From positions 200,621 to 264,620 of the forward strand of contig JABGRK010000010.1 in assembly GCA_018648325.1 (NCBI GenBank): a DNA stretch of 64,000 nucleotides, in the 5' to 3' direction. The notes under the pieces were generated by a model that made no database searches, was not told where the DNA came from, and saw nothing but the letters and a program-made list of their open reading frames with translations. The first letter of the stretch is position 1, and each line of letters starts with the position of its first letter. The position numbers and the translations under genes were made by a program. This DNA comes from Chloroflexota bacterium. GTDB lineage: Bacteria > Chloroflexota > Dehalococcoidia > JABGRK01. Positions 1 to 64,000 of the stretch are shown here, in pieces.

Positions 1-25
1 TCACGATGAAACACTTACCAAGCCG

Positions 26-427
26 GTGCCCGTAAAAGAAGGCGCACTACAGCTGCTTGATTATCTTGAGCGTGAAGGTATGAGGAAAGTGGTAGTTACA
101 TCGTCTCGCAAGGAGAACTCTGTGATCAAGCTGACCAACGCCGGGCTACTGAACTACTTCGAGTTCATACTGGGCGGAAACCAGATAGAAAACGGTAAAC
201 CGCACCCCGAAATGTATCTCACCGCAGCCGAAATGCTCAACGTGAAGCCGGATAAATGCCTGGCCATAGAAGACTCCGACAACGGCGTGCTTTCTGCCTA
301 CAACGCCGGTATGACGGTGATACAGGTGCCTGATATAAATCAACCAAGCGATAAAGTCAAGGCGCTGGGGCACACAATCATGAGCTCTCTTACCGACATA
401 GAGCGTTTGCTAAAACAGGACTCTTAG
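26..427 (+). CDS. HAD-superfamily hydrolase (beta-phosphoglucomutase-like), 3' fragment; 5' end is outside the window
   Basis: ORF runs in from the window edge. C-terminal HAD motifs are present (K...EDS(D/N)G...). No start codon is visible. Confidence 0.65.
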   Translation: MPVKEGALQLLDYLEREGMRKVVVTSSRKENSVIKLTNAGLLNYFEFILGGNQIENGKPHPEMYLTAAEMLNVKPDKCLAIEDSDNGVLSAYNAGMTVIQVPDINQPSDKVKALGHTIMSSLTDIERLLKQDS

Positions 428-1137
428 GCCTTTTTGGCCGTATACGCCGCCGCAATTCCCCACAGCAGGGTCTTGCACTGCACACTGTTAAAACCCCCGT
501 CCAGCAGCAATCGGCACACCTCAGATGCATTATAGTAGTTCGCTGCGGACTGTCCCAAGTACTTATATGCACCTTTTTGTCCCGATATCAGCGCTCCCAT
601 GGTAGCAGACAGTTTTTTCAGGTAGAAGTGATACAGCTTGCGGATGGGGGTGATATCCGGCTGGCATGTCTCCAGTATCATGAAACGCCCGCCGGGACGC
701 ATTACCCGCAATATCTCAGCCAGAAACTTGTCCCGCATTGGGTTTTTGTAGGTAAGGTTACGGAAGCCGTATGAGATGGTGATAGCATCAAAATAATCGT
801 TTTCGTAAGGTAGGTCGGCTGCATCGCCGGTCTTAAACGTTACCCTGCTTGCTAGTCCGCACGCTTCTGCTTTATACCACGCCACATCGAGCATCGGTTC
901 AGAGAAGTCCACACCCGTTATTTCTACGCTTGCCGGTGCCAGCCTTGCCAGATGCAGAGCCATGTCGCCGGTGCCGCAGCAAAGATCCATCACCCGGTCC
1001 GGTTTTGTATCGATACAGGCCTTTGCCACCTGTTTGCGCCAGCGCTCGTCAAAGCCAAGCGTTAGCACGCGGTTGACCAGATCGTAGCGTTTGGGCACCG
1101 TATTAAACATGGCAAGTAGCGGTTTTCGCATTGGCAT
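424..1137 (-). CDS. ubiE: Demethylmenaquinone/ubiquinone C-methyltransferase (UbiE/MenG family)
   Basis: 237 aa. SAM motif DLCCGTGD. End-to-end similarity to the UbiE/MenG pattern (YDLVN...LGFDERWR...). ATG has an upstream RBS. Confidence 0.85.
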   Translation of the reverse strand: MPMRKPLLAMFNTVPKRYDLVNRVLTLGFDERWRKQVAKACIDTKPDRVMDLCCGTGDMALHLARLAPASVEITGVDFSEPMLDVAWYKAEACGLASRVTFKTGDAADLPYENDYFDAITISYGFRNLTYKNPMRDKFLAEILRVMRPGGRFMILETCQPDITPIRKLYHFYLKKLSATMGALISGQKGAYKYLGQSAANYYNASEVCRLLLDGGFNSVQCKTLLWGIAAAYTAKKA

Positions 1138-1302
1138 TAAGTATATAACAAAACCGGATCACACGCCGCTGTTTATAGAACCCCGCGTAACACTGCTAAT
1201 CGCACCGCCATATGACCTATCTCATTGACAGGTGTTATTTGCCATACGTTATAGTTATATCAGGTGTCATTATATGAAATCCTATGGTCCAGGAGGAAAA
1301 CG

Positions 1303-3120
1303 ATGAAAAAATACTTACTACTGCTACCTCTTATAGCACTGGTGCTCACAGCAATTAGTTGTGGCACCCCGGATGGTGGCGGAGAAACAATCACAGCCAA
1401 TAATTTTCGTTTTTTAATCAGTGATGAAGTCAATGCAATAGCTGAATTTAGCAGCCTCGAGGTAACCATATCCAAAATTGGCGTACAAAAAAGTGGCGAT
1501 GATGGCGGTTGGATCGAATTGGAGCCAGCGGTTACCACAGTTGATCTGGTCCAATTACAGGGACTTAACGCCACCGAGATATGGAGCGGAGACCTGGATC
1601 CAGGGCAGTACACAAAGGTATTTATATACGTCGACAGCGTAAGCGGAATACTTAAGACGGGCCAGGCTGCTGATGTGTTTTTACCCAGCGGAAAGATACA
1701 GATATCCAGTCCGTTTGTAGTTACCGAGGATGTTGTCATTCTGGATGGGGCTCCGGTCAGCTTCGTCTATGACATCACCGTGATTCAGGCCGGGCAGAGT
1801 GGTAAGCATGTCCTGCAACCTCAAGTAGGTCAGAGCGGAGCCACCCAGAGTTTCTTTGAGGTAAGCGAGGGAGCTCTCTCTATTGATGTTGAAGGCCTGA
1901 TTGAGGCCGGGAAAACTGCCAGTATCTACGTTTCCTATGAGGGTGATCCGGTCCAGGGCGCAACAGTTAAGGTAGAGGATTATGAACTCGATGGGTTAAC
2001 CGATGCTGCCGGTATGATCACCTTTGTTGTTCCTGATGACGATGAGATCAAGATCAAGGCAAAATCGGATGAGCTGGAAGGCGAACTGAGGATAGACCTG
2101 GAGAGAGAAGAGAAACTAAAAGAAAAGAAAAAAGATGAGAATGAAGATCTCATAGTCACAGCCGTTGGCAATATCGTACCTGGGCAGAGCGCAACCATAC
2201 TGGTTACCAACGATGCCGGCCCGGTGGAAGGCGCCTATGTTGATGTAAATGATGAAGAGCTGGCAAATCAAACCGGTGCAGATGGAAAAATTTCGTTTAC
2301 CGTTCCTGCGGACGAAGAGGTGGAAATAAAAGTCTTCGCCGGTAACAGTGAGGGTGAACTGGAACTCAAGCTGGGTGAAGACCTCAACCTTGAGATTACA
2401 GGCGACCTGACGGCAGGGCAAGAGACAACGCTTACAGTTACCTTTCAGGGAGCTACTGTAGAAGGCGCAATCGTTACGGTAAATGACGATGAACTTGAAG
2501 ATACAACCGATGAAAACGGTCAGGTGTCCTTCGTAGTCCCTACTGATGCCGACGAACTCGAGGTAAAAGTGGAGCAGGGTAATCTGGAAGGCGAACTCAA
2601 AATTAAGCTTGCCAGTGAACTAACAGGTGATCTGATTATTCGGGTTCAAGGTGCCCTCAAGCCGGGGCAAAAAACTGCTATTCGTGTGAGCTTGGATGGA
2701 AGCCCGGTGCAGGGCGCCAAAGTCAAAGTAAATGATGAAGAGCTGGATGATGCAACCGATGAGCAGGGTCGAATATCATTTGTTATACCTGATGAGGACG
2801 AAATAGAGATAGAAGCGAAGTTGGGCGATCTGGAGGGGAGCATTTCCATTGATCTGGAGCCCGCAGGGTCATTAGAGTTTGAGATAGAAATCGATGATTT
2901 TGAGTTTAGTCCGGCAACTTTAACTGTATCTGTAGGGGCAACCGTTACCTGGACCAACATGGATGGAGTTGCTCATACTGTAACTGCCGATGATCAAACG
3001 TTTGACAGCGGCAACATGTCGGATGGTGCTACGTTTTCCTATACCTTTACTATTGCCGGGCAGTTTGATTACATCTGCAAAATTCATCCGTCCATGCAGG
3101 GTGAAATAACCGTAGAATAA
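1303..3120 (+). CDS. Secreted lipoprotein: DUF4382-like N-domain + 4 tandem ~80-aa Ig-like repeats + C-terminal type-1 copper (plastocyanin/azurin-like) cupredoxin domain
   Basis: Real start is ATG at 1303, after a GGAGG RBS. Lipobox is LTAISCG. Internal 240-nt periodic repeats (GxPVxGAxVxVNDEEL...G...SF.VP...E.E.K) span about 1900-2880. The C-terminus carries Cu ligands H...C(K)IH...M (AHTV...YICKIHPSM). Confidence 0.8.
   Translation: MKKYLLLLPLIALVLTAISCGTPDGGGETITANNFRFLISDEVNAIAEFSSLEVTISKIGVQKSGDDGGWIELEPAVTTVDLVQLQGLNATEIWSGDLDPGQYTKVFIYVDSVSGILKTGQAADVFLPSGKIQISSPFVVTEDVVILDGAPVSFVYDITVIQAGQSGKHVLQPQVGQSGATQSFFEVSEGALSIDVEGLIEAGKTASIYVSYEGDPVQGATVKVEDYELDGLTDAAGMITFVVPDDDEIKIKAKSDELEGELRIDLEREEKLKEKKKDENEDLIVTAVGNIVPGQSATILVTNDAGPVEGAYVDVNDEELANQTGADGKISFTVPADEEVEIKVFAGNSEGELELKLGEDLNLEITGDLTAGQETTLTVTFQGATVEGAIVTVNDDELEDTTDENGQVSFVVPTDADELEVKVEQGNLEGELKIKLASELTGDLIIRVQGALKPGQKTAIRVSLDGSPVQGAKVKVNDEELDDATDEQGRISFVIPDEDEIEIEAKLGDLEGSISIDLEPAGSLEFEIEIDDFEFSPATLTVSVGATVTWTNMDGVAHTVTADDQTFDSGNMSDGATFSYTFTIAGQFDYICKIHPSMQGEITVE
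1900..2880 (+). repeat. Four in-frame tandem coding repeats (~240 nt each) inside the cupredoxin lipoprotein gene
   Basis: The protein-level repeat units start near aa 213, 303, 385 and 463 of the ORF. Confidence 0.6.
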
Positions 3121-3145
3121 AAACGTATTGCTACAAAACTTCAGG

Positions 3146-3178
3146 GAGGCCGATTTTCGGCCTCCTTTTTTGTGTCAC
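3146..3178 (+). terminator. Rho-independent terminator after the cupredoxin lipoprotein gene
   Basis: GGGAGGCCGATTTTCGGCCTCC hairpin followed by TTTTTTGT. Confidence 0.65.
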
Positions 3179-3217
3179 ATCGCTGATGGTATAATCGAAT
3201 CCAGCAGGAGGTCAGAT

Positions 3218-3604
3218 ATGCGAGAAGTTTTACTGGTTGGCGTTGGCGGTGCTCTGGGGGCTATGAGCAGGTACGGAGTGAGCCGTGCCATGATTCGTCT
3301 TATCGGGGAGTCTTTCCCTTACGGCACACTGGTAGTTAACTGCCTTGGCTCCCTGCTCATAGGTTTGCTTATGCAGACGCTGCTGGGCAGCGACCTTGTG
3401 CCGTCCTCCCTGCGTCTGGCCTTAATAGTAGGCTTTTTGGGGGCGTTTACCACGTTTTCCGCCTTCAGCTATGAAACGGTAACCTATTTTAAAAACGGGA
3501 GCTGGCATCTGGGAGCGGCTAACATCGCTGCAAACGTAGTGCTGGGCATAGGTTTTGTACTGCTGGGCATGGCCATTGCGCGGTATGTATTTAAAGTGGC
3601 GTAA
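3218..3604 (+). CDS. crcB: Fluoride ion channel CrcB/FluC
   Basis: 128 aa. Typical CrcB N-terminus (VGVGGALGAxSRY) and 4 TM segments. ATG at 3218 follows AGGAGG. An extended -10 (TGATGGTATAAT) lies at 3186-3197. Confidence 0.85.
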   Translation: MREVLLVGVGGALGAMSRYGVSRAMIRLIGESFPYGTLVVNCLGSLLIGLLMQTLLGSDLVPSSLRLALIVGFLGAFTTFSAFSYETVTYFKNGSWHLGAANIAANVVLGIGFVLLGMAIARYVFKVA

Positions 3605-3681
3605 CTGACGATTATCTCGCCGTCTTGATGTTTCGTGCAATGCCTGTGGAAGCTGAGGTAGACAAATAGAGGGAGTGAGTA

Positions 3682-3879
3682 TTACTTTTCGGGCGTTTTG
3701 ATAGTATCCTCAATCTTCCCCAGTTCTTCTAGTACTCTTTTGGTATCCTCTTTATTGAATTTAACGTCTGCGCCACATTTTGGGCATTTGATACTAGCGC
3801 CCGGATGTAGCTCCGATAGCTTTACGTTTATCTGCGTGTAGCATTTAGGACAATATACTTTTACTAAAAACTCTGCCAT
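3682..3879 (-). CDS. Small zinc-ribbon protein (CPKC...CPKC)
   Basis: 65 aa with two CxxC pairs. Confidence 0.5.
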   Translation of the reverse strand: MAEFLVKVYCPKCYTQINVKLSELHPGASIKCPKCGADVKFNKEDTKRVLEELGKIEDTIKTPEK

Positions 3880-4023
3880 GTCGCACCTCCACCAATACGT
3901 GTGCTAACAGGTTGATAGTAATCCATACGCTAAATAAGTGATATAACTAAAATCACATTTGACGATGCGATGTGATCGTAGCAAGTGAATAGTAGAAACG
4001 GGGCTATAACTTAAGGTTGGTCA

Positions 4024-4476
4024 TTATTTTGATTTAAGCAATTCTTCCAGAATCTGAACCGAATCGCGAACCAGGTCGGGGCATACGTTGGAGAAAAGCT
4101 GCTCATCACGTGCCTTGGCAAGTCCGTCCGGCGTGCTTAAATCGCATCCCAGCAGGTCTCGGCAGGCCAGTGCACCGTGCTTGGCCGTAAACTTTTCATT
4201 GAACTGCCTTACCAGATCGTATGTAATATCAACGCTCTCGCGCGGGTTTTCCGGCGAGATAGTTTGAGCCAATCCCAGCACTATATAGGCGCCGGTTACC
4301 GTTCCGCAGGTGTTCCCGCCACGAGCCATGCCCCCGCCAAAGGCCATCGCCGCCCTAAGCCCGACATCCAGATCGATGCCAAGCTGCTCGCAGAACACTG
4401 ATACTACCGACTGTGCGCAGTTTATGCGGTGCTCCTTCATTAGGTCGTGTGCATCTGATGATTTGCTCATAGCCAT
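4024..4476 (-). CDS. C_GCAxxG_C_C family putative redox-active protein
   Basis: N-terminal NCAQSV...C motif and a later GGGMARGGNTCGTVTGA stretch, both characteristic of this family. Confidence 0.65.
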   Translation of the reverse strand: MAMSKSSDAHDLMKEHRINCAQSVVSVFCEQLGIDLDVGLRAAMAFGGGMARGGNTCGTVTGAYIVLGLAQTISPENPRESVDITYDLVRQFNEKFTAKHGALACRDLLGCDLSTPDGLAKARDEQLFSNVCPDLVRDSVQILEELLKSK

Positions 4477-4592
4477 AGATTATAAGCGCTTTTGGGACCT
4501 CCCCAAACATGATTTGCCGGCTCGGCCGTTCTTCGCGCAACTCCTTATTTATGAATATTATTGTTTGATTTAGCTTGTGTCGCAGAATACCG

Positions 4593-4721
4593 CTACTTAA
4601 GCCTAACCTGTTTCATCGGTATGGCGCAGCAGATCAGTTGATCGTAACCTTCCTTGGTTATCAGCACCTCGTGACCACAGCGTGTGCAGTAATACTTTTC
4701 GCCTTTTTTGGTAGTTGCCAT
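4593..4721 (-). CDS. Desulforedoxin-like Fe(Cys)4 small protein (42 aa); absent from the ORF track because it is under 60 aa
   Basis: Translates to MATTKKGEKYYCTRCGHEVLITKEGYDQLICCAIPMKQVRLK. It matches the desulforedoxin pattern YxCxxCG...G..L.CC...M.KQ. A GGGAG RBS lies 7 nt upstream. Confidence 0.55.
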   Translation of the reverse strand: MATTKKGEKYYCTRCGHEVLITKEGYDQLICCAIPMKQVRLK

Positions 4722-4942
4722 ATTTATCTTTCTCCCTTACGTATTTCATCTGTATTTCACACAGAAATTTTTACTAAGATTAAGGTGTCCCCAATTCAAT
4801 GTCAAGTGTATTAAACAGTTTGGGAAGATCGCTACGTATTGATAAGTATAAATACCGATTGACACTGATCACTGTTTGGCATAAAATGTCATTGGCTAAA
4901 TTTCTAGTTACATTATGGATTATTGAAAAGGAGTATATTGGA

Positions 4943-5524
4943 ATGAAGAAAATAGTATTTATATCAGCAGCATTCATTTTATGCATAGCTCCAATCACGT
5001 TAGCTGGTTGTGGAACCACTACACCGGCCGAGTCAGTCACATACGATCTGAATAATATAGTATTTGACTATACGGATGATTACACTTTAAGCAATGTCGG
5101 AACTGTTACCGAAGCTGCCGGTGGAGTCCAGGTAACAAAAGATGGAGCAGACGGAGGATTGTTCCAGGTAGCATGGGCGGAACAGGATGACAAGGCAACA
5201 CTGGATGCGTTCGCGATAAGTCTGGAATATGATGATCTCTATGATTACTACATAAATGCCAGCTATGATGTTATGAAAGTTTTGGGAACCGAGGAACACG
5301 TTGGAACTGTACAAACAGGCACACATTTGGGGCACACGTTTCAATACAAAACTTACACGCTGACAGCTGCGGAGGGTGATATGTATGGGGTCATTGGTGC
5401 TTTGTACTGTGATGATACCGAGAGAGGTATATCGCTGATCTATATGGATGCAATAGCCAGCGAGGCAGCAGCGCTAGCCGAGTTTAATACCTACAAAGAC
5501 TCCTTTGAGTGTCACACTGTTTAA
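4943..5524 (+). CDS. Lipoprotein, paralog A (C-terminal ~165-aa domain shared with 6040..7008)
   Basis: Start is ATG at 4943 after an AAGGAG RBS. Lipobox is LAGCG. About 70% identity to the C-terminal half of paralog B. Confidence 0.6.
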
Positions 5525-5688
5525 CCAGCAACAACTAAAATATTAAATTAACGTCTTTGGCAGTGGTGTTGTACAGTACTGCGGGCTATGTAAAGCATCA
5601 CTGCCTCTGTTTATTGTGCAGGTGACCATCTGGTAACCTGTCATGTGATAGTATGATGAATTCATGTTTGGCTTAGAAAGGAAACCCA

Positions 5689-5955
5689 ATGAATCACATT
5701 AGTATTTTGAACCTCACATTATGTACAATAATACTGGCACTAGGTGTCATGGGATACTCTAGAAAAAAGAACATACTCCCTTTGTTTATAGGAATAGCCT
5801 TTGGATTATTTGGTATTTCGCACCTACTCACAATAATTGGCCTAAAAGAAACACTGGAAACCTTTTTGATTGTAATCAGAACAATAGCCTATCTTACGGT
5901 TGTATACACCGTGTTTCAAATAGTATTCAAGACCCGAAATATGAGCAATTTATAA
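5689..5955 (+). CDS. Small membrane protein (2-3 TM), hypothetical
   Basis: 88 aa and hydrophobic. RBS AGGAAA upstream. Confidence 0.4.
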   Translation: MNHISILNLTLCTIILALGVMGYSRKKNILPLFIGIAFGLFGISHLLTIIGLKETLETFLIVIRTIAYLTVVYTVFQIVFKTRNMSNL

Positions 5956-6039
5956 GCGAAGATTAGCGAACCTTTAGATAGTTGTAATATGTATCGTGAT
6001 GGTATAATGCAGGTGATTTGCATGAGGAGTGGAATAAAA

Positions 6040-7008
6040 ATGAAAATTTGGACTCGGTACGTTTCAGTATTAATTATTGTTATATCCTTTCTATCATTTA
6101 CTAGTAACGCTTGTGGAGTTCTTACTGCGAAACAAACAGTAACCAACTGGCTTAGTGAGTTACAAGCGCAAAATGTGGATAGAATGTTAAATTACGAGAC
6201 AGATGATAGTATGGGCATGAGTTCTGAGCAACGTAGAGACGGTTACAATGAGAGTGTTGCGATAGTAGAATCCATAACACTATCCGATATTGAATTGACC
6301 ATTCAGTCGGCAACTGGGACCACAACCCAGATTGAAGCTGTATATTACATTGAAGTAAAAATCGATGATGATCCGCCATCTGGTTATACAGAAACTGCCA
6401 CTTATGACCTGCTGAAGATTGATGGAATTTGGTGGATTGATGATATTGCCTTTTCAGATGGTTTTTCTGCACAGGCACAGGCAAGGGCACTGGCAGCCGC
6501 CACACCGGCAGAGCTAACCTCGTATGACCTGAATAACATAGTATTCAGCTATATGGATGACTTTACCATCGGCAGTGTCGGAGATACACCAACATCGACC
6601 TCTGGCAGGGTCCAGGTAACAAAAGAAGGAGCAGATGGAGGGTTGTTTCAGGTGGCATGGGACGACCATACACCTATAGTAACCACAGAAGCATGGGCCA
6701 TAAGTCAGGGATACGATGACCTATATGATTATTACATAAGTGTGAACTATGATATGGTACAAACCCTGGGAACCGAAAAACACGCCGGGAGTATACAAAC
6801 CCGCACACATTTGGGCCACGAGTTTCAATACAGATCATTCACCCTAACATCGCCCGCGGGTGATATGTACGGGGTCATTGGCGTTTTATACTGTGATGAT
6901 ACTGGAAGAGGCATATCGCTGCTCTATATGAATGCCATATCAACCGAGGCAGCAGCGCTGGCTGAGTTTAATACCTACAAAGCTTCATTTGAGTGCCACA
7001 CTGTTTAA
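6040..7008 (+). CDS. Lipoprotein, paralog B: N-terminal small lipoprotein domain (related to the 10596..11003 product) fused to the domain shared with paralog A
   Basis: ATG at 6040 after GAGGAG. Signal peptide with lipobox (TSNACG). Domain architecture inferred by eye from self-comparison within the window. Confidence 0.6.
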
Positions 7009-7184
7009 CCAATAACAACTAAATAATAAATATATGTCTTAGGGCAGCCGAGATCCACAGTGATTAAAGCTGCCTTAAAACGTTATCGGCCTGGTGCAAT
7101 GCCGTCTTTTGTCCCAAACAACCCCATTCATAAAATGAACTTTTTCTGGATAAACAGCGTATATAGTATTAAGGGAGCATACGT

Positions 7185-7367
7185 ATGAGAGACAAATCCA
7201 TAGCACTTATTGCCGCAAGTGTGATCATGTTTATTCTGCTGTTCTTGCTGGCCTTCTACAGGGACGGCGCAGGTTACGTCTGGCTGCTGTTCCTGGCAGC
7301 AGGTGTGGGGTTCGCCGCAGTAGCAACCTATAGCATTGTGCAGGATACGGCTAAGGATAAAGAGTAG
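7185..7367 (+). CDS. Small membrane protein (2 TM), hypothetical
   Basis: 60 aa and hydrophobic. AAGGGAG RBS. Confidence 0.35.
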   Translation: MRDKSIALIAASVIMFILLFLLAFYRDGAGYVWLLFLAAGVGFAAVATYSIVQDTAKDKE

Positions 7368-7395
7368 TAATTATTTAACCTTGCCGCCAATTGCC

Positions 7396-8199
7396 TCAGG
7401 AATTCGCCTCTGAGCCTGCTTTGGGCAGCAGAATGATGTGCGGAGTATTGGAAGTTGGGTGTTTGGCAACATGCACCTTTGTTGAATATACCGCCTCGAT
7501 GGTTTCTTCTGTAAGCACCTCGGTTGGGGAGCCATCGGCGTAGATGTCCCCGTCCTTAAGCATGATAAGCCTGTCAAAGTACAGTGCCGCCAGGTTAAGA
7601 TCGTGCATCACCGCAGATATAGTGATGCCCTGCTCCCTGTTTAGCCTGCGCACCAGTTGCAGCAGCTCTATCTGATGGTTGATGTCCAGATGTGCAGTTG
7701 GCTCATCCAGCAGCAGCAGTTTTGGTTCCTGCGCCATTGCCAGCGCTATTATTGCTCTTTGCCGCTCGCCGCCGCTGAGCTCATTGAATATCCGATCTTT
7801 AAAATCGCCGATACCAGCCATTTCTATAGAATCATCAACCGCGTTGTGATCGTGCTCTTTCTCTCCCGCCAGCATTTTTATAAACGGGGTTCTGCCCAGC
7901 ATTACTACTTCTTGTACGGTAAACGAGAAGGGCATATAGAAGTACTGGGGCACCATTGCCACCTTGCGGGCGATTTTGTTTTTACTCAAGTCTGCCAGTT
8001 TCGCATTATCCAAAAGGATTTGCCCGGAAGTAGGTTTCAGTTCTCCGCTGGCCAGTTTCAGCAGCGTGGTTTTGCCCGAGCCGTTGGGACCGAGCAGTCC
8101 CACCATCTCCCCGTTTTGAATTTTAAGGTCGATGTTATTTACGGCAAAGCTACTTCCCCCGTATGAAAAGGAGCCCTGATCTATGTAGATGCTGCTCAA
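7396..8199 (-). CDS. btuD: ABC importer ATP-binding protein (BtuD/FepC/FecE family)
   Basis: Walker A GPNGSGKTT, signature LSGGERQR, Walker B LLLLDEP. Overlaps the upstream permease gene by 4 nt. Confidence 0.85.
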   Translation of the reverse strand: MSSIYIDQGSFSYGGSSFAVNNIDLKIQNGEMVGLLGPNGSGKTTLLKLASGELKPTSGQILLDNAKLADLSKNKIARKVAMVPQYFYMPFSFTVQEVVMLGRTPFIKMLAGEKEHDHNAVDDSIEMAGIGDFKDRIFNELSGGERQRAIIALAMAQEPKLLLLDEPTAHLDINHQIELLQLVRRLNREQGITISAVMHDLNLAALYFDRLIMLKDGDIYADGSPTEVLTEETIEAVYSTKVHVAKHPTSNTPHIILLPKAGSEANS

Positions 8200-9242
8200 A
8201 ACGTGTACTCCTTTTTGCTACGACGCAGCAGGTAGATGAAAAACGGTGCGCCGATAATAGCGGTCAGGGCACCCACTGGTAGTTCCGATGGCGAAAGTAT
8301 TGTGCGGGCGGCCAGATCGGCAATTATCAGAAAAATTGCGCCGCCAAGTGCAGAGGCCGGTAGCAGTAGTCGGTTGTCCGGACCGATTACCAAACGCATT
8401 GCGTGTGGCGTGATCAGCCCTACAAACCCGACCAGTCCGCTTATAGATACGGCGGTGGCCGTAAGCAGTGAGCCCAGTCCCAAAAATATCAGTTTTTCTT
8501 TTTCCGTGTTAATACCCAGATGTCCGGCCCCTTCCTCTCCTAAAGAGAGGGCGTTAAGGTGGCGTGCAAATAACTGCGCGATCAGAACACCGACAATTAC
8601 CAATGGAAACACAATTGCCAGCTTTTCCCAGGTTACGTTTGATATGCTGCCCATGAGGAATTTGAATACCTGTTGCAGCTGTAGCTGCAGTCGTTCGTTA
8701 ATGGACATAAGCAGCGTCATAGTGGCCGCCAGTAGCGAACTTATGGCAAATCCGGCCAGCAGCATGCTGATTACCGGCGTTCTGCTGCCTACACGTGCCA
8801 CGTTATAAACGATAAGCACCGTAACCAGTGCCCCAAAGAAAGCAAATATGGGCACTAACCCAAAGCTGAAGAAAGTGATTGTTATTGGGAGTATCATGGC
8901 TATGGTAGCTCCCAGCGCCGCTCCCGCCGATGTTCCTATGATGTATGGATCGGCCATGGGATTGCGCAGCAGGCCCTGAAAAAGGACGCCGGTGGTGGAC
9001 AATGCCGCTCCCACCAGCGCCCCTGCCAGTACTCTGGGTAGCCTTATGGTGAAAATTATAGTTTCATGTGTTTCCGTCCATGTAGGCTCAAAGTGAAAAA
9101 GAGCGGTCTTGTTCAGAGACATTTTTAGTATATCCAGCGCCGGTACATGTATGGTCCCGAACGTTGAAGCTATAACTACGCAGCACAGTAGTGCTATTGT
9201 AAGCACAACCAGTGTTAACGTAAAGCGTTTTTTGTTTCTCAA
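8196..9242 (-). CDS. btuC: FecCD-family ABC permease (BtuC-like)
   Basis: 348 aa, about 9 TM. Typical FecCD pattern (LLAGxALxxAGxxxQ...NPLAxP). Confidence 0.85.
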   Translation of the reverse strand: MRNKKRFTLTLVVLTIALLCCVVIASTFGTIHVPALDILKMSLNKTALFHFEPTWTETHETIIFTIRLPRVLAGALVGAALSTTGVLFQGLLRNPMADPYIIGTSAGAALGATIAMILPITITFFSFGLVPIFAFFGALVTVLIVYNVARVGSRTPVISMLLAGFAISSLLAATMTLLMSINERLQLQLQQVFKFLMGSISNVTWEKLAIVFPLVIVGVLIAQLFARHLNALSLGEEGAGHLGINTEKEKLIFLGLGSLLTATAVSISGLVGFVGLITPHAMRLVIGPDNRLLLPASALGGAIFLIIADLAARTILSPSELPVGALTAIIGAPFFIYLLRRSKKEYTF

Positions 9243-9293
9243 ATCAGCCCTCTTTTATTTCATAATGAGTGTTTTAAATCGCTACTGCCTGTT

Positions 9294-10244
9294 TTAATTC
9301 TGTAACTCGGCATATATATCTGGGTGGATGATTTCCAGCATTGCCATTATTCCTTCCACCACACGTGGTCCGTTGCGGCTGATTATATCGGCATCAATAT
9401 CGTATATTTTGTCGTTTTGCACTGCCGCAAGGTTGTCCCATGCACCGCCGCGGGCTTTAACATCGCTTGCCGTTACCCGTGGTGCGTCTGCCAGAATGAT
9501 CATCTCCGAGTCTGCGGCAACCAGATATTCCAGACTGACGTTGGGGTTGTTCTTGGATACCCCCACACCGACATCTGTGCCTCCAGCCAGCATGATTAGA
9601 TTGCTGACGAATGATCCCGATCCAGTGGTCCATATCCCACCGCCATAGCCTGTTTCGCAAAACACCGTAGGCCTGGATACAAGCGCTGTTTTAGCGGTGA
9701 TCGTTGCCAGATCAGCTCTAAGCTGCGCAGTAAGTTCTTCGGCGGTTTTGGTCACATCCATGATTGTACCGACCAGCTCAATATCGGCCATTATGTCATC
9801 GATGCTCTCCGGTCCAAGCACCATAACTGTCAGACCGAGGCCCTCCAGCTGTTCCACGTAGGCAGGCAAATTGTAGCCAAAGGCTATTACCAGGTCTGGC
9901 TCAAGTGCCGTAATAGCTTCAATGTTGACGGCAAAGGCATTACCAACCCTGGCTATTTTGCCATCGGCGCCGTCTTCCAGTGCGCTTCTGGTATTAACCT
10001 CTTCCGGGTAGTTGCAAAAGTCGCTGACTCCAACAACGTTATCGCCCAGCCCCAGCGCGAACAGTATCTCGGTATTGCTTGGTGCCAGAGACACTATCTT
10101 TTCCGGGACGGTATCGAAGGTAAGTGTTCTGCCGAGATCATCGTTTATATCGCCCGCAACCGCAACTGGCGTTGCACAGGCAGTAATGGATACAACCAGT
10201 AAGATTATGGGCAGCATTAGCCCAAGTAGCTTTTTGAAGTTCAT
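9294..10244 (-). CDS. btuF: Class III periplasmic substrate-binding lipoprotein (BtuF/FepB-like), probable cobalamin-binding
   Basis: Lipobox SITACA. PBP-fold pattern. Placed directly behind a cobalamin riboswitch. Confidence 0.75.
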   Translation of the reverse strand: MNFKKLLGLMLPIILLVVSITACATPVAVAGDINDDLGRTLTFDTVPEKIVSLAPSNTEILFALGLGDNVVGVSDFCNYPEEVNTRSALEDGADGKIARVGNAFAVNIEAITALEPDLVIAFGYNLPAYVEQLEGLGLTVMVLGPESIDDIMADIELVGTIMDVTKTAEELTAQLRADLATITAKTALVSRPTVFCETGYGGGIWTTGSGSFVSNLIMLAGGTDVGVGVSKNNPNVSLEYLVAADSEMIILADAPRVTASDVKARGGAWDNLAAVQNDKIYDIDADIISRNGPRVVEGIMAMLEIIHPDIYAELQN

Positions 10245-10279
10245 TGTTTCTCCTAAAATTTGATATATTTATAGGCATC

Positions 10280-10311
10280 AAAAAACCCCTTGCTCCATGT
10301 AAAACAAGGGG
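10280..10311 (-). terminator. Intrinsic terminator (expression platform) between the cobalamin riboswitch aptamer and btuF
   Basis: On the minus strand: CCCCTTG-TTTTACATGGAG-CAAGGGG followed by UUUUUU. Confidence 0.55.
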
Positions 10312-10324
10312 ATATATTTATGGT

Positions 10325-10505
10325 GATCCGCTCATGCCCAACCCCTTTCCGCGGAGGTCCTTCAGGACAAAGTCAAAGGCGGGCGTTCTGGCTTCCATGA
10401 CTATTGCATGGTTACAGCAGCGGGACTGCGCCGGACTTTCACCGGACTTGCTATCCGCATTAAGCCCCTCTAGCGGGGCGCCTTTGCTTTCGCTATATGG
10501 TTTGA
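10325..10505 (-). ncRNA. Cobalamin (B12) riboswitch upstream of btuFCD
   Basis: The minus-strand RNA contains GGUGAAAGUCC and GCAGUCCCGCUGCUGUAA. It also has a B12-box-like AGCCAGAACGCCCGCC (consensus AGYCMGGAGACCKGCC). Confidence 0.75.
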
Positions 10506-10595
10506 AAATATCTTAGCACTGCACCGCCAAAAAGGCAAATGAAGTTATGTTTTTTTATCACTGGCACCGGTAGTACCGCATGGTGTTTTAACCGT

Positions 10596-11003
10596 CTAAT
10601 ATTCCTCAGATATCAGCCATTCACCATCAACTTTTATCAAATCTACAGTCAGGCTTTCATCAACCTCAGTACTATCGCCATGTTGTACTACTATTAAACG
10701 GAAATCAATAGCAATTGTAGCAGAACTTTCAGTCTCGGACTCTATGGTAAGGACGCGATTGGTAATAGAGAATGAAGGCGCTGTCTCAAAGGCCATTTCA
10801 TATGTTTCAATACGCTCGGCAGTGGTCATCTCCATAAAGTTTTCCGTTTCGTAGCTAACTGTTGCCTGTGCATTTTCAGCAACCGTTGCATCAAGCCATG
10901 CGTTTACAGTTCCCTTTGGGGTGGCTGTAGCGGGAGAGCAGGACAATACTGAGATAGGGATGATCATTATCATAGCAATTAGAACCAGCTTCAGTAGTTT
11001 CAT
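10596..11003 (-). CDS. Small lipoprotein (DUF4878-like fold suspected); domain homologous to the N-terminus of paralog B (6040..7008)
   Basis: Start at ATG 11003 after a GGAG RBS. Lipobox VLSCS. Internal similarity to paralog B is visible by eye. Confidence 0.5.
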   Translation of the reverse strand: MKLLKLVLIAMIMIIPISVLSCSPATATPKGTVNAWLDATVAENAQATVSYETENFMEMTTAERIETYEMAFETAPSFSITNRVLTIESETESSATIAIDFRLIVVQHGDSTEVDESLTVDLIKVDGEWLISEEY

Positions 11004-11134
11004 AATTTGTCTCCATCTAAACGAAAAATCAGTGTTCGTATATGATACTCTCAATCAGGGAGTATATCAATGCTGCAAGATACTTGCCAGCTGTCCTTGT
11101 GACGATGTAATTCTGGCACAGATAGCTGCCCATA

Positions 11135-11530
11135 TCATAGTTTTAGGACTGACATAATCGCCTTGGCTAAATTCTGCGACACCAAACGTAAATCTACATG
11201 TGACAGGGCTTTTAGCGTATCTGGTTCCGGTAAAGAGTGCCCGCTTACCCACACTTCGTATCTTTCATGGTAGCAGTGGTCGTGTATAGCATTGGCTATT
11301 GCAACTTCACTGGATGATTTGGCTGTTTGTTTCCTTGTTCTTGCCTCCACGTCTTCATCTGTCTCTGCCAAATCTGGAAATGCATGATCAAGTGAACTGT
11401 GTATGCCATAGTACTCTATTTCTTCCTTCTCCTCGCGCAGGGTGTAACATTTGGGGTGTTCATAATGTCTGTAGTGGCAATCGCTGTTAAACTCACATGG
11501 CTGGCATTCCTTCTTGTTCTCTCGCGTCAT
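11135..11530 (-). CDS. Cys/His-rich hypothetical protein
   Basis: Start at ATG 11530 directly after AAGGAGGTGGTG. N-terminal C-x2-C...C...C and a HDHCYH motif. No family recognised. Confidence 0.45.
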   Translation of the reverse strand: MTRENKKECQPCEFNSDCHYRHYEHPKCYTLREEKEEIEYYGIHSSLDHAFPDLAETDEDVEARTRKQTAKSSSEVAIANAIHDHCYHERYEVWVSGHSLPEPDTLKALSHVDLRLVSQNLAKAIMSVLKL

Positions 11531-11728
11531 CACCACCTCCTTCTTAATCAATTTGCAGCTTATTCCATATGGATCAGAGGCGGACAGTCTATGACTTCAG
11601 GCCCATTGCTGTCAACCCCTGGCAAGCACATTTGATGGTTGTTACCAAAAACTTCATCTGGATACTGCTTGTAATTATTGACTGTGGTGATATAATGTGG
11701 CATCCACCGTATCTCGGAGGTGTCAACT

Positions 11729-14700
11729 GTGCCATCACAGAACTCCAAACGTGAAGAAAACTTCAGGATCATCCTTGAACAGACAAGCGAGGGAGTGATT
11801 ACTACTGATGTTGATGGGAAGATAACGTTTGCCAACAAAGCAGCTGCCACGATATTGGGCTATGCTGATCCCGGTGCACTGATTGGTATGCCTATGGTAG
11901 ATAGATATCCACATCTAGAAAATAGGGAGTTGTTAATTCAGGAATTAAAGAGCAAAGGGCAAATCCCGGATCATGAAACAACTCTTAAGAAAAAGGATGG
12001 AGCCCTGGTTGAAGTGCTGGGGCATGTCGCTGTTAAAAATGATGATAATGGTAATTTTACCGGATCGATCGGCCTTTTCTCCGACATTACCGAACGCAAG
12101 CGAATTGAAGAGGAACTCAGACTTCAGAGTGAGGTAACCTCTCACCTCTCCGAGGGCATATACCTTATAAGGGCCAGCGACGTTGCAATCGTTTACACCA
12201 ACCCCAGATTCGAGCAGATGTTTGGCTACGGCCTCGGTGAAATGATCGGCAAGCATGCCTCCATAGTCAATGCCCCAACCGACATGGACCCACAAAAAAC
12301 TGCCGTTGAAATCACAAAAGTCATACGCAAAACCGGCGCATGGCGGGGGGAAATCGAAAACATCAAAAAGGACGGCACTCCGTTTTGGTGCTATGCCAGC
12401 GTCTCCCTGTTCGATCATCCCCAGTATGGACAGGTCATGGTTGCAGCACATACCGATATCACCGAGCGCAAACGTGTCGAGCAGGAGCTCAAGGAAAGGA
12501 CCGATTTCCTCGACACAATTACAGAAAGCTCAGCCCTGAGCATGTGGATATCTGATAATAAAGGAACAGCAATCAGGGCAAACGCCGCTTGCCTTAAGTT
12601 CTTTGGGGCCACCAGGGAAGAGGTAATTGGTAAATACAACCTTCTCAAAGATGCCGTTATCCAGAAACAAGGATTCATGCCAATCATAAAAGACGTGTTT
12701 GAAAAGGGAGAAGCAGCCAGCATTATGATCGACTACGATTTTAGTGCCGTTGATCATGTTGATGTAAAAGCTGCCACCCACAAGATCATAAAATCGGTAT
12801 TCACGCCGGTTCTGGATAGCAGTGGAAAAGTTTCCAACGTCATTGTTCAATCTATTGACCTCACAGACATAAAGCTGGCCGAGGAAGCATTACGTGATAG
12901 TGAGGGGAAATATCGCACTTTGTTTGAAACCATGGTTCAAGGGGTTGTTTATCAGGATGTGTCGGGAAATATCATCTCGGCTAACTTAGCTGCTGAGAGA
13001 ATACTGGGACTGAGCATTGACCAGATGCAGGGACGTACCTCTATGGACCCGCGCTGGCGGGCTATTCATGAAGATGGCATTGATTTCCTGGGTGAAACGC
13101 ATCCTGCAATCGTGGCACTCAACACTGGTAAGAAGATCAAAAATACTATCATGGGTGTCTTCAATCCGCATGACAGTCAGATGCACTGGATAAACGTTAA
13201 TGCCGTTCCACAGTTCAAACCGGGAGATAAGAAACCCTACCAGGTATATACCACGTTTGAAGATATCACTGAGCGTAAGCGTGCTGAAGAGGAACTTAAG
13301 AAAAGCAATGCCATGCTTTCAACGGCCCAGCGTGTTGGTAATGTGGGCAGTTGGGAATATGACATTGTTGCTAATACGCCATACTGGTCGGATGAAATAT
13401 ACCGGATATTTGGCCTTGTGCCGCAGGAAATTAAAGCAACCTTCGAAGCATTTGGAGATCACATACATCCCGATGACCGGGAAATGGTGATTAAAGCATA
13501 CAATAACTCTGTTAAGACAAAAATCCCATATAATATTGAGCATCGGCTTATGCACAAAGATGGCACCATCAAACATGTCAATGAAAGGTGTGAAACCTAC
13601 TATGACAGCCAAGGGAAACCTGTTCGTTCGATTGGATTTATCCAGGACATCACCGAACGCAAGCGTGCCGAACAAGAGATATCTGATCTGGCCAGGTTCC
13701 CCAGCCAGAACCCTAATCCTGTACTGCGTGTCAAAAAGGATGGCACTATCGTTTATGCCAATGATGCCAGCACACTGCTACTTGAGCATTGGGGCACCCA
13801 ACTAAACAAGTCTCTTCCACAAAACTGGCAAAAGATGGCATTGAAATCCCTTAAGTCAGGCACTCCGGTAATTGCTGATGTTGAATATAATAATAAGGTG
13901 TTTTCTCTAACACTTTCTCCCGTCAGTGATCGTGCGCAGGTTAATATTTACGCACTGGATATAACTGATCGTAGACGCGCCAAAGAAAAACTTCAGCAGT
14001 ACTCGGAAAACCTCAAAGATATGGTTGAGCAAGGAACCCGTGATCTTACCGAAGCACGTGAGAAGCTGGTTCGTTCAGAGAAGCTATCCCTTCTTGGCCA
14101 GTTTGCCACTGGTATTGCGCACGACCTAAAAAATCCTCTAAATATAATTAACAATGCTGCCTATGTACTTAAGCTCGGATCGAGCGGCAAGAGTGAGAGA
14201 GATTTGCGCTCTATCCGGATTTTGGGAGAAGAAGTAAAGAGAGCAAATAGTATAATTGAAGGGCTGCTTGATTTTTACAGGACTGCTGAAATTGATCTAA
14301 AGGAAATGGATATTGGCAAAATTATTGAAGAGCTTGTTAATAGAATATCTTTTGCTGAAGATGTAGAGGTGGTTATTGAATTAGATAAGCCCATAAACGT
14401 ACTGGTCGACCTAAAGCAGGTTACAAGGGTATTTCAAAATATCATGGACAATGCCGTTCAATCTATGCCCAAAGGCGGAACTTTAAAGGTTTGCAGTGCT
14501 AATATGAAAGAATTTGTACAAATAGAATTTTCCGATACAGGTACGGGTATCTCTGAAGAAAATCTGGATAAAGTATTTGAACCACTATTTACCACCAGAA
14601 AGCTTGCCGGTGGTACGGGTCTGGGGCTGGTTATATGCAAGTCAATTGTTGAAGCTCACAACGGGACCCTTACGGTCAGTAGCAAATTTGGAAAAGGAAC

Positions 14701-14731
14701 CGTATTTACGGTTAAACTTCCATTCGCATAA
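11729..14731 (+). CDS. Multi-PAS/PAC sensor histidine kinase (about 5 PAS domains, HisKA, HATPase_c); no adjacent response regulator
   Basis: Repeated DITERKRAEEEL PAC boundaries. H-box IAHDLKNPL. N/G1/G2 boxes (DNAVQS, DTGTGI, GGTGLGL). Probable GTG start at 11729, 8 nt after GGAGG. Confidence 0.9.
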   Translation: MPSQNSKREENFRIILEQTSEGVITTDVDGKITFANKAAATILGYADPGALIGMPMVDRYPHLENRELLIQELKSKGQIPDHETTLKKKDGALVEVLGHVAVKNDDNGNFTGSIGLFSDITERKRIEEELRLQSEVTSHLSEGIYLIRASDVAIVYTNPRFEQMFGYGLGEMIGKHASIVNAPTDMDPQKTAVEITKVIRKTGAWRGEIENIKKDGTPFWCYASVSLFDHPQYGQVMVAAHTDITERKRVEQELKERTDFLDTITESSALSMWISDNKGTAIRANAACLKFFGATREEVIGKYNLLKDAVIQKQGFMPIIKDVFEKGEAASIMIDYDFSAVDHVDVKAATHKIIKSVFTPVLDSSGKVSNVIVQSIDLTDIKLAEEALRDSEGKYRTLFETMVQGVVYQDVSGNIISANLAAERILGLSIDQMQGRTSMDPRWRAIHEDGIDFLGETHPAIVALNTGKKIKNTIMGVFNPHDSQMHWINVNAVPQFKPGDKKPYQVYTTFEDITERKRAEEELKKSNAMLSTAQRVGNVGSWEYDIVANTPYWSDEIYRIFGLVPQEIKATFEAFGDHIHPDDREMVIKAYNNSVKTKIPYNIEHRLMHKDGTIKHVNERCETYYDSQGKPVRSIGFIQDITERKRAEQEISDLARFPSQNPNPVLRVKKDGTIVYANDASTLLLEHWGTQLNKSLPQNWQKMALKSLKSGTPVIADVEYNNKVFSLTLSPVSDRAQVNIYALDITDRRRAKEKLQQYSENLKDMVEQGTRDLTEAREKLVRSEKLSLLGQFATGIAHDLKNPLNIINNAAYVLKLGSSGKSERDLRSIRILGEEVKRANSIIEGLLDFYRTAEIDLKEMDIGKIIEELVNRISFAEDVEVVIELDKPINVLVDLKQVTRVFQNIMDNAVQSMPKGGTLKVCSANMKEFVQIEFSDTGTGISEENLDKVFEPLFTTRKLAGGTGLGLVICKSIVEAHNGTLTVSSKFGKGTVFTVKLPFA

Positions 14732-14758
14732 AACATGCAATTCACTACAGTTTTGGTT

Positions 14759-14807
14759 ATCGGGATGTTCATCCACTGATGCTTATGATTGTTCAATACC
14801 ATTTGTG
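14759..14807 (+). repeat. Intergenic repeat element, copy A (ATCGGGATGTTCATCCACTGATGCTTATGATTG...ATACCATTT)
   Basis: Aligns with the copies at 20124, 22198 and (partial) 22763. Confidence 0.6.
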
Positions 14808-14970
14808 TTTTCAATTCAACGGTTTACCAACATAAATACGTCTATTAGTCTATGAAAAATTAGAGTTGTTAGTTAGTATTTAGGTTTTTGCGTAATCAAT
14901 CGTTGATTATTGTACCTGAATGATTTAGAATTCATTAACAATTCTTGATATTGGATATACGTAGAAATAC

Positions 14971-17900
14971 ATGAAATCTATTTTCGTTGCAATGAGCTTG
15001 GTTGCTTTTATAGGCAGCTTTATTTTGGTGGGACTGACCGCCTTTTCTGTATCTTCTTCCGCTAGTGCTTCAGGTGACATTAAACCTCCATTTGATGATA
15101 CCCAATTGGGAATAAGTGGGCATATCTCTAATATACTCACGGAAAAACTGATAGATACAGAGGATGAAACCGTTTTCATTGCCTCATCTAGAGGTCTATA
15201 TATCCTCAAACAGGAAACACTGCAGGCTTGTATCCCACTATCAAGTCAGATTACTGATATGGCTACAATAGAAGATATATCGGGTGATGGTAAGCGAGAA
15301 ATCGTGATAACACTGTACGAAAGCCATTATTCCAACGTTAGATGTTACGATCCGGCCACTGGGGACCTCTTATGGCAGTATTCCAGTACAGAGCGCGTTT
15401 ATGTTGAAGACATAGGATGGAATACCGTAAATTCTATCCCATCCACACTCAAAATTATAAATAATAACCGCATTGCTTTTACGCTCAGGGACAAACTTCT
15501 GGTATTGGACAGCAATGGCTGTTTGGCTGGCTATGCTAATACAGGGTTAGATTATCTGGAAGTGGTTCAAGATATGAACGGCGACGGGGTGAGTGACCTT
15601 CTGGGAGCCATGCAGCATCCCCCACCGGAGACGGCCTATAAAAATCTCCAGGGGCAACAGATTTTCCCTGCACTGTATTTGTTTAGTGGGACAAATGGCA
15701 TGCAAATTGATTGCATACAAAAGACACCAAATGTTGAAACCCCTACCAATGCATCATTCTTATCAATGGAGGTTTTTGAAATGGATGGCCGGAGTACAGC
15801 GGCCATGCGAATCCTCTACGGAGAAGAACTCAGGCTATATTTGATTGATTTGGTAACCAAAGCTATTGATTGGGAGATCGCACCTTTTGCACACAGATTT
15901 GGTGAATTCTCCCGTAGAGATATCAGAAATGCGGGAGATATTAACAGTGATGGCTATGATGACATCATGGAGCTTGCCGAGAAGAGGTTTGTAACGCCTT
16001 GGGCGATTGAATATGAGACTACAATCATGATTTATGATGGACGAACGCAGGAGACATTATGGGATGCAGACTTGATGATTCCCAGCCAGTTAAACTACAT
16101 CAACTTTTTATCGCTAGATAACCAGACGGTTTTGGTAGCAACACAAGAAATTGATGCCGGTGAAACGATCTTTAATGTTTTTGATATCGTGCAGGGTGAA
16201 CTATCTCTGAGCTTTAATATTAGTGGCGTGGATTTTAACCCAAACGTTTTTCAGTACAATGGCAATAGTTGGCTGTATTATTATGATCATGGTCTTCTTC
16301 ATATTTCAGGCCAGGGTGATATTCTGTGGCATCTTCCTGTCACGCCTGATTCGATTATAGCTGCCAGGGGCGATTTTGTGGGAGATGACACAGATGATTT
16401 TCTTCTGTATTCAAATGACGATGTCGGATATTTGTCTTCTGTAACCAGATCATTGTGTGTAGTAGATGGTGCCACATATCAGAAGATATGGTCTTACAAT
16501 GTTCCCGACATTGATAGCGCTCTTGAACATATACAGATCGTTCCCGACATCGATGGGGATGGCAGGCAAGATATAGTTGGTATAGAAAATACCGGCGCTG
16601 TACGTGATCTGGCTGCAGATCAAAGCAAGATATTCGAGTTTAGCGGTAGTGGTGATGCCGGTCAAGCGAAAGTTATATCTGAGATACCACTTGCAAGACT
16701 CACCGCGTCGTTCGCTTTCATTCCTTACCAGGCAGGTTCATATGCGGTCGGTAGTCACAGTAATCTGTCAGTGGTAGATCGAGCCGGTAATGTCCTTTGG
16801 CAAAAAAATTATACAGATTGGGGAGCATCCTATACCAGCGTCGAAGATGTCAGTGTTATCGTTGTTGGTGATGTCAATGATGATAATATCCCTGATATAG
16901 CTACACTTTTTAAGCAAGAGGTTGTAATAAGTAAAAGCGATGTCTGGCCTAACTATATAGATCATGTCAACTACAGGGGTTTTGTAAGACCTGGGGTACA
17001 GGCTTCTCAAACAGAAACATTTCACTATGAGAAGGAAGCTTCTGATCTCAATGATGATGGTGTAAAGGATATAGTATTTACTATAAAAACCGATGAGAGA
17101 TGGGTCGCCTATACTGCCTTGTCACCTGTAAGCGGGCAGGAGGTATTTCAGGCATTTATGGGAGAGTATACAGGAGCTAACAGGATGATCGTGAAACCGT
17201 CATATGTCGATTTCAACAATGATGGTTTTACAGATAATCTGGTATTTCAAGGAGAGGCTTGGGGTAGGGACAGTTGGCGATGGAATAATTTGAAGCTTTG
17301 GATATCAAGTGGTAAAGATGGTACAAGTATATATGATATCGATCTTTCCGCTATCCCAAATAGCATCAGTATGATTGGTACGGTTGAGATCACTGACACT
17401 TCAGTGATGCCTGCATCTGCGATAACAGATATGAATGGAGATGGTATCGCAGAACTTGCCGTATTTACCATGGAGTTGAGTGTAGATGGTGACGATAACA
17501 CGGAGGGATTTTTTCATCTAACCCCGCTAAGCGATGTTAAATCAAGGCCAGCTCTCACTATTTATGACATTGCTCAAGGTAAAGAGTTGAAAACTTTCCC
17601 AGTCATTGATGATGATGTATTTAAAGATCGTAAATTGCACATTTCCATGCGTGAGATAGGCGATGTAAATAGCAACGGCAGCAGTGATATTGCTCTTATC
17701 TCAGACATAGGGATAACCGTAGTTGATGTGCAGCAGGAGCGTACCATATCAAAGTTTTCTTTGGACTCCCCGGTTGAAATCGTGCATGTAGCAGATAGCC
17801 AGACTGTGGGCCTGGTTATTGGGGGTGGGCTCTATATGTATGATGCATCAAGCGATTTTACTATAACTTCACCTGCCACAGGGAGTAACATCAGTACTCC

Positions 17901-18225
17901 GGCAAGAGTCTCCTGGGAGGGTGGCACAGATGGCTCTTCTACACGCGTTCTGGTAAATCAGGTATTTGCAGGTCAAACCGCAGACAACTATTTTGATTTA
18001 CCGCTAAAAAAGGGAAGCTACAAACTAACTATTGCATCGGAAGACCAATATGGAAAAACCTATTATGACACTGTGGTTTTCACTACAGCAAAAGGGGTAG
18101 CAACAGCGGTATTTATCATTCTGCTTTTAATCATTTTGGTTGCTTCCCTATTGGCATTCAGGTTTTCTAAAAAGATACGTAGGGCCAAATTCAAGTGGGG
18201 AGGTTGGCTACGGAAGACACCTTAA
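14971..18225 (+). CDS. Large secreted/membrane-anchored FG-GAP (integrin-alpha-like, D-x-N/D-x-D-G-x-x-D) repeat protein with C-terminal TM anchor
   Basis: Signal peptide. Many DINGDG/DMNGDG/DIDGDG calcium-binding-like loops. C-terminal hydrophobic helix followed by basic residues (RFSKKIRRAK). Confidence 0.7.
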   Translation: MKSIFVAMSLVAFIGSFILVGLTAFSVSSSASASGDIKPPFDDTQLGISGHISNILTEKLIDTEDETVFIASSRGLYILKQETLQACIPLSSQITDMATIEDISGDGKREIVITLYESHYSNVRCYDPATGDLLWQYSSTERVYVEDIGWNTVNSIPSTLKIINNNRIAFTLRDKLLVLDSNGCLAGYANTGLDYLEVVQDMNGDGVSDLLGAMQHPPPETAYKNLQGQQIFPALYLFSGTNGMQIDCIQKTPNVETPTNASFLSMEVFEMDGRSTAAMRILYGEELRLYLIDLVTKAIDWEIAPFAHRFGEFSRRDIRNAGDINSDGYDDIMELAEKRFVTPWAIEYETTIMIYDGRTQETLWDADLMIPSQLNYINFLSLDNQTVLVATQEIDAGETIFNVFDIVQGELSLSFNISGVDFNPNVFQYNGNSWLYYYDHGLLHISGQGDILWHLPVTPDSIIAARGDFVGDDTDDFLLYSNDDVGYLSSVTRSLCVVDGATYQKIWSYNVPDIDSALEHIQIVPDIDGDGRQDIVGIENTGAVRDLAADQSKIFEFSGSGDAGQAKVISEIPLARLTASFAFIPYQAGSYAVGSHSNLSVVDRAGNVLWQKNYTDWGASYTSVEDVSVIVVGDVNDDNIPDIATLFKQEVVISKSDVWPNYIDHVNYRGFVRPGVQASQTETFHYEKEASDLNDDGVKDIVFTIKTDERWVAYTALSPVSGQEVFQAFMGEYTGANRMIVKPSYVDFNNDGFTDNLVFQGEAWGRDSWRWNNLKLWISSGKDGTSIYDIDLSAIPNSISMIGTVEITDTSVMPASAITDMNGDGIAELAVFTMELSVDGDDNTEGFFHLTPLSDVKSRPALTIYDIAQGKELKTFPVIDDDVFKDRKLHISMREIGDVNSNGSSDIALISDIGITVVDVQQERTISKFSLDSPVEIVHVADSQTVGLVIGGGLYMYDASSDFTITSPATGSNISTPARVSWEGGTDGSSTRVLVNQVFAGQTADNYFDLPLKKGSYKLTIASEDQYGKTYYDTVVFTTAKGVATAVFIILLLIILVASLLAFRFSKKIRRAKFKWGGWLRKTP

Positions 18226-19148
18226 TGATTGAAACCAGGGGAATGACAAAGGTCTTCGGTGGTCTGGTTGCCGTCAATGATCTGGATATGAAGGTCAGGC
18301 GCGGTACAATCCACGGCTTTGTTGGTCCCAACGGAGCGGGGAAGACAACTACAATTAAAATGCTGGTTGGGCTGCTTAGATGCAGCAGCGGTAAAGGATT
18401 GATCAAGGGTCTTGCTGCCGGTTCAAAAGACGCCAGAAGGATTGTTGGCTACTCGCCGGAACGCCCGCCTCTGTACAGTGATATGACCACAGAGGACTAT
18501 CTTAAATTCATGGCAAGGCTTAGCGGTCTTAAATCGGCTGAAGCAGTAAACAGAACAGCCGAGTTACTTGATCTGGTGGAACTCACTGGTTTCAAAGACA
18601 GCAAAGTGGGAGGCTTTTCCGCTGGAATGAAACAGCGTTTGGGGCTTGCTCAAGCGTTGGTAAATCATCCTGAACTGATCATACTGGATGAGCCCACCGC
18701 TAATTTGGACCCCACTGGCAGAAGAACGGTTATAAACAAGCTGAAAAAGCTTAACTACGAGCACAATATAACCATATTGATCAGCAGTCATATTTTACCG
18801 GAGCTTGAGCAGTTGATCGACTCGGTCACTTTGATAAATAAGGGCAAATCGGTGATTGAGAACGACCTGGATCAGGTAAAAGAAGACTTCAAACGAGACA
18901 GATACAGAATAAATACATCGGATAACAAGAGGGTTATTGATACACTGAAAGTCAAATCATATGTTGATGATATACAGGTCGACCAAGCGGGTGATATCCA
19001 CATTACCTGTTTAGATGCGCAGATATTGCAGGATGATCTAATCGACATTATAACCGAACATAAGCTGCGGCTGACAACCTTTGATGAGGAAACAATAAAG
19101 CTTGATGACATTTATTCCCAGTCGCTAAATATAGGTGAGGAACAGTAA
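18225..19148 (+). CDS. ABC transporter ATP-binding protein (ABC-2/DrrA-like)
   Basis: Walker A GPNGAGKTT, LSGGMKQR, ILDEPT. ATG at 18225 overlaps the stop of the FG-GAP gene. Confidence 0.85.
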   Translation: MIETRGMTKVFGGLVAVNDLDMKVRRGTIHGFVGPNGAGKTTTIKMLVGLLRCSSGKGLIKGLAAGSKDARRIVGYSPERPPLYSDMTTEDYLKFMARLSGLKSAEAVNRTAELLDLVELTGFKDSKVGGFSAGMKQRLGLAQALVNHPELIILDEPTANLDPTGRRTVINKLKKLNYEHNITILISSHILPELEQLIDSVTLINKGKSVIENDLDQVKEDFKRDRYRINTSDNKRVIDTLKVKSYVDDIQVDQAGDIHITCLDAQILQDDLIDIITEHKLRLTTFDEETIKLDDIYSQSLNIGEEQ

Positions 19149-19151
19149 TCA

Positions 19152-20093
19152 ATGGGGTTTTTGCTTAGTTTTAATAAGACCTTTTGTGACATACTTGGGC
19201 TCAAGCGCAATGTAACTATTGTCATGCTCATGGTATTGGCAATAGTGCTGTATTGCTTTTTTAAATGGTCCAACGAAATAAACGTAGAGGAAATTTCTCC
19301 AGTTGCATTGCAAACGCAGTTCATTGCAGATCAGATTGTTTTCATTTGGTATATCTGGTGTGCCGGTGTGCTTCTGGCCATTTTGGTATCTGCGCATGCT
19401 GCTGGCTTTATATCCAAAGAGGTTACAGACGGAACACTGATGCTCATTGTCAACAAACCTATTAATAGATATGAGATCATCATTGGGAAACTTGCCGCAC
19501 TGATTGTGAACTCTATAATGCTTCTGGCTATCGGTTATCTATTTTCCATATTGCTGCTCTGGGGCATACTGCCCCTTGATATGGACAGTCTGCAAACTCT
19601 GTTTGGCATGATGCCCTCTATGATTTTGTACGCTTTTCTTGTAGCCTTGTTTTTCGGATCCTTATCTATTGCCTTTTCTGCGCTCATGAACAGCCGAATA
19701 AAGATAGTAATGATAGCCATGACACTAATCATGTATACTTTCTTTTTTGGTGTGCTTGTTCGCTTTGTTGTGGATAAAGAGGGATCAAATCAGTATGCAA
19801 ATCTCGGTCTTTACTCTGTTGACACGGGATACCATATCAGTAATACATTTTATCTTCTTAGCAATGATATCGAGTTTTGGGATATATCGCCAACTCATCA
19901 GGTCTTCTTTGGGGGATATACAGGCACATACTATATGTCGGGCATCTCCGGTCAGGATAATCAGTTTGGCAAGGTTCTTTACTCGAACCCTACTGATTAT
20001 ATTCATCCTGCATATTCATTATTTATAGTGCTGGGTATTTCTGCAGGCGCTATTGGATTGGCTATGTGGGGGCTGCATAGAAAAGAATTATAA
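19152..20093 (+). CDS. ABC-2 type permease (6 TM)
   Basis: 313 aa hydrophobic protein immediately after the ATPase gene. Confidence 0.6.
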   Translation: MGFLLSFNKTFCDILGLKRNVTIVMLMVLAIVLYCFFKWSNEINVEEISPVALQTQFIADQIVFIWYIWCAGVLLAILVSAHAAGFISKEVTDGTLMLIVNKPINRYEIIIGKLAALIVNSIMLLAIGYLFSILLLWGILPLDMDSLQTLFGMMPSMILYAFLVALFFGSLSIAFSALMNSRIKIVMIAMTLIMYTFFFGVLVRFVVDKEGSNQYANLGLYSVDTGYHISNTFYLLSNDIEFWDISPTHQVFFGGYTGTYYMSGISGQDNQFGKVLYSNPTDYIHPAYSLFIVLGISAGAIGLAMWGLHRKEL

Positions 20094-20123
20094 TCAGGTG
20101 ATTAATTTATCGAATATACAAAA

Positions 20124-20172
20124 ACATCGGGATGTTTGTCCACTGATGCGTACGATTGGGCTATGCCATTTC
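20124..20172 (+). repeat. Intergenic repeat element, copy B
   Basis: ACATCGGGATGTTTGTCCACTGATGCGTACGATTGGGCTATGCCATTT. Confidence 0.6.
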
Positions 20173-20235
20173 GAGAGTATGTAAAGCTGTAAAATTGTGG
20201 GCAGTATAGTAGAGTTGGTTTTTCGATGGTAAGCT

Positions 20236-22101
20236 TTAATATTCACGCAATGGCTTGTATATTTGTAGACTTACAACTAGATCCATGAGGCTCCATCTGT
20301 AATTGATATAGTATTCCGGGGGTGCAGAACAAGTTATTGTCCACACAGTATTACCCACAAGTGCATATGATTGCACAGACCGTAATATGCCATCTCCCGT
20401 GTAATCTGCTTCAGACTCCATGATGATTCCCTCTTGTCCGGCAATGCCTCTAGCAGTATGGTAATACCTGTAATAATCTTCCGCCAAGCTTATTGCAGTA
20501 CGTTCGCATGCTGCAACATAATCATTAAGCAGCACATATGGCGGATCATCAAGTGTCCAAGAGTCTGCAGTTAGTGCTTCTACACTGATATTGATACTTG
20601 GCATAAGCCCGTTTGCATTGGTCAGTCCAGCAACGAAAATTGTTCTGTATTGCTCAAAAGCAGCCTCCAGTTCAGCATGAGTTATAAAATCGTTAGTGAA
20701 GTATTCCTGAAGGCTTGGAGTCATTTCTGATGATATTACCCAATCTGTTGGGTACGCGATGCTGAAAAGGCCAGATTGATCTGCATAAATAGCCTCATCA
20801 TAGTCGAATGAATTGGGGAATGTACGTCCTAGCGACCTCGTAACACTCTCTATAAAGTCAGGATCGTCTGATAAATCAATAGCTTTCCCAAAATCTAACA
20901 TTGCTTTTACTTTTTCTCCTTGGGCCAGATAAGCTTTCCCTCGATTGTAGTAAGCGTCGGCATGGTTTGGATCAAGCTCAATTGCCTTTTCAAAATCAGC
21001 CATTGCGTTTGTTAAGTCGTCCATCTGATAATAAGATATTCCTCGATTGTAGTAAGCGTCGGTATAGCTAGGATCAAGCTCAATTGCTCTTTCAAAATCA
21101 GCTATTGCGTTGGTTAAGTCGTTCATTTCGTAATAAGTGTAACCCCGCCCATTGTAAGCACCAGCATGGTTTGGATCAAGTTCAATTGCCTTTTCAAAAT
21201 CAGCCATTGCGTTTGTTTCTTCTTCTGTCTCGCTATAAGACATTGCTCGATTATAATAAGCGTCAGCCAACTGATAGTCAGGACGAATGGCATTCCTTGG
21301 TATTGTTATGTTTACTGGAACATTATAATCGTAGATCGACATAGTCATATCTACATCAATAGCAATCCCTTCTATAGTCATTCTAAACTGCATCTGTTGC
21401 TTTACTGGGAGATTGGTATTCTTATCAACCCATATTTTGATTGTTGCATCACTCATTAAATTTTGGATCTCGTTGGTCGTAATACCTTCAAACGAGTCTT
21501 TCATTCCGGGTTGTCGCATGGTAAAGTCAATCAACTCATCAGTATCCAATACAATGTCAAACATATGGCAATCAGTGCCTTCTATTGTGTCACTACCATT
21601 GTGTCTTACTTCACCAAAAGAAAACACTTCTAGCTGTTGCGCAAGTTGGTCTTGTTCCTCCCATTCGGCATGGGGAACTTCCATGTTAATCCAGCCACTT
21701 GGTTGCCCTGTGACTTCGGTCAACATATACATAATGTGGGATGGTGTCCCTTGGTTAGAAATATTAGTCATAAGGCATGCTATCGCATATATTTCTATTG
21801 ATTGATTCGCAGTTCCGCCTGACATAGCCATTTTCATGTTCATATTTTCAACATCGATTGCACCACTGTAGTCCATTGTCATATTTAATCCAGACTGATC
21901 GCTGTAATTCATGCTCATGGTACCTTCAAACTTAAAACTGCTAACATCATCACCTGAAGATAATATAGATTGCTTCAGCTCATTGGAGATAAGTGCGTTT
22001 GCACTTGAACACCCAACAAAGGCAGAAAGTAAAGCTAGTATAAGCAGTAATCCGATAAATCTAATGCTGGCACCCATATACGCTATATTCATATAATCCA
22101 A
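20236..22101 (-). CDS. TPR-repeat lipoprotein (4+ TPR units)
   Basis: Signal peptide with lipobox FVGCS. Repeated AYYNRG...A(I/M)ADFEKAIELDPN units. Confidence 0.75.
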   Translation of the reverse strand: MDYMNIAYMGASIRFIGLLLILALLSAFVGCSSANALISNELKQSILSSGDDVSSFKFEGTMSMNYSDQSGLNMTMDYSGAIDVENMNMKMAMSGGTANQSIEIYAIACLMTNISNQGTPSHIMYMLTEVTGQPSGWINMEVPHAEWEEQDQLAQQLEVFSFGEVRHNGSDTIEGTDCHMFDIVLDTDELIDFTMRQPGMKDSFEGITTNEIQNLMSDATIKIWVDKNTNLPVKQQMQFRMTIEGIAIDVDMTMSIYDYNVPVNITIPRNAIRPDYQLADAYYNRAMSYSETEEETNAMADFEKAIELDPNHAGAYNGRGYTYYEMNDLTNAIADFERAIELDPSYTDAYYNRGISYYQMDDLTNAMADFEKAIELDPNHADAYYNRGKAYLAQGEKVKAMLDFGKAIDLSDDPDFIESVTRSLGRTFPNSFDYDEAIYADQSGLFSIAYPTDWVISSEMTPSLQEYFTNDFITHAELEAAFEQYRTIFVAGLTNANGLMPSINISVEALTADSWTLDDPPYVLLNDYVAACERTAISLAEDYYRYYHTARGIAGQEGIIMESEADYTGDGILRSVQSYALVGNTVWTITCSAPPEYYINYRWSLMDLVVSLQIYKPLREY

Positions 22102-22197
22102 CTCACTACGTTTTGAGGTTAATCATAGTATAGAGACGGGTAGCAGTCAACTAAGTGGCATATAATGACAGTTAGTTTTGTATGTATGGGAGCACAA

Positions 22198-22246
22198 ACA
22201 TCGGGATGTCTGTCCAGCTATGCGTACTCTTGGTTAATACCATTTA
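22198..22246 (+). repeat. Intergenic repeat element, copy C
   Basis: ACATCGGGATGTCTGTCCAGCTATGCGTACTCTTGGTTAATACCATTT. Confidence 0.6.
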
Positions 22247-22322
22247 CATTTACCGGTTAAGAACCGCTTGGATATTGCTTGAAAGAAAAAAGAAGAGTGG
22301 ATTCATTTGGTATTACTAGTAA

Positions 22323-22592
22323 TTAATTATAAGTCGTGATGATAAAGGAAAATATCACGAAAGCGATAGTAAACGAATTAAATACTGTTCCAAGTACAGC
22401 AAATAGGAGTTTTCTGCTTTTTTGCCTCAATCCGATAATGCCCAGTACAAGCCCAACGATAGTAGTAACAAAAACCAAAATTGCGATAATACCAATTCCC
22501 AAGTAATGCGAGGATTCACCGTGGTCTATTAGCCACATAGTTTCTAATACTACAGCGATCAATGCCGCTGCGATAAGAAGTGATCCCATCAC
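22323..22592 (-). CDS. Small membrane protein (3 TM), hypothetical
   Basis: 89 aa and hydrophobic. Its start overlaps the stop of an upstream small zinc-ribbon ORF (TGATG). Confidence 0.45.
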   Translation of the reverse strand: MMGSLLIAAALIAVVLETMWLIDHGESSHYLGIGIIAILVFVTTIVGLVLGIIGLRQKSRKLLFAVLGTVFNSFTIAFVIFSFIITTYN

Positions 22593-22744
22593 AAGGCTGA
22601 TAATAAGGGAGGCTTTGCCGAAAGATGATTGCTAAGTTCATCTTTTTTGGCAATACCACATTTCATACAATGGATAGCTCCCTCATCCATAGGGTTGCCG
22701 CATTTTACACAATACATACCTTTTCCCGTTTGCATAATCAGCAT
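22589..22744 (-). CDS. Small zinc-ribbon ORF (CVKCG...CMKCG), possibly translationally coupled to the downstream membrane protein
   Basis: 51 aa from ATG 22744, or 42 aa from ATG 22717, which follows GGAAAAGG. Two CxxC pairs. Confidence 0.3.
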   Translation of the reverse strand: MLIMQTGKGMYCVKCGNPMDEGAIHCMKCGIAKKDELSNHLSAKPPLLSAL

Positions 22745-22762
22745 TATAGCACCATCATAAGA

Positions 22763-22790
22763 ACATCGGGATAGCTATATGGATGTGTTT
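22763..22790 (+). repeat. Intergenic repeat element, partial copy D (first ~12 nt conserved, then diverged)
   Basis: ACATCGGGATAGCTATATGGATG... Confidence 0.35.
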
Positions 22791-22860
22791 ATCATCGCCA
22801 GGGCCCATGTTTGCCCAAACACGCTAAGAAAAATAATGGAAAAAAGTAGGCATAAAAAAA

Positions 22861-22933
22861 TGGAGCTGAGGGGATTCGAACCCCTGACCTCCTCCGTGCA
22901 AGGGAGGCGCTCTCCCAATTGAGCTACAGCCCC
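22861..22933 (-). tRNA. tRNA-Ala (anticodon UGC)
   Basis: Cloverleaf by eye: GGGGCUGUAGCUCA..., anticodon loop CUUGCAC, G3:U70, discriminator A73. CCA is not encoded. Confidence 0.9.
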
Positions 22934-22989
22934 ATGTCTAAGTTCAATTCTATCAATAATCCGCTGTGTGCGCAATATCATGCGATTCA

Positions 22990-23900
22990 CGGTAGTGGGT
23001 CATTTTCAATTAATGAGATTTACGATGTCACTTATCTCCCATTTTTGTTCACTCACACCAGCCGCAATAGCAGGCGTTGTCTTTAAGCCTATATGCACTT
23101 TGCAAAAGTTGTAATACATGAAGTGTAGTGCTACCGCGTGTTCTAAGTTTGCTATTTTCTTTGAAAAGGCATTTGTTAATCTTGTAAATCGCCTCATATG
23201 CATACGCATTGTAAGATTTTGGCGCTCGACATAACTTGTAGATATTTGCGTAGTATCTGGTTTTCCTTGCTTTACTCGTGTGTCTGTGCCAATACATGGG
23301 GGAGGGCTATACCTTGTGTCTTGGTGATAGGTTTTACCGTACAACTTAACTAACATCGCATAATCTATGTCAGCCCCAAACGCATCCTCAACTGCCTCTA
23401 AATACGTTTTATATCCGTCTGTGGTGAGCTGTATGCGATTAGTTAATCTGCTCTTTAGGTCATACATAAAAGCGTGTGCGAACTCAGCACTACGATCCCC
23501 AACTACCCAACATGGAACTAATCTCGTATCTGCATCAATCGCTACCCATGTCCACACATCGCCTACGCCATATTCATCACGCTTTGATTCTGGGACATTC
23601 TTCTGCTTGGAGTAACAGAAAGACCATATTTCATCACACTGAACTTTTTTGCAATTGAGATTATTCATTACATTATTTTGATATGCGCTACATGCAGCAC
23701 CAACATTATTGAGTAGTCGAATTACCGTTCCTTTTGCTGCGCCAGTCATGCGGCAAGTTGACCTAATTGAGTTGCCCTCTACGAGTGCTGAGACTATCTG
23801 ACTTCGGCGTTCCACACTCAACTTATTCATACTAGTATTATACTAGACCGCTCAAGCATTGTCAAGCATTTAGGGGTCAATTTGAAAATCTGGGGATAAC
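22990..23900 (-). mobile_element. IS1-family insertion sequence (boundaries approximate)
   Basis: Single-ORF IS1 transposase. A GGGTCAnTTT(C/G)AA motif appears near both ends (22996-23010 and 23874-23890), but clean terminal inverted repeats could not be established by eye. Confidence 0.4.
23006..23830 (-). CDS. IS1-family transposase (InsAB-like fused ORF)
   Basis: Motifs align with E. coli InsB. CDEIWSF matches CAEMDEQWGY, WTWVAIDADTRL matches WLFYAYD, TDGYKTYLE matches TDGWPLYE, and VERQNLTMRMHMRRFTRLTNAFSKK matches [25 protein letters not shown]. N-terminal HTH region. Confidence 0.85.
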   Translation of the reverse strand: MNKLSVERRSQIVSALVEGNSIRSTCRMTGAAKGTVIRLLNNVGAACSAYQNNVMNNLNCKKVQCDEIWSFCYSKQKNVPESKRDEYGVGDVWTWVAIDADTRLVPCWVVGDRSAEFAHAFMYDLKSRLTNRIQLTTDGYKTYLEAVEDAFGADIDYAMLVKLYGKTYHQDTRYSPPPCIGTDTRVKQGKPDTTQISTSYVERQNLTMRMHMRRFTRLTNAFSKKIANLEHAVALHFMYYNFCKVHIGLKTTPAIAAGVSEQKWEISDIVNLIN

Positions 23901-24030
23901 TATTGACTGCTAGTGATATAGTTTAATCGGCGCACGGTAGGCACCCAACATAGGTTGCAGCTACAATCGTCAACTTTTAGGTGAACACCTTTGGACACGG
24001 GCAACTAGCCCAGAAAGGTGGTGATTGGTA

Positions 24031-24141
24031 ATGGCTAAGACCGAAGATGGGAAAAAGATAGTTCCAGTGAAACCTTATACCCGTAAAACGGATAATGGTG
24101 TGGTTAAGGTGAAGCGTCACAAGCGCTCCACCCCAAACTAA
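24031..24141 (+). CDS. Very small basic protein (36 aa), hypothetical
   Basis: MAKTEDGKKIVPVKPYTRKTDNGVVKVKRHKRSTPN. GGTGGTGA RBS 4 nt upstream. Absent from the ORF track. Confidence 0.3.
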   Translation: MAKTEDGKKIVPVKPYTRKTDNGVVKVKRHKRSTPN

Positions 24142-24169
24142 ATTTGGACTAACAGCCTACCGTGTTGCC

Positions 24170-24400
24170 TTAAACTTCCGATTTCTTTGCCCACCTAGCC
24201 ACAGCCGCCTTCTTAGCGATCTCCGACCTTTGTTCTGGCGTTAGTTTCGCAGCCCTAGCCTTACCACCCTTTAAACCGCCGAGTTTACCAAGCGCCACGG
24301 CAGCAGGGTTCTTCTCTTTTTTGAGTTTAAAGGGGCTAGTAGCATCACTAACAATAGTTGAAGCTATTTCATTTATGTCTTTGCTTGAGCGTTTAGGCAT
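24170..24400 (-). CDS. Small basic protein with KGG-like/Gly-Lys-rich C-terminal motif (LGKLGGLKGGKARAAKLTPEQRSEIAKKAA)
   Basis: 76 aa, lysine-rich. No confident family. Confidence 0.4.
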   Translation of the reverse strand: MPKRSSKDINEIASTIVSDATSPFKLKKEKNPAAVALGKLGGLKGGKARAAKLTPEQRSEIAKKAAVARWAKKSEV

Positions 24401-24440
24401 ATCTTATTATGACCTTTTTAGAGACTGATTGTCAAGGGTT

Positions 24441-25010
24441 TTATGTGCAGAATTCTTTTATAAAATCTTGAATGTGCTGCAATCTGGAACATAATGGCTC
24501 ATATAACTGCAATGTGTCCTCATTTTGGATTAAATCAGTTTGATGGATGCTGATATTATTTTTAAATATTGATTGATATGACTTCCCAATATTATCCAAT
24601 ATATATCCCTCTGCTTCACCAGTCCACAAGTGATATTGCTCCCAAGGTGTTGGGTAAACCTGACGTTTGCACATTGTGGCTATCTCGTTGCCATCTCTTA
24701 ATAGTTTGCCCAACTTATCGCATATCTCATCATTTACCATCTTGCTTTTTAGTAGTTTTTCTAACTCACTTGTCTTTGCCCGATCCTCACGATGTATCGA
24801 ATATGGCGCAATTATTATACCAATTACGATAGTAGTGAGTAGCGCAGTTAAGGGGATCGCCCACATTAATATTGACACTACACCATCCAACCCAGAGACG
24901 AAATAGGTAATTGCCAAAAGGGTAACGGTTGCAATTGAAGCGACAAACTCTGCCGTTCGCAGTTTGCCTCCAAATACTTTTTGGAAATATCTTTTGGCGT
25001 AGTTGCCCAT
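24441..25010 (-). CDS. Membrane protein (2 TM plus cytoplasmic domain), hypothetical
   Basis: 189 aa and AT-rich. Adjacent to the IS1 element. Confidence 0.4.
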   Translation of the reverse strand: MGNYAKRYFQKVFGGKLRTAEFVASIATVTLLAITYFVSGLDGVVSILMWAIPLTALLTTIVIGIIIAPYSIHREDRAKTSELEKLLKSKMVNDEICDKLGKLLRDGNEIATMCKRQVYPTPWEQYHLWTGEAEGYILDNIGKSYQSIFKNNISIHQTDLIQNEDTLQLYEPLCSRLQHIQDFIKEFCT

Positions 25011-25153
25011 GCGCCCATTCTACCATAGCTAAGTAATATATTCATTTCTATCTCACGATCATCGTAATCAAATTGACCCACTACCCGATTCACATCCCCC
25101 TTGACAAACTGTTATAACTGTTATAGTATACATATAACAGTAGTAGGTGATTA

Positions 25154-25558
25154 ATGTTGATTTCTATAGACGAGCAGGCAGGAACTCCCATTTACCTGCA
25201 AATCATGCGGCAGGTAAAACAGCAGGTGCAAAGCGGACAGCTCAAGTCTGGAGATGAGCTTCCGTCGGTAAGAGATCTTGCCGGGAGCCTGAGCATAAAC
25301 CTGCATACCGTGCGTGCTGCCTATCAGAAACTGCGTGAGCTTGGCATTATCAACATGCGCCTGGGCAGACGGGCCAGGGTGGCAAAGCAGTCAGCGGGCG
25401 ACGCGGACAGCGGCGCTGCTTCTGATAAGAGGCTTGCCGGGGTAGTAGATGAACTTAAATCACTCATAATAGACGCTTACCTTTCCGGCGTATCGGCCGA
25501 CCGGTTTCGAACTCTGGTAAATAAAGAACTTGAGCAGATAGAAAAACAGGGAATGTAA
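25154..25558 (+). CDS. GntR-family transcriptional regulator (YtrA-like short subfamily)
   Basis: 134 aa. N-terminal wHTH motif (PSVRDLAGSLSINLHTVRAAYQKL). Confidence 0.8.
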   Translation: MLISIDEQAGTPIYLQIMRQVKQQVQSGQLKSGDELPSVRDLAGSLSINLHTVRAAYQKLRELGIINMRLGRRARVAKQSAGDADSGAASDKRLAGVVDELKSLIIDAYLSGVSADRFRTLVNKELEQIEKQGM

Positions 25559-25584
25559 ACTTTCCTTATGCAGGAGCAAAAGCT

Positions 25585-26562
25585 ATGAAATTTAAAATTA
25601 CGCATCCATTCACACACTTGCCGGCGGTAGTTGCACTGGTGACGCTTATTGTATACGTCGCAACCTCGGGCCCGTTCCCTGACAGCGTGCCGATTCACTT
25701 CGGCGTTACCGGCGCGCCCGACAACTGGGGTTCGCCATGGCTGGCATTCGGCCTTGCTATCGGCTTGTCTGTGTTTTTCATCGGGCTATCAATCTTTTTC
25801 GATGAGCTCTGGATAAGGCAGGAGAAGAAAAAATCCTTTAACTGGTTGTCGCTTTTTGATGAATTGGCCGTTGGCATTCTGGCCGGGACGAACATTGGTT
25901 ATATAAGGTATCTCAACGCTGGTGCAGGTAACTTCTCTTTCCCGTGGGCCACGGTGTTACTGGTTGCTGGCATCTCGATTATTGCTGCGGTGGCGCTGGA
26001 TTATCTGCGCCCGTTTACCCCGCATCCCGATCAGGCCGATGTCATCGAAGACACGGCAGGTATTGAAGCTGAACTGGTAACTAGGCTTAAGGGCAGTGGC
26101 TCGTTTGTATACTGGGATGTGCAGAATCCGCTTTGGAACACTTTTATGACAATACTTGTGCCGATAGCAATGATTATTGGTGGCATATTCGCCTGGTTTG
26201 ATACCATTTGGGTATCGGCGCTGCTGTTCGTAGTTGCGCTTGGCATTTTCAGCATATACGGTGGACAACGCGCGCTGGTTACCCGTGATTATGTAAAAGT
26301 ACGCTATGGCATCCTTGGCATTCGGATACTCAATCTGAAAACATCGGATATCGCACAGATCGATGTGCATTCGTTTTCGCCGCTTAAGGATTTTGGCGGT
26401 TACGGCATACGCTATAGAAGCGGTATAAAAGCATATTTTCTGAGCGGCAGCCGCGGTGTAAAGCTGACCATGGCAAATGGCAAGAAGTATCTTATCGGCT
26501 CAAACCACCCTGACCAGCTTGCGGCCGTTATCCGCGCTGTGGCTGGTGTTATCGGCCAGTAG
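25585..26562 (+). CDS. Membrane protein (DUF1648/SdpI-like N-terminus), putatively regulated by the preceding YtrA-like regulator
   Basis: 325 aa, 6-7 TM. Lies 27 nt downstream of the GntR gene. Confidence 0.55.
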   Translation: MKFKITHPFTHLPAVVALVTLIVYVATSGPFPDSVPIHFGVTGAPDNWGSPWLAFGLAIGLSVFFIGLSIFFDELWIRQEKKKSFNWLSLFDELAVGILAGTNIGYIRYLNAGAGNFSFPWATVLLVAGISIIAAVALDYLRPFTPHPDQADVIEDTAGIEAELVTRLKGSGSFVYWDVQNPLWNTFMTILVPIAMIIGGIFAWFDTIWVSALLFVVALGIFSIYGGQRALVTRDYVKVRYGILGIRILNLKTSDIAQIDVHSFSPLKDFGGYGIRYRSGIKAYFLSGSRGVKLTMANGKKYLIGSNHPDQLAAVIRAVAGVIGQ

Positions 26563-26587
26563 TGGGGTCACACGTCGGGATGGTTGT

Positions 26588-27013
26588 TCACTCATGAGTA
26601 TGCGAACTTATACGGTACCGAATTCTGGTCGCAACAAGACCGTCTGCGTCCATCGTCCCCGTAATCCTAATCTCCCTATTTTCCTCAAAACCATCCCCCA
26701 CAGACCCGTCGTATACTACAGCCAGTTCGCCGTTTCCATCTACATCATAAATATCAAATTCATAATGCTGGTTTGGGGCATCCTCCTCAATAGAGTCAGC
26801 CTTCACCCTACCGTCTACCTCAATTGTTCGCCCGTAAACAGCGCTGCCCTTCGCTAGAAGCGTACTTACGCTCGAATAGTGAGGTGGTATATTACGTAAA
26901 TAATGTAAATGGCCAAAAAGCAAAAAGCTCATTGCCAGTACTAAAACAACACCGACAATAACAACGGTCTTTCTTCTAAACTCCATTACCCCTAATAGAA
27001 ACCTTGCGATCAT
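26588..27013 (-). CDS. Membrane-anchored OB-fold protein resembling the CcmE family (no canonical heme-binding HxxxY/AKHDE motif)
   Basis: N-terminal TM followed by a periplasmic beta-rich domain (VDGRV...FDIYD..G...VVYDG). Weak similarity only. Confidence 0.35.
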   Translation of the reverse strand: MIARFLLGVMEFRRKTVVIVGVVLVLAMSFLLFGHLHYLRNIPPHYSSVSTLLAKGSAVYGRTIEVDGRVKADSIEEDAPNQHYEFDIYDVDGNGELAVVYDGSVGDGFEENREIRITGTMDADGLVATRIRYRISSHTHE

Positions 27014-27189
27014 CTTTTACCTGCCTCCGGCGTCTACTCTATTTATCAATCTGACCGCTAGCATCATACTTAGCAATTACATAGTTTGCAACCCTGTCAT
27101 AACATGACTAAAATTGACAGATATCTACCCGTAATGCGATACTGTGTAGAGCAACAGTGACCATTTTTCATAAAAACAAGAGGTATGCC

Positions 27190-27660
27190 ATGCGATATGT
27201 GTTGATATTAGTGCTTCTGTGCGGTTTATTACTAATGGGTTGTTCACTTATGCAATATTCTTTGACTGTCTCAGCTGATTCGCCAGAAACTGGCTCTGTA
27301 ACGCTCAATCCAACAACCGACATATATGAACATGGCGATAGGGTGCTTATAACCGCCACTCCAGCAGAAGGATATATATTTGATCACTGGAGCGGCGATT
27401 TGTCTGGAAGCACCAACCCACAAAATATTCAAGGCTGGAGGCTTGTGGATATAAGGGAAGGTTTTCCGACGTTCATATTCCCGTCATACACACTCGAACC
27501 GGATGCCTCCATTCGAGTCTATACAAATGAAATCCATACTGAGTCTGGCGGTTTCAGTTTCGGGCGAGGAAGCGATATCTGGAATAACACAAGCCCTGAT
27601 ATGGCTGGACTTTATGACGCACAAAACAATCTGGTTTCATACAAGAGCTATGAATTGTAA
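27190..27660 (+). CDS. Lipoprotein with InlB B-repeat/Listeria-Bacteroides-repeat-like domain
   Basis: Start at ATG 27190 after AAGAGG. Lipobox LMGCS. Has the LTVSADSPETGSVTLNP...YEHGDRVLITATPAEGYIFDHWSGD pattern. Confidence 0.5.
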   Translation: MRYVLILVLLCGLLLMGCSLMQYSLTVSADSPETGSVTLNPTTDIYEHGDRVLITATPAEGYIFDHWSGDLSGSTNPQNIQGWRLVDIREGFPTFIFPSYTLEPDASIRVYTNEIHTESGGFSFGRGSDIWNNTSPDMAGLYDAQNNLVSYKSYEL

Positions 27661-27784
27661 TCAGGGGTACACAAGCTATCACCATGATGCCACATTCGTG
27701 CGTTACACCACCGTAAACATAGGGATGGCTGTCCTCTGATGCATATGAATAATAAAGGACTATTTGTAGCTTAAGTAAATAGCT

Positions 27785-28462
27785 CTATAAATGTAAAATA
27801 GTGCCATCATAACCCACTGCAAAAACATCAGAGGAGGAATTGCCCCACACACACTTAAGAAACGCCGCCGTGGTACCGCTGCTCATTGCGCTCCAGTCTG
27901 TTCCATTATAGTGCAGAATAGTTCCACTCACACCCACAGTATAGACATCTGAGGAGGAACTGCCCCACACATTATATAGATGTTCTGTGGTGCCGCTGCT
28001 CATCTCGCTCCAGGCTGTTCCATCATAGTGCAGAATGGTTCCACTCCCACCTACGGCAAAGACATCGGAGGACGAGCTTCCCCATATACTGCGTAGACGT
28101 TCAGTTGTTCCGCTGGTCATTGAGCTCCAGGATGTGCTCCTGAATGATGCTTGTATTGTATGGTTGGCAGTCACATCAGAAAATGCGTAGCTGTTTACGA
28201 TACCAACCGAAACACCGTCCACCAGTACATCGGCAATCCTGTATCCGGTATCCGGGGTGACGGTAAAGGATTTGTTGTCACCGTCGTCGACAATCACAGC
28301 ACCGGACGGAGATATCGAGCCGTCGGTATCTGTAGAAGCGGTAATGGTGTGGGTTGCCGCAGTATTATCATTATTGGGATTGCTACAACTGCTTGCAAGT
28401 AAGGTGAATGAAAAGGATAGCATCAGTATTAAAACAAAGCATAAAATGCGAATTCTAAGCAT
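27785..28462 (-). CDS. Secreted protein: InlB-B-repeat-like domain plus 3-4 ~40-aa beta-propeller-like repeats (WSxMSSGTTExLxxVWGSSSSDVFAVGxSGTILHYDGT). It ends in the middle of a repeat and may be truncated.
   Basis: Signal peptide and repeat periodicity are visible in the translation. The stop occurs after TILHL, inside a repeat unit. Confidence 0.5.
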   Translation of the reverse strand: MLRIRILCFVLILMLSFSFTLLASSCSNPNNDNTAATHTITASTDTDGSISPSGAVIVDDGDNKSFTVTPDTGYRIADVLVDGVSVGIVNSYAFSDVTANHTIQASFRSTSWSSMTSGTTERLRSIWGSSSSDVFAVGGSGTILHYDGTAWSEMSSGTTEHLYNVWGSSSSDVYTVGVSGTILHYNGTDWSAMSSGTTAAFLKCVWGNSSSDVFAVGYDGTILHL

Positions 28463-28757
28463 TATATAATTTCCTCATATTAAATAACATTTGAACGTCA
28501 TTTTAGCAAACATAGCTTTGTATAGTCAATTGACAATTATCTAAAAGGAGGAATAGACACTGTACATTTAAACAGATATCTTTGAGAACATTCTACTCCA
28601 CTAAGTAGTAGAACACTGTAGAGATATATGGCACGTTTGTTGCGAGTATGTATTAATTTCTCAAAAGACTGGACAAGACCGTATCGTCATGTGGTACAAT
28701 ACCAAATCGAACCTTTTTAATATTAATTGCGTATATAGTACCTAGGAAGATAATTTT

Positions 28758-31700
28758 TTGGTCAAGGGTAAGAAAAAAATAGACAAGAGCGCTCATCTTT
28801 ATCGGTTGCCGAACAGGCACCGGACTGAGAGAGACCTTATATATTGGGGCAAGGTTGCCGGTCTTGCCACCCTACGATTCATCAGGGACAAAGGCAATGT
28901 TGTGGCATTGTCTCGTTCCAACTGGAATCTACGGGGTTTTATTCTCCTCAGCTTTTTCTTTGGTGGAATGGCCAGTCTGATGGATCAGGTGTTGTGGATG
29001 CGCCAGTTGGGGCTCATTTTCGGCACAACCATGCAGGCGGTTAGTACTGTATTGGCCATTTTCATGGCTGGGCTTGCGCTGGGCAGCTTCCTTTTTGGCA
29101 GAATGGCTGATAAAAGTAAAAATCCGTTACGCCTGTTTGCTTTGCTGCAGATTGGCATTGGCTCATATGTAATGCTGACCCCGCTGATTTTCAAAGCACT
29201 TAACGCGACTCAGGTATCGATTTATGGCTCTTTGCCAGTGGGCAGTGCTGGTATTACCATACTGCGCATACTGTTCGCATTTCTGGTACTTATAGTCCCA
29301 ACCACGCTTATGGGCGGCACTCTGCCTGTTATTGCCAAGTACTTTGTACGCAAGCGGGATGAACTGGGCGGTGGATTGGGTAATTTGTACTTCATTAACA
29401 CACTGGGCGCGGTGCTGGGCGCTTTTCTGGCTGGTTTCTTCCTTATACCATATATCGGCGTTTTGGCTGCGACCTTGTTGGCGGCGTCTATCGACTTGAC
29501 TATAGGAGTGGTCTTTTATTTGCTTTGCCGATCGAGGTTGAAGCCTAAGGACGAGCCAATGCCGGTTGTCCAAGAGGAAGTTGTTCAAGAGCCTGCATTG
29601 CTTGCAAAAAAACAGCTCAAACGGCAGGAGCGCATACATCGCAAGCAGGAAAGACTGAAGCCAGAAGTATACTCCAGGGCGATAAAGATAGTTGTATTTG
29701 TCGGTTTTGCCTTTGGAGGGCTGGCTGCCATAAGCCTTGAGGTTTCCTGGACGCGTGTTCTTTCCATGATTCTGGGCAGTTCGATATATGCTTTTAGCCT
29801 TATGCTGACTGCTTTTCTGCTGGGCATTGCCCTGGGCAGCGCCATTGTTTCCAAGTTCGTTGATCGATTGAGACACCTGTGGGTGTACTTCTTGGCGGTG
29901 CAGGTGCTTATTGGGCTGGCCGTTTTAGTTCTTAATCCAATATTTGGCGAACTGCCGCTTCTTTTTGTGCGTATTTTCCCGAATCTTCAGGCGAACTTCT
30001 GGCTATTGCAGTTTGTGCAGTTCTTGTTGCTACTGCTTATAATGCTTGTTCCCACACTGCTAATGGGTGCTGCATTCCCAATCGCTGCCAGGATTTATAG
30101 TGATGATATGGAGCACATGGGTGGTTCGGTTGGCAGGCTCTATGCCGGAAACACATTCGGGTCAATGGTAGGCCCGCTTATAGCCGGATTTATCATTATT
30201 CCTCTCATCGGCATTCAGTGGAGCATATCGCTTGTTTCTATAATCTATCTGGTTATTGCCGGCGCAGTTTTCATTGTCGGCTTCAAGGAGCGTCTGGCCT
30301 CTTCCGGTGCCGATTTTATTAACGGATGCAAGCAACGTTTGTGGTGGCCTTATGTGACAAGGGCAGGGCGTTTTATATCCCGGAAAGCCCGCGTGATTCC
30401 TATCATCAGGGGGATTGTACTATTACCGGTGGTGCTTATCTGGCCACTGATTAACCCGGCACGTACGGCAAGGGCAATTGCCTCTGCCTCCTTTGGACTC
30501 ACCGTGGTTATCTTGCCGGCCTTGCTTGTGGCTACTATCCTTGTTCCTACTTTGGGTTCGTGGAATAAAAAGATACTCAACAGCGGTGTTTTTCTATATG
30601 CCGATAATTATCAGGGCGCGGGAGATTTAGCAGCGTCGATCAGTGGTAGTGGCCAATTTGTATTCTACGACGAGGGTTTGATGGCGACCGTGGCCGTTTA
30701 CGATGAGGAAAATGGTGATAGATCGCTTACAGTAGACGGCAAGGTTGATGCCACCAGCTTCGGAGATTTACCCACCGAACTGATCTCCGGACACCTGCCC
30801 ATGATTTTACATGAGAATCCTGAAGAAGTACTGCTTATTGGATTGGGCAGTGGTATTACACTTGGTGCGGTAGAGCAATATCCATCTCTGATTAATGTAG
30901 AAGCGGTGGAGATTTCAAACGCCGTCATAGAAAGCGCTAAGTATTTTAAAGAGGCCAACCATGATGCTCTAAACAACGAAAAACTGACCATGATACAGGC
31001 CGATGCCAGGAACTACGTGTTTGCTCAAGGTAAAACGGGTAAAGAATATGACGTTATTACCGCAGAACCCTCCAATCCCTGGATGGCGGGCAATTCAATT
31101 CTGTTTACCAGGGAGCAGTTTGAGCTTTATAAGAAGGTACTTGCCGATGACGGTATAATCTGCCAGTGGGTACATTACTACAGCATGAGTCCCGCAGACC
31201 TGAACACAGTTATTGCCACTTTTACAGATGTTTTCCCCAATTCCACGCTGTGGAGAACAGGGGGGGACCTTCTGCTTATAGGAACTAAGGATAAGCAAAG
31301 CATAGATTTTGTCGCACTTAACACCAGAGTGCAGCAGCCGGATATTTCGGCCGACCTTAAAAGGATGGACGTTGATGACGTCTATGGTATACTGGGCAGG
31401 TTTGTTATGGGGCCAGAGGCTCTGGAAGCGTTCAGTGATGGGGCCCCAATGCATACGGATAATAATCCCATACTTCAGTTTTCCGCGCCCAAAAGCCTGT
31501 ATAACGATACTAATTTGGTGAATAACGCTCAGAGTTTGCAGCGAGCCGCTCAAAGGATAGAAGATATAGACTCTTTGCTTATTAATACAGATGATGATGC
31601 TAATTTCCCGGAGGAGATACAGAAACAGAGAGGATTTTATATCCATTACACCTCTGCACTTGTTAATGGCCAAAAGACGAACACTAGCCTGGCACAAGGG

Positions 31701-32906
31701 AATATTGCTGATGCTAATAAATACGCGAATGCGACGTTAGCTGCTAATGAGGCCATACTGGGTACCGGGGCCAGAGGCGCTTATATCAATAGGCACCTGG
31801 GTTCGCAAATTCTTGATAGAGGCAAGGAACAAGGCAATCTTTCATTTGTGGAACAAGCTATTCCCTACTTGGAACAATCGATTGCGCTTAATCCCACCGT
31901 TGTAACAACATGGGTTGATCTGGGCGAGGCCTATTATATTTCGGGGCAATATCAGAATGCTGTTGAATCATTTAGTGGTGCACTTGATCTTGTAAAGGGT
32001 AACACGTTTTTATATAACTTGCGTGGTCAGACATACCAGAAGCTGGAAGAATGGGATGCGGCTATCGAGGATTTTGATCAGGCTATAAGGCTTGCCCCCG
32101 CCTTCACCGATGTTTGGGCCTCCAGAGCATTGGCCTATATGAACTTCGCGTTTGAGACGGAAAACGATGAGGAAAAAGATGCCCGTTTGGATAGAGCCCT
32201 CGTCGATGCCAATCAAGCGCTTCAGCTCGATTCTAGGCAGGCAGCAGCTTATTATATCCGGGGCCGGGTTTATTGTGAGCTGGGTGAGCAAACAGGTAAT
32301 AAGCGCTATTATAACCTTGCCATATCAGAGCAGCGTAAGTCTATATCCATTAATTCTGATTCGCCATATCCATATGTGTATTTGGGTAAAGCACAGGCAG
32401 CTCTGGGCGGCGAAGCGAATTTAGATGTGGCGAGGAAATCGTTTGATCTGGCAGTACTTAAAGGGAAGAACCAGGACGGGGACGTAATATACTGGGAAGT
32501 ATCATATGAGTATGGCCGATTTCTGTTTGAGAATGTAGAGGAATTGGACCTGTATTTCCCTATTGCGCTAGATAGAACCGAGGCCGCAGTGGCAAATATG
32601 CTTAGGGCATATGAGCTTGCCCCTAAACGTGCGCAGTATGTACTTGATGCTTTCGATGAGTTTATTGATCTGGAAAATATAACAAAGGATGATCTGGAAC
32701 ACCTCGGAACTATTCATGCGACTCTGCCCGATACCGATATTGCAGAGAGAATCCCGGTTGCGGTTGATGAAATGCTTAACTGGGATCATATTACCGAAGC
32801 CGATCGTGAGACTCTTGATGAGATCCTTTTATATCTGCCCATCACAGAAGTGGGACAAAGGGCTTTGGAAGCCCTTGATGTGCTGGATACCGCTGCCGCG
32901 TCTTAG
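28758..32906 (+). CDS. Large membrane protein: duplicated multi-TM domain + spermidine-synthase-like (SpeE fold, AdoMet-MTase) domain + C-terminal TPR repeats
   Basis: Two copies of the GG(M/L)A(S/A)LxxEVxW(M/T)RxLxLIxG membrane motif. SpeE-like core (LLIGLGSGITLGA...VEAVEISNAV...DVITAEPSNP). TPR units (AYYIRGRVYCELGE...). The first in-frame codon is TTG at 28758, but a GTG at 28902 preceded by AAAGG is the more plausible start. Confidence 0.75.
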   Translation: MVKGKKKIDKSAHLYRLPNRHRTERDLIYWGKVAGLATLRFIRDKGNVVALSRSNWNLRGFILLSFFFGGMASLMDQVLWMRQLGLIFGTTMQAVSTVLAIFMAGLALGSFLFGRMADKSKNPLRLFALLQIGIGSYVMLTPLIFKALNATQVSIYGSLPVGSAGITILRILFAFLVLIVPTTLMGGTLPVIAKYFVRKRDELGGGLGNLYFINTLGAVLGAFLAGFFLIPYIGVLAATLLAASIDLTIGVVFYLLCRSRLKPKDEPMPVVQEEVVQEPALLAKKQLKRQERIHRKQERLKPEVYSRAIKIVVFVGFAFGGLAAISLEVSWTRVLSMILGSSIYAFSLMLTAFLLGIALGSAIVSKFVDRLRHLWVYFLAVQVLIGLAVLVLNPIFGELPLLFVRIFPNLQANFWLLQFVQFLLLLLIMLVPTLLMGAAFPIAARIYSDDMEHMGGSVGRLYAGNTFGSMVGPLIAGFIIIPLIGIQWSISLVSIIYLVIAGAVFIVGFKERLASSGADFINGCKQRLWWPYVTRAGRFISRKARVIPIIRGIVLLPVVLIWPLINPARTARAIASASFGLTVVILPALLVATILVPTLGSWNKKILNSGVFLYADNYQGAGDLAASISGSGQFVFYDEGLMATVAVYDEENGDRSLTVDGKVDATSFGDLPTELISGHLPMILHENPEEVLLIGLGSGITLGAVEQYPSLINVEAVEISNAVIESAKYFKEANHDALNNEKLTMIQADARNYVFAQGKTGKEYDVITAEPSNPWMAGNSILFTREQFELYKKVLADDGIICQWVHYYSMSPADLNTVIATFTDVFPNSTLWRTGGDLLLIGTKDKQSIDFVALNTRVQQPDISADLKRMDVDDVYGILGRFVMGPEALEAFSDGAPMHTDNNPILQFSAPKSLYNDTNLVNNAQSLQRAAQRIEDIDSLLINTDDDANFPEEIQKQRGFYIHYTSALVNGQKTNTSLAQGNIADANKYANATLAANEAILGTGARGAYINRHLGSQILDRGKEQGNLSFVEQAIPYLEQSIALNPTVVTTWVDLGEAYYISGQYQNAVESFSGALDLVKGNTFLYNLRGQTYQKLEEWDAAIEDFDQAIRLAPAFTDVWASRALAYMNFAFETENDEEKDARLDRALVDANQALQLDSRQAAAYYIRGRVYCELGEQTGNKRYYNLAISEQRKSISINSDSPYPYVYLGKAQAALGGEANLDVARKSFDLAVLKGKNQDGDVIYWEVSYEYGRFLFENVEELDLYFPIALDRTEAAVANMLRAYELAPKRAQYVLDAFDEFIDLENITKDDLEHLGTIHATLPDTDIAERIPVAVDEMLNWDHITEADRETLDEILLYLPITEVGQRALEALDVLDTAAAS

Positions 32907-33008
32907 ACTGGTCTCAATCTGGCATGTTTGAGCCCCTTCGCTTTTCTCTTTAGCAAGTTCGCAGTGCTTTTTCCGCTCGCCCTTACCCACAAGTAGTTTC
33001 AAGAGGTA

Positions 33009-33050
33009 TTGACAACCTTTTGCTTTGGTGTTACATTGATTGAGCGCTCA
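33009..33050 (+). promoter_or_regulatory. Candidate promoter (TTGACA-16/17-TACATT) and perfect 10-bp palindrome TGAGCGCTCA (33041..33050) upstream of the TetR gene; possible auto-operator
   Basis: Read directly from the sequence. The palindrome lies between the -10 and the RBS (GGAGG at 33063). Confidence 0.35.
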
Positions 33051-33075
33051 CTCAGTGAAGCGGAGGTACGTGTAA

Positions 33076-33702
33076 TTGGTAAGCACCAACAATCATAAGG
33101 GCAAAGAGGCAATAACAAAGCAGAGAAAGCGGCAGATACTTAATGCCGCCCGCGATGTTTTCTCCCGTAAGGGTTTTGCCGAGGCCACCACCGCTGAGAT
33201 TGCACAGACGGCGGGTGTTTCCGAAGGCACCATCTATAATTATTTTGCCAGCAAGCGTGATCTTCTGGTGTCCCTTATCGGCGGATACGCGCTGGATGAA
33301 TCACTGCTTAACCTGTTTAAAAGCCCCACTATAAATGCCATTGATTCACTGCCCGCCCTTCTGGAGGATCGCATAGACATTGGTTTTGAAAACTCCGATT
33401 TGCTTACCCTGCTACTGGCTGAGATACAGCGCACTCCCGAATTTGGTGAGCAGTACTCCGGCCAGGTACTCAATCCGGGACTGGCGCTACTTAAGACCTA
33501 CCTGGATATGAGGGTAAAAAACGGCACTCTGCGTCCTGTTGATACGGAAGTGGCGTCGCGAGCAGTAGTTGCCATGGTTGTAGGGCTTATCGCTGTGCAT
33601 CAAATCGAGGGCAAGGATGGGTTCCTTGCCAATTATCCTGTTAAAGATCTGGCCGATGAAGTGGCCAATATTTTATCTGTGGGACTGGGAACAAAGAAAT
33701 GA
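33076..33702 (+). CDS. TetR/AcrR-family transcriptional regulator
   Basis: N-terminal HTH (ILNAARDVFSRKGFAEATTAEIAQTAGVSEGTIYNYFASKRDLL). TTG start 8 nt after GGAGG. Confidence 0.85.
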   Translation: MVSTNNHKGKEAITKQRKRQILNAARDVFSRKGFAEATTAEIAQTAGVSEGTIYNYFASKRDLLVSLIGGYALDESLLNLFKSPTINAIDSLPALLEDRIDIGFENSDLLTLLLAEIQRTPEFGEQYSGQVLNPGLALLKTYLDMRVKNGTLRPVDTEVASRAVVAMVVGLIAVHQIEGKDGFLANYPVKDLADEVANILSVGLGTKK

Positions 33703-33722
33703 TTGGGGTTGTTGGGGGATAG

Positions 33723-36700
33723 ATGAGCTACTTTCTGGGTATTGATATAGGGTCGATCAGCGCCAAGCTGGCTCTTATAGATAAAGACGGCGTGGTTATC
33801 GATCTTGATAGCATAAAAGTAACCACCGGCCCGCGTGATGCGGTGGTTGAGCTTATATCCCGCCTTAAGCAGAAATACGCTCTTGATGATATCACCGCTG
33901 TTGGTGTATCCGGTTCAAGCAAGATGTCCATCCCGGCCCAGCTTAACTGGCTGGAGTGCAGCAGTTCACTGTCTATCGCCTCGGGCGTTCTTAATTACCA
34001 TCCCGATGCCAAGTCGATTATCATGATCGGCGGGCAAAGCTCGATGGTGATTGAACTGGAGGACGGGCTCAACAAGCCATGGAAGGTGGATTCCAATCCG
34101 CTGTGTGCTGCCGGAACAGGTCGTTTCCTCGAGCAGCAGGCTTATCGTCTCGGTATTAACCTAGATGATTTCTCACGTCTGGCGCTGGAAGTTGACGAAG
34201 CCCCTCCCAGAATTGCCGCCAGATGCAGCGTTTTTGCCAAGACCGACCTGATTCACCTGCAGCAAAAAGGCGTGTCGCTGGGCGCCATGCTCTACTCACT
34301 GTGCGACAGCATAGCCCGCATGGTTGCTTCCTTCAAACGAGGGCCTTTTAAGGAACCGGTCTATTTCGTGGGTGGAGTCGCTGCCAATGATGCGATAGTC
34401 CGTTCTGTAAATGAGGTTATCTCTGATCGCAACAAGAGTGAAGTTGCGGTCACCGTTCCTGAAAATTACGTATACATGGAGGCCATTGGTTCGGCGCTGC
34501 TGGCTCGTGATTCGGGCAAGAATTCAATAGTAAGAATGCTGTCGTCTGAAGAGGTCAAACAGAGCTACTATGAGATGCCGCAACTAGACGAAGTTTCTCA
34601 AAGCAATGGCTGGACAGCCGAGCAGATCGAGAAGCCATTTGTCGGTTATCTGGGTATAGACGTTGGGTCCACCAGTACCAAGGCCGTTATAGTTGACCAG
34701 ACGGGCAAGCAGGTCATTTCCAAGAGTTATCTTATGACCGCCGGCCAACCCGTCGATGCTATTAAAGACGTATTTACCAGCCTTCATAGCAGTGTTGGCG
34801 ATAATGCCGAAATTGCCGGTGTAGGTGTTACCGGATCAGGCAGATATCTGGTGGGCAGTTTTGTCGGTGCCGATATTATCAGAAACGAGATTACGGCCCA
34901 AACCAAGGCTGCCGAGAATGTTGACCCCGATGCCGATATCATTGAAATCGGCGGGCAGGATTCCAAGCTGGTCATTAAACGTAACGGTGTTGTGGTCGAT
35001 TATCAAATGAACAAGGCCTGTGCCGCAGGAACCGGCAGCTTCATTGATGAGCTGGCCGAGATGCTGGGTGTATCGGTCACCAGTGGCGAGTTTGCTTCGC
35101 TGGCCTTTAAAGCTGAGCACACTATCGAGCTGGGCACTAAATGCGCAGCATTCATTGGTCAGGCGGTATCACTGGCGCAGCACGAAGCTATTCCTATCGA
35201 GGTCGTTGTTGCCAGCCTGTCCAGATCGGTAGCGCGTAACTATCTTTCCAAGGTAGTGGGTAATAGAAATCTGGGTCAGAAGATAATTCTGACCGGCGCA
35301 GTTTTTTATAACGATGCGGTTGTATCCGCCTTTAAAAAAGAGCTTCCCGATAAAACAATGATTGTTCCCGAGCATAAAGAAGTGACCGGTGCCATTGGCG
35401 CGGCGCTGCTGGCAAAGGAAGAGGTAGAGCAATCGGGCGTCAAGTCCGCCTTCAAAGGATTTGAGCAGGTGATTGGTAGTCAGTATGAGATCAGCACCTT
35501 TACCTGTAAGACCTGTGATAACAACTGCACCATCAGCCGTATGAATATCCCGGACGAGAAGCCTACATTCTATGGCAGCCGCTGCGACCTGTTCGACAGT
35601 AACATCGGGCAGGGTAAAGTAGAAACCCTGTTTGATAAACGTGAGCAGATGCTATTTGCCGATTATGACGAAACTGCCGGTACTGGAATTACCGTTGGTG
35701 TGCCGCGGGCACTTGGCATGTATGATTTTGCTCCGTTGTTCATCAACTTCCTCAACTCGCTTGGCGTAAAGGTCAAAATGTCCAATAAGACCAACCGCGG
35801 CATTGTGGAGCGGGCCATTCAACTCTCATATACCGATAGTTGTCTGCCTATGAAGCTGCTGCACGGGCATGCCGCCAGTATTAAAGATGACGTTGATTAT
35901 ATACTTTTCCCCTCTGCTATAAGAATGGGTGAAAAGGACGGGGATGAAAACCAGAAGTACACCTGCCCGCTGGTGCAGGCATCGCCGTATATCATCAGGC
36001 AGGTTCTGGATATCGGAGACAGGGCGCTGGTGCCCACCATCGATTTCAGCATGGGTGATAAGGATGTAATTAACAACCTTACCGATATCGCCAAAAAACT
36101 GGGCTTTTCCAAAAAAGATGGTAAGAAAGCCGCACTTAAAGGCTTAAAAGCGCATCGCAAATTCCAGGCCGATCAGATCGAGATAGGCCAGAACATGCTG
36201 GCTCAGCTCAGGGAAAGCGGGCAGCTTGGCGTTGTGGTCTATGCCCGGTCGTATCTGTCGCAGGATTCGGGAGCCAATCTGGGTATTGCAGAGAAGCTGG
36301 CACAACTCGGTGTGATGCCCATACCGCTGGATTTCCTGCCGCTGGATTCTATCGATGTCAAGCAGTTCTCCGACAGGCCCTACTGGCATTACGAGAGCAT
36401 GCATATCGCCGGTGCTGCCATAACGCTCAAGGAACCGAAGTTATACGGCATGATGCTCAGCTGTTTTGGTTGCGGACCCAATTCGTTTGTAACCAACATT
36501 GTTGAAGATATAACCGATGGCAAACCTCTGGGCCATCTGGAACTGGATGAACATGCCGCCGAGGCCGGACTGGTGACCAGGCTTGAGGCATTTGTCGATA
36601 CCATAAGCGGGTATCATCGCCATCATAGTGGTGATGAGGTACCCAAGTGGGATGTCGATATACGCCGCGCGCTGCCCAACTCCATATCGGTTAACGACAA

Positions 36701-37889
36701 AACTATCCTGATACCGTGGATGAATCCGCATGCAGAGATGTTGGGTGCAGCCATGCGCGCCTTTGGCGTCAAGGCAAAGGTGCTTCCGGAGCAGGATGAC
36801 CGCAACCTGATGTACGGCAACATGGTTTCATCGGGCAAGGAGTGTCTGCCGTATCGCATAACCATCGGTGATTTCATGAAGTTCTACTACGATAACAACG
36901 GCAATGGTACTGATCTTACCAAGGTTGCCGGTTTCATGCCCAGCGCTTACGGCCCATGCCGCTTTGGCAAGTACGCCGTGGAGCAGATGCGCCAGCTCAG
37001 GGACATCGGGTTTGACCTGCAACTGGAGACCACGGTTTCCAACGCCGGATACCGCGATTTCGGTTTGGGGATCGCCTTTGAACGCCTTTCGTGGAAGGGC
37101 ATCGTGTCAATAGACTATTTACAGAGATTGTTGTGGCGCTCGCGCCCTTATGAATATGACGAGGGCGCAGCAGACGTGCTTTTTGACAAATACAGGGCGC
37201 TTTTGGTTGAATGCATAGAGGCAAGAGGATCGCTGGACGAGGTACTTAGCCAGGCGGTGCAGGAGTTCCGGGAAATAGCAGACCATGATGCGCCCAGAAA
37301 GCCGCTTATCGGTATAAACGGTGAGATATTCCTGCGTACCAACCGCTTTTCAAATTGCGATCTGGAGCGTGAGTGCGAAAAGGCCGGGCTAGAGGTTATC
37401 GTATCACCCATGGGCGAGTGGCTCAATTACGTCACACATCGCTACATCGAAGATGCCGTCAAGTTCCGCAGTGTCAAGAAACTGATACGCGGATATATCA
37501 AAAGACGCATTCAGCGCAAGGATGAAAAATCGGTGGCAGACAATTTCAAGGGTGTTTTTGATCTACACGATCCGTCTATAAAAGAGGTCCTGAGTTATTC
37601 GCGTGCCTTCCTTTCATCCAAGTGCGGTTCTGAGGCTGTATTGTCTATAGGTACCGGCATAGAGTGGATGGAAAATCCGCAGTTCGCCGGTGTTATATCG
37701 GTGATGCCGCATGGCTGTATGCCCGGCGGAATCGTCGCGGCTATGAGCGAGAAGTTCAGTGCGGAGTACGGCAAGCCTTGGGTGAACCTTACGTATGACG
37801 GGTTTATGGAAAACACCAACCAGACAAAGATTCACAATCTGGCCGAGGTACTCAAGTATACCAGCAAGGAACCTGCCAAGATTGCTTAA
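33723..37889 (+). CDS. Fused CoA-substrate-specific enzyme activase (two BadF/BadG/BcrA/BcrD-type ASKHA ATPase domains) + 2-hydroxyacyl-CoA-dehydratase (HgdB/D-component)-like domain; 1388 aa
   Basis: ASKHA motifs are present twice: LGIDIGSISAKLAL and LGIDVGSTSTKAVI, with their downstream GGQSS/GGQDSK stretches. The C-terminal ~600 aa carry the Cys pattern typical of DUF2229/HgdB-like proteins. Confidence 0.8.
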   Translation: MSYFLGIDIGSISAKLALIDKDGVVIDLDSIKVTTGPRDAVVELISRLKQKYALDDITAVGVSGSSKMSIPAQLNWLECSSSLSIASGVLNYHPDAKSIIMIGGQSSMVIELEDGLNKPWKVDSNPLCAAGTGRFLEQQAYRLGINLDDFSRLALEVDEAPPRIAARCSVFAKTDLIHLQQKGVSLGAMLYSLCDSIARMVASFKRGPFKEPVYFVGGVAANDAIVRSVNEVISDRNKSEVAVTVPENYVYMEAIGSALLARDSGKNSIVRMLSSEEVKQSYYEMPQLDEVSQSNGWTAEQIEKPFVGYLGIDVGSTSTKAVIVDQTGKQVISKSYLMTAGQPVDAIKDVFTSLHSSVGDNAEIAGVGVTGSGRYLVGSFVGADIIRNEITAQTKAAENVDPDADIIEIGGQDSKLVIKRNGVVVDYQMNKACAAGTGSFIDELAEMLGVSVTSGEFASLAFKAEHTIELGTKCAAFIGQAVSLAQHEAIPIEVVVASLSRSVARNYLSKVVGNRNLGQKIILTGAVFYNDAVVSAFKKELPDKTMIVPEHKEVTGAIGAALLAKEEVEQSGVKSAFKGFEQVIGSQYEISTFTCKTCDNNCTISRMNIPDEKPTFYGSRCDLFDSNIGQGKVETLFDKREQMLFADYDETAGTGITVGVPRALGMYDFAPLFINFLNSLGVKVKMSNKTNRGIVERAIQLSYTDSCLPMKLLHGHAASIKDDVDYILFPSAIRMGEKDGDENQKYTCPLVQASPYIIRQVLDIGDRALVPTIDFSMGDKDVINNLTDIAKKLGFSKKDGKKAALKGLKAHRKFQADQIEIGQNMLAQLRESGQLGVVVYARSYLSQDSGANLGIAEKLAQLGVMPIPLDFLPLDSIDVKQFSDRPYWHYESMHIAGAAITLKEPKLYGMMLSCFGCGPNSFVTNIVEDITDGKPLGHLELDEHAAEAGLVTRLEAFVDTISGYHRHHSGDEVPKWDVDIRRALPNSISVNDKTILIPWMNPHAEMLGAAMRAFGVKAKVLPEQDDRNLMYGNMVSSGKECLPYRITIGDFMKFYYDNNGNGTDLTKVAGFMPSAYGPCRFGKYAVEQMRQLRDIGFDLQLETTVSNAGYRDFGLGIAFERLSWKGIVSIDYLQRLLWRSRPYEYDEGAADVLFDKYRALLVECIEARGSLDEVLSQAVQEFREIADHDAPRKPLIGINGEIFLRTNRFSNCDLERECEKAGLEVIVSPMGEWLNYVTHRYIEDAVKFRSVKKLIRGYIKRRIQRKDEKSVADNFKGVFDLHDPSIKEVLSYSRAFLSSKCGSEAVLSIGTGIEWMENPQFAGVISVMPHGCMPGGIVAAMSEKFSAEYGKPWVNLTYDGFMENTNQTKIHNLAEVLKYTSKEPAKIA

Positions 37890-37901
37890 GTCGCTTGCCT
37901 T

Positions 37902-39122
37902 TTAGTCGAGGTAGGCTTGCAGTGTTTCCCCCACGATTCGCGGCGGTGTCCATTTGTCGGGTGGATGCAGCCGGGGCAGCTTTTCAGGCACCCACTCAGT
38001 AGTTTTTACGCAACGCATTTTAATGGCATTTGGCTCGCACCACAGGGCACATCCGGCGCAACCCCAGCACTTGTCAGCATTTAAAACCGCTACAGTAGTG
38101 CCACCCACATCCTTCATTTCCATGGCCTGCCACGGGCATTTACCGGCACATATCCCGCAGCCGTTGCAAATGTCCACATCTATTTCCGGCTGCCAGCGTG
38201 ATTTCGCCCAGCCCCGGTGCTTCTGAGAAATGTCGTGCTGGTTCATGGCAACCCACAGATGGCAGCAGCAGTCGCAGCAGTAACATAGCGTTGATGCCGG
38301 CATGTCGCGGTTGTTTGTGTACGAGCCTGCTAATCCCTCAACAGACGCTTGCTCCATAATAGCAAGCAGTTCGTCTTTATCTATCCTGCGCCCGATACCC
38401 TTTGACAGCGAATACTCGGCTTCCCTGTCAAACAGCAGGCAGGCGTCCATTTGAGTCCTGTCGCATTTGTTATCGCTGCCTGCAATTTGTACGCGGCAGG
38501 GGCATGGTATTTCCACACACAGCTCGGTAGAAGCGGCGATGGCGCGCTGATCCTCCCAAGGTTCTATTTGATCTCGATCAGGGCTGGCGGTAAGCGCCTT
38601 CCAGGACGGCAGGATACGGCGCTGTGGCGGTTGCTCTTGCTTTGTGGCCCGCAGGCGAGATACACATTGCCACTCGCTCTCCTCGTGTTGTATGAAGTCG
38701 CTCCACAGTTTGGCAAGCTCGGGATAGTCACCCAGATTTGGATTAAGCAGCGTTGATTTGTGCAACTTTCCGGAGGATAACCTATATCTGTACCCTTCGC
38801 CCGTTTTAAAATCGCGCGGGTATATCAATCCCTTTATATGCAGGCTGTCCAGCGTTTTTTTTACCGTATCCACGTTGGCATTAATTGTCGCTGCTATCTG
38901 GTCAGACGGTACTGGCGCCCATATGATTTGCGTGCATACTTTGGCCTCAAGCGGTGTCAGTAGATATTCCAATATGCGACGAAAGCGTATGCTACCGGGG
39001 TAGCCGCTGGCAGCAATGAGGCGGCCGCATTCGTCTTTCTGGGCCAACACCTTCTGCTTCCACCCGGCCTCGGACAGATCCCGCCACTGTGCACTGTTTT
39101 TGTCGTTTGAAATTGCCATCAC
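37902..39122 (-). CDS. Fe-S protein: N-terminal winged-helix-like region, Cys cluster (CYCCDCCCH), and two 4Fe-4S ferredoxin motifs (CNGCGICAGKCP, CWGCAGCALWCEP)
   Basis: 406 aa. Motifs read directly from the translation. Function unknown. Confidence 0.6.
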   Translation of the reverse strand: MMAISNDKNSAQWRDLSEAGWKQKVLAQKDECGRLIAASGYPGSIRFRRILEYLLTPLEAKVCTQIIWAPVPSDQIAATINANVDTVKKTLDSLHIKGLIYPRDFKTGEGYRYRLSSGKLHKSTLLNPNLGDYPELAKLWSDFIQHEESEWQCVSRLRATKQEQPPQRRILPSWKALTASPDRDQIEPWEDQRAIAASTELCVEIPCPCRVQIAGSDNKCDRTQMDACLLFDREAEYSLSKGIGRRIDKDELLAIMEQASVEGLAGSYTNNRDMPASTLCYCCDCCCHLWVAMNQHDISQKHRGWAKSRWQPEIDVDICNGCGICAGKCPWQAMEMKDVGGTTVAVLNADKCWGCAGCALWCEPNAIKMRCVKTTEWVPEKLPRLHPPDKWTPPRIVGETLQAYLD

Positions 39123-39250
39123 TTATATAGGATTGTAACAGCAGCGCTTGCCGGGCGGCAACTGTGTGAACCACCGTGTAGTATTGAAATAACCGGCCTA
39201 AAAATGTTATCATCCGTCTTACTTATCCCTGTGCATGAAAGAGAGTTATA

Positions 39251-41938
39251 ATGGAGCGCATGAAGGTTTTCTTTGAGCCCAAAAGCGTGGCTCTTCTCGG
39301 TGCTACCGATCGAAAAGGATCGGTGGGCAGGGTTACGCTAAAGAACCTGCTTGCCTCAGGAGATGCCCGGCATGTATATGCGGTAAATCCGGGACACGAG
39401 ACGTTGCTTTCTGACATCAAGTGTTACCATTCAGTTGATTTACTTCCCGAAGTTCCTGATCTGGCAGTAATCGTCGTTCCTGCCGAGCGTGTTGCCGCAG
39501 CACTTGAGGAATGCGGTCAGTTCGGCGTCAAATCAGTTATCATCATCACAGCCGGTTTCAAGGAGGCGGGCGCAGAGGGCCGCAAGCGCGAGCAGAAGGT
39601 TCTCAAAATTGCCGCTAGGTACGATATCAGGGTAATGGGCCCCAACTGTATGGGTATAATCAGGCCCAAGTCCAACCTCAACACCACCTTTATCAAGCAC
39701 ATGCCAAAGGCAGGCAATGTCGCTTTTATATCGCAAAGCGGCGCACTGGGTGCAGGCATACTTGACTGGGCCATGAGCAAGAATATCGGCCTTAGCGCAT
39801 TTGTTTCGCTGGGTTCTATGTCCGATGTCGATTTCGGAGATATGATAGATTTCTTCGGCGAAGACCAATATGCCCGCAGTATAATCATTTACCCGGAATC
39901 AATAGGCAGCGCCAAGAAATTTATGAGTGCAGCCCGGGGATTTTCCAGAACCAAGCCCATCATCGTACTCAAACCCGGTAAGTTTAAGGAGAGCATCAAG
40001 GCGGCCATGTCTCATACGGGTGCCATGGTTGGCCGCGATATGTATTATGATGCGGTATTCGGACGTGCAGGTGTTGTCAGGGTTGATGAGATAAAAGACC
40101 TGTTTAACTGCGCTTCCATTCTTAACACTGCCAAGCTGCCCAAGGGCCCAAACCTGGCCATAGTGTCCAACGGCGGTGGTCCGGCGGTGCTGGCAACCGA
40201 CAGCCTGCTGGGCAGGGGTGGTAAGCTGGCCAAGCTTAGCAAGGAAACCATCACGTCGCTGGCTGAAGTACTGCCTCCTATGTGGAGCAAGTCAAACCCT
40301 GTTGACCTTTTTGAGGATGCAGACCTGTCCCGCTTTGAAAAATCGATCGAAACCGTGCTACAGGATAAGGGTGTTAACGGCGTGCTTGTCATTTTCTCGC
40401 CCCAGGGCAACTTGGTTTCTGCCGATCTGGCCAGTGCAGTTATTAAACTATCAAAAAAGGCAAAGAAGCCTATTCTGGTGACGCTGATGGGAGAACACGG
40501 GGTGGCTGAAGCCAGAAACGTGCTTCATGAGAACAACGTTCCTGCTTACGGATTTCCGGAAGAAGCGATAAAAACATATATATACATGTACCAGTACGCC
40601 AACAGCCTTCAGACCCTGTATGAGATGCCGGATGAATCGCTGCTGGATGTGGATGCGCCCAAAAACCACCTTAAAACGCTGATAAGCAAAGCGCAGCGTG
40701 AGGGCCGGGCGATTCTGGATGAGGAAGATTCGCGCAAGTTTTTGCGGTCATATGGAATTCCGGTAATGGGTGATGCCAACACACAATGCATAGCCAGCAG
40801 CCCTGAAATCGCCGCCAATTTAGCCTCACGCATGGGGTATCCGGTGGTGATGAAGGTATCGTCGCCGGACATACTTCACCGGTCTGATGTGGGCGGTGTG
40901 ATCCCCAACGTCCACTCCGACGGAGAGGCCAAAGAAGCGTTTGATCAGATACTTGCCAGCGTTAAGCAGAAGATGCCCGATGCTCGAGTCGATGGAGTCA
41001 GCGTGCATCAGATGGTCAAGGACTATGACTACGAGCTTATCGTTGGTAGCAAAAAGTCACCCTTGTTCGGACCGGTCATAATGTTCGGACGAGGCGGTAT
41101 TGAGGCGGAATTCTTCATGGATTTTGCCGTCGAGTTACCCCCGATCAATCAGGTGCTGGCCAGAAAACTGCTGAAACAGACCAAGATTTATGATCTGCTG
41201 CTCAATGGATTCAGATTCAAGCCCCCGGTTGATCTGCGAGTACTGGAGGAGATTTTAGTACGCCTCTCCAATCTGATAATCGATTTTCCGGAAATAAAGG
41301 AGATCGATATAAATCCGCTGGTTGTTAAGGGCAACAGCGCTATTGCTCTGGATGAAAAGATAATTCTGGATGAAAGTGTAACCAACGGGCATGCGCATGA
41401 CTATTCACATATGATAATCTCGCCTTACCCCAACAGGCTTGTACAGCCGTGGAAATGCAGGGATGGCAGGAGTGTAGTAATCAGGCCCATCAGACCTGAG
41501 GATGAGCAGTTGCAACGTGATTTTCTGGAGGGTCTGTCCGAAGAGTCGATGCGCTATAGGTTCTTCTATGTAATCAAGGACATATCCCACGATATGCTCA
41601 CCAGGTTCTGCAACATAGACTATGATCGCGAAATGGCCTTTATTGCAGAATACTCAGGCAATGGCAGCAGAAGAAGCGTAGGCACGGGCAGGTTGCTTAT
41701 CGATTCCGACGGACAGAAGGCGGAATTCGCCATTATGGTGGCCGATGATTTTCATGGCGTGGGGCTGGGTCTTAAGCTATGCGATCTGCTCATAGGCGTG
41801 GGCAGAGAAAAGGGTGTCACGCAGATATACGCCATTGTGCTCAACGAAAATGTCAAGATGATCAACCTGGGTAAGCGTCTTAACTTCAGCGTCCAGCGAC
41901 TTTCTGCTGAAGAGACCAAACTCACACTTGAACTATAG
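39251..41938 (+). CDS. NDP-forming acyl-CoA synthetase (ACD alpha+beta fused) with C-terminal GNAT domain: Pat/PatZ-like protein acetyltransferase architecture
   Basis: CoA-binding N-terminus (VALLGATDRKGSVG). Conserved phospho-His region (MSHTGAMVG). ATP-grasp segment. C-terminal GNAT motif (AIMVADDFHGVGLGLKL). Confidence 0.8.
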   Translation: MERMKVFFEPKSVALLGATDRKGSVGRVTLKNLLASGDARHVYAVNPGHETLLSDIKCYHSVDLLPEVPDLAVIVVPAERVAAALEECGQFGVKSVIIITAGFKEAGAEGRKREQKVLKIAARYDIRVMGPNCMGIIRPKSNLNTTFIKHMPKAGNVAFISQSGALGAGILDWAMSKNIGLSAFVSLGSMSDVDFGDMIDFFGEDQYARSIIIYPESIGSAKKFMSAARGFSRTKPIIVLKPGKFKESIKAAMSHTGAMVGRDMYYDAVFGRAGVVRVDEIKDLFNCASILNTAKLPKGPNLAIVSNGGGPAVLATDSLLGRGGKLAKLSKETITSLAEVLPPMWSKSNPVDLFEDADLSRFEKSIETVLQDKGVNGVLVIFSPQGNLVSADLASAVIKLSKKAKKPILVTLMGEHGVAEARNVLHENNVPAYGFPEEAIKTYIYMYQYANSLQTLYEMPDESLLDVDAPKNHLKTLISKAQREGRAILDEEDSRKFLRSYGIPVMGDANTQCIASSPEIAANLASRMGYPVVMKVSSPDILHRSDVGGVIPNVHSDGEAKEAFDQILASVKQKMPDARVDGVSVHQMVKDYDYELIVGSKKSPLFGPVIMFGRGGIEAEFFMDFAVELPPINQVLARKLLKQTKIYDLLLNGFRFKPPVDLRVLEEILVRLSNLIIDFPEIKEIDINPLVVKGNSAIALDEKIILDESVTNGHAHDYSHMIISPYPNRLVQPWKCRDGRSVVIRPIRPEDEQLQRDFLEGLSEESMRYRFFYVIKDISHDMLTRFCNIDYDREMAFIAEYSGNGSRRSVGTGRLLIDSDGQKAEFAIMVADDFHGVGLGLKLCDLLIGVGREKGVTQIYAIVLNENVKMINLGKRLNFSVQRLSAEETKLTLEL

Positions 41939-42163
41939 GGATAATTACCCTCAATCAACTAAACATCAATGGTTCACGATGTTCAGGATCTGTTTGTGAT
42001 AATGATCACTGCCACAAGGGCCGCATTCCTGATGGTTTTATTAAGGGTGAGAACGTGTACTCACTAGTGGATCACGATGAAAACTGCGGGTTTGTATACT
42101 GCTCCGATAATGAAACTGAGGTGATCAAACTCACGCTGAAATAGCAGTTGTCCATCGTGATTA

Positions 42164-42197
42164 TAAAAAAAGCCCTGCCATCAAGCAGGGTCTTTTT
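42164..42197 (+). terminator. Bidirectional rho-independent terminator (AAAAAAAGCCCTGC-CATCAA-GCAGGGTCTTTTT)
   Basis: Stem flanked by an A-tract and a T-tract. Serves the + strand Pat-like gene and the - strand tRNA/glmS unit. Confidence 0.6.
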
Positions 42198-42215
42198 AGT
42201 TTGATAGAATGTTTT

Positions 42216-42291
42216 TGGTGGAGCTGGGGGGACTCGAACCCCCGACCTCCTGTCTGCCAGACAGGCGCTCTCCCAATTGAGCTACAGCCCC
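42216..42291 (-). tRNA. tRNA-Ala (anticodon GGC), CCA encoded
   Basis: Anticodon stem CCUGU/ACAGG with loop CUGGCAG. G3:U70. 3' ACCA. Confidence 0.9.
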
Positions 42292-42366
42292 ATGGATCAC
42301 ACATAAAAATGTATCATAAAACGGCGTATGAATACAAGCGGGGACACCTGTGATCAACACAAATGA

Positions 42367-44139
42367 CTATTTGACGGTGACCGACTTGGCCAGATTACGC
42401 GGTTTGTCCGGGTCTTTGCCCCGCCTTATTGCCAGATAGTAGGCCATTAGTTGCAACGGCAGTACCACTGACAGAGGATAGAATATATCTTCCACCTCAG
42501 GAACCTTGATCCACTCATCATATATCTCGTTATACCTGTCCGAAATACCTATGATAAAGGCACCGCGTGCCTTGGTCTCAATAGCGTTGGATATTGTCTC
42601 ATGGTAGGTCTCATCGTTGGGGCATATAGCCACCACCGGCGTGCCCTCTTCTATCAGTGCTATAGTGCCGTGCTTGAGTTCTCCGGCAGGCATTCCCTCT
42701 GCGTGGATGTATGACAGCTCCTTGAGCTTTAGTGCCCCTTCGGAAGCCATGGCGAAGTTGATACCGCGTGCTATGTAGTAGAAGTTACCCTGATCGTATA
42801 GTTTATCCGCAAGCGTCATCAGGCTCTGGCTGTTCTCGGCAAAGCTGCCATTGATTCCCACCGACAGGCCTTTTAGTTTTTTAACGCCCTGGTCCAGCTT
42901 GTTCATCATGGCAAAGGCCAGCAGGTAGAAGATAACCAGCTGTGAGATAAACGACTTGGTTGCGGCAACGCATATCTCCGGGCCACAGTTCAGGTACAGC
43001 GCCTTGTGACTCATTCTGGCCAGTGACGAACCGGGCACGTTTACTATTGATACAATCTTGGCACCCTTAGCCTTGGCCAGTTTGACCCCTTCCATCACAT
43101 CGAGAGTCTCGCCGCTTTGGGATACCGCTATGACCACCGTATGCTTGTCAATGGAACTGGCGAAGTACTGGAACTCCGAGGCCATCACCACATCGCAGAA
43201 TTTGCTGGCAAGCTGAGAAAACAGGTATCTGCCTATCAATGCGGCGTAACGCGAGGAGCCGCAGGCCGCTATTATTACCTGCTTGGCCCGCAGGATATTC
43301 ATGGCAACATCCATTACGTGTTTCTTGTCCTGTGTGGCTGCACTCTGAATAGCCTCCGGCCCTTCGATGATCTCCTTGAGCATAAAATAATCATGGCCGT
43401 TCTTGCTTGCCTGATCCCACTCCCACTCAACCTTGACCGCTTTTCTCTTGACCTGTTTGCCCTTCTTGTTATATAACATGACGCCATCATCGGTGATGAC
43501 CGCCATCTCGTCGTCCTCCATAAAGATAACCTGATTCGTTTTCTCCAGAAACGAAAGCGCATCGCTGGCAACGAAGTACTCGCCATCGCCAACACCTATT
43601 ACCAGAGGGCTGGACCTCCTGACGGCCACTATCTTGCCGGGATCGTCAACCGAGATGACCGCCATCGCGTATGATCCCTCCAGTTGGCCGAGGGTGGCAG
43701 TAACCGCCTTTTCCAGAGGATCGCCATTTTTCATGTATGATTCAATGAGATGACCTATCACCTCTGTATCTGTCTCAGAAACAAAGTGATGCTCACCTTC
43801 CAGCTGATGGCGCAATTCCTGATAGTTCTCAATAATGCCGTTATGAACTATGGCCAGCTTGCCTTCGCAATCAGTATGAGGATGCGCGTTGGGGACATTT
43901 ACTACGCCGTGTGTAGCCCAGCGTACGTGTCCGATAGCGATGTTGCCGGGCAGTCCGTCCAGTGCGTACTTGCCCTGAACCTCGGCTATCTTGCCCACGT
44001 CTTTTTTGAGCAGTATCTCGTTGTCGTATATAGAAGCAACGCCAGCCGAATCATACCCGCGATATTCAAGACGCGTCAGCGCCCTTAACACAACGGGTGA
44101 GGCTTGCTCCTTACCTATGAATCCTACTATTCCACACAT
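42367..44139 (-). CDS. glmS: Glutamine--fructose-6-phosphate aminotransferase (isomerizing)
   Basis: N-terminal MCGIVG (Ntn Cys). Two SIS domains. C-terminal ...SVTVK. 590 aa. Confidence 0.95.
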   Translation of the reverse strand: MCGIVGFIGKEQASPVVLRALTRLEYRGYDSAGVASIYDNEILLKKDVGKIAEVQGKYALDGLPGNIAIGHVRWATHGVVNVPNAHPHTDCEGKLAIVHNGIIENYQELRHQLEGEHHFVSETDTEVIGHLIESYMKNGDPLEKAVTATLGQLEGSYAMAVISVDDPGKIVAVRRSSPLVIGVGDGEYFVASDALSFLEKTNQVIFMEDDEMAVITDDGVMLYNKKGKQVKRKAVKVEWEWDQASKNGHDYFMLKEIIEGPEAIQSAATQDKKHVMDVAMNILRAKQVIIAACGSSRYAALIGRYLFSQLASKFCDVVMASEFQYFASSIDKHTVVIAVSQSGETLDVMEGVKLAKAKGAKIVSIVNVPGSSLARMSHKALYLNCGPEICVAATKSFISQLVIFYLLAFAMMNKLDQGVKKLKGLSVGINGSFAENSQSLMTLADKLYDQGNFYYIARGINFAMASEGALKLKELSYIHAEGMPAGELKHGTIALIEEGTPVVAICPNDETYHETISNAIETKARGAFIIGISDRYNEIYDEWIKVPEVEDIFYPLSVVLPLQLMAYYLAIRRGKDPDKPRNLAKSVTVK

Positions 44140-44170
44140 GCTATATGCCTATTAATAATCGTTTATTGCT

Positions 44171-44209
44171 TCGTGTTGGGAGTATACCAGAAAGATATAG
44201 TTTTGGCAA
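44171..44209 (-). promoter_or_regulatory. Candidate sigma70 promoter for glmS (TTGCCA-17-TATACT on the minus strand)
   Basis: Found by reverse-complementing the AT-rich intergenic region. Confidence 0.35.
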
Positions 44210-44363
44210 TAGTTGTTGTTATGTCGAGTTATTGAAAGGCGTGTAATATTGGGCCTTGTTTTTGGATGCAGTGCAGGGCTTGACAATATACTGCTTGACA
44301 GGCAATAGTGTTTGAAAAAGAATTGGCAATTGATCTGAATCATATCGAAATTGAGGTTCTAGC

Positions 44364-46040
44364 ATGTATGATCCCAGCCAAAACGAGGTTATACAGGTCC
44401 TGGTGGAAGAGCTGGAGAGAATCGGTGGTGCGGCTGCTCCTCATGACGTGATCGTAAAAATGGGTCAGCGTTTTGGGCTTCCAATAGATGAAAGCAACAT
44501 AACTACCGATCCTGCAAACAAGTTATTTCGGCACAAGGTTTACTGTGCCGCATCTATAGCACGTACCAAACGTGGGTTGCTTGAGCCTGCCTCCAGGAGC
44601 GGCAGGGGGCACTGGATGCTTAATCCCGCATACAAGCAGCAGATGGGTAAAGCGAGTGTTGATCAGGATCATATCCCTCCGCCCGTTATGGAGATTCAAA
44701 AGCCGGTAGTCCAGGCCTCTGAGCCAAAGACAGACCAGCTACCTGTCGTATCGTCGCTGCCGGAGACTAGACCTTCTTTGGAATTAACATCTGATCATAA
44801 TATATTAGCAGCGCAGACCTCTGATCCAGAGATAGAACGGCTACCTGCCGTATCGTCGCTGCCGGAGACTAGACCTTCTTTGGAATTAACATCTGATCTG
44901 AGTGCACTGGTAACAGAAGCACAAGAGCCGAAGACAGCACCACTGCGTGATATCCCATTTCAGCACGTGCCCAAGCCCCCCAGAAGATTCACATCTGATT
45001 TGAGTATGGACGTATGGGTTGTTTTAACAGTCGGAGCAATTGCTACTCTTTTTGTCATTGCGGGTGCTTTTAGCAGTGCCGTTTCATCAGGTGATCTGCT
45101 GTTGGGCTATCCGGCCTGGGATTGGGTAAGGCTTGGCGCTATGGCTTATCTGGCATGTCTGGTTATTCTGTTGCACGCTGTGGCCAGAAGACGTGCCGGA
45201 AGCAGTCCCAAAGCGCTTCTAATTATCTGGGGTGCGAGATTGGCTGGAATTGTGGCCACTATATTCATCGTGCTGGGGCTGATAAGTGATAGACTTCTTG
45301 ATTACTCGGGCCAGAGCTGGATACAAATGGGGTCTGTAGCATTCCTGATTTGTGCCGTTGCCCTGGTTTACATTATCGTACCCAAGGACAAGTTGGATTA
45401 TGGCCGGTCGCTGTGGCGCAATGAGATGTGGGCTGCTATTGGGCTTGCAGTTGTTTCCAGCATCCTTATTTTTGTAGGGGTTTTGGAGGGGATTTTGGGA
45501 TCGGCAGAGGTGGTGCTGGGATATACGGCACTTACCTGGATAAAAATAGGAGCGCTGGGTTATCTGGTTTGTACCATTGTGTTGCTTCATTCCATTGTAA
45601 GACAGGATGAGGAGAGTTCTGTTGGTAGCATTGTAATACTTTTGGCCCGAATCGTTTTTATGCTTTCCACCGTTGTGGCGTCCGTGGGGATCATAGGTGG
45701 GCTGGTGGCTGATCCGGTGGCGTACCGGGTGTTTGGTTATCCGGTGCTGGATTGGATTGAACTGGGTGCGGTGGGCTACTTCATGTCTATAGCGTTGTTG
45801 CTTTACAGCGTGGCGCAGCGGTATACCAATATGTCGCTTGGGATTTTAAGCATATGGGTTGCCAGAGGTTTTGGTGTTTTGGCAACCGGTCTGGTTTTGG
45901 TGGGACTTACGGGATGGCTCACAACCGATGCCGATTCTTTTTTGGGATACGACAGTTGGGGCTGGATACACCTTGGTGTGGTGCTGTACCTGGTTTTTGC
46001 CATTACCTCGATATACGGGATGACTGAGAAAAAGAGCTGA
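44364..46040 (+). CDS. Mrr-N-like winged-helix N-domain + Pro/Glu-rich linker with a perfect 19-aa repeat + 5 tandem ~60-aa two-helix membrane repeats
   Basis: N-terminus (IQVLVEELERIGGAAAPHDVIVKMGQRFGL...W.L) matches the Mrr_N pattern. The repeats LGYPAWDWVRLGAMAYLACLVILLHAV, LGYTALTWIKIGALGYLVCTIVLLHSI, FGYPVLDWIELGAVGYFMSIALLLYSV and LGYDSWGWIHLGVVLYLVFAI are visible by eye. Confidence 0.6.
   Translation: MYDPSQNEVIQVLVEELERIGGAAAPHDVIVKMGQRFGLPIDESNITTDPANKLFRHKVYCAASIARTKRGLLEPASRSGRGHWMLNPAYKQQMGKASVDQDHIPPPVMEIQKPVVQASEPKTDQLPVVSSLPETRPSLELTSDHNILAAQTSDPEIERLPAVSSLPETRPSLELTSDLSALVTEAQEPKTAPLRDIPFQHVPKPPRRFTSDLSMDVWVVLTVGAIATLFVIAGAFSSAVSSGDLLLGYPAWDWVRLGAMAYLACLVILLHAVARRRAGSSPKALLIIWGARLAGIVATIFIVLGLISDRLLDYSGQSWIQMGSVAFLICAVALVYIIVPKDKLDYGRSLWRNEMWAAIGLAVVSSILIFVGVLEGILGSAEVVLGYTALTWIKIGALGYLVCTIVLLHSIVRQDEESSVGSIVILLARIVFMLSTVVASVGIIGGLVADPVAYRVFGYPVLDWIELGAVGYFMSIALLLYSVAQRYTNMSLGILSIWVARGFGVLATGLVLVGLTGWLTTDADSFLGYDSWGWIHLGVVLYLVFAITSIYGMTEKKS
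44739..44898 (+). repeat. Two copies of a 58-nt direct repeat (1 mismatch) 102 nt apart inside the 44364 gene, encoding LP(V/A)VSSLPETRPSLELTSD
   Basis: Copy 1 is CTACCTGTCGTATCGTCGCTGCCGGAGACTAGACCTTCTTTGGAATTAACATCTGATC (44739..44796). The same unit with one T-to-C change recurs at 44841..44898. Confidence 0.85.
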
Positions 46041-46080
46041 CCTCACTATTCTTTCTATAACTTCGCAATCGTTTGTGAAG

Positions 46081-46914
46081 TTACTCTGTGGCCGTAGCCT
46101 TTCTTTTTCTCCTACTTCGTAGTTTGGTAGTTCCCAGGTATGCAAACAATACCGCGCCGCTCAGCAGTATAATCGTTGCCCCCGACGGGACGTCCAGTAT
46201 ATAGGACAGCCACAGTCCGGCGTATGTAAACAGTATGCCGAAAAGCGTGGCAAGCCCCATCATCTTTTTAAGATCATAAGTAAACTGTCGTGCCAGCGTG
46301 GCTGGTATGGTCAGCAAGGCTATTACCAGAATTATACCCACCACCTTGATCAGTACTACTATGGTCAGGGCAATAAGGCACAGCAGCAGCAGATGCAGCA
46401 CTTTTACCGGAACGCCTGCTATGGCACTGAACTCCCTGTCGAATGACATGGACAGAAATTCTTTGAACAGCGCCAGTACGGCAATAATTATCACGGCATC
46501 CAGAATTATCATCAGTATCAGGTCGGCAGATTTCACCGTAAGTATGTTGCCGAAAAGATAGCTGAAAAGGTCCGGCGTATATCCCGGTGCCAGCCCGATA
46601 AAGATAGTGCCTACCGCCATTCCCATGGCCCACAATATACCGATGGTGGTGTCCTCGGTCAGTTTTGTTCTTTGAGTGATAACGCCGATGCCCAGCGCTG
46701 AGGCTACGGCAAATATCATGGCTCCAATTACAGGGTTTATGCCGATCAGGTACCCCAGTCCTACTCCGCCGAATGATGTGTGGGCGATACCACCGCTGAT
46801 GAAAACCACCCTTTTTGATACAACGTAAGTTCCCACAATACCGCAGGCTATAGCCGCCAGCAGCCCGGCGGCAAGCGCGTTTTGCATAAATTCAAATCTT
46901 AGTACTTCAAACAT
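46081..46914 (-). CDS. znuB: Zinc/manganese ABC transporter permease (ABC-3 family)
   Basis: 277 aa, 8 TM, ABC-3 pattern. Confidence 0.85.
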   Translation of the reverse strand: MFEVLRFEFMQNALAAGLLAAIACGIVGTYVVSKRVVFISGGIAHTSFGGVGLGYLIGINPVIGAMIFAVASALGIGVITQRTKLTEDTTIGILWAMGMAVGTIFIGLAPGYTPDLFSYLFGNILTVKSADLILMIILDAVIIIAVLALFKEFLSMSFDREFSAIAGVPVKVLHLLLLCLIALTIVVLIKVVGIILVIALLTIPATLARQFTYDLKKMMGLATLFGILFTYAGLWLSYILDVPSGATIILLSGAVLFAYLGTTKLRSRRKRKATATE

Positions 46915-46918
46915 GGCT

Positions 46919-47695
46919 TTAGTGTCCTTTTAACACGCGGTGAGGGTGATCACCGTGGGCGATTATCTGTACCGGGCATTTGTAGGTTTCCTCCAGCATT
47001 TCCGGGCTTATCTCGGTATTGCCGTGGTAAAATAGCTGCCGGTTCAGGCAGGCTATCTTATCTACATATATAGATATGGCCGAAAGGTCGTGCGATACTA
47101 TGACTATAGCCATTTGCTGCTTTAGTTGCTCCAGCAGTTCGTAAAACTCTGTCTGTGCCGCGCTATCCACGCTGGCAGTCGGTTCGTCCAGCAGCAGCAG
47201 TTCCGGCTCGGTTGCCAGCGCGCGGGCAATAAACACCCTTTGTTGCTGCCCGCCGGAGAGACTGCCTATCTGTGTATCCTTGTGCTCCAGCATGCCCACT
47301 GTATCAAGGGCGTGTGCGGTTACCTCTTTATCATACTTGCTGTACCTCTTAAACAGGTTAGAGCCTTTTGCACGTCCCATCATTGCTACATCCCAGACGC
47401 TTACCGGGAAGCTGTGGTCAAACAGGTTGTGCTGGGTCACATATCCCATCAGGTTTTCGCCTTTCTGGCTACTGTATTTGCAATATAATAACTCCCCGCG
47501 AGTCGGCTTGATCAGCCCCAGTATTATTTTTAACAGGGTTGTTTTGCCGCCGCCGTTGGGTCCGATTATGCCCAGAAAATCGCCATGACCAATTGTTAAA
47601 TTGATGTCCTCCAGCACGGGAACGTCATTGTAATACATCCAGACGTTTTCAAGCCTGATAATATCTTCGGGTGGGTGTGCCTGATTCTTGTTCAT
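46919..47695 (-). CDS. znuC: Zinc ABC transporter ATP-binding protein
   Basis: GPNGGGKTT, LSGGQQQR, LLLDEPT. Confidence 0.85.
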   Translation of the reverse strand: MNKNQAHPPEDIIRLENVWMYYNDVPVLEDINLTIGHGDFLGIIGPNGGGKTTLLKIILGLIKPTRGELLYCKYSSQKGENLMGYVTQHNLFDHSFPVSVWDVAMMGRAKGSNLFKRYSKYDKEVTAHALDTVGMLEHKDTQIGSLSGGQQQRVFIARALATEPELLLLDEPTASVDSAAQTEFYELLEQLKQQMAIVIVSHDLSAISIYVDKIACLNRQLFYHGNTEISPEMLEETYKCPVQIIAHGDHPHRVLKGH

Positions 47696-48600
47696 TACTT
47701 AAGCTCCTGCGCTATGGCATTCGCTATCGCGCGCATATTTAATATGTAGTTAACTGGTAAGGGATCGATTTTAACTATCTGCCCCCCGGTCTCAGCAGCG
47801 ATTAGCTGAGCGTTATCCCTATCCTTTTCAGACTGCGGAGATACGAAAACATAGTTCAGATCATAAAGTCTAGCCAGCCTGATAGAACTTTCCAGCGTTT
47901 TAGCTGTTGCCTCGCTTCCACCAATCTCGATGGCATGCTGATTCAGGTCATACTCATTGCTAAAATAACCGAAAGACGGATGATAAATCATTATATTTCT
48001 GTTGGTTTTCTCGCTCAGTGTCTCCTCGATGTACTCGTCCAGTTCGTCGAGTTGATCAAGGTAGTCGTTTGTGTTTTGTGTATAAAATGCTGTGTTTTCC
48101 GGGTCGATTGCTATCAGTCTGTCGCTAATGTTTTCAATAATTGTTTTAGCATTTATTGGTGAGAGCCATATGTGTGGGTCTCCGCCGTGCTCGTCATCGT
48201 GCTGATCACCTTCGCCGTCCAGAAGCATGATTCCGTCTGAACAGTCGATCACCGGCATATCGGGGTTGAGCGCCTCAAAATCGCCCATCAGTGCCAGCTC
48301 GAAGTCTACGCTGGTTCCAACCTTTACATACACATCCGCTTGCGAGAGCATCTCCAGCTTGCTGGGCGCGAAATCAACGGTATGTGGGCTGTCTCCCGGC
48401 GCAATCATGGTTATCACCTCTACCTTGTTACCCCCGACTTGCTCTACAAAGTCGGCCAGGGGCAGAATTGTTGTAACCACCCTTATTTTGTCATCGGCCC
48501 ATGTCTTTCTCTTAAAATAAGTAGCAGAAACCGTCAGCGCCGCAACCAGCAGCACAATTGCCAAAATAGCAATGAGTTTTGCCTTTTTACTTTGCTCCAC
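47695..48600 (-). CDS. znuA: Zinc ABC transporter substrate-binding protein (TroA/ZnuA cluster-9) with His/Asp/Glu-rich loop
   Basis: Signal/TM at the N-terminus. Metal-ligand His residues. Acidic loop GDQHDDEHGGDPH. Confidence 0.8.
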   Translation of the reverse strand: MEQSKKAKLIAILAIVLLVAALTVSATYFKRKTWADDKIRVVTTILPLADFVEQVGGNKVEVITMIAPGDSPHTVDFAPSKLEMLSQADVYVKVGTSVDFELALMGDFEALNPDMPVIDCSDGIMLLDGEGDQHDDEHGGDPHIWLSPINAKTIIENISDRLIAIDPENTAFYTQNTNDYLDQLDELDEYIEETLSEKTNRNIMIYHPSFGYFSNEYDLNQHAIEIGGSEATAKTLESSIRLARLYDLNYVFVSPQSEKDRDNAQLIAAETGGQIVKIDPLPVNYILNMRAIANAIAQELK

Positions 48601-49054
48601 TTACGCTTCCTTCAGGTCTATCGTCCTTTTGGCATGATCGGCACAGGCCCATAAACTCCAGCAGGTGGCTGTTTATATCAAATCCGGTCTGTCTGGATAC
48701 CTTTTGCTCCATGTCGCTCAAATCACAACTGGTGAAGTCGGCCACTGTGCCGCAACCTGAGCAGATGAGATGGTGATGGTGCTGGTCGGGCCTGCGCAAC
48801 AGATAGCTGTGACAGTTGCCCCCGGAATGTACCTCGCAGATAAGCCCCAGCTCGGCAAGCAGTTCTATGGTCCGGTATACAGTAACCAGCCCTATGTTTT
48901 TGTGTTCGCGCCGTACTTTTTCATGGATAGCTGTCGGCGTCAGGTGGTCATGGCTTGCGGTCACCGCGCTTAAGATGGCATTTCGTTGCGGGGTAAGCCT
49001 ATAGCCTCGTGACTTGAGGACGGCCCCTATCTTTCGGGCGGTCAGTTTCATCAT
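48587..49054 (-). CDS. zur: Fur-family metalloregulator, probable Zur
   Basis: Start at ATG 49054, 4 nt after GGAG. C-terminal CxxC...CxxC. Sits directly upstream of znuACB and overlaps znuA by 14 nt. Confidence 0.8.
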   Translation of the reverse strand: MMKLTARKIGAVLKSRGYRLTPQRNAILSAVTASHDHLTPTAIHEKVRREHKNIGLVTVYRTIELLAELGLICEVHSGGNCHSYLLRRPDQHHHHLICSGCGTVADFTSCDLSDMEQKVSRQTGFDINSHLLEFMGLCRSCQKDDRPEGSVSGAK

Positions 49055-49068
49055 AACTCCATACTGTA

Positions 49069-49085
49069 AATGAAAACGTTTTTCA
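49069..49085 (-). promoter_or_regulatory. Candidate Zur box: near-palindrome TGAAAACG(T)TTTTCA in the zur-znu 5'UTR
   Basis: Lies between the minus-strand promoter (-35 TTGACA at 49130..49135, 17-nt spacer, -10 TATTAT at 49107..49112) and the zur RBS. Resembles TGAAAA-N-TTTTCA type Zur operators. Confidence 0.4.
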
Positions 49086-49168
49086 ACTGCGAGATAGCAG
49101 AGACACATAATACTGCGTGTTTTTCCTTTTGTCAAGGACGAGAACACCTGACCACAGAATCATGATTG

Positions 49169-49202
49169 ACAATTTATCCATTATTTGGTAAAATTTTTCA
49201 GG
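49169..49202 (+). promoter_or_regulatory. Sigma70-like promoter TTGACA-17-TAAAAT facing the V-ATPase operon (divergent from the zur promoter)
   Basis: Sequence is TTGACAATTTATCCATTATTTGGTAAAAT. Confidence 0.45.
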
Positions 49203-49389
49203 TTAAAAAGCGTAAAGGATTCCCGCATTATATCTCCCGGCCCAACGGGAGATTATGCCTAGAACGGGACACAGCTGACTTTCAATGGAGAGTACAAGGT
49301 AGTTTTAAAAAGTCCGGTACTTGCTGCGTATCAAGCAGTAGGGCCGTTTTTTTTTGAAAAATAAGCATAATCCTTTTTTGAGGTGACAC

Positions 49390-49701
49390 ATGGCCGAAGA
49401 GATAATTAGCACAATAAAAAAAATAGAAGCCGAGGCTGAAAAAGTCCTGGAAGATGCTAAGGCCAAGGCAACAGAAGTAATCATCAAGGCTAAAGATGAA
49501 GCCAACAAGATTCAATCCTCGGCGCTATCAGTTGGCACTGTCAATAAAGAGTGTGAAAAGCTGGTAAGCGATGCCAAGGCGCAGGCCGAGAAAATCGTTG
49601 AAGATGCCAAAGCCAAGGCAGAGGCAATTAAAGGTGAAGTGGCCAAACGCGTAGACCAGATTGTAAAACGTGTAGCAAATACGATAGTAGGTGTTGACTA
49701 A
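49390..49701 (+). CDS. V/A-type ATP synthase small peripheral-stalk subunit (G/H; NtpF-like)
   Basis: 103 aa, Ala/Glu/Lys-rich coiled coil. First gene of the operon. Confidence 0.7.
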   Translation: MAEEIISTIKKIEAEAEKVLEDAKAKATEVIIKAKDEANKIQSSALSVGTVNKECEKLVSDAKAQAEKIVEDAKAKAEAIKGEVAKRVDQIVKRVANTIVGVD

Positions 49702-51726
49702 ATGGCGTCAGTTTTATCAAAACTGAAATCGGCTCCTATAATATTTAACAAATCCGAACCTATGATGAAGGTGCGGGTGGTTACCCCCAAAGACGATACT
49801 GAGAAGGCGCTAAAAGCGTTGCATGAGATCGGCGCGCTGGATATTCAGGAAGAAAGCGCATCCGAAGCAGATGTAACTGCTATCGAGCTTGAAAGAGACC
49901 AGATTCGTGAGTCCCTGCGGCGTGTGGAAAGCATGCTGGCATATGTGAAAGAAAAAGAAACAGTTGCTCTGACCAAAGACGTCGGTGAAATGTATCAGAG
50001 GCCGCTTGCTTCTACTCACAGCGATATTGATCTGGTTCATAGCAAGATTGCCCGTATAGTTGAGAAGGCCGGGATCCTGCGTGAAGAGCTGTCCAACCTA
50101 CAGGAATTTAAAAAATATCTTGCTCCGCTGGCAGCAGAACTGAGTGTCGGATTAGATGACCTTGCCTACTCGGGCGGGTATCTTTATACAAACCTTTACG
50201 TTTTCGTGCTGGGAGTATCTGATACATTTATCGATCAGACGGGCGACCTGCTTTTTGACAACGTGGCTGTCTCTGTTGATGAAGAAGTGGTTGTTTACGT
50301 CGTTGCCAGAGCAACGGACGGTAAGGCAGTTAATTCCATAGCTGAGGGTTTGGGTGCCAAATCGCTGTCTTTGCCTTGTGACGCGCAGTCTATGGACAGT
50401 TATTTAACCGGACTTGATACAAAGATACCCCAGCTTGAAAAAGAGATAGAAGATCTTACCGAGGAAATCCTTAGCAACGCTAAGGAGAACCTTGAGGCAA
50501 TCGTCCTGCTTCAGTCAGTACTGACCGCAGAGGACGAACGTTTGGCATTTCTGTCAAATGCCTATAGTGCAAAGTATGTAACTGTAGTTGAGGGCTGGAC
50601 TGCCGAAAACGATGTCGAAGCTGTGACATCCCAGATGCAGGGAGCGGTGGATACTGCATACGTTGAGGCAAGAAAACCGTCTAAAACCGATGAACCTCCC
50701 TCAAAACTTAAAAACGTTAAGGGTGTAAAACCCTTTGAAGTTATCGTAAACCTGTTTTCAGTACCCAAGTATGGCGGTTGGGATCCCACGCCCATAGTGG
50801 CCTATTTCTTTGCCGCATTCTTCGGCCTTATGTTTGCTGATGTAGTATATGGCGTAATGCTGTTGCTTTCCGCTAAGTTCCTGTTGCATAAACTTGTTGA
50901 TGATCCCACAACAGACGGTTTTAAACTGTTCCGCAAGGTGCTTTATACCGGCGGTACTGTGGGCCTGATTTTAGGTTTGCTTGCCGGTAATTACTTGGGT
51001 GATTTTTATCACAGACCGCTTGGACTGCTTACAGATGCTCAAATTGATGCAGGCCAATCATTTGCACTTATTGATAGTGTTAGACACTGGTTAGGCAAGC
51101 CCATTAACTTCCTGGAGCTTTCGCTGTGGATGGGTTTGTTTCATGTAAATATCGCTCATGCCATAGGCCTTAAGATGGCAATCACACAGCGCAACAAGGC
51201 TGTAATTATCAGTAAAATAGCATTATTTACTATGCAAATAGCACTTATACCTATCATTACTTCCAGTATTCTGGGAAGCGGCAGATTGCCTGCACCGCCC
51301 GATTGGTTTATCTATATGGGGCTTATATCCATCATCGCTATCATCTCCGCGGCGATTATGGAGCGGGGTGGTTTCGGGGCCATCTTCTGGTTGTTTGATG
51401 TTACCGGGATAATAGGCGACACCATGTCATATGCCAGGCTTGCCGGCGTGGGGCTGGCAGGTTTCTATCTGGCCTCGGCTTTCAATCAGGTAGCAGTACT
51501 TATGCCGGAATTGCTGGGCGTTGTTTTGGGCACTATCGTAATGGTTCCAATCCTTATTGGAGCCCATTTAATTAACCTGTTTTTGGGTGTACTATCAGGC
51601 TTCGTTCACTCGTTGCGCTTGTGCTTCGTTGAGTTCCTTATGAAGTTCTATGATGGCGGAGGCAGGGAGTATGAAGCGTTTAAACTTAAAAAACCAAAAA
51701 GTGTAATTATTGGTGAAAAAACTTAA
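49702..51726 (+). CDS. atpI: V/A-type ATP synthase subunit I (a-subunit)
   Basis: 674 aa. Soluble N-terminal half followed by about 8 TM C-terminal helices with a conserved Arg region. Confidence 0.85.
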   Translation: MASVLSKLKSAPIIFNKSEPMMKVRVVTPKDDTEKALKALHEIGALDIQEESASEADVTAIELERDQIRESLRRVESMLAYVKEKETVALTKDVGEMYQRPLASTHSDIDLVHSKIARIVEKAGILREELSNLQEFKKYLAPLAAELSVGLDDLAYSGGYLYTNLYVFVLGVSDTFIDQTGDLLFDNVAVSVDEEVVVYVVARATDGKAVNSIAEGLGAKSLSLPCDAQSMDSYLTGLDTKIPQLEKEIEDLTEEILSNAKENLEAIVLLQSVLTAEDERLAFLSNAYSAKYVTVVEGWTAENDVEAVTSQMQGAVDTAYVEARKPSKTDEPPSKLKNVKGVKPFEVIVNLFSVPKYGGWDPTPIVAYFFAAFFGLMFADVVYGVMLLLSAKFLLHKLVDDPTTDGFKLFRKVLYTGGTVGLILGLLAGNYLGDFYHRPLGLLTDAQIDAGQSFALIDSVRHWLGKPINFLELSLWMGLFHVNIAHAIGLKMAITQRNKAVIISKIALFTMQIALIPIITSSILGSGRLPAPPDWFIYMGLISIIAIISAAIMERGGFGAIFWLFDVTGIIGDTMSYARLAGVGLAGFYLASAFNQVAVLMPELLGVVLGTIVMVPILIGAHLINLFLGVLSGFVHSLRLCFVEFLMKFYDGGGREYEAFKLKKPKSVIIGEKT

Positions 51727-51745
51727 AAAAGGGGGAGTTGCATAA

Positions 51746-52255
51746 ATGGAAGAATTACTAACTAATTTAATTTCGCCACAATCCTTAGCAGTTCTCGGTG
51801 GAGCTATTGCTCTTGCCGGTGGACTGGCTGGATCGTCAATTGGTATTGCCACAGCTGCAAGCGCTGGGGCGGCCACTTTGTCGGAAGATCCCAAACAATT
51901 CCGTAATGTGCTGCTGCTGTCCGCTCTGCCGATGACGCAGACGTTCTATGGGCTGATTATCCTGATTCTGTTCATAACGCTGGCCATACCCAATATGGGT
52001 AATTTCCTGCCGGATACAGCCAATGGCCTGGGTGCAGGATTTGCAATGCTGGCATGCGGCATCATCGGTGGTGTTGCACAGTTCGTATCCGCTATATACC
52101 AGGGGCAGGTATGTGCTTCTGCCATATCGCTGCTGCCTAAAACCAAGGGCAAAATTCTTACAAACGGCATGATGCTTGCTGTATTTGTTGAGCTGTTTGG
52201 TATTCTGGGTCTGGTAGGAACGATCATCGCACTAGTCCTAAGTGGACTGATGTAG
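51746..52255 (+). CDS. atpK: V/A-type ATP synthase proteolipid subunit K (c), duplicated double-hairpin form
   Basis: 169 aa, 4 TM, Gly/Ala-rich helices. Confidence 0.85.
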   Translation: MEELLTNLISPQSLAVLGGAIALAGGLAGSSIGIATAASAGAATLSEDPKQFRNVLLLSALPMTQTFYGLIILILFITLAIPNMGNFLPDTANGLGAGFAMLACGIIGGVAQFVSAIYQGQVCASAISLLPKTKGKILTNGMMLAVFVELFGILGLVGTIIALVLSGLM

Positions 52256-52264
52256 GAGAGTCTT

Positions 52265-52855
52265 ATGACTGGAATGGATAAAATCAGCGGGGCTATCCTG
52301 GATAAGGTCAAGGCTGAGGCAACAGGCATTATTAGTGATGCCCAGGCCAAAGCCAGGGAAGTCATAGCTGAAGCCGAAAAAACAAAGATTGCCAAGGCTG
52401 AGGTCGCAAAGAATAAACTGCTGGACGTGGCCAAAGCCGAAGCCGGCAGAATTCTGGCTCAATCCTCTATCAAGTCACGGCAGCAGTTGCTGACTGCCAA
52501 AGCCGATATCATTGAGGAAACCACCGAGAAGGTAAGAAAAGCGGTGGCGGCAGGTAAAAGCAGCGACAAAGGTATGACAAAACTGATTGTGGAAGCCTTA
52601 TCAGGGCTTAATACCAAGGATGCCATACTGTATGTCAAAGCCGGTGATGTGGAATTGGCCAAAAAAGTGGTTGCGGCAGACAAAAAGCTGGCCGACAGGG
52701 TGACCAAGGTCGAAAAGATCGAGTGCACCGGCGGCGTGATTGCCGAGGACACCATAGGTAAAACCAGGATAGATAATACTTATGACACAAGGCAGGATAT
52801 ACTTCTGCCCAAGCTTATGCCAGAGGTAAGCAAAGAACTGTTTGAAAACATCTAG
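52265..52855 (+). CDS. atpE: V/A-type ATP synthase subunit E
   Basis: 196 aa. Ala/Lys/Glu-rich N-terminal helix and a C-terminal globular part. Confidence 0.8.
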   Translation: MTGMDKISGAILDKVKAEATGIISDAQAKAREVIAEAEKTKIAKAEVAKNKLLDVAKAEAGRILAQSSIKSRQQLLTAKADIIEETTEKVRKAVAAGKSSDKGMTKLIVEALSGLNTKDAILYVKAGDVELAKKVVAADKKLADRVTKVEKIECTGGVIAEDTIGKTRIDNTYDTRQDILLPKLMPEVSKELFENI

Positions 52856-52865
52856 GAGCTGACTG

Positions 52866-53921
52866 TTGTTAAGTGCTGGATATGCATTTTTAGCGGCGTA
52901 CCTGAAGGGCGAAGAGTCCAAGATGGTGAGCGCCGAACATATGGACGCTATTTTCCGGAACTCTAAGGTTCAGGACGCACTGGTATCCATCAAGGATACG
53001 GATATGGGCGGGTATTTCGAAGAAGTATCTCCCAGCGCTCTTGCTACCTTCGATGACGTAGACCTGCATCTGTGGCTTTATCTTGGTAAATGCCTGGACC
53101 AGTTCAAGTGGTTCAGCATCGTACCTAAAGAGGTAAGGCAGGTGGTCGCCGCGCATGTTGTGAAATATGATGTATCCAACGTCAAAGTCGCACTGCGTGG
53201 ACTGGATACCGAGGAGAAGGTTCGCATGATACCGGTCGGTGTTATTCATAATGCCGAGATGCTAGAGTCATTGTCCGGTGCCGAGACTGTGGACGATATA
53301 ATACAGGTTCTTGTGCAGTCCAACCTGAGTCCTTATGCCGCTATCCTTAAGGAAAGCGAAGAGGCGCTCACGCAGAGTTCAAAACAACGTCTGGCAGTTG
53401 AGGCAGAGCTTGATAAGCAGTACTACGCAGATGTCCTTGCGTCTGCCAAAAAGATGAAGGACGGCAAGCAGTTCCTTACTATACAGGGAGTGGTTACCGA
53501 CTACATAAACCTGCAGGTAATATTCAGGGCTGTAATCAACGGCATAGGTCCTGAGGCGTCCGGCTATCTCATTGCCGGTGGCAGTGACCTGAGTGCCGAA
53601 ATAATGGCTGATCTGCTAAATACCAAGTTTGGTGACCTGCTGGGTAAACTTGAGTCAACCAGATACAAAGAGGTTGCTGAGGAGCTGACCGTCAACTACG
53701 ACAGGACTCATAGTATAACTGTGGTTGACGAGGTTATCGAAATGCACAAGTTCACCTACATCAGGGAGATGGTATCTACCAAAATCCTGTCTCCGTTGCT
53801 CATGTCCTGGTATCTGGTGCTAAAAGAGCTTGAAGTCAGAAATGTAAGATTGATTCTTAAAGCCATAAGCGACGATGTTCCCTATGAGAAGATAAAAGAT
53901 TATTTGGTGCTGAGCTCATGA
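52866..53921 (+). CDS. atpC: V/A-type ATP synthase subunit C (d/AC39)
   Basis: 351 aa. Conserved operon position and size. Start codon uncertain. Confidence 0.75.
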   Translation: MLSAGYAFLAAYLKGEESKMVSAEHMDAIFRNSKVQDALVSIKDTDMGGYFEEVSPSALATFDDVDLHLWLYLGKCLDQFKWFSIVPKEVRQVVAAHVVKYDVSNVKVALRGLDTEEKVRMIPVGVIHNAEMLESLSGAETVDDIIQVLVQSNLSPYAAILKESEEALTQSSKQRLAVEAELDKQYYADVLASAKKMKDGKQFLTIQGVVTDYINLQVIFRAVINGIGPEASGYLIAGGSDLSAEIMADLLNTKFGDLLGKLESTRYKEVAEELTVNYDRTHSITVVDEVIEMHKFTYIREMVSTKILSPLLMSWYLVLKELEVRNVRLILKAISDDVPYEKIKDYLVLSS

Positions 53922-54271
53922 CAGATTTAAAGAACTTAGACGTAACAGTAATAGGAAACCGGGAGCTGGTTACCGGCCTTAGGCTGGCCGGGATGAGCAA
54001 ATTCTATCTGATCGATGGCGAACACGACATCGCCGGGCAGGTAAAAAAGGCTCTTGATGAACTGCTGGAAGATAAGTTAACCGGGATAATAATCCTGCAG
54101 GAAGACTATGTCCAGTATGTAGAAGATACGGTAAACAGGATTCGGGGATCAAGAGAACCGATACCTGTAATTATAGAGGTCCCTTCTAAATACGGTACAA
54201 AGTACCCCGATGTAAAAGCTTATTATAAGGCTTACATCAGGAAATTTATTGGATTTGACGTAGAGTTATAA
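53918..54271 (+). CDS. atpF: V/A-type ATP synthase subunit F
   Basis: 117 aa. Overlaps the upstream gene by 4 nt. Confidence 0.8.
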   Translation: MTDLKNLDVTVIGNRELVTGLRLAGMSKFYLIDGEHDIAGQVKKALDELLEDKLTGIIILQEDYVQYVEDTVNRIRGSREPIPVIIEVPSKYGTKYPDVKAYYKAYIRKFIGFDVEL

Positions 54272-54302
54272 GGTTACATCCATCATATTCGGAGGATGAA
54301 GT

Positions 54303-56042
54303 ATGGGCAAAATATGGAGGGTTTCAGGTCCTTTAGTAGTAGCTGAAGGCATGAGAGGTTCCAAGGTTTATGAGGTCGTTCAGGTAGGCGACGAAGGGCT
54401 TATCGGCGAGGTTATCGGCCTTGACGGTGATCAGGCTGTGATACAAACCCATGAGGAAACTCAGGGGTTAAAGATCGGTGAGAACGTGACCCCAACAGGT
54501 CGAATTCTCACGGTTGATCTGGGTCCCGGCCTTATCGGGTCTATCTATGACGGACTTCAAAAATCTCTGCTTACCCTGATCGAGAACTCGGGCCATTTCA
54601 TTAAGCGTGGTGCCACATCAGAGGCACTTTCGCCCAGTGCGAAATGGGATTTCCAGCCGGTGCTTAAAGTTGGAGATAGAGTTCAGGGTGGAGATATTAT
54701 CGGTGTGGTTCCGGAAACAGAACTGGTGGCACACAAGATAATGGTCCCGCCGGATATGGGCGGCGTGATAACAGAGCTCAATAAAGGCGCATATACTATT
54801 GAGGATATGATCTGCCGCCTGGAAAACAATGGCGACAAAACGGATCTCACCTTAATGCAGAAGTGGCCGGTAAGAAAACCAAGGCCTTACAGGTCCAGAC
54901 GTGACCCAACCGACCTGCTGGTTACCGGTATGCGCATTATCGACTATATGTTCCCGCTGTCGCTGGGTGGTAAAGCCGGAATCCCGGGTGGATTCGGCAC
55001 AGGCAAAACCGTTACACTGCAGCAGTTGGCCAGATATGCACAAACGCATCTTAATATCTATGTTGGTTGCGGCGAGCGCGGCAACGAGATGGCCGATGTA
55101 CTGTACAGTTTCCAGGATCTTACCGATCCTCTTACCGGCAGACCCCTTAAAGAGAAAGAGATTTTCATAGCCAATACTTCCAACATGCCTGTGGTGGCCC
55201 GTGAAGTAAGTATCTTCGTTGGTATTACCATCGGTGAGTACTTCAGGGATATGGGCTACGACGTTCTGCTTGTTGCCGATTCAACGTCCAGATGGGCCGA
55301 GGCAATGAGAGAGCTTGGCGGAAGACTTGAAGAAATGCCCGGTGAGGAAGGATTCCCGGCGTATATGGGTTCCAGACTCTCGGCTTTCTATGAAAGAGCC
55401 GGTAGAGTGGAAACAGTGGGCAGCCCGGACAGAGTGGGCTCGCTTACGGCCATGGGTGCTGTGAGCCCTCCAGGTGCTGACTTCTCAGAGCCGGTTACAC
55501 AGACCACGCTTAGAATCATTGAGGCGCTTTATTCGCTGGATGTCTCGCTTGCCAACAAGCGTCACTTTCCGGCAATCAGCTGGCTTAGCAGCTACAGCCT
55601 GTACGTCGGTTCCACCAAGGAGTGGTGGGACAAGATAGACACGGCGTGGGAAGACACCCGTAACTCCGCTATGAGAATCCTGCAGAAGGAAGCAGAGCTG
55701 GAAGAGATCGTAAGGCTGGTTGGTCCCGAGGCTATGCCTGAGGCCGATAAATTGCTGCTGCTCTCTGCCAAGATGCTGCGTGAGGATTTCCTTATGCAGA
55801 ATGCATATCATCACATCGACACATACTGTGCTCCCAAGAGAGCGCACCTTATGATGAAAACGATGATGCGCTTCTATGAACTGTCTCAGGGGATGATGGA
55901 ATCAGGAATGACGGTTGCCGAAATCAGGCAGTCGCCCATGATAACCAAGATATCCCGTATGAAAGATATTGAAAACGACGTTTTCGAAGATAAAGTCAAG
56001 GAACTTTGGGCTGAAATGGAATCCGGGTTGGTTGCCCGATAG
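54303..56042 (+). CDS. atpA: V/A-type ATP synthase catalytic subunit A
   Basis: 579 aa. P-loop GGFGTGKTV. Non-homologous insert region typical of A subunits. Confidence 0.95.
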   Translation: MGKIWRVSGPLVVAEGMRGSKVYEVVQVGDEGLIGEVIGLDGDQAVIQTHEETQGLKIGENVTPTGRILTVDLGPGLIGSIYDGLQKSLLTLIENSGHFIKRGATSEALSPSAKWDFQPVLKVGDRVQGGDIIGVVPETELVAHKIMVPPDMGGVITELNKGAYTIEDMICRLENNGDKTDLTLMQKWPVRKPRPYRSRRDPTDLLVTGMRIIDYMFPLSLGGKAGIPGGFGTGKTVTLQQLARYAQTHLNIYVGCGERGNEMADVLYSFQDLTDPLTGRPLKEKEIFIANTSNMPVVAREVSIFVGITIGEYFRDMGYDVLLVADSTSRWAEAMRELGGRLEEMPGEEGFPAYMGSRLSAFYERAGRVETVGSPDRVGSLTAMGAVSPPGADFSEPVTQTTLRIIEALYSLDVSLANKRHFPAISWLSSYSLYVGSTKEWWDKIDTAWEDTRNSAMRILQKEAELEEIVRLVGPEAMPEADKLLLLSAKMLREDFLMQNAYHHIDTYCAPKRAHLMMKTMMRFYELSQGMMESGMTVAEIRQSPMITKISRMKDIENDVFEDKVKELWAEMESGLVAR

Positions 56043-56053
56043 GAGGAGTCTAA

Positions 56054-57448
56054 ATGACAACGGAACCCCTATATGTAAAAGAAGCAAAATCTATAAGCAA
56101 GGCCAAGGGTTCCCTGCTGTTTGTAGAGAGCGTACCCGACATCAGGTTTGGTGAGATCGTCGATGTGCGTCTGGCAAATGGTGAGGTGAAGCTGGGACAG
56201 GCCATTGACATATCCAAGGAAACATCTGTTATTCAGGTGTTTGGTGGTGTCAGCGAGGTTGATCTTATCGGCTGTAAGGTTAGGTTTAAGGGTGAGACCC
56301 TGCGTCTGCCCGTATCCAAAGACCTGCTGGGCCGAATTTTTAACGGCAGAGCCGAGCCAATGGATGGCGCTCCACCGATAGTCCCTGAGGATTATCTGGA
56401 TGTTAACGGCGAGCCCATCAACCCGGCATCGCGTATCCCACCAGCCGAGTTTATCGAGAGCGGTCTGTCATGTATTGATGGCCTCAACGCGCTGGTCAGA
56501 GGGCAGAAACTGCCTATATTCAGCGGTTCCGGACTGCCACACAACCGTATTGTGGCGCAGATTATGCGTCAGGCTACGGTGAAGGGCACAGACGAGCAAT
56601 TCGCCATCGTGTTTGCGGCTATTGGTGTCAGTTATGATGATGCCTCCTTCTTTATGAAAAACCTTGAGCAGACCGGTTCTCTTGACAGAACGGTCGCATT
56701 TATTAACACCGCATCCGATCCGGTGATCGAGCGCATATCAACGCCGCGTTTGGCGCTGACCGCTGCTGAGTATCTGGCATGGGAGCACGATATGCACGTG
56801 CTGGTTATCATCACCGACATGACAAATTATTGTGAAGCGCTGCGTGAGCTCTCTGCTATGAAAGAGGAGATTCCCTCAAGGCGCGGTTATCCCGGATATA
56901 TGTACACTGATCTAGCCATGATTTATGAGCGTGCCGGCAGGATCAAAGGCAAAGAGGGATCGGTTACTATTATGCCTATCCTGACCATGCCTGATGACGA
57001 TATCACCCATCCTATCCCTGATTTGACCGGATATATCACCGAGGGACAGGTTGTTCTTTCGCGTGCTCTGGATAGAAAGGGTATTTATCCGCCCATCGAC
57101 GTGTTCCTGTCACTCTCTCGTATGATGAAAGAGGGTATCGGTCCGGGCAAAACCCGTGAGGATCACAACAACGTATTTATGCAGTCCTACGCGGTTTATG
57201 CTGAGGGCGTTTATCTTAGAGAGATATCGACCATCGTTGGTGCCGATGCACTTACCGACAGGGACAGGCAGTATCTGGCCGCCGCCGACAGGTTTGAAAA
57301 CGAGTTCATTTCTCAGGGTGAGAATGAGAAGAGAACCGTTGAAGAGACACTGGGCATATCATGGGATATCTTCGCTTCATTACCAGAGGAAGAACTCAAG
57401 CTTATCAGTCAGGAGTTCATCAAGAAGTATCTGCCCAAGAAAGATTAG
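56054..57448 (+). CDS. atpB: V/A-type ATP synthase subunit B
   Basis: 464 aa, B-subunit pattern (SGSGLPHN...). Confidence 0.95.
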
Positions 57449-57507
57449 TTTTAGCGCAGGATTCATCCTGCCGGGCTTTGGGGGGCGATCCCCTTTAAGG
57501 AAGATAT

Positions 57508-58140
57508 ATGGCTCGAGTACTTAAAGTAAGACCAACTAAAATAGAGCTGGTGAGATTAAAGCGGCGTCTGTCGCTGGCATCGCGCGTCCAGAAAATCGTC
57601 AAGGACAGGCTCTCTATTCTAACCCTTGAGTTTTTACAGATAGCCCGCGAGTGCGTAAAAGCCAAGGAGAAGCTGCTTTCCGACTTTACCGATAACTATC
57701 AGGCCCTTTCGGTTGCAGTGGGCTACCACGGGCCGATAGCCCTTGAAAAAGAGATAGTGGCAGCAGAGGGTGATGTCTCGATAATGGCCGGATCAAGGAA
57801 TATCGCCGGTGTACGCACGCCTCATATTGAGATGACCGAGGCCTCCAAATCGGTATCCATCGGATACAGCCTGGTAGATACGTCATCATGGCTGGACAAG
57901 AGCGCCGAGTATTCACAAAAAAGCCTTGAGACCATCATCGAACTGGCGGAGTTGCAGCGCAGTCTTGAGCTGCTGGGTATGGAAATTGCCAGAGCCAAGA
58001 GAATTACCAATGCACTGGAGCATGTGCTCATTCCCGGTCTCATTGTTACTATTAAGTATCTGAATATGAAGTTCGAAGAAAGAGAAAGAGAAGAAAAGTC
58101 ACGACTCAAGCGGGTTAAAGTACTGCTGGAAAGACAGTAG
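57508..58140 (+). CDS. atpD: V/A-type ATP synthase subunit D
   Basis: 210 aa, coiled-coil rotor subunit (MARVLKVRPTKIELVRLKRRL). Confidence 0.85.
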   Translation: MARVLKVRPTKIELVRLKRRLSLASRVQKIVKDRLSILTLEFLQIARECVKAKEKLLSDFTDNYQALSVAVGYHGPIALEKEIVAAEGDVSIMAGSRNIAGVRTPHIEMTEASKSVSIGYSLVDTSSWLDKSAEYSQKSLETIIELAELQRSLELLGMEIARAKRITNALEHVLIPGLIVTIKYLNMKFEEREREEKSRLKRVKVLLERQ

Positions 58141-58145
58141 GTGAT

Positions 58146-58580
58146 ATGACGGGAGAAAACTCTTCCGACCGACTTCTTGAGAAGTACTTCAGTACTGAAT
58201 TTCGAGTACTCAATGCCCACCTGCCAAGAGAAAAAAAGTCGCTGGCCAATCTAATAGAAGAAGAACATCCATGCGTGCTACTGAGTGACGGTAGCGCGCA
58301 TTTTTTTAAGCGAAAAGAACTGGACTTGCTGGCCGGTATGCTCACACCCCAGGAGCAGGAAAAGCTGTCACTGCCCATTCTCATCGAAATCAATCCGGGT
58401 CAAAACGAGATCGGCCTTCTGGCAAGCGGTCAGAGTATCGAGGCAAAGGTCCTTGCGCAGGTTATTGGCATGCCTGTGGTTGACGATAAGGGAAAGGTCA
58501 ACCTGTACAAGTCGCAGCTTGGGGAGATAAGAGCAAACCTTCGGACAACCACGCAGTATATTTTTTCAGCAAGGATGTAA
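58146..58580 (+). CDS. Conserved hypothetical protein directly downstream of atpD (possibly DUF61/UPF0216-like; uncertain)
   Basis: 144 aa with a LNAHLPREKKSLANLIEEEHPCVLLSDGSAHFF motif. Family assignment is from memory only. Confidence 0.35.
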   Translation: MTGENSSDRLLEKYFSTEFRVLNAHLPREKKSLANLIEEEHPCVLLSDGSAHFFKRKELDLLAGMLTPQEQEKLSLPILIEINPGQNEIGLLASGQSIEAKVLAQVIGMPVVDDKGKVNLYKSQLGEIRANLRTTTQYIFSARM

Positions 58581-58689
58581 TGTTTGTGTCCGGTCCAAAG
58601 TATGGTGATAATTGGACTTTGCACTCAAAATAGCATAGAATACTCTGCAGCTACACTTCTCTGGAAGATTTGGTTAGGATTAACTTTGT

Positions 58690-59922
58690 ATGGTTAAATT
58701 ACCAGAAAAAGTTATTAAGTCATTTGGTAATTCATATGCCAGTGATTATCCTTATTCAACAAACCCTTTTCTCCTCTGGCTTGCCATGCTGGCCGATTTT
58801 CTGCTGGCGATTGAACCGGTTTGGTTGATACCTATACTGGTATATAGCTATGCGCATACGTTGTCTATTGTACCCGGGCCTTCTTACACGGCGTGGATAG
58901 GTATATCAATAGCGTGTATCCCATTCATTTTGCAGAAGATAAGATGGGGTTATTTCAGTATTCGTTCTGCATTTGAATTACCGGCAGCTCTACTGATAAT
59001 TGGAGCAATAGTTGGGCTGTTGGTATCAATTGACTTTCCTCTTAGCATAAGAACTTTCCAGAGCCTGCTTTTGGGGGCATTGACCTATTATTTGGCCATA
59101 AACTACAAACATCCCAGAGCGCTTATGGTGTCCTTCAGCTTTATATTCTTTCTCCTCTGGCTTGCCATACCTTCTCTTGCGTTGTTACAAAGACTAACGC
59201 TTACTTCCGGACAGCTAACAAGTCCATGGTTGCTCAGGTTGGCGGAATGGCTACCGCAGGTGTCACAGCCGTTAATAGGTGAAGAAGCGATATTGACCCA
59301 GGGATCTACGTACGGTGTGGCATATCCTTTGATGGTATGTGCATCTATATTATTAGGTATAGCTTTTTTTCATAAAAATACGTTTTTGAGAATCGCTAGT
59401 ATACTTATATTCGTCATAGTGGTTGCCATAATGGTCTCTGTGGCAGGGTATTCTATTTCGCGTTTATTCAGTGGTGCTACCGTCGATTCAAGGATGGTCT
59501 TGTGGAAGGATACGGTTCATATGTTAAGACAAAACCCTATAACGGGTTTAGGTTTAGGTATGCCATTACTTTTTACATATGGCTCGTTTGAATCGGAAAT
59601 ACATCATCCACACAACTCTTATCTGGAACTCTATGCAAATGCGGGTCTATTGGGTGTTATTGCGGCTGTTATAGCCTTTATTATTGCCATTGGAATAGCA
59701 AAAAGTATTCTGCGTGCTAATAGAAAAAGTTCATGGTACGGCATAGGTATTGGCCTATTTATGGCGCTACTTTTCTCAGCCTTTTTTAGTTTGGTTGATA
59801 CATTTTTATCCGGCCATATCATCAAATACTCTGGGGGTTACTACTACGTAATGTCACTTGCGCCCTGGATATTGGGCGCAGGTCTGGTAATGAGTCGCCG
59901 GATATTAAATGAGTCGGATTAG
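58690..59922 (+). CDS. O-antigen ligase/Wzy_C-family polymerase-like membrane protein
   Basis: 410 aa, about 10 TM. Periplasmic loop motif HHPHNSYLELYANAGLLG. Confidence 0.6.
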   Translation: MVKLPEKVIKSFGNSYASDYPYSTNPFLLWLAMLADFLLAIEPVWLIPILVYSYAHTLSIVPGPSYTAWIGISIACIPFILQKIRWGYFSIRSAFELPAALLIIGAIVGLLVSIDFPLSIRTFQSLLLGALTYYLAINYKHPRALMVSFSFIFFLLWLAIPSLALLQRLTLTSGQLTSPWLLRLAEWLPQVSQPLIGEEAILTQGSTYGVAYPLMVCASILLGIAFFHKNTFLRIASILIFVIVVAIMVSVAGYSISRLFSGATVDSRMVLWKDTVHMLRQNPITGLGLGMPLLFTYGSFESEIHHPHNSYLELYANAGLLGVIAAVIAFIIAIGIAKSILRANRKSSWYGIGIGLFMALLFSAFFSLVDTFLSGHIIKYSGGYYYVMSLAPWILGAGLVMSRRILNESD

Positions 59923-60056
59923 CGATTGAAATGAGCGCGATTGCGTTTTCATTGATTAATTCTACAAAAAGCTCCATCGGCTACTAACAATCTTTTGTTA
60001 TGCCCCGTTGTGATATACTGAACTGGATCAGCATGAGAGGAGAAAATCATACATAT

Positions 60057-60992
60057 ATGAGAAGGGTTGTTGTTACTGGCGGAGCCGGATTTATAGGGTC
60101 ACATTTGGCTGGGGAGTTGGCTGATAAAGGTTATAACGTTGTTATTCTGGATGATTTATCGACGGGCCATCTTGATAACATAAAGGACTTGTTAAAACGC
60201 AATAACGTTAGTTTTGTTAATGGAAGTATCACAGATCTGCCTTTGCTGAAGGAACAATTCAAAGATACTCAGTATGTATTTCATCATGCAGCTTCAATAA
60301 GTGTGCCCGAGAGTACAGAAAATCCTCAGCTTTATAATGAGAATAATATTGCAGGGACTCTGAACGTACTGATAGCTGCTAAAGATAATAGTGTAAGCAA
60401 AGTAATATTTGCATCATCCTGTGCAGTATATGGTGATACCTCTGAGCTACCTATTACAGAAGCTAATTTACCTGATCCTCTCTCTCCCTATGCTATCACT
60501 AAGTTGACGGGGGAATATTACTGCAAAATTTTCGCAAATGTTTATAATTTGCCTACCGTATGCTTCCGGTATTTCAACGTATACGGACCAAGACAGAGTC
60601 CTGAATCTCAATATGCTGCTGCAATACCCAAATTCATAAAAAAAGCTATAAATAATGAGTCCCCCATTATTTATGGTGATGGCGAGCAAACAAGAGATTT
60701 TGTGTTCATTCGCGACATTGTATCGGCCAATATTCTGGCTGCACAGAGCAATGTCTGTGGAATATACAATGTTGCCAGCGGGGAAAGCGTCTCAATAAAT
60801 GAGGTGTCTGATAGTATTATTAGTCTTACTGGTAACAAACTGGAGCCGGTTTTCGAAAACCGGCGTAGTGGAGATATCAGGGATAGTGCCGCTGATATTA
60901 CTAAGGCTGCTGGTTTTGGGTACAAGCCGGAATGGACAATAGAAAAAGGGCTGAAAATAATCATTGCTCAATATCAGTTGTCTGGCAAATAA
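60057..60992 (+). CDS. NAD-dependent nucleotide-sugar epimerase/dehydratase (GalE/WbpP-like SDR)
   Basis: Start at ATG 60057. GGAGFIGSHL. Catalytic YxxxK (YAITK). Confidence 0.85.
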   Translation: MRRVVVTGGAGFIGSHLAGELADKGYNVVILDDLSTGHLDNIKDLLKRNNVSFVNGSITDLPLLKEQFKDTQYVFHHAASISVPESTENPQLYNENNIAGTLNVLIAAKDNSVSKVIFASSCAVYGDTSELPITEANLPDPLSPYAITKLTGEYYCKIFANVYNLPTVCFRYFNVYGPRQSPESQYAAAIPKFIKKAINNESPIIYGDGEQTRDFVFIRDIVSANILAAQSNVCGIYNVASGESVSINEVSDSIISLTGNKLEPVFENRRSGDIRDSAADITKAAGFGYKPEWTIEKGLKIIIAQYQLSGK

Positions 60993-61285
60993 ACGCCGGA
61001 TTGCACGATTGATCCCGTATTTTGCACCTATAAAAAAAAGCCTCATTGGTTTCTATTACGTTTGTGTTGGTATCATCGTGTAGTCTGACAAAACGCTTTT
61101 GTGCAACTGTTGTAAATACGTTTACCTCTTATGGTCGAACAACTGTTTTATAGCGTCGCTTTTCTTCCCAAATACGTTGCAATCCAATAAAATGTAACAT
61201 ATAATAGGCACACTTACGATTTAAATATAATTTATTATTGATAAAGGGATATGGTTAAGGCTCAAAGGCCTTTTTGTTATAAGTC

Positions 61286-62041
61286 ATGTACAGGAAGGAT
61301 GTTTTGCAGAAGACTTTCACCCAACCTTTAGTAGTTCAAAAACATGAAAAGCACAATGTAATCACAGCTATTCCCTGCTATAATACTGCACAATTCATCT
61401 ATAACATCGTAATCAAAGCCAAAGAGTACTCGGATGAGGTTGTTGTTATTGATGATGGCTCCAGCGACGGCACTTTTGAAAGTGCACAGTCAGCTGGTGC
61501 CCGAATTATACGTCACAAGGTAAACCTTGGCTATGGCGAAGCGATTAAATCCTCCTTCAGATATGCCCAAAAAAGAAAAGCGGATATTCTGGTTATCATA
61601 GACGGTGATGGCCAGCACGATCCGGATGAAATCCCTCTGCTTCTAAATCCGGTACTTAAAGAGCACGTTGACCTGACAATCGGTTCCAGATTTCTGGCTC
61701 ATTCAAAAACCATGCCCTCTTATCGCAGATTCGGAATTCTGCTTATAACCACTCTCTGGAATCTGGGGGCAAGGATACGGGTTTCAGACTCTCAGAGCGG
61801 GTTCAGGGCTTATAACATGAAAAAGTTTATGACCATGAGCTTCAATGAAAACGATATGGGTATAAGCATCGAAATTATAGAGAAAGCAAGGCATCTGAAT
61901 GCTTCCATAAGGGAGGTTCCAGTGTCCTGCACTTATGACCATACAAGAATAGATTCTAATGCATTGTCTCATGGTATTAAGGTTGCTTTTACGGTACTGA
62001 AGATTCGAGTTATGAGGTTTTTAACTTCTATTGCGAAGTGA
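61286..62041 (+). CDS. Family 2 glycosyltransferase (dolichyl/polyprenyl-phosphate sugar transferase-like)
   Basis: Motifs VVVIDDGSSDGT and DGDGQH. Confidence 0.8.
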   Translation: MYRKDVLQKTFTQPLVVQKHEKHNVITAIPCYNTAQFIYNIVIKAKEYSDEVVVIDDGSSDGTFESAQSAGARIIRHKVNLGYGEAIKSSFRYAQKRKADILVIIDGDGQHDPDEIPLLLNPVLKEHVDLTIGSRFLAHSKTMPSYRRFGILLITTLWNLGARIRVSDSQSGFRAYNMKKFMTMSFNENDMGISIEIIEKARHLNASIREVPVSCTYDHTRIDSNALSHGIKVAFTVLKIRVMRFLTSIAK

Positions 62042-63051
62042 GGATGTTTAAAGTAAATTGGAACAACTCTGTTAAAAACTGTGACCACAGTTCGGCCTAT
62101 CATCTTCGCCAGTGGGGTGAGCTGCTGGAGAAGGTACACGGGCATAAACTGATCTACTTGAACCACGGCGATAGTGTTTTCCCCGTTGCTTATGTACAAA
62201 GCCGCATCTTTGGCAATCGTCTGATTTCATTACCCTTTGCTGACTATGGTGGTTTGTGTACCGCTGATAATGATTCCGCGATACAACTGATATTCCGATG
62301 CAGGCAAATCGCCCAGCATCTCAATGTGGATTTCATTGAGATACGAGGCCCTGACCATAAATATTATGACGAACTGCTCGCCCAAGGTTTCATCAGGAGA
62401 GACGAATATCTGACCTTTATATTGAGCCTTGATACTACTCTTGACGCATTGTGGAAGGGTATTGGAGACAAAAACAGGAACATGGTAAGAAGAGCGGAAA
62501 AGAGTAATGTCAGGATTATTGAGGCAAGCAATAAAAATGAACTGAGAGCATTTTATCTGATTTATAGTAAAACCATGAAAAAACTGGGTAGTCCCCCCCA
62601 ACCGTTCTCCTTTTTTGAGTCTATGTGGGATTTATTTTACCCTGATAACCTGAAAATACCACTGGCTATCTGCGATGGAGAATACATAGCTGCAGGAATT
62701 TATCTTCTGCACAACGATACAGTTCATCACGCTTATAGCTGTTCACACATGCAGTATCAGAAACTGGCGCCCAACAATCTGATACAGTGGTATATGATAA
62801 AATGGGCGAACCAGCATGGTTGCAGTAAGTTTGGCTTCGGGCGTAGCAGGCCGGATGAGGGTGGGGTCTTGTTCAAACGGCGCTGGGGAGGCCAAGTCTC
62901 AACTATGCCATATTTCTATAAGTTTTACAAAAAAGAGATGGGTAGCCGTCAGGAAATCAAGTACAGGGGGCTATCGCGATTATGGGCCAGGTATATGCCT
63001 GAGCAACTCGCAGGTCTGATAGGTCCGTGGATTATTAAGCAGATCGGATGA
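62038..63051 (+). CDS. FemAB-family/GNAT-fold acyltransferase-like protein (exopolysaccharide-cluster type)
   Basis: 337 aa. Overlaps the upstream GT2 gene by 4 nt. Weak FemAB-like pattern in the C-terminal half. Confidence 0.5.
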   Translation: MRMFKVNWNNSVKNCDHSSAYHLRQWGELLEKVHGHKLIYLNHGDSVFPVAYVQSRIFGNRLISLPFADYGGLCTADNDSAIQLIFRCRQIAQHLNVDFIEIRGPDHKYYDELLAQGFIRRDEYLTFILSLDTTLDALWKGIGDKNRNMVRRAEKSNVRIIEASNKNELRAFYLIYSKTMKKLGSPPQPFSFFESMWDLFYPDNLKIPLAICDGEYIAAGIYLLHNDTVHHAYSCSHMQYQKLAPNNLIQWYMIKWANQHGCSKFGFGRSRPDEGGVLFKRRWGGQVSTMPYFYKFYKKEMGSRQEIKYRGLSRLWARYMPEQLAGLIGPWIIKQIG

Positions 63052-63055
63052 TATT

Positions 63056-63727
63056 TTGAAAAACGATATCCAAAGCTATCGCAATATATCGCAACATTAC
63101 AATCATCTTTCTGAAGCCGTGAAATGGCAGAAATCTTCTTTGGGGTATTTTCGCGACAGGACTCTTGCTGCTGCTTATTCATTAATTGACTCATATCTGC
63201 AAACCAACAAAGCTGCCATGTTGACGGATATCGGTTGTGGCAGCGGTAGATATATGCTCGATGCCTGTGAACGAAATTTGAGCTATCAGGGGATGGACCC
63301 CAGTAAGATAATGCTGCAACATGCTGCAAAACTGTCACCTGCGGCATGTTTATGTCAGGCCGAGATAACCAGGTTGCCACTCCAGTCTGAAACAAGTGAT
63401 ATAGTAATCTGCATGGGATTACTTGAACACTTGTTGCAGCAAACTTATATGCGGGCTATCAAGGAAATAAGCAGAATAGTTAAACCCGGGGGATTGTTTG
63501 TCTTTGATTTGAGAAATAAATTCAATCCGTTTCTCTGGTGGCAATATAGAAGGGAAAGCAAAGATAATTATACCCTGAGAACTATGACGATACAGGAAAT
63601 GAAGAAATCAATTGAAAGCTACGGGTTCAAAGTTCGCAAAATGGAGTATATCCCCTCTTTTGCTTGCATACTTGCACCTATTATTGTAGTTTCGGCTGAA
63701 AAGAAACAGGAACGATATATTATATGA
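63056..63727 (+). CDS. Class I SAM-dependent methyltransferase
   Basis: Motif I DIGCGSGRY. Acidic loop. Motif post-I. Confidence 0.75.
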   Translation: MKNDIQSYRNISQHYNHLSEAVKWQKSSLGYFRDRTLAAAYSLIDSYLQTNKAAMLTDIGCGSGRYMLDACERNLSYQGMDPSKIMLQHAAKLSPAACLCQAEITRLPLQSETSDIVICMGLLEHLLQQTYMRAIKEISRIVKPGGLFVFDLRNKFNPFLWWQYRRESKDNYTLRTMTIQEMKKSIESYGFKVRKMEYIPSFACILAPIIVVSAEKKQERYII

Positions 63728-64000
63728 TCAACGCTCTCAGTTTTGATCTGGAATACTGGTACTCTGCGGAGTACGTATCAAGGCACATATCCGATCAGGA
63801 TAAACATGCTGATCAGATTGTTCAACCCGTCGCACAAATATTGCGTTTACTGGATAAGTACAATGCAAAGGCTACATTCTTTGTGCTGGGTGAGCTGGCG
63901 CAGAAACATCCCCAGGTCGTAAAGGAAATTTTTTGCAAAGGCCATGAGATAGCTTCACACGGATACTCCCATAAATTTCTTGGCGCCCTTGGCCCAGAGC
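63724..64000 (+). CDS. Polysaccharide deacetylase (NodB/CE4), 5' portion; continues beyond the window
   Basis: ATG overlaps the upstream stop (ATGA). Motifs FDLEYW (FDDG-like) and HGYSH. Confidence 0.7.
   Translation, partial: MINALSFDLEYWYSAEYVSRHISDQDKHADQIVQPVAQILRLLDKYNAKATFFVLGELAQKHPQVVKEIFCKGHEIASHGYSHKFLGALGPE

Follow-up and report, generated by a model that had tools for sequence, protein, structure and literature searches.

A repeated intergenic element in a Dehalococcoidia contig is most likely a scar of serine-recombinase islands that normally insert into the end of dnaN

The window analyzed here, the whole 64-kb stretch of DNA, contains a block of lower GC content (0.40–0.43, compared with 0.46–0.52 elsewhere in the window) that begins at w1, the first of four copies of a short repeated element (Table 1). 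Copy w1 is located 21 nt past the stop of a PAS histidine kinase gene (14731) and 167 nt ahead of the FG-GAP gene, and w2 is flanked by the convergent genes for the ABC-2 permease (ending at 20093) and the TPR protein (ending at 20236). Copy w3 lies between the start of the TPR gene (22101, - strand) and the end of a small membrane ORF (22323, - strand), while w4 lies between convergent genes at 27157–27660 (+) and 27785–28462 (-), both with InlB B-repeat domains. The three-gene block between w1 and w2 is also present in other genomes with different neighbors; element relics follow its permease gene at loci L129 and L131, and at L141 no element was found ahead of the FG-GAP gene.

Repeat finding across the window joined + strand repeats at 14752–14804, 20119–20171, and 22193–22245 into one family, and the pattern ATCGGGATGTNNNTCCANNNATGC with up to three mismatches gave four matches in the window against 0.03 expected from shuffles; we regard the repeat as genuine. 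A preliminary description of this DNA had listed four copies of about 50 nt, intergenic and all on one strand. Location and orientation hold for every copy in the window, and the copies listed at 14759, 20124, and 22198 are recovered by the family profile (E-values of 3.5e-15, 4.7e-18, and 3.1e-19 for w1, w2, and w3, respectively), whereas the element measures about 75–80 nt and the 'degenerate copy' placed at 22763 is not supported as a family member. The latter is a separate palindrome with a profile E-value of 0.77; it has only AACATCGGGAT in common with the family, reads CCGATGTTCTTATGA on the opposite strand, and is at most a target-type half-site. Copy w4 (E = 9.6e-14) had been overlooked. 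A possible fifth copy, consisting of the half-site CGTCGGGATGGTTGTTCACTCATGAGTAT, scored weakly, with E = 0.005 for the seed profile and 0.0004 when the family profile was applied to the identical stretch in L132.

Table 1. Copies of the element, gene blocks between them, and related features in the window (positions within the 64-kb stretch).
Feature	Start	End	Strand	GC	Content or evidence
Copy w1	14757	14827	+		Central GG 14762–14763; repeat finding, pattern search, profile
w1–w2 cargo block	14828	20115	+	0.41–0.43	FG-GAP protein, DrrA-type ABC ATPase, ABC-2 permease
Copy w2	20116	20194	+		Central GG 20129–20130; repeat finding, pattern search, profile
w2–w3 cargo block	20195	22185	-	0.40	One TPR-repeat gene
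Copy w3	22186	22261	+		Central GG 22203–22204; repeat finding, pattern search, profile
w3–w4 block	22262	27702			Small zinc-ribbon and membrane ORFs, tRNA-Ala(TGC), IS1-like transposase, GntR, DUF1648, CcmE-like gene, InlB-repeat/LTD protein
Separate palindrome	22754	22795			42 nt, imperfect
Possible fifth copy	26569	26603	+		Decayed short form, half-site only; weak profile scores
Copy w4	27703	27787	+		Repeat finding, pattern search, profile

The family consensus reads cgCTGGACAAACATC-GG-GATGTTTGTCCAGcg, with CATGCGTAC adjoining it on one side. An imperfect inverted repeat with arms of 13–15 bp plus CATGCGTAC surrounds the GG, as in the layout of recombinase att sites; the palindrome spans 26–34 nt. 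On the opposite strand the variable left arm reads CCN ATG TTY GTN CAR TGG stop, which is exactly the 3' end of dnaN in this clade (...MPMFVQW-stop). DnaN of four element-bearing loci ends in ...NYTHVVMPMFVQW-stop, encoded by CCG ATG TTY GTN CAR TGG TRR, and MPMFVQW is C-terminal in all 120 DnaN relatives listed, 119 of which end there and one of which has a single extra residue. The variable positions of this arm are codon third positions with the degeneracy predicted for each residue (Pro four bases, Phe R, Val four bases, Gln Y), and the synonymous fraction is 0.68 in the dnaN frame versus 0.14 and 0.21 in the other two.

On the strand used in the preliminary description, the near-invariant right part is the coding tail of a large serine recombinase (LSR), about its final 21 codons (...TS/GCLSSHAYKYLIPFAFSIK-stop). 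It is composed of the arm GATGTTTGTCCAG, then CATGCGTAC, then ..GATACCGTTT.., and 149 of 206 copies keep its + frame open over 19 codons or more. A stop falls at codon 19–21 in 96 copies, compared with seven and five in the other frames, and the synonymous fraction of the tail, measured outside the bases fixed by the search pattern, is 0.51 versus 0.23 and 0.09. Subfamilies with a 'variable spacer' correspond to the peptides KYL, SWA, and DWL. The two halves join at the central GG of the palindrome. Alignment of dnaN junctions with element copies disclosed a common left half and divergence from the central CC/GG on, with left similarity boundaries peaking at -13/-14 and at the core, and in 130 of 171 copies a recognizable dnaN 3' end is joined with its stop codon at the element boundary. 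This is the arrangement of a hybrid site, with a target-identical left half, an element-specific right half, and a switch at the center.

Among the window copies, the recombinase side is better preserved in w1, w2, and w3 than in w4. Right of the GG in w1, the half-site and tail on the + strand are SGCSSTDAYDCSIPFVFSIQ..., the + frame of w2 from 20127 is SGCLSTDAYDWAMPFREYVKL with a TAA stop at 20190–20192, and that of w3 from 22201 is SGCLSSYAYSWLIPFTFTG with a TAA stop at 22258–22260. The dnaN-end match on their target sides ceases after 5, 9, and 12 nt, respectively: in w1 the half is gone right after CCGAT (opposite strand), in w2 the match extends to CCGATGTTT and no further, and in w3 to CCGATGTTTGTG. 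Copy w4 has the most decayed recombinase side, with a TAG at the core, and the most complete target side, CCTATGTTTACGGTGGTGTAA, which encodes PMFTVV-stop on the opposite strand. Of the two arms, the element-side one alone recurs in the window.

In relatives, inserted DNA next to dnaN is surrounded by direct repeats of the target end, and one locus, L147, is an empty site. The dnaN 21-mer recurs as direct repeats downstream of dnaN in L143, L146, L064, L105, L025, and L007, and a full element lies downstream of dnaN in L142. In the complete genome CP070842.1 a full element is placed 2.8 kb past dnaN, followed by the genes dnaX, ftsZ, gap, and eno. An LSR gene occurs right after dnaN in L144/L145 (490 aa) and in L148 (526 aa), in each case convergent with dnaN, overlapping its last 26 nt, and followed by mobile-element genes. 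L063 (4392–6017) encodes an intact 541-aa Resolvase + Recombinase protein whose ORF passes through a copy and ends ...SSGCLSSHAYSWALPFSYAVKL-stop. Its target-side half does not encode the dnaN end, and thus some family members do not target dnaN. A gene fragment at L111 also links a copy to a recombinase: it keeps ...VEITGTIPIDITTTSSSHGLPTIERTS/GCLSSHAYKYLIPFAFSIR-stop and can be aligned colinearly to the C-terminal end of the LSR of L148 (...VEITGSVPMSITTTSSSGDLITIVQTSA-stop). No recombination directionality factor was identified in these loci, where only an HTH_17 gene in L148 was noted, and no island was seen with both junctions and its own recombinase, the attR of the intact-looking L144 and L148 islands lying beyond the sequence examined.

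The recombinase-tail signature could also be left by plain pseudogenes, with each copy being the last ~75 nt of a decayed serine-recombinase gene whose upstream part was deleted, and with no role as a junction. L111 retains a longer recombinase 3' fragment upstream of its copy, and the DNA left of the core is unrelated in w1–w3, both as expected of such remnants. However, random deletion is not expected to break so often at the same dinucleotide, the palindrome center, nor to join so many copies to a dnaN 3' end with a boundary stop, and the dnaN-end direct repeats downstream of dnaN would remain unexplained. We therefore consider pseudogene remnants unlikely.

The family comprises at least 184 copies by profile at 128 loci in Dehalococcoidia genomes and metagenomes, and has no match in viral, phage, and plasmid collections. 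A degenerate 28-mer was found at eight loci among species-representative genomes, seven of them in Dehalococcoidia, and on at least 120 metagenome contigs. Two to four copies occur at 39 loci with a spacing of 0.4–4 kb, and the multi-copy loci listed have a single orientation everywhere except L007. The existence of subfamilies, the intergenic position with the tail side facing a gene 3' end in 100 of 147 cases, the roughly twofold excess of copies near contig ends (17 observed, 7.9 expected), and the presence of copies far from dnaN, as in the window, would suit a REP/MITE-like non-autonomous repeat that spreads itself to intergenic sites, mobilized in trans by a transposase or recombinase whose gene lies at another locus. 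This reading of the preliminary description did not hold up. The copies lack terminal inverted repeats and target-site duplications, similarity between them stops at the element ends, and comparison of relatives gave no empty/filled pair with intact flanks; their synteny instead breaks at the element. Copies are few and clustered, the exact pattern occurring at a single site of a complete 2.3-Mb genome, beside a second, diverged copy. No transposase recurs near the copies in two samples of neighboring genes, with no recurrent Y1, RAYT, or DDE family, although a cognate gene could sit elsewhere in the genome. A selfish non-coding repeat would not be expected to carry coding signatures on its two halves. 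In comparison with REP/BIME, ERIC, and Correia-type repeats, the family is likewise short, palindrome-containing, intergenic, and often just past genes, but it differs in its low, clustered copy number, in having no RAYT or transposase association, and in two coding-derived halves explicable as a recombination junction. A self-spreading repeat is thus quite improbable.

The palindrome could form a hairpin, and a small RNA had been proposed as well; we weighed with it a 3'-UTR stabilizer or terminator and an operator or promoter shared by neighboring genes, the preliminary description having itself argued against a promoter. Orientation tracks gene direction: at strongly strand-biased loci, 18 of 21 copies run against the strand that carries most genes (in the orientation of the preliminary description). 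Of 148 copies, 85 turn their palindrome side toward a gene start, with a peak at 100–150 nt, and a promoter scan located TGGACA-18-TATATT on the - strand of w2. In 63 of the 148, though, the palindrome side faces a gene 3' end, so a promoter there would drive nothing, and the genes on either side have unrelated functions, with 150 and 168 Pfam families in the two samples. Rfam (Rfam 15) gave no match apart from generic hairpin noise. RNAalifold returned no consensus structure, the stem has no compensatory changes, wobble-type changes are equal on both strands, and so is the mean folding energy (-17.3 kcal/mol); neither strand has a U-tract after the hairpin. A structured RNA or regulatory site is accordingly very improbable.

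Co-oriented arrays of copies separate unrelated ORFs, mostly just past a stop codon, and homology between loci ends at the element boundaries, features that recall an integron-like cassette array with the element as attC. The dyad symmetry is nevertheless limited to the central ~30 of ~80 nt, the hairpin has no extrahelical bases, and the termini of the consensus, on inspection, do not fit RYYYAAC/GTTRRRY core sites. The supposed cassettes reach 5 kb and may hold several genes or a tRNA gene. No enrichment of IntI-type tyrosine integrases was found among 106 ORFs of 277–480 aa near copies, where families have at most two members and Phage_integrase is absent from those listed, and no intI with attI was seen heading such an array. 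We give the integron reading almost no credence.

We consider it probable, judging from the sequences, that the copies are attR-type junctions, each marking the far end of an island mobilized by an LSR; this retains the remaining reading of the preliminary description, an att-like site, here a hybrid of the dnaN 3' end and a recombinase-side attachment arm. The recombinase side would serve both as the LSR half-site and as the last ~21 codons and stop of the LSR gene, which would place attP inside the recombinase's own reading frame. The left arm would be the target half, with the last 21 nt of dnaN (P-M-F-V-Q-W-stop) as the primary target, and for an L148- or L063-type recombinase the predicted partner of the dnaN 3' end is a 50-bp site centered on ...GGACAAACATC CC GATGTT.... 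Integration, with crossover presumably at GG/CC, would join the island to dnaN and provide a new, synonymous dnaN end, while the recombinase gene, convergent with dnaN, would be shortened to ...QTSA-stop. At the opposite end of the island, the former recombinase tail would then adjoin the displaced dnaN end. As further islands entered the regenerated dnaN end, older ones would be pushed outward, which could produce arrays of co-oriented scars between unrelated cargo blocks. Against this reading, recombinase genes are not enriched beside the sampled copies, where no more than two of 252 representative ORFs carry a resolvase domain.

Neither dnaN nor a serine recombinase was found in the window, an intact dnaN-like 21-mer is missing as well, and the target-side halves of the copies are only partly dnaN-like; for these reasons we infer, rather than observe, that these copies are attR-type scars at the borders of low-GC cargo blocks that have decayed. 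Among the window ORFs scanned, a set leaving aside about 20 ORFs of at least 120 aa at 1–9.3 and 51.7–64 kb, none showed a Resolvase or Recombinase domain, and a JGI gene list with Pfam labels for 49.7–63.5 kb includes no recombinase. Gene lists of contigs overlapping one or the other window end show neither dnaN nor a serine recombinase, but these contigs extend little past the window, the longest on the right ending about 1.4 kb beyond the queried gene and the only one returned on the left being 5.3 kb long. Housekeeping genes (glmS, znu, V-ATPase) adjoin the array on the right, and hence it is not contiguous with dnaN via island DNA. Given these absences and the truncated target halves, the copies would be old scars, decayed or relocated, or products of secondary-site integration. 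The repeat in the window is most likely the scar of islands that normally insert into the dnaN end of Dehalococcoidia.

Island integration by an LSR is ordinary mobile-element biology, while the target and site layout seem to be undescribed. Attachment sites of LSRs such as SPbeta SprA/YokA, TP901-1, A118, phiC31, and Bxb1 are imperfect inverted repeats of ~40–50 bp with a non-palindromic central dinucleotide. The family LSRs share the Resolvase + Recombinase + zinc ribbon architecture of phage and ICE large serine integrases, and their closest solved relatives are SPbeta YokA and the TP901-1 integrase, at low identity (E about 1e-15). Unlike in those integrases, attP here would be inside the integrase ORF, and integration would therefore exchange the protein's last ~21 residues. 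In SSV1-type (fusellovirus) archaeal integrases, attP also lies in the integrase gene, which is partitioned upon integration. Those enzymes, however, belong to the tyrosine recombinases, are directed to tRNA genes, and have the whole integrase gene split, whereas the serine recombinase here would lose a short C-terminal tail only.

SCCmec and other SCC elements rely on the large serine recombinases CcrAB or CcrC and enter rlmH/orfX, a gene close to the origin, at its 3' end. They resemble the present islands in the use of a serine recombinase and the 3' end of a conserved gene with its reading frame kept, in composite or tandem elements bounded by direct repeats, and in the occurrence of recombinase-less pseudo-elements. 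Host phylum and target gene differ, and ccr genes lie within the element, not across its attachment site.

A parallel between SCC elements and the ssrA islands of Dehalococcoides mccartyi, which depend on the serine recombinase DsiB, was drawn by McMurdie et al. (2011, PMC3146451), and these islands are a precedent with the same logic. Found in the same host class, they carry a serine recombinase of ~540 residues on the reverse strand beside attL, integrate into an essential single-copy gene at its 3' terminus, have a far boundary with a ~20-bp direct repeat of the gene end plus a short conserved island-side motif, and accumulate in tandem downstream of the target, many without an integration module (PMC3146451). 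The island-side arm here is longer, ~55 nt, and is itself the C-terminal coding tail of the recombinase, an arrangement not described for dsiB in the passages of PMC3146451 consulted. The target differs as well, being the tmRNA gene there (PMC3146451) and the protein-coding dnaN here, and consequently the island-borne half must preserve the reading frame (PMFVQW-stop).

Repeat detection in the window recovered a family of direct repeats with four members, here called w1 to w4, and the core pattern, with up to three mismatches allowed, matched exactly these four sites against 0.03 expected from shuffled sequence. The preliminary description had likewise counted four copies, three of which both methods recovered; the copy at 27.7 kb (w4) had been overlooked, and the supposed degenerate copy at 22763 is not supported, having a family-profile E-value of 0.77 and only AACATCGGGAT in common with the family. 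That site is a separate 42-nt palindrome, while a decayed candidate fifth copy lies between w3 and w4. Apart from one wrong and one overlooked copy the observation is real, and all copies are intergenic and co-oriented, as had been claimed.

Beyond the window, eight loci in species-representative genomes matched a degenerate 28-mer that covers all four copies; seven of these loci lie in Dehalococcoidia metagenome-assembled genomes. A slightly looser pattern matched at least 120 metagenome contigs and no viral contig, and phage and plasmid collections held no match to the element. A family profile built from 12 copies returned 184 copies when searched against the window and 128 loci; 39 loci carry two to four copies spaced 0.4-4 kb apart, and the multi-copy loci listed keep one orientation throughout, with L007 as the sole exception. 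The unit spans ~75-80 nt, similarity stops at its ends, and its consensus reads tACCAyTGrACrAAC ATC GG GATGTTTGTCCAG cCATGCGTAC (8-10 variable nt) GATACCGTTT rcCTTTTCTaTaAA.

Homology between loci also tends to stop at element boundaries, and among relatives of genes from the window synteny ends precisely at the element; after two permease orthologues come element relics of differing form and differing neighbours, and an FG-GAP orthologue has no element and another gene upstream. Flanking genes are extremely diverse, from GLUG/InlB surface proteins, ABC transporters, kinases and methyltransferases to fumarase, FBPase, catalase and dnaN. Among 147 cases, the right-hand tail of the element points towards the 3' end of a gene in 100, and of the 21 copies at strongly strand-biased loci, 18 run antisense to the genes when oriented as written here. 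An orientation set by replication was rejected, as copies follow gene direction rather than GC skew.

Individual loci show further arrangements. GLUG-motif / InlB-B-repeat surface-protein paralogues ending ...YIWNIVN..TYPFLSWQS (L031, L074, L086, L087, L090, L128, L056, L060, L079, L096) have their stop codon at a distance of exactly 25 nt from the tail of the element, almost without exception (33 nt in L056); the gene's final ~300 nt and the element form a single conserved module, and the near-identical strains L060 and L087 differ in the number of such modules. An association with tRNA genes was discarded, since those present in some loci do not adjoin copies. At L009 a short-form copy ending ...CATGCGTAC abuts the apparent 3' part of a tRNA gene (GGGTTCGAATCCCCTAACTCCACCA), which may point to members that use a tRNA target or lie beside one. 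At L124 a left-arm half-site passes straight into coding sequence for the C-terminal part of an IS3-family transposase (...QWRSEYNHIRT), and this fusion is a rearrangement endpoint at the element core.

Half-sites retaining the left arm and core only provided the entry point to the origin of the element. Four of them are 3' ends of dnaN, the DNA-polymerase clamp gene (L007, L025, L064, L105), where DnaN terminates ...NYTHVVMPMFVQW and stop. The reverse complement of left arm and core is the last 21 nt of dnaN, CCG ATG TTY GTN CAR TGG TRR, up to the element boundary, and MPMFVQW stands at the C-terminus in 120 of 120 DnaN relatives among the matches listed (terminal in 119, with one extra residue in one). 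The left arm varies at the third positions of codons, and in the way each codon predicts: all four bases occur for Pro and Val, either purine for Phe and either pyrimidine for Gln, as read on the element strand. In the dnaN frame, 68% of single-base codon differences are synonymous, compared with 14% and 21% in the other two frames.

The right part reads on the element strand itself, in the frame ..ACA TCG GGA TGT TTG TCC AGC CAT GCG TAC ..., which in 149 of 206 copies runs for 19 codons or more without a stop. In 96 copies it ends at codon 19-21, compared with 7 and 5 copies for the other frames. Outside the bases fixed by the search pattern, 51% of single-base differences in the tail are synonymous, compared with 23% and 9% in the other frames. 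Apparent subfamilies with a variable spacer correspond to the peptides KYL, SWA and DWL inside ...SGCLSSHAY-xxx-IPFAFSIK and stop. Both halves of the element are fossils of coding sequence.

Other readings of the same bases fared less well. The small RNA offered in the preliminary description is not supported, given null Rfam results, both at gathering thresholds for the window and at permissive E-values for the best copy, the lack of an RNAalifold consensus and a mean folding energy that is the same on both strands over 171 copies; moreover, the palindrome's right arm hardly varies, its left arm changes with no compensating substitutions, and wobble-type changes are as common on one strand as on the other. 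A consensus scan gave nothing consistent for a promoter or terminator. Several sigma-70 and ECF alignments made by hand, together with a match to an IHF site (TATCAAATATTTG) restricted to one subfamily, were dropped because the coding explanation accounts better for these bases. A small ORF on the opposite strand (MVL..NIPMFVQW) was also rejected, its start codon being unconserved and its coding-type variation limited to the last 7 codons.

The protein of the right part is a large serine recombinase. At L063, a 541-aa ORF with Resolvase and Recombinase domains extends through a copy and ends ...SSGCLSSHAYSWALPFSYAVKL and stop, and L111 holds a recombinase 3' fragment, ...KRLALEILNIRVTITCDQVEITGTIPIDITTTSSSHGLPTIERTS followed by GCLSSHAYKYLIPFAFSIR and stop. 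The L063 gene is the sole intact recombinase found that reads through a copy; translation of its target-side half would give P-M-N-G-K-P, not the DnaN end, and this lineage probably has a different target.

DNA around dnaN was also retrieved from other genomes. A 490-aa Resolvase, Recombinase and zinc-ribbon protein (L144/L145) and a 526-aa Recombinase and zinc-ribbon protein (L148) are encoded directly after dnaN, convergent with it and overlapping its last 26 nt, and are followed by genes typical of mobile elements, namely a further resolvase, a tyrosine integrase, IstB, Rep_O and HTH_17. Their C-termini, ...FVTIEQTSA and ...LITIVQTSA, are colinear with the L111 fragment as far as TS, after which they stop inside dnaN and do not continue into GCLSS.... 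The best solved relatives are SPbeta YokA/SprA and the TP901-1 integrase. Clustering of 740 ORFs and two pooled Pfam scans showed no recurrent recombinase beside copies; the link came solely from the dnaN loci.

In the standard serine-integrase scheme, attB (B-CC-B') recombines with attP (P-CC-P') to give attL (B-CC-P') and attR (P-CC-B'), and our data fit this scheme. B-CC-B' would be the dnaN end; P' would be an island-borne synonymous copy of that end whose other strand codes ..T(T/I)E(R/Q)TS of the recombinase, and P would be the mirror half-site plus ~45 nt coding the last ~21 recombinase residues. Integration would restore dnaN and cut the recombinase to ..TSA and stop, while at the far end of the island the P arm would come to lie beside the displaced dnaN end, forming the element. 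Such a junction would explain the palindrome, the asymmetric conservation and the abrupt switch in mode of evolution at the centre, as well as co-oriented arrays that prefer positions just after (cargo) genes. We infer both that crossover takes place at GG/CC and what the exchange of tails means functionally; a complete junction pair of one island together with its recombinase was not seen.

Among the three possibilities originally suggested, the att-like site is the correct one, given the dnaN-end and recombinase-tail coding signatures. The element lacks terminal inverted repeats and target duplications, which speaks against the REP/MITE-like alternative, and no transposase or tyrosine integrase recurs among flanking genes. 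Involvement of the IS1-like transposase of the window was rejected, no element-related inverted repeats being found, and integron attC, lox/dif-like sites, IS200/IS605 ends, REP/RAYT and oriT-like nick sites all fit the anatomy worse than a serine-recombinase attachment site.

The dnaN locus itself appears both empty and occupied. At L147, an empty site, a CBS-domain gene follows 32 nt after dnaN. Downstream of dnaN in L143, L146, L064 (four repeats), L105, L025 and L007, the dnaN 21-mer recurs as direct repeats that keep the orientation of dnaN; several of them are full elements. The complete genome CP070842.1 has a full element 2.8 kb past dnaN; the interval contains three ORFs, unannotated or of NERD type, and dnaX, ftsZ, gap and eno come after the element. 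Other conserved arm sequences (classes X, Z, W, V) are fused to the same 21-mer and look like attachment-site arms of other recombinase lineages using the dnaN end, suggesting that several lineages share the target. At least four such arms, 60-70 nt each, meet a dnaN-like 21-mer at the same central position.

Taken jointly, these data allow a tentative reading, plausible rather than probable, of a widespread, undescribed class of islands in uncultured Dehalococcoidia that attach at the last 21 nt of dnaN. The site would be dual-coding, one strand keeping the DnaN C-terminus PMFVQW and stop and the other coding part of the recombinase. With attP inside the recombinase ORF, the last ~21 residues (GCLSSHAY..IPFAFSIK) would on integration be swapped for a single alanine, which could be a built-in switch between integration-competent and integrated enzyme forms. 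The four or more further arm types may mean that several recombinase lineages compete for the site, building a plasticity zone beside dnaN.

In the window, the recombinase-tail frame is still open in w1 (SGCSSTDAYDCSIPFVFSIQ..), w2 (SGCLSTDAYDWAMPFREYVKL and stop) and w3 (SGCLSSYAYSWLIPFTFTG and stop); the recombinase side of w4 is decayed. On the target side, similarity to the dnaN end ceases after CCGAT in w1, CCGATGTTT in w2 and CCGATGTTTGTG in w3, and in w4 the match is nearly complete but altered (PMFTVV and stop). The window holds no dnaN, serine recombinase or intact dnaN 21-mer; contigs overlapping both its ends carried neither dnaN nor recombinase and added little DNA. GC is 0.40-0.43 in the block beginning at w1, compared with 0.46-0.52 across most of the window, and housekeeping DNA lies to the right of the array. 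We conclude that the window contains an orphan array of old junction scars bounding decayed cargo blocks. These scars may have formed at dnaN and then been separated from it, or they may reflect integration at secondary sites.

Further features of the window are listed with the sites in the table. The zinc-ribbon and membrane ORFs look like one frameshift-split gene or a coupled pair. The IS1-like transposase gene directly adjoins tRNA-Ala, and its terminal inverted repeats were not found within 22600-24500.

Features of the window, and sites at other loci where a locus is named
Feature	Position	Strand	Remark
Two adjacent paralogous genes	5204-5503 / 6688-6987		78% over 300 nt
Periplasmic-binding-protein and FecCD-type ABC uptake cluster	9294-10244 and further left
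Cobalamin riboswitch	10361-10500	-	Rfam RF00174, 54 bits; upstream of uptake cluster
PAS histidine kinase	left of w1	+	gene map
w1	14752-14804	+	repeat detection
FG-GAP protein, ABC ATPase, ABC-2 permease	between w1 and w2	+	gene map
w2	20119-20171	+	repeat detection
TPR protein	between w2 and w3	-	gene map
TPR repeats	20929-21264		102 nt
w3	22193-22245	+	repeat detection
Small membrane and zinc-ribbon ORFs, tRNA-Ala, IS1-like transposase	between w3 and w4	-	gene map
Zinc-ribbon ORF, then directly membrane ORF	22323-22747	-	51 aa (JGI gene call); 88-89 aa
tRNA-Ala(TGC)	22860-22934	-
IS1-like DDE transposase gene	23006-23830	-
Promoter-like site	23865-23837		perfect TTGACA-17-TATAAT
GntR, DUF1648, CcmE-like, InlB-repeat/LTD protein	between w3 and w4	+	strand as listed in gene map
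Candidate fifth copy	26569-26603		decayed
w4	27712-27764	+	repeat detection
InlB-repeat protein	right of w4	-	gene map
Repeats in InlB-repeat protein gene	27792-28103		117-120 nt
Unannotated ORF	44364-46040		558 aa
Tandem pair within that ORF	44712-44898		102 nt, 92% identical
V-type ATPase operon	49.7-58.1 kb		complete; precedes second low-GC stretch
Second low-GC stretch	58000-64000		GC 0.40-0.43; Wzy_C, epimerase, glycosyltransferase, FemAB-like genes
Recombinase reading through a copy	L063 4392-6017
Short-form copy beside tRNA part	L009 8130-8210
Half-site fused to IS3-family transposase	L124, after element at 2038
Other-arm sites	L031 6317 and 8406; L074 (three sites); L067; L005 1257; L029
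Other-arm sites, further loci	L108; L066; L058 4182; L054; L015

For annotation, an apparent conserved non-coding element here is the fossil of two overlapping coding sequences fused by site-specific recombination, which calls for care when repeats and small RNAs are sought in metagenome-assembled genomes and is a warning about "conserved intergenic elements". The main relevance lies in Dehalococcoidia genome plasticity, whose mechanisms are known mainly from cultivated organohalide respirers, and in serine-recombinase biology. If the model holds, the dnaN 21-mer and the recombinase tail offer a simple marker for horizontally acquired blocks in marine and subsurface Dehalococcoidia. The work also adds a large serine recombinase family with a defined natural target in an essential gene, a type of enzyme of interest as an integration tool, and suggests that integration itself could edit the recombinase C-terminus.

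Non-exhaustive literature searches found no paper linking dnaN with serine-recombinase integration, and nothing on Dehalococcoidia with REP or integron/attC. Among described systems, the ssrA genomic islands of Dehalococcoides mccartyi come closest. In these islands, a serine recombinase of ~540 residues is encoded on the reverse strand next to attL, the islands pile up in tandem, many without integration genes, and the authors draw a comparison with SCCmec/Ccr (PMC3146451). The present family differs from the ssrA islands in that its target is a protein-coding gene, dnaN, its attachment site would be dual-coding, and its attP would lie inside the recombinase ORF.

Follow-up and report, generated by a model that had tools for sequence, protein, structure and literature searches.

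The locus raises the question of whether a very large iron-sulfur protein of a Chloroflexota bacterium and the three genes surrounding it constitute one metabolic system, and which reaction the large protein catalyzes. In the window, the 64,000-nt stretch of DNA that was analysed (GCA_018648325.1 JABGRK010000010.1:200621-264620), a sequence-only reading had described four ORFs and interpreted them as an undescribed, redox-dependent acyl-CoA module under TetR control, with an activase fused to an HgdB-like domain. All four ORFs were recovered at the coordinates of Table 1, together with the domains and the palindrome described; the HMM assignments, the TetR control and the redox- and ATP-dependent Fe-S type of chemistry were retained, while the four-gene acyl-CoA module, its novelty and the activase-HgdB fusion were not. 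With a rough probability of 0.65, the core unit is a two-gene operon composed of tetR and of a single-chain PlsA-PlsR/Ger-family enzyme that turns lipid esters into ethers, and the genes beside this pair are mostly chance neighbours rather than parts of a new acyl-CoA system.

Table 1. Features of the locus, numbered from the first nucleotide of the window.
Feature	Coordinates	Strand	Details
Promoter of the predicted tetR-giant operon	33009-33037	+	TTGACA 33009-33014, 17-nt spacer, TACATT 33032-33037, TG upstream
Candidate TetR operator	33034-33057		24-bp imperfect palindrome, halves CATTGATTGAGC and GCTCACTCAGTG, 10/12 positions symmetric
tetR ORF	33076-33702	+	208 aa, TTG start
Giant ORF	33723-37889	+	1388 aa, ATG start
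BcrAD_BadFG ATPase domain 1	33723-34508	+	aa 1 to ~262; Cys128 and Cys168; 9gai_C match spans the domain
BcrAD_BadFG ATPase domain 2	34650-35420	+	aa 310-566; Cys433 and Cys474 conserved
CxxCxxxC...C motif	35505-35585	+	Cys595, 598, 602 and 621; small beta domain between ATPase pair and catalytic modules
Predicted catalytic module 1	35691-36629	+	aa 657-969, includes DUF2229; Cys707, 748 and 917 invariant
Predicted catalytic module 2	36702-37862	+	aa 994-1380, PlsR-equivalent; Cys1041, 1079 and 1332
Fe-S protein ORF and its parts	37902-39122	-	406 aa; wHTH-like N-terminus ~38778-38990; Cys-rich middle 38223-38630; 2x[4Fe-4S] ferredoxin 38007-38195
Promoter-like site of the Fe-S gene	39132-39161	-	TTGCCG, 18-nt spacer, TACAAT, with TG
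Promoter of the Pat-like gene	39184-39213
Pat-like ORF	39251-41938	+	895 aa

The giant protein matches the Pfam family BcrAD_BadFG (PF01869) in two stretches (E 2.2e-69; best stretch of the second domain, aa 310-564), which bears out the two activase domains previously proposed, followed by DUF2229 (PF09989; aa 657-871, E 1.2e-49). The activase region scores 247.7 bits against TIGR00241, above the cutoff of 125.4, and the second ATPase domain matches 4eht_A, the activator of 2-hydroxyisocaproyl-CoA dehydratase (E 7e-30); further PDB matches of the activase domain are 1hux_A, 9gai and 7yyl_E, the reductase partner of DCCP (E 6.6e-21). An activator ATPase with cluster-bridging Cys, one feature of the 2-hydroxyacyl-CoA dehydratases, is therefore present on the basis of TIGR00241 and 4eht_A; their HgdA/HgdB subunits (PF06050) are not found by sequence and match in fold only, the HGD-D segment (aa 1316-1369, E 0.002) scoring 17-18.5 bits against a gathering score of 28.4. 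Between the ATPase pair and the C-terminal part, the small domain with the 4-Cys motif corresponds to strands 15-44 of the aa 575-1388 model; the motif is invariant in sets of 42 and of 50 homologues.

The C-terminal part (aa 575-1388, 814 aa) was modelled with AlphaFold (pLDDT 82.5), and the Foldseek matches were DCCP, BzdNO and 2-hydroxyisocaproyl-CoA dehydratase (HadBC), each with probability 1.0 and E ~1e-4 and each spanning about half of the model; the best was DCCP (7yyl_A, 6eno; E 6e-5). By sequence, the catalytic part retrieved no PDB chain at E <=10, even with a 42-sequence profile. The model indicates that this part consists of two modules with the HAD/BCR/DCCP fold, and the giant protein is a complete, self-contained single-chain enzyme with both catalytic halves. 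The dehydratase-like C-terminus of the sequence-only reading thus stands at the level of the fold but as two modules instead of one, and the fusion of an activase to one HgdB-like domain gives way to a chain holding both halves; the assignments of BcrAD_BadFG, DUF2229, Fer4 and GNAT/ACD hold, with HGD-D remaining sub-threshold.

The PlsA/Ger family comprises BCR/HAD-type ATP-dependent iron-sulfur reductases that, under anoxia, convert ester into ether bonds in membrane lipids, and its published architecture is two PF01869 domains, PF09989 and a weak C-terminal PF06050 (PMC13159169). The giant protein shows its hallmark, the BBD core of two PF01869 domains followed by PF09989, and a PlsR-equivalent second module with an HGD-D-like segment (a fold match with a weak HGD-D signal). 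It also shares full-length homology and the cluster Cys with the protein of a plasmalogen producer: the 1475-aa PlsA-type protein of L. monocytogenes is collinear with aa 6-1338 (26% identity, E 2e-119), and all 14 cluster-type Cys are common to the Listeria and Haliovirga proteins. The Listeria gene is the only BBD match in its record and L. monocytogenes is reported to make plasmalogens through a pls orthologue (PMC9702350), so that this gene is probably the active orthologue. The membership was aligned on the Listeria and Haliovirga proteins, while the proven enzymes C. perfringens Q8XL48/Q8XL47, E. faecalis Q835P9, T. maritima AGL49404 and D. alkenivorans SHJ90043 were compared by description only. 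The published criterion for Ger homologues is E <= 1e-50 with >= 30% coverage against T. maritima Ger (PMC13159169), and Chloroflexota BBD homologues were earlier classed as such (bioRxiv 10.64898/2026.06.23.733905; PMC13159169). Judged from its sequence, the giant gene is a Dehalococcoidia member of this known family of Fe-S lipid ester reductases.

The giant protein is 25-27% identical to the Listeria and Haliovirga proteins, which share 38% with each other and are thus closer to one another, making the Dehalococcoidia clade an outgroup; two additional Cys, 1218 and 1301, are specific to Dehalococcoidia. Cys128 and Cys168 are kept in Listeria, Haliovirga, Paraclostridium and Dehalococcoidia homologues; the 4-Cys motif and the module 2 Cys are common to Listeria and Haliovirga, the former being missing and the latter substituted in Paraclostridium, whose divergent paralogue is without 7 of the 14 cluster-type Cys. 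This Paraclostridium variant adjoins an ABC importer, an instance of the heterogeneity of the BBD superfamily.

The substrate of the same machinery could also be a compound other than a lipid, for example a small molecule (the case in DCCP), another ester or a CoA ester. This reading, which is quite unlikely, draws on the top fold match with DCCP, on the mere 26% identity to the Listeria protein, on the divergent paralogues of the superfamily in other genomic contexts and on the fact that function is not readable from sequence in the BBD family (PMC11868695, PMC13274423); it is opposed by the full-length collinearity with PlsA-type proteins, the identical Cys signature and the housekeeping-like distribution of the giant gene, which is stand-alone and, with 276 relatives found, nearly ubiquitous in Dehalococcoidia, a pattern ill-fitting for a specialised catabolic role. 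Where PlsA/Ger members have been tested, their substrates are esters of glycerolipids and not of CoA (PMC13159169, PMC9702350), and both PlsA and Ger work alone on expression in E. coli (PMC13159169, PMC12838417). Observations that go against a TetR-controlled lipid ester reductase include the low identity and the DCCP fold already mentioned, the heterogeneity of the superfamily, the occurrence of TetR relatives at ABC-2 exporters and the fact that the literature searched holds no report of ether lipids or plasmalogens in Dehalococcoidia.

For the preferred reading, a lipid ester reductase, a mechanism can be proposed by analogy with activases, HAD, BCR and DCCP. The two N-terminal BcrAD_BadFG domains would form an internal pseudo-dimer whose bridging [4Fe-4S] cluster, ligated by Cys128/168 and Cys433/474, may take a low-potential electron from ferredoxin or flavodoxin. 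Driven by ATP hydrolysis, the electron would then reach the two HAD/BCR-like modules of the C-terminal part, each of which has three invariant Cys for a cluster of its own, and reduction and dehydration of a membrane glycerolipid at its sn-1 acyl ester would yield either a vinyl ether (plasmalogen) or an alkyl ether. The stand-alone occurrence of the giant gene, with no conserved neighbour in 80 loci, fits a self-sufficient enzyme with a ubiquitous substrate.

The regulator possesses TetR_N (E 9.6e-18) and TetR_C_7 (E 8e-9) domains; its homologues within the subclade are likewise 208 aa long and 72-82% identical (L081-L090). The promoter upstream of tetR is the top sigma-70-like match within 32800-42400 (10/12), and its -35 and extended -10 blocks are unchanged across six diverged loci. 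The candidate operator overlaps both the -10 hexamer and the probable start of transcription, and its perfect palindromic core, TGAGCGCTCA at 33041-33050, is invariant with its flanks in the window, L081, L082, L085, L089 and L090, in DNA that elsewhere around the block has a mean column identity of 51% among the same six loci. The 10-mer alone is not significant (2 matches against 1.97 expected, one mismatch allowed); what supports the palindromic operator proposed earlier is that the 10-mer forms the core of the conserved 24-bp block. The tetR gene has a GGAGG ribosome-binding site 10 nt upstream of its TTG start, and 20 bp with a GGGGGA ribosome-binding site separate its stop from the giant ATG; the sequence of this region predicts that the two genes form an operon, and together with the conserved promoter and operator it supports the proposed control of the giant gene by TetR. 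With an N-terminal HTH, TetR_C_7 and a palindrome (the predicted operator) at its own promoter, the protein has the features of a TetR/AcrR repressor. By binding the 24-bp palindrome, which would block the -10 hexamer and the start site, it would keep the operon repressed until released by a ligand, plausibly a lipid or redox signal. Its closest relatives outside the clade (40-47% identity) are located before ABC-2 exporters, so that the pairing with the giant gene appears to be a local recruitment, mute on the ligand. A TetR gene is also directly upstream of pls in E. faecalis (EF1326-EF1327; PMC9702350), a likeness that is probably convergent, since the TetR lineage here otherwise controls ABC-2 exporters.

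That tetR, the giant gene, the Fe-S gene and the Pat-like gene constitute one regulated acyl-CoA-centred module is very improbable and largely refuted by the neighbourhood data. The four genes are side by side in the window, L081, L082, L089 and L090, Pat uses acyl-CoA, and the best NCBIfam match of TetR, although far sub-threshold (52 bits, cutoff 200), is Bacillus FadR, an acyl-CoA sensor. However, among 80 other, distant Dehalococcoidia loci, in which the giant gene is 59-67% identical, none has TetR, the Fe-S protein or Pat adjacent to it; their co-occurrence is limited to the subclade with a giant identity of >=73%, which is the lack of wider co-conservation named beforehand as a refutation of the module. 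Neighbour families of the giant gene recur in 11 of 78 loci at most, and upstream families in no more than 4 of 70. Even inside the subclade, L084 and L085-87 carry an arylsulfotransferase or a methyltransferase gene in place of Pat (which is cut off in L083) with the remainder kept, and Pat has its own promoter. An acyl-CoA-centred role is further opposed by the PlsA/Ger architecture, whose tested members use glycerolipids (PMC13159169), and by the lack of CoA-transferase or 2-hydroxyacid dehydrogenase genes in the window and of any conserved neighbour in the 78 loci; the claim of an undescribed system fails as well, since the enzyme family is published and so is the placement of a TetR gene upstream. 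Pat itself is genuine, as had been proposed, with CoA_binding, Succ_CoA_lig, ATP-grasp_5 and GNAT domains, that is, an NDP-forming acyl-CoA synthetase-like region fused to a C-terminal GNAT, and with matches to the solved 'Protein acetyltransferase' 9it0_A (aa 5-883, E 3.2e-158) and to 9isq_A (E about 1e-158), but it is a replaceable neighbour outside the conserved core. The synteny of the subclade is wider than the four genes and extends in L085-87 and the window, for example, to the V-ATPase/Fur/Znu genes; glmS and the MFS/spermidine-synthase/TPR gene near the giant locus are likewise synteny neighbours.

The Fe-S protein deserves separate consideration. The string CYCCDCCCH and both ferredoxin motifs attributed to it are present, with Cys invariant in 18 homologues, and nine further invariant Cys lie beyond the ferredoxin domain; Pfam recognizes only a Fer4 dicluster (aa 312-369), the Cys-rich middle domain has no solved fold relative, and the winged helix claimed for the N-terminus is weak (Foldseek probability 0.96-0.99 but E ~0.1; Pfam DprA_WH, E 0.036). 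Activases such as HgdC and those of BCR systems require a ferredoxin or flavodoxin donor, and a three-gene unit in which this protein is the dedicated partner of the giant enzyme in the subclade, as electron donor or as wHTH redox-sensing regulator, is possible but doubtful. Its gene is convergent to the giant gene and adjoins it in the window and in all nine further subclade loci (L081-L090; L088, which is cut off, enters for TetR only), with stop codons 12 bp apart in the window and <=12 bp apart or overlapping throughout, and while its giant side is kept, three different genes occur on the opposite side (Pat, arylsulfotransferase, methyltransferase). On the other hand, the gene is missing from all 80 distant loci, and family members at 26-33% identity, in a family of at least 844 sequence clusters, occur in unrelated contexts with none linked to a giant gene. 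Moreover, it has its own promoter, with a block (TGTTGCC...CTGCTGGTACAATCC) conserved across seven loci and no copy of the TetR operator, and it evolves faster in the subclade (62-72% identity against 73-83% for the giant protein); the wider synteny means that the adjacency may reflect recent common descent only. The protein belongs to a large uncharacterised family, and outside a narrow subclade its gene is not linked to the giant gene. That it is a dedicated redox partner, delivering electrons to the fused activase or coupling redox state to ether-lipid synthesis, is unlikely; if true, it would give the first function to this unnamed family and the first natural electron donor to PlsA/Ger-type enzymes. 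This putative functional link is the only lead beyond the known family.

Among known systems, the Pat-like protein resembles Pat/YfiQ-type lysine acetyltransferases over its full length, with nothing unusual. HgdC/HadI with HgdAB/HadBC and the class I benzoyl-CoA reductases share with the giant protein the activator ATPase domain (4eht_A, 1hux_A, 9gai), the fold of the catalytic module (3o3m_B/D, 8s02_B) and three Cys per module, but the giant protein has all parts fused in one chain. DCCP/DCCP-R of C. hydrogenoformans (6eno, 7yyl) is the best structural match for a catalytic module, and its reductase partner 7yyl_E matches the activase domain. DCCP itself has two separate components, a catalytic protein of one subunit type with the Cys for an [8Fe-9S] double cubane and a reductase, and its substrates are small molecules; the giant protein is fused, and its two modules are not identical and have only three invariant Cys apiece, whose cluster may be of this or of another type. 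Ger (T. maritima Tmari_0479, D. alkenivorans SHJ90043) has, by description, the same BBD core and small HGD-D-like segments. Ger homologues have been reported in Chloroflexi, and the two activation domains, also present in the giant protein, have been associated by the authors with alkyl-ether producers (PMC13159169, PMC13274423), although alkyl and alkenyl ether products cannot be told apart from sequence (PMC11868695). A further close system is PlsA-PlsR (C. perfringens CPE1194-1195; as single-gene PlsA in E. faecalis EF1327, Listeria, Lactococcus and Bifidobacterium). The giant protein differs from it in the 25-27% identity to the Listeria and Haliovirga proteins, enterococcal and streptococcal PlsA being 48-55% identical to C. 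perfringens PlsA (PMC12838417), in its host, a class without reported plasmalogens in the literature searched, in the origin of its TetR and in the two extra Cys. The two systems share a length of ~1400 aa, two activase domains, DUF2229 and a second reductase/dehydratase module (Act1, Act2, Red1 and Red2 in PlsA; PMC12838417), the collinear alignment with 14 of 14 Cys in common with Listeria and, in E. faecalis, a TetR gene directly upstream (PMC9702350).

The four open reading frames that the sequence-only reading had delineated, encoding a TetR regulator, a giant protein, an Fe-S protein and a Pat-like protein, are all present exactly as described, and the HMM check with Pfam confirms their domains. 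Downstream, the region is flanked by glmS, an unannotatable ORF, znuABC, fur and an A/V-type ATPase operon; the unannotatable ORF is missing from the syntenic loci L085-87. The fusion gene directly upstream of tetR holds this same position in L081, L085-87 and L089 (38-61% identity), which are loci of the same close subclade.

Features of the region, with positions in the window
Feature	Positions	Strand	Basis
Possible degraded insertion sequence (ORF)	23006-23830	-	Weak IS1 transposase DDE match, E 3.5e-7
1382-aa MFS/spermidine-synthase/TPR fusion	28758-32906	+	Upstream flank; NCBIfam 'fused MFS/spermidine synthase'
24-bp imperfect palindrome, candidate operator	33034-33057		Core TGAGCGCTCA
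TetR	33076-33702	+	ORF; Pfam TetR_N
Giant protein, 1388 aa	33723-37889	+	ORF; Pfam two BcrAD_BadFG + DUF2229
Fe-S protein, 406 aa	37902-39122	-	ORF; Pfam ferredoxin dicluster at the C-terminus
Pat-like protein, 895 aa	39251-41938	+	ORF; Pfam CoA_binding / Succ_CoA_lig / ATP-grasp_5 / GNAT
558-aa ORF between glmS and znuB	44364-46040	+	No Pfam or NCBIfam match
znuBCA and fur/zur, then A/V-type ATPase subunits I, K/c, E, C, A, B, D	46081-58140	-, then +	

All top homologues of the giant protein belong to Chloroflexota/Dehalococcoidia MAGs. In NCBIfam only its activase domain is detected (TIGR00241) and its only matches among PDB sequences are activators (4eht, 1hux, 9gai, 7yyl_E); because these searches recognise nothing else, the protein had been taken for an activase with an appendage. 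The AlphaFold model of residues 575-1388 (pLDDT 82.5, pTM 0.83) overturns this description, as it comprises two modules matched in Foldseek by DCCP (7yyl_A, 6eno), by the BzdNO benzoyl-CoA reductase core (8s02_B) and by both subunits of 2-hydroxyisocaproyl-CoA dehydratase (3o3m_B/D), each with a probability of 1.0, an E of ~1e-4 and a coverage of about half of the model; the chain makes up a whole enzyme, and its family is a known one. A profile of the C-terminal 814 aa found no match in PDB sequences, and hhalign gave no significant alignment between the two catalytic modules (probability 1%), although it did line up a common 'G-C-x-P ... KP' element. Across 42-50 homologues, invariant cysteines are located in the two ATPase domains (128/168 and 433/474), in a CxxCxxxC...C motif at 595-621, in catalytic module 1 (707, 748, 917) and in catalytic module 2 (1041, 1079, 1332). 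Based on this pattern and on the two-module model, the giant protein is an activase pseudo-dimer and a catalytic pseudo-heterodimer within a single chain; the public label 'acyl-CoA dehydratase activase' steers readers wrongly to CoA-ester hypotheses.

An architecture of two BcrAD_BadFG domains and DUF2229 (BBD) 'plus small D/H segments' has been published for PlsA-PlsR, the plasmalogen synthase that E. faecalis, Listeria and others encode in one gene, and for the related Ger, which serves T. maritima and D. alkenivorans as glycerol ester reductase; under anoxic conditions both enzymes turn the sn-1 ester bond of glycerolipids in the membrane into a vinyl or alkyl ether, and each is active alone when expressed in E. 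coli (PMC13159169, PMC8788747, PMC12838417, PMC9702350). The giant protein shares this architecture. The sequences compared with it, from Listeria, Haliovirga and Paraclostridium, derive from mislabelled chromosomes in a plasmid collection; this collection holds chromosome-sized records or fragments (NZ_LR134399.1, NZ_CP030101.1, NZ_CP154629.1, NZ_CP084075.1; Listeria 2.9 Mb, Acetoanaerobium 2.6 Mb, Fusobacterium 2.1 Mb), which is a caveat for plasmid statistics. In the collection, tblastn retrieved the single BBD gene of L. monocytogenes, whose 1475-aa product is annotated '2-hydroxyacyl-CoA dehydratase'; an active pls orthologue in Listeria is reported in a review (PMC9702350). Residues 6-1338 of the giant protein are collinear with the Listeria protein (identity 26%, positives 47%, E 2e-119), and all 14 of its cluster-type cysteines are common to this protein and to the Haliovirga homologue.

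The BBD superfamily is not uniform, since the 1282-aa paralogue of Paraclostridium bifermentans pHD0315_2-2 (locus L097, 3992-7840) has neither the 4-Cys motif nor any of the three module-2 cysteines and is flanked by genes for a Crp/Fnr regulator and an ABC importer. Functionally distinct branches therefore exist within the '2x activase + DUF2229' superfamily, and the giant protein sides with the PlsA type rather than with the Paraclostridium variant. The Dehalococcoidia clade is an outgroup, with 25-27% identity to the Listeria and Haliovirga proteins versus 38% between those two, and in this family the choice of alkyl or alkenyl product, and function generally, is unreadable from sequence (PMC11868695, PMC13274423). 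The earlier interpretation holds only in part: by its architecture, the Listeria alignment and the shared cysteines, the core of the locus is a PlsA/Ger family member, probably under TetR control, a known kind of enzyme in an under-studied class, and not the undescribed acyl-CoA system that had been proposed; a probability of about 0.85 is given to the family assignment, while the predicted substrate is rather likely to be a lipid.

The four genes had also been proposed to form a module, with gene-neighbourhood conservation as the test named for it. A scan of one genome per species gave at least 276 relatives of the giant gene, and the best 80, taken with up to 10 kb of flank, are all from Dehalococcoidia (59-67% identity). 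A tblastn search of these 80 loci, for which TetR, Fe-S protein, Pat, MFS fusion, GlmS and the 558-aa ORF of the window served as queries, detected no adjacent copy of any of the six; in the clustering of three genes per side no family was present in more than 11 of 78 loci, and the recurrent neighbours are unrelated housekeeping genes, e.g., RecF, P-type ATPase, acyl-CoA dehydrogenase and GalT. Due to the lack of an adjacent partner or a generally recurrent neighbour, the giant gene is considered normally stand-alone in Dehalococcoidia. In the close subclade, the order TetR-giant-FeS-Pat is found in the window and in L081, L082/83, L089 and L090 (giant 82-83% identical; Pat cut off in L083), while L085-87 (82%) have TetR-giant-FeS with an arylsulfotransferase in Pat's place, and L084 (73%) has giant-FeS followed by a methyltransferase, without TetR. 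In L085-87 the window's Znu/Fur/V-ATPase block lies beyond, near the Fe-S gene, and this wider synteny indicates that the subclade loci are simply close relatives. The Pat-type assignment was correct, the protein being a genuine Pat (9it0_A, E 3e-158) with its own promoter; nevertheless, Pat is a replaceable neighbour of the tetR-giant core, and its replacement in L084 and L085-87, together with the 0/80 adjacency of TetR, Fe-S protein and Pat in the distant loci, largely refutes the four-gene module.

Dehalococcoidia are anaerobes that abound in sediments, in aquifers and in the deep sea; no report of ether lipids or plasmalogens in them was found in the literature searched. Should the PlsA/Ger assignment hold, a stand-alone gene of this type is present in nearly all Dehalococcoidia, and bacterial ether lipids or plasmalogens could stem from them without this having been recognised, which bears on the interpretation of ether-lipid biomarkers; this significance concerns the family as a whole and not the window in particular. 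From the locus itself, the conserved candidate operator and, as a lead, the uncharacterised Fe-S family are worth keeping.

The structure model of the Fe-S protein (pLDDT 89) supports the ferredoxin dicluster already recognised, with HdrA and FwdF as Foldseek matches, while the winged helix proposed at the N-terminus is matched weakly (3r0a, AbfR2, ST1889). For the middle domain, which contains invariant CxC...C...C and CxCCxxCC motifs, Foldseek gave no solved fold relative. A word index gave 20 matches, as if the family were rare, but an exhaustive profile search rejected this: at E <= 1e-30 it retrieved at least 844 clusters (50% identity), which are full-length almost without exception and known publicly by generic names only ('4Fe-4S dicluster domain-containing protein'). 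Among the family rows P0141-P0289, P0229 is a 677-aa fusion.

Within the subclade the Fe-S gene is always convergent on the giant gene, with no more than 12 bp between stops (12 bp in the window, 37887-37904; 4 bp apart or overlapping in relatives, L081 14158-14163 and L082 9336-9339); this leaves no room for terminators, and therefore the transcripts should overlap. The arrangement persists while the other flank of the Fe-S gene changes three times, and both points favour a functional link to the giant gene. Against such a link, the Fe-S gene has its own conserved promoter without the TetR operator, is next to the giant gene in 0/80 other loci, and has family members at 26-33% identity in unrelated gene contexts; that it acts as dedicated electron donor or redox regulator of the giant enzyme is unlikely. 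The locus supplies the Fe-S protein, from a large and uncharacterised family, as a weakly supported candidate for a partner of the giant enzyme.

The giant ATG, preceded by GGGGGA, lies 20 bp after the tetR stop, and the region's best match to a promoter (TTGACA, 17 nt, TACATT with TG) is upstream of tetR. Directly after it, TGAGCGCTCA forms the core of the imperfect palindrome, which overlaps the -10 hexamer. When the sequences upstream of tetR from six loci are aligned, TATTGACAA...GTGnTTTAATTGAnTGAGCGCTCAnTCA stands out as an invariant block, and the remainder averages 51% identity; the block is a phylogenetic footprint of the promoter with an overlapping candidate operator. The palindromic operator proposed earlier survives as the core of this conserved 24-bp element, whereas the 10-mer by itself occurs at chance level. 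The footprint points to classical autorepression, in which TetR would repress the tetR-giant operon via the operator overlapping its promoter. As a second operator, the sole near-match (28786, one mismatch) was rejected, being inside the MFS gene and at chance level, and no copy was found at the Fe-S or Pat promoters. The conserved candidate operator could be used for finding the signal that controls the giant enzyme.

A TetR gene is located directly upstream of pls in E. faecalis (EF1326-EF1327) and in other facultative anaerobes (PMC9702350). The nearest relatives of the window's TetR outside the subclade (40-47% identity; comparison loci L098 and L101, and the contig of P0342) all precede ABC-2/DrrA-type exporter genes, TetR is adjacent to the giant gene in 0/80 other Dehalococcoidia loci, and TetR_N is not within the 25 most frequent families of 70 upstream neighbours in the distant loci. 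The exporter-linked relatives and the lack of TetR upstream in the 80 loci rule out an ancient pairing; the tetR-giant layout resembles that of EF1326-EF1327, while the pairing looks independently acquired here.

Follow-up and report, generated by a model that had tools for sequence, protein, structure and literature searches.

A divergent Mrr_N-type winged-helix head on a repeat tether and a predicted ten-helix membrane body: a candidate membrane-anchored DNA-binding protein of one Chloroflexota population

A gene restricted to one near-clonal uncultured Chloroflexota population, where it stands as an orphan, encodes a 558-aa protein in which a DNA-reading-type head is joined through a repeat tether to a ten-helix membrane body. 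This fusion is atypical, as an earlier note on the same DNA had held: among about 50 relatives of the head, a polytopic membrane tail was found in none. The gene lies in a stretch of 64 kb that was analysed as a whole and is called the window here, and its complete open reading frame, with an ATG start, occupies 44364..46040 (+), which is 558 codons plus stop and matches the frame first described exactly. The product has three parts, namely the head (aa 1-99), the tether (aa ~100-214) and the body (aa 216-558). Scans of the protein and its parts with Pfam, NCBIfam, PADLOC and PHROGs assigned no family. An assembly chimera was ruled out, as the fusion of head and body is present in 15 independent contigs. 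We tentatively read the gene as encoding a lineage-specific membrane-anchored DNA-binding protein that works by the logic of transmembrane one-component regulators (TTRs; ToxR/CadC/BcrR-like), an interpretation that we prefer while placing it somewhat short of probable.

The head (44364..44660, +) was identified as an Mrr_N-type winged helix-turn-helix with AF2, Foldseek, phmmer and hhalign. In the AF2 model (pLDDT 91-97) its elements follow the order H-b-H-H-b-b, with helices at residues 6-19 and 26-36, a recognition helix at 50-68 and a wing at 80-86 in which the conserved SGRGxW motif sits. Foldseek matched this model to DNA-binding winged helices, including 1cf7_B (TMt 0.71), so the structural comparison gives the head a winged helix-turn-helix fold; other matches in the PDB included Stn1 and MukE, whose winged helices come from protein complexes and presumably mediate protein interaction. 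The head is basic (pI 8.9). A phmmer search against 1.84 billion representative proteins returned five Mrr_N proteins over query aa 3-140 (E 2.7e-13 to 2e-5), one of which, P0004, is a complete Mrr_N+Mrr_cat enzyme. The gathering score of PF14338 (Mrr_N) is 29.5 bits, and three of the five lie above it (35-39.7 bits) and two slightly under it (24-28.5 bits). PF14338 had already been annotated in 45 of the 48 head relatives collected by profile search. Further, a profile of the head family aligns with residues 1-86 of E. coli EcoKMrr, collinear from residue 1 (hhalign probability 86.5%, E 4.6e-6), and the ATG start of the 558-aa protein corresponds to residue 1 of the homologous family in the alignment.

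The Mrr_N pattern that had been proposed for the first ~95 aa stands in so far as homology to Mrr_N proteins is significant, but the family models themselves are silent. Neither the complete sequence nor aa 1-99 taken separately matched the Pfam Mrr_N model at E<=10, so that the gathering score of the model was not reached, and NCBIfam models likewise gave no match to the N-terminal head even at E<=10. Neither the head by itself nor a profile of 48 sequences retrieved anything in sequence searches of the PDB. Taken by its alignments, the head is a genuine, if divergent, winged helix of the Mrr_N type. Mrr-N is described as a winged helix presumed to bind DNA, and even for Mrr itself DNA binding is a presumption (PMC3874153).

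The closest relatives of the head are small stand-alone Mrr_N proteins of 94-174 aa from uncultured bacteria (29-43% identity); most of their genes belong to a branched-chain amino-acid operon, in which they lie between ilvC and leuA. They share with the 558-aa protein all seven residues that are invariant in the family (L17, I30, F37, F55, R67, W84 and L86). However, they are soluble and have short tails, whereas the 558-aa protein continues into a polytopic membrane body. The tails seen on head relatives comprise a coiled coil, a small alpha/beta domain, a Cys-rich tail and the Mrr nuclease, and the recurrence of the same head with exchanged tails is as expected of a reusable DNA-binding module. 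One relative adjoins a type I R-M system, and P0004 matches the type IV methyl-directed REase models of PADLOC.

Head and membrane are connected by a tether (aa ~100-215; 44661..45008, +) that is predicted to be cytoplasmic and disordered from its AF2 confidence (pLDDT <50 over aa 101-213) and its composition, which over aa 96-214 is acidic (pI 4.8) with 15% Pro and 19% Ser+Thr. Its ~115 aa are made of three in-frame units of 34 aa (102 nt), all on the (+) strand: unit 1, QASEPKTDQLPVVSSLPETRPSLELTSDHNILAA (44712..44813), unit 2, QTSDPEIERLPAVSSLPETRPSLELTSDLSALVT (44814..44915), and a diverged unit 3, EAQEPKTAPLRDIPFQHVPKPPRRFTSDLSMDVW (44916..45017), which continues into TM1. The recurrence of TSD-motif DNA at 102-nt intervals is in line with the third unit. 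At the DNA level the repeat extends over 85 nt at 92% identity (44712-44796 / 44814-44898) with a period of 102 nt, or 34 codons, and it includes a 50-nt exact core in two copies (44747..44796 and 44849..44898, +); an exact repeat of this length inside 1.7 kb is far beyond chance. A 58-nt direct repeat that the earlier note had called perfect is indeed present (44739-44796 and 44841-44898), but it is identical at 57/58 positions, with T at 44746 against C at 44848, and is part of the 85-nt repeat. All seven nucleotide differences between units 1 and 2 alter an amino acid.

Variation in tether length, suspected from this repeat, was encountered in one near-identical contig (L001, from ERZ27237574), which encodes a 524-aa allele with exactly one 34-aa unit (102 nt) fewer and is 100% identical in the rest of the protein. 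The three-unit protein, identical in every case, is carried by 14 contigs from independent assemblies (samples including ERZ27246207, JGI 3300004111 and 3300025602), and at the DNA level these contigs match the window with 99.98-100% identity. The 524-aa allele is composed of the 5' part of unit 1, the 50-nt core and the 3' part of unit 2. In a true deletion the 5' flank of unit 1 (…GACCAGCTACCTGT) would lead by way of the core into the 3' flank of unit 2 (…GATCTGAGTGCACTG); HNILAA/QTSDPEIER would be the junction expected in the event of a collapse. Judged by this composition, the short allele is a contraction or an assembler collapse and not an expansion, and by sequence logic the three-unit form would be ancestral; it is also the commoner (14 contigs against one). 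A recent in-frame expansion, as had been inferred earlier, is accordingly not what the alleles indicate: the two-unit allele is a deletion product or a collapse. A unit of 102 nt corresponds to 34 whole codons, which excludes phase variation as an on/off switch, and the short allele keeps the frame.

It is quite conceivable, if not quite probable, that the 524-aa allele represents an assembly collapse of the 102-nt repeat and no biological polymorphism. The two-unit form occurs in a single short-read (k141-type) contig against 14 contigs with three units, and its junction falls within the 50-nt exact core, both of which speak for a collapse. However, L001 has two more SNPs (43229 and 46808) that are absent from the other assemblies, and it therefore comes from a distinguishable strain; moreover, a repeat of 50 nt is shorter than the final k-mer and is normally resolved by the assembler. 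The exact core could act as a substrate for the occasional loss of one unit, which would alter the length of the tether but not its frame.

The body consists of five modules on the (+) strand, delimited by module alignment and AF2: module 1 (aa 216-284, TM1+TM2; 45009..45215), module 2 (aa 285-354, TM3+TM4; 45216..45425), module 3 (aa 355-422, TM5+TM6; 45426..45629), module 4 (aa 423-493, TM7+TM8; 45630..45842) and module 5 (aa 494-558, TM9+TM10; 45843..46037). The modules are ~27% identical pairwise and retain invariant G/Y/W/G within the motif LGYxxxxW(I)xLGAxxYL. Smith-Waterman scores of module pairs lie 9-22 sd over composition-preserving shuffles, and for every pair none of 300 shuffles reached the observed score. 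The shuffles and the ten helices predicted by AF2 agree with the five tandem two-helix membrane repeats described at first reading. The outer loops are very short, few polar residues are embedded in the membrane, and a signal peptide is absent from the protein. Counted over loops and helix ends, K/R residues number ~18 on the predicted cytoplasmic side and 4 in the outer loops; on this distribution of charge the topology is predicted to be N-in, with head, tether and C-terminus on the cytoplasmic side. The packing of the helices is of low confidence (AF2 pTM 0.38 full-length and 0.40 TM-only).

No relatives of the body were recovered. The phmmer search of 1.84 billion representative proteins gave only a fragment of the 558-aa protein itself, which is a scaffold-gap artefact, and a five-module profile search found nothing. 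Among known membrane families in Pfam and NCBIfam, the best matches were HRG (E 0.77) and PaaA (E 0.11), both far under the cut-offs, and together with the homologue searches these scans place the protein in no known transporter family. In these scans the body also has no recognisable sensor domain. Foldseek searches with the full-length and TM-only AF2 models gave no meaningful fold match, and a BFVD search found nothing. The Foldseek matches that did appear (a designed repeat protein, 14-3-3 and TRPV1) were dismissed, all having a TM-score <=0.3.

The distribution of the gene is correspondingly narrow. A word-indexed search with the full protein matched only the 524-aa allele; scans of GTDB genomes, JGI metagenome contigs and IMG/VR yielded no orthologue, and tblastn against plasmids and phages no homologue. 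Paralogues were sought with module and head HMMs in six-frame translations of the window and 93 loci, and none was found. In the best relatives of the adjacent glmS (Dehalococcoidia/Chloroflexota, 55-61% identity), such a gene is absent beside glmS. The neighbouring genes are housekeeping (glmS, znuABC-fur and V/A-ATPase), and the GC content and codon use of the gene resemble those of its neighbours, with codon adaptation at their low end. Because GC and codon use are neighbour-like, the context is housekeeping and the locus is identical in 14 contigs, the gene is regarded as native and non-mobile. Recently acquired foreign DNA was ruled out on the same native GC and codon use.

The gene shares a 224-bp intergenic region (44140-44363) with the divergent glmS. 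A Shine-Dalgarno-like GAGGT, read from the sequence, lies at 44353..44357 (+), 6 nt 5' of the ATG, and two overlapping sigma-70-like promoters are putatively placed by consensus match at 44280..44323 (+). They read TTGACA-18-AATAGT and TTGACA-17-AAGAAT and derive from a direct repeat of GCTTGACA 15 nt apart. Small repeats in the glmS intergenic region are weak. A glmS ribozyme or another known intergenic RNA was considered and dismissed, as the Rfam scan gave no match there. Elsewhere in the window, the same scan matched only two tRNAs and a cobalamin riboswitch.

TTRs are widespread; more than 100 different DNA-binding domains occur among them, the number of TM regions reaches 22, and Mrr_N is absent from the lists of DNA-binding domains in their census (PMC10269533). 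The 558-aa protein has the layout by which this class is defined, with a DNA-binding-type domain and TM helices in one chain and the domain on the cytoplasmic side according to the predicted topology. On the membrane-anchored reading, the head would bind DNA, as is presumed for Mrr_N, and the flexible tether may let it reach the nucleoid from the membrane, with each 34-aa unit adding an estimated 10-12 nm or so of contour length. The body, being nearly wholly membrane-embedded, could serve as an anchor and at the same time sense a partner protein or a cue arising within the membrane or the envelope, and in this way it would adjust DNA binding and, through it, transcription. The nearest candidate target is the divergent glmS, which would link the protein to amino-sugar supply for the envelope. 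In its founding context Mrr_N serves a nuclease and not a regulator, an observation that counts against a regulatory role.

Other roles have been weighed against this one. The protein could be a structural link between DNA and membrane that anchors or organises the chromosome or another replicon without transcription control. Such a role would draw on the DNA-binding-type head, the long flexible tether and the large anchor, and it accords with a protein in which Pfam and NCBIfam recognise no sensor domain; we nevertheless consider it unlikely, given that partition, segregation or division genes are absent near the locus, that no sequence-specific site is known, and that ten helices with a conserved motif in each module exceed the needs of an anchor. 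We are similarly doubtful of a novel transporter or channel, in which the winged helix at the N-terminus would serve regulation or bind protein and would not bind DNA. Internal repeats that add up to ten TM helices and carry Gly-rich packing motifs are a typical feature of transporters, and winged helices can mediate protein contacts, with Stn1 and MukE among the PDB matches of the head. Yet the body belongs to no Pfam or NCBIfam transporter family and has no homologue in 1.84e9 representatives, its repeat number is odd (five hairpins) and without inverted-repeat architecture, and its membrane-embedded polar residues are few.

A defence role had been raised at the outset, and in its most explicit form the protein would be a single-protein defence or abortive-infection device, whose Mrr-derived head would detect DNA that is modified or foreign and whose ten-helix body would depolarise or permeabilise the cell. 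That the sensor head of a type IV restriction enzyme is homologous to this head points in this direction, as do the PADLOC matches of P0004, the relative beside a type I R-M system and the orphan, fast-evolving character of the gene, which suits conflict genes; the exchange of a nuclease for a membrane effector is, besides, a known pattern in defence systems. The locus itself argues otherwise. Its neighbours are housekeeping genes, no defence gene was found within the 64-kb window, PADLOC gave no match for the 558-aa protein, and PHROGs gave none for the protein in full or for its head, the TM body by itself having a single insignificant match (phrog_31078, E 0.028), in addition to the empty phage and plasmid searches. 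GC and codon use are native, the locus is invariant in 14 contigs and not part of a variable island, most close head relatives belong to a biosynthetic operon and not to defence islands, and the TM effectors typical of such systems are short and oligomerise, which a ten-helix repeat body does not resemble. We therefore hold the device to be quite unlikely, and the same applies to its parts: that the head would sample incoming phage DNA near the membrane at a distance set by the repeat-variable tether, and that a ten-helix effector would replace the Mrr nuclease so that the infected cell is killed or arrested. Finally, the gene may be a young and possibly functionless fusion of a duplicated Mrr_N head gene with a lineage-specific hydrophobic ORF that is now drifting. 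Its limitation to one near-clonal population, its low codon adaptation and the amino-acid-changing nature of all 7/7 differences between units 1 and 2 would suit this origin. It is very unlikely all the same, for the frame of 558 codons is unbroken in every copy, the seven invariant head residues are kept, and a promoter-like site and an SD-like sequence are present; further, the modules have kept G/Y/W/G despite divergence to ~27% identity, and therefore long-term selection has acted on the protein.

The practical weight of these observations is limited, as they concern an orphan gene of one uncultured population with a predicted role. Should the head bind DNA while held at the membrane, the transmembrane one-component regulators would gain Mrr_N as a new DNA-binding family as well as a wholly new body. 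More generally, the sensor head of a restriction enzyme is seen here to be reused as a portable module within one bacterial lineage, with a ten-TM body added to the nuclease, coiled coil, small alpha/beta domain and Cys-rich tail among its swapped tails. The natural pair of alleles, one 34-aa tether unit apart, could be used to relate tether length to nucleoid access.

Among known systems, EcoKMrr and the Mrr type IV enzymes (PF14338 + PF04471) share with the 558-aa protein a homologous N-terminal winged helix of ~90 aa, collinear from residue 1. Where these enzymes carry a nuclease, however, the 558-aa protein continues as a repeat tether of 115 aa followed by ten TM helices, and unlike theirs its gene lies outside a restriction or defence context. 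Pfam found no PD-(D/E)XK Mrr_cat domain in it, and since this domain is lacking and the C-terminal 344 aa are ten TM helices, the protein is not an Mrr-type type IV restriction endonuclease. A further analogy is provided by FtsK/SpoIIIE, in which a membrane anchor, a long low-complexity linker and a winged-helix gamma domain are combined. There too one chain unites an anchor of several helices with a winged helix that reads DNA, through a linker that is long, variable and rich in Pro, whereas the 558-aa protein has the reverse domain order, no motor ATPase and no sequence relationship to them. The TTRs ToxR, CadC, TcpP and BcrR combine in one chain, as does the 558-aa protein, an N-terminal (w)HTH in the cytoplasm with a linker and a membrane part, and BcrR, with an N-terminal HTH, 4 TM helices and no large outer domain, is the most similar of them. 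Compared with these regulators, the 558-aa protein is set apart by a head family outside their census, an unrelated five-hairpin body and an unusually long and repetitive tether.

The open reading frame reported in the earlier note is present at exactly 44364–46040 on the forward strand. It encodes a membrane-tethered winged-helix protein of 558 aa whose combination of head and body is unprecedented; the protein is an orphan restricted to one population, and its functional role is a prediction. GAGGT lies 6 nt upstream of the ATG, and two overlapping sigma-70-like promoter matches founded on a GCTTGACA direct repeat are found upstream. The gene is divergent from glmS (42367–44139, reverse strand) and convergent with znuB (46081–46914, reverse strand), and its GC (0.50), GC3 and codon usage resemble those of its neighbours, at the low end. 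Between glmS and the target, the intergenic stretch 44194–44330 has short direct repeats, namely GGCAATAGTnnTTG (44205 and 44301), TTGGCAAT (44203 and 44323) and GCTTGACA (44278 and 44293), which could be candidate operators or chance occurrences. Also, an 11-nt inverted repeat (44133–44143 and 44360–44370; 10/11 complementary) spans both divergent start codons, which are alike in reading TAGCATGT(G/A)TG; it may reflect coincidental start contexts or a common element.

The N-terminal head had been likened to Mrr_N (PF14338), a claim to be given up if the domain did not score as Mrr_N or another wHTH. Read literally, the first of these applies to the curated model: Pfam and NCBIfam leave the N-terminal ~100 aa without a match at E ≤ 10, and PDB sequence searches with the head were empty. 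Homology and fold, however, support an Mrr_N-type domain. Across all 1.84 billion representative proteins, phmmer found five that match aa 3–140 (E 2.7e-13 to 2e-5, 34–40% identity); all five match PF14338 (three exceed its gathering score), and among them P0004 (261 aa) is a full restriction enzyme with both Mrr_N and Mrr_cat (nuclease domain). A profile of these relatives retrieved 48 proteins, 45 of which were already annotated as PF14338. When aligned (hhalign) with EcoKMrr of E. coli K-12, the founding member, columns 1–90 of the family profile fall on residues 1–86 (probability 86.5%, E 4.6e-6); direct BLASTP gives 26% identity (E 0.013). AlphaFold2 with the family alignment models aa 1–99 at pLDDT 91–97 as helix, strand, helix, long helix and beta hairpin, and the only sensible Foldseek matches in the PDB are DNA-binding winged helices (E2F-DP chain 1cf7_B, TMt 0.71; forkhead protein Fkh1). 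The seven family-invariant residues (L17, I30, F37, F55, R67, W84 and L86) are all present, as is the SGRGxW wing. From these results we conclude that the head, though divergent, truly belongs to the Mrr N-terminal winged-helix superfamily. For Mrr-N itself, the literature lists DNA binding by the winged helix as no more than 'presumed' (PMC3874153).

A polytopic membrane tail occurs in none of the ~50 head relatives. Their tails are short and interchangeable, and at least five different ones are found on the Mrr_N head among P0003–P0049: a coiled coil (P0005, P0007, P0010), an alpha/beta domain of ~80 aa (P0006, P0009, P0015, P0040), a Cys-rich CxxC...CxxC tail (P0017), a Pro-rich segment with a coiled coil (P0003) and the Mrr nuclease domain, Mrr_cat (P0004). 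Where flanking genes are readable, the head gene directly follows ilvC in six of seven relatives, on six independent metagenomic or MAG contigs (L082:6001–6396, L083:5348–5845, L085:6001–6372, L092:4001–4393, L094:4001–4504 and L097:2131–2916). On contigs that continue (L082, L083, L097), leuA is directly next, giving the cluster ilvD-ilvB-ilvN-ilvC-[X]-leuA-leuCD-leuB, in which the slot gene shares the strand of its neighbours and at times leaves a gap of just 2 nt to leuA. The L097 slot is occupied by the complete restriction-type enzyme P0004 and the other five by head-only proteins of 123–167 aa; a branched-chain amino-acid operon here carries, as a fixed member, either a restriction-enzyme gene or a remnant of it that lacks the nuclease. 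An eighth relative, P0003, has neighbours without family annotation. Since most readable relatives follow ilvC, the lineage reuses the Mrr_N head outside classical defence islands. In connection with the alpha/beta tail, the head gene of L095 is followed by one matching PaREP1 (PF05942), and P0052 itself matches PaREP1.

The tether (aa ~100–214) is predicted to be disordered (pLDDT <50), and aa 96–214 are acidic (pI 4.8), Pro making up 15% and Ser+Thr 19% of the residues. Three in-frame units of 34 aa (102 nt) begin at 44712, 44814 and 44916. Units 1 and 2 have 85 nt in common at 92% identity; the 'perfect 58-nt repeat' claimed here exists, but carries one mismatch (T at 44746, C at 44848) and has a perfect core of 50 nt. 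Unit 3 is far more diverged and keeps the EPKT and TSDLS ends. The differences in the 85-nt stretch are all amino-acid-changing (7/7), which alone is not significant. A single database protein, P0001 (524 aa), is 100% identical to the target except for exactly 34 missing residues, and its 3.6-kb contig (L001) otherwise differs from the window by only two SNPs. The exact 558-aa protein is found on 14 contigs from several independent projects; four were compared with the window and are 99.98–100% identical over 5.5–7.7 kb, each with three units. The short allele combines the 5' part of unit 1, the 50-nt core and the 3' part of unit 2, as would be expected if recombination or slippage in the core had removed one unit. 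The reverse history (two to three units) is implausible, since it needs a 102-nt duplication and ~20 substitutions where the surrounding 3.5 kb gained only two. On these grounds the variation appears to be an in-frame contraction. The suggested linker length variation is thus borne out by one variant with one unit fewer, recent in-frame expansion is not supported, and phase variation as an on/off switch is excluded because the frame is kept. Assembler collapse of the repeat could still have produced the 524-aa allele, but the two private SNPs argue for a distinguishable strain. P0002 (153 aa), considered as a homologue, is merely the target gene broken by a scaffold gap.

Residues 216–558 comprise five modules of 65–71 aa with two hydrophobic helices each. 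These tandem membrane repeats, as originally described, are confirmed by alignment scores of 9–22 sd above composition-preserving shuffles for every pair (generous z-scores, because shuffling also removes the block pattern of hydrophobicity) and by ten long helices in both AlphaFold2 runs. The modules have ~27% pairwise identity and an invariant G, Y, W and G in the motif LGYxxxxW(I)xLGAxxYL, which runs through the outer loop into the beginning of helix two. Because Lys and Arg cluster in the N-terminal flank, inter-module loops and C-terminus (~18, versus 4 in intra-module loops), the head, tether and C-terminus are predicted to be cytoplasmic (N-in). The outer loops have only 5–12 residues, so the body would lie almost wholly inside the membrane. 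The five modules retain no likeness at the DNA level, so their duplication is old, unlike the homogenised linker core. No fold is assigned, as the ten-helix packing is of low confidence (pTM 0.38–0.40) and the Foldseek matches are soluble helical repeats (TM-scores ≤0.3). An 11–12-nt tandem repeat (TTTTGGAGGGGA x2.5) lies at 45470–45498 within the TM5 coding region, and a scaffold gap in contig L090 stops immediately short of it. Other than the target itself, no body homologue was found by phmmer in 1.84e9 representatives, by the module profile in 5.8e9 clusters, or in GTDB genomes, JGI metagenome contigs, IMG/VR, plasmids or phages, and no body family in Pfam, NCBIfam, PADLOC or PHROG.

Gene content is housekeeping throughout the window and includes a PAS histidine kinase, ABC-2 transporter genes, TPR proteins, Pat, glmS, znuABC-fur and envelope glycan genes. 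A cobalamin (B12) riboswitch (10361–10500, reverse strand; 54 bits) precedes a BtuF/BtuC/BtuD-like ABC importer on the same strand (Peripla_BP_2, 9294–10244; FecCD, 8196–9242; ABC_tran, 7396–8199). The 274-aa IS1-like DDE transposase ORF (22860–23830, reverse strand; weak Pfam match), ~70 nt from tRNA-Ala(TGC), may be an insertion at the tRNA. On the forward strand, a 325-aa protein (25585–26562) has an N-terminal DUF1648, a domain known from the SdpI type of membrane protein, which sequesters a winged-helix repressor. Downstream, a single ORF of 1382 aa (28758–32906, forward strand) is an unusual three-way fusion of MFS transporter, spermidine/spermine synthase and C-terminal TPR repeats. The stretch 33076–37889 (forward strand) encodes a TetR-family regulator and, after it, a 1388-aa BcrAD/BadFG-type ATPase with DUF2229, a giant, double HgdC/BcrA-type 'CoA enzyme activase', and a 4Fe-4S protein lies on the opposite strand (37902–39122, reverse). 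The V/A-type ATPase operon at 49702–58140 on the forward strand is complete (I, K/c, E, C, A, B, D). The B12 riboswitch, Fur, Pat and ZnuABC all indicate a bacterial host. In GTDB, the adjacent GlmS is most similar to proteins of Dehalococcoidia/Chloroflexota (55–61% identity), whose genomes lack the target gene; the host is probably a bacterium not represented there and, on this weak taxonomic basis, looks related to Chloroflexota.

The analysis establishes how the domains are ordered, what the head is by homology and fold, a disordered tether made of repeats, a body whose ten helices derive from five repeats, a predicted N-in topology, native surroundings of housekeeping genes and a single length variant that stays in frame. 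The earlier interpretation, a membrane-tethered regulator or part of a defence or sensing system, is in part supported, and its underlying observation is real and accurate save for the word 'perfect'. The head would bind DNA in the cytoplasm, the ~115-residue tether would let it reach the nucleoid (~10–12 nm contour per unit), and the body would anchor the protein and relay an intramembrane or envelope cue. We tentatively favour this logic of a transmembrane transcription regulator (TTR), a membrane-anchored regulator with a DNA-binding head, while rating it somewhat below an even chance.

A DNA–membrane tether without a regulatory role would share this anchored architecture and seems unlikely; a transporter or channel of a new kind, its head being regulatory, seems just as unlikely. 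The protein matches none of the known classes of transporter, defence system or phase-variable locus. Slightly more doubtful is a role in defence, with a membrane effector in place of the nuclease of Mrr. The head-only P0020 (102 aa; L091:102–410) precedes a HicB-like gene and the hsdM, hsdS and hsdR genes of a complete type I R-M system, the only defence-type context found among head relatives, and no restriction, methyltransferase or other defence gene occurs within the 64-kb window. A drifting young fusion is the least probable of these.

Mrr restriction enzymes carry Mrr_cat, and since the target lacks it, it is not one of them; its head belongs to the Mrr_N superfamily by homology and modelled fold, though below the Pfam threshold. 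As modelled, the protein fits the structural definition of a TTR. A census of TTRs (PMC10269533) shows them to be widespread, with DNA-binding domains of more than a hundred kinds and as many as 22 TM regions; Mrr_N is absent from its lists. The nearest architectural analogue is BcrR, in which an HTH is joined to four TM helices.
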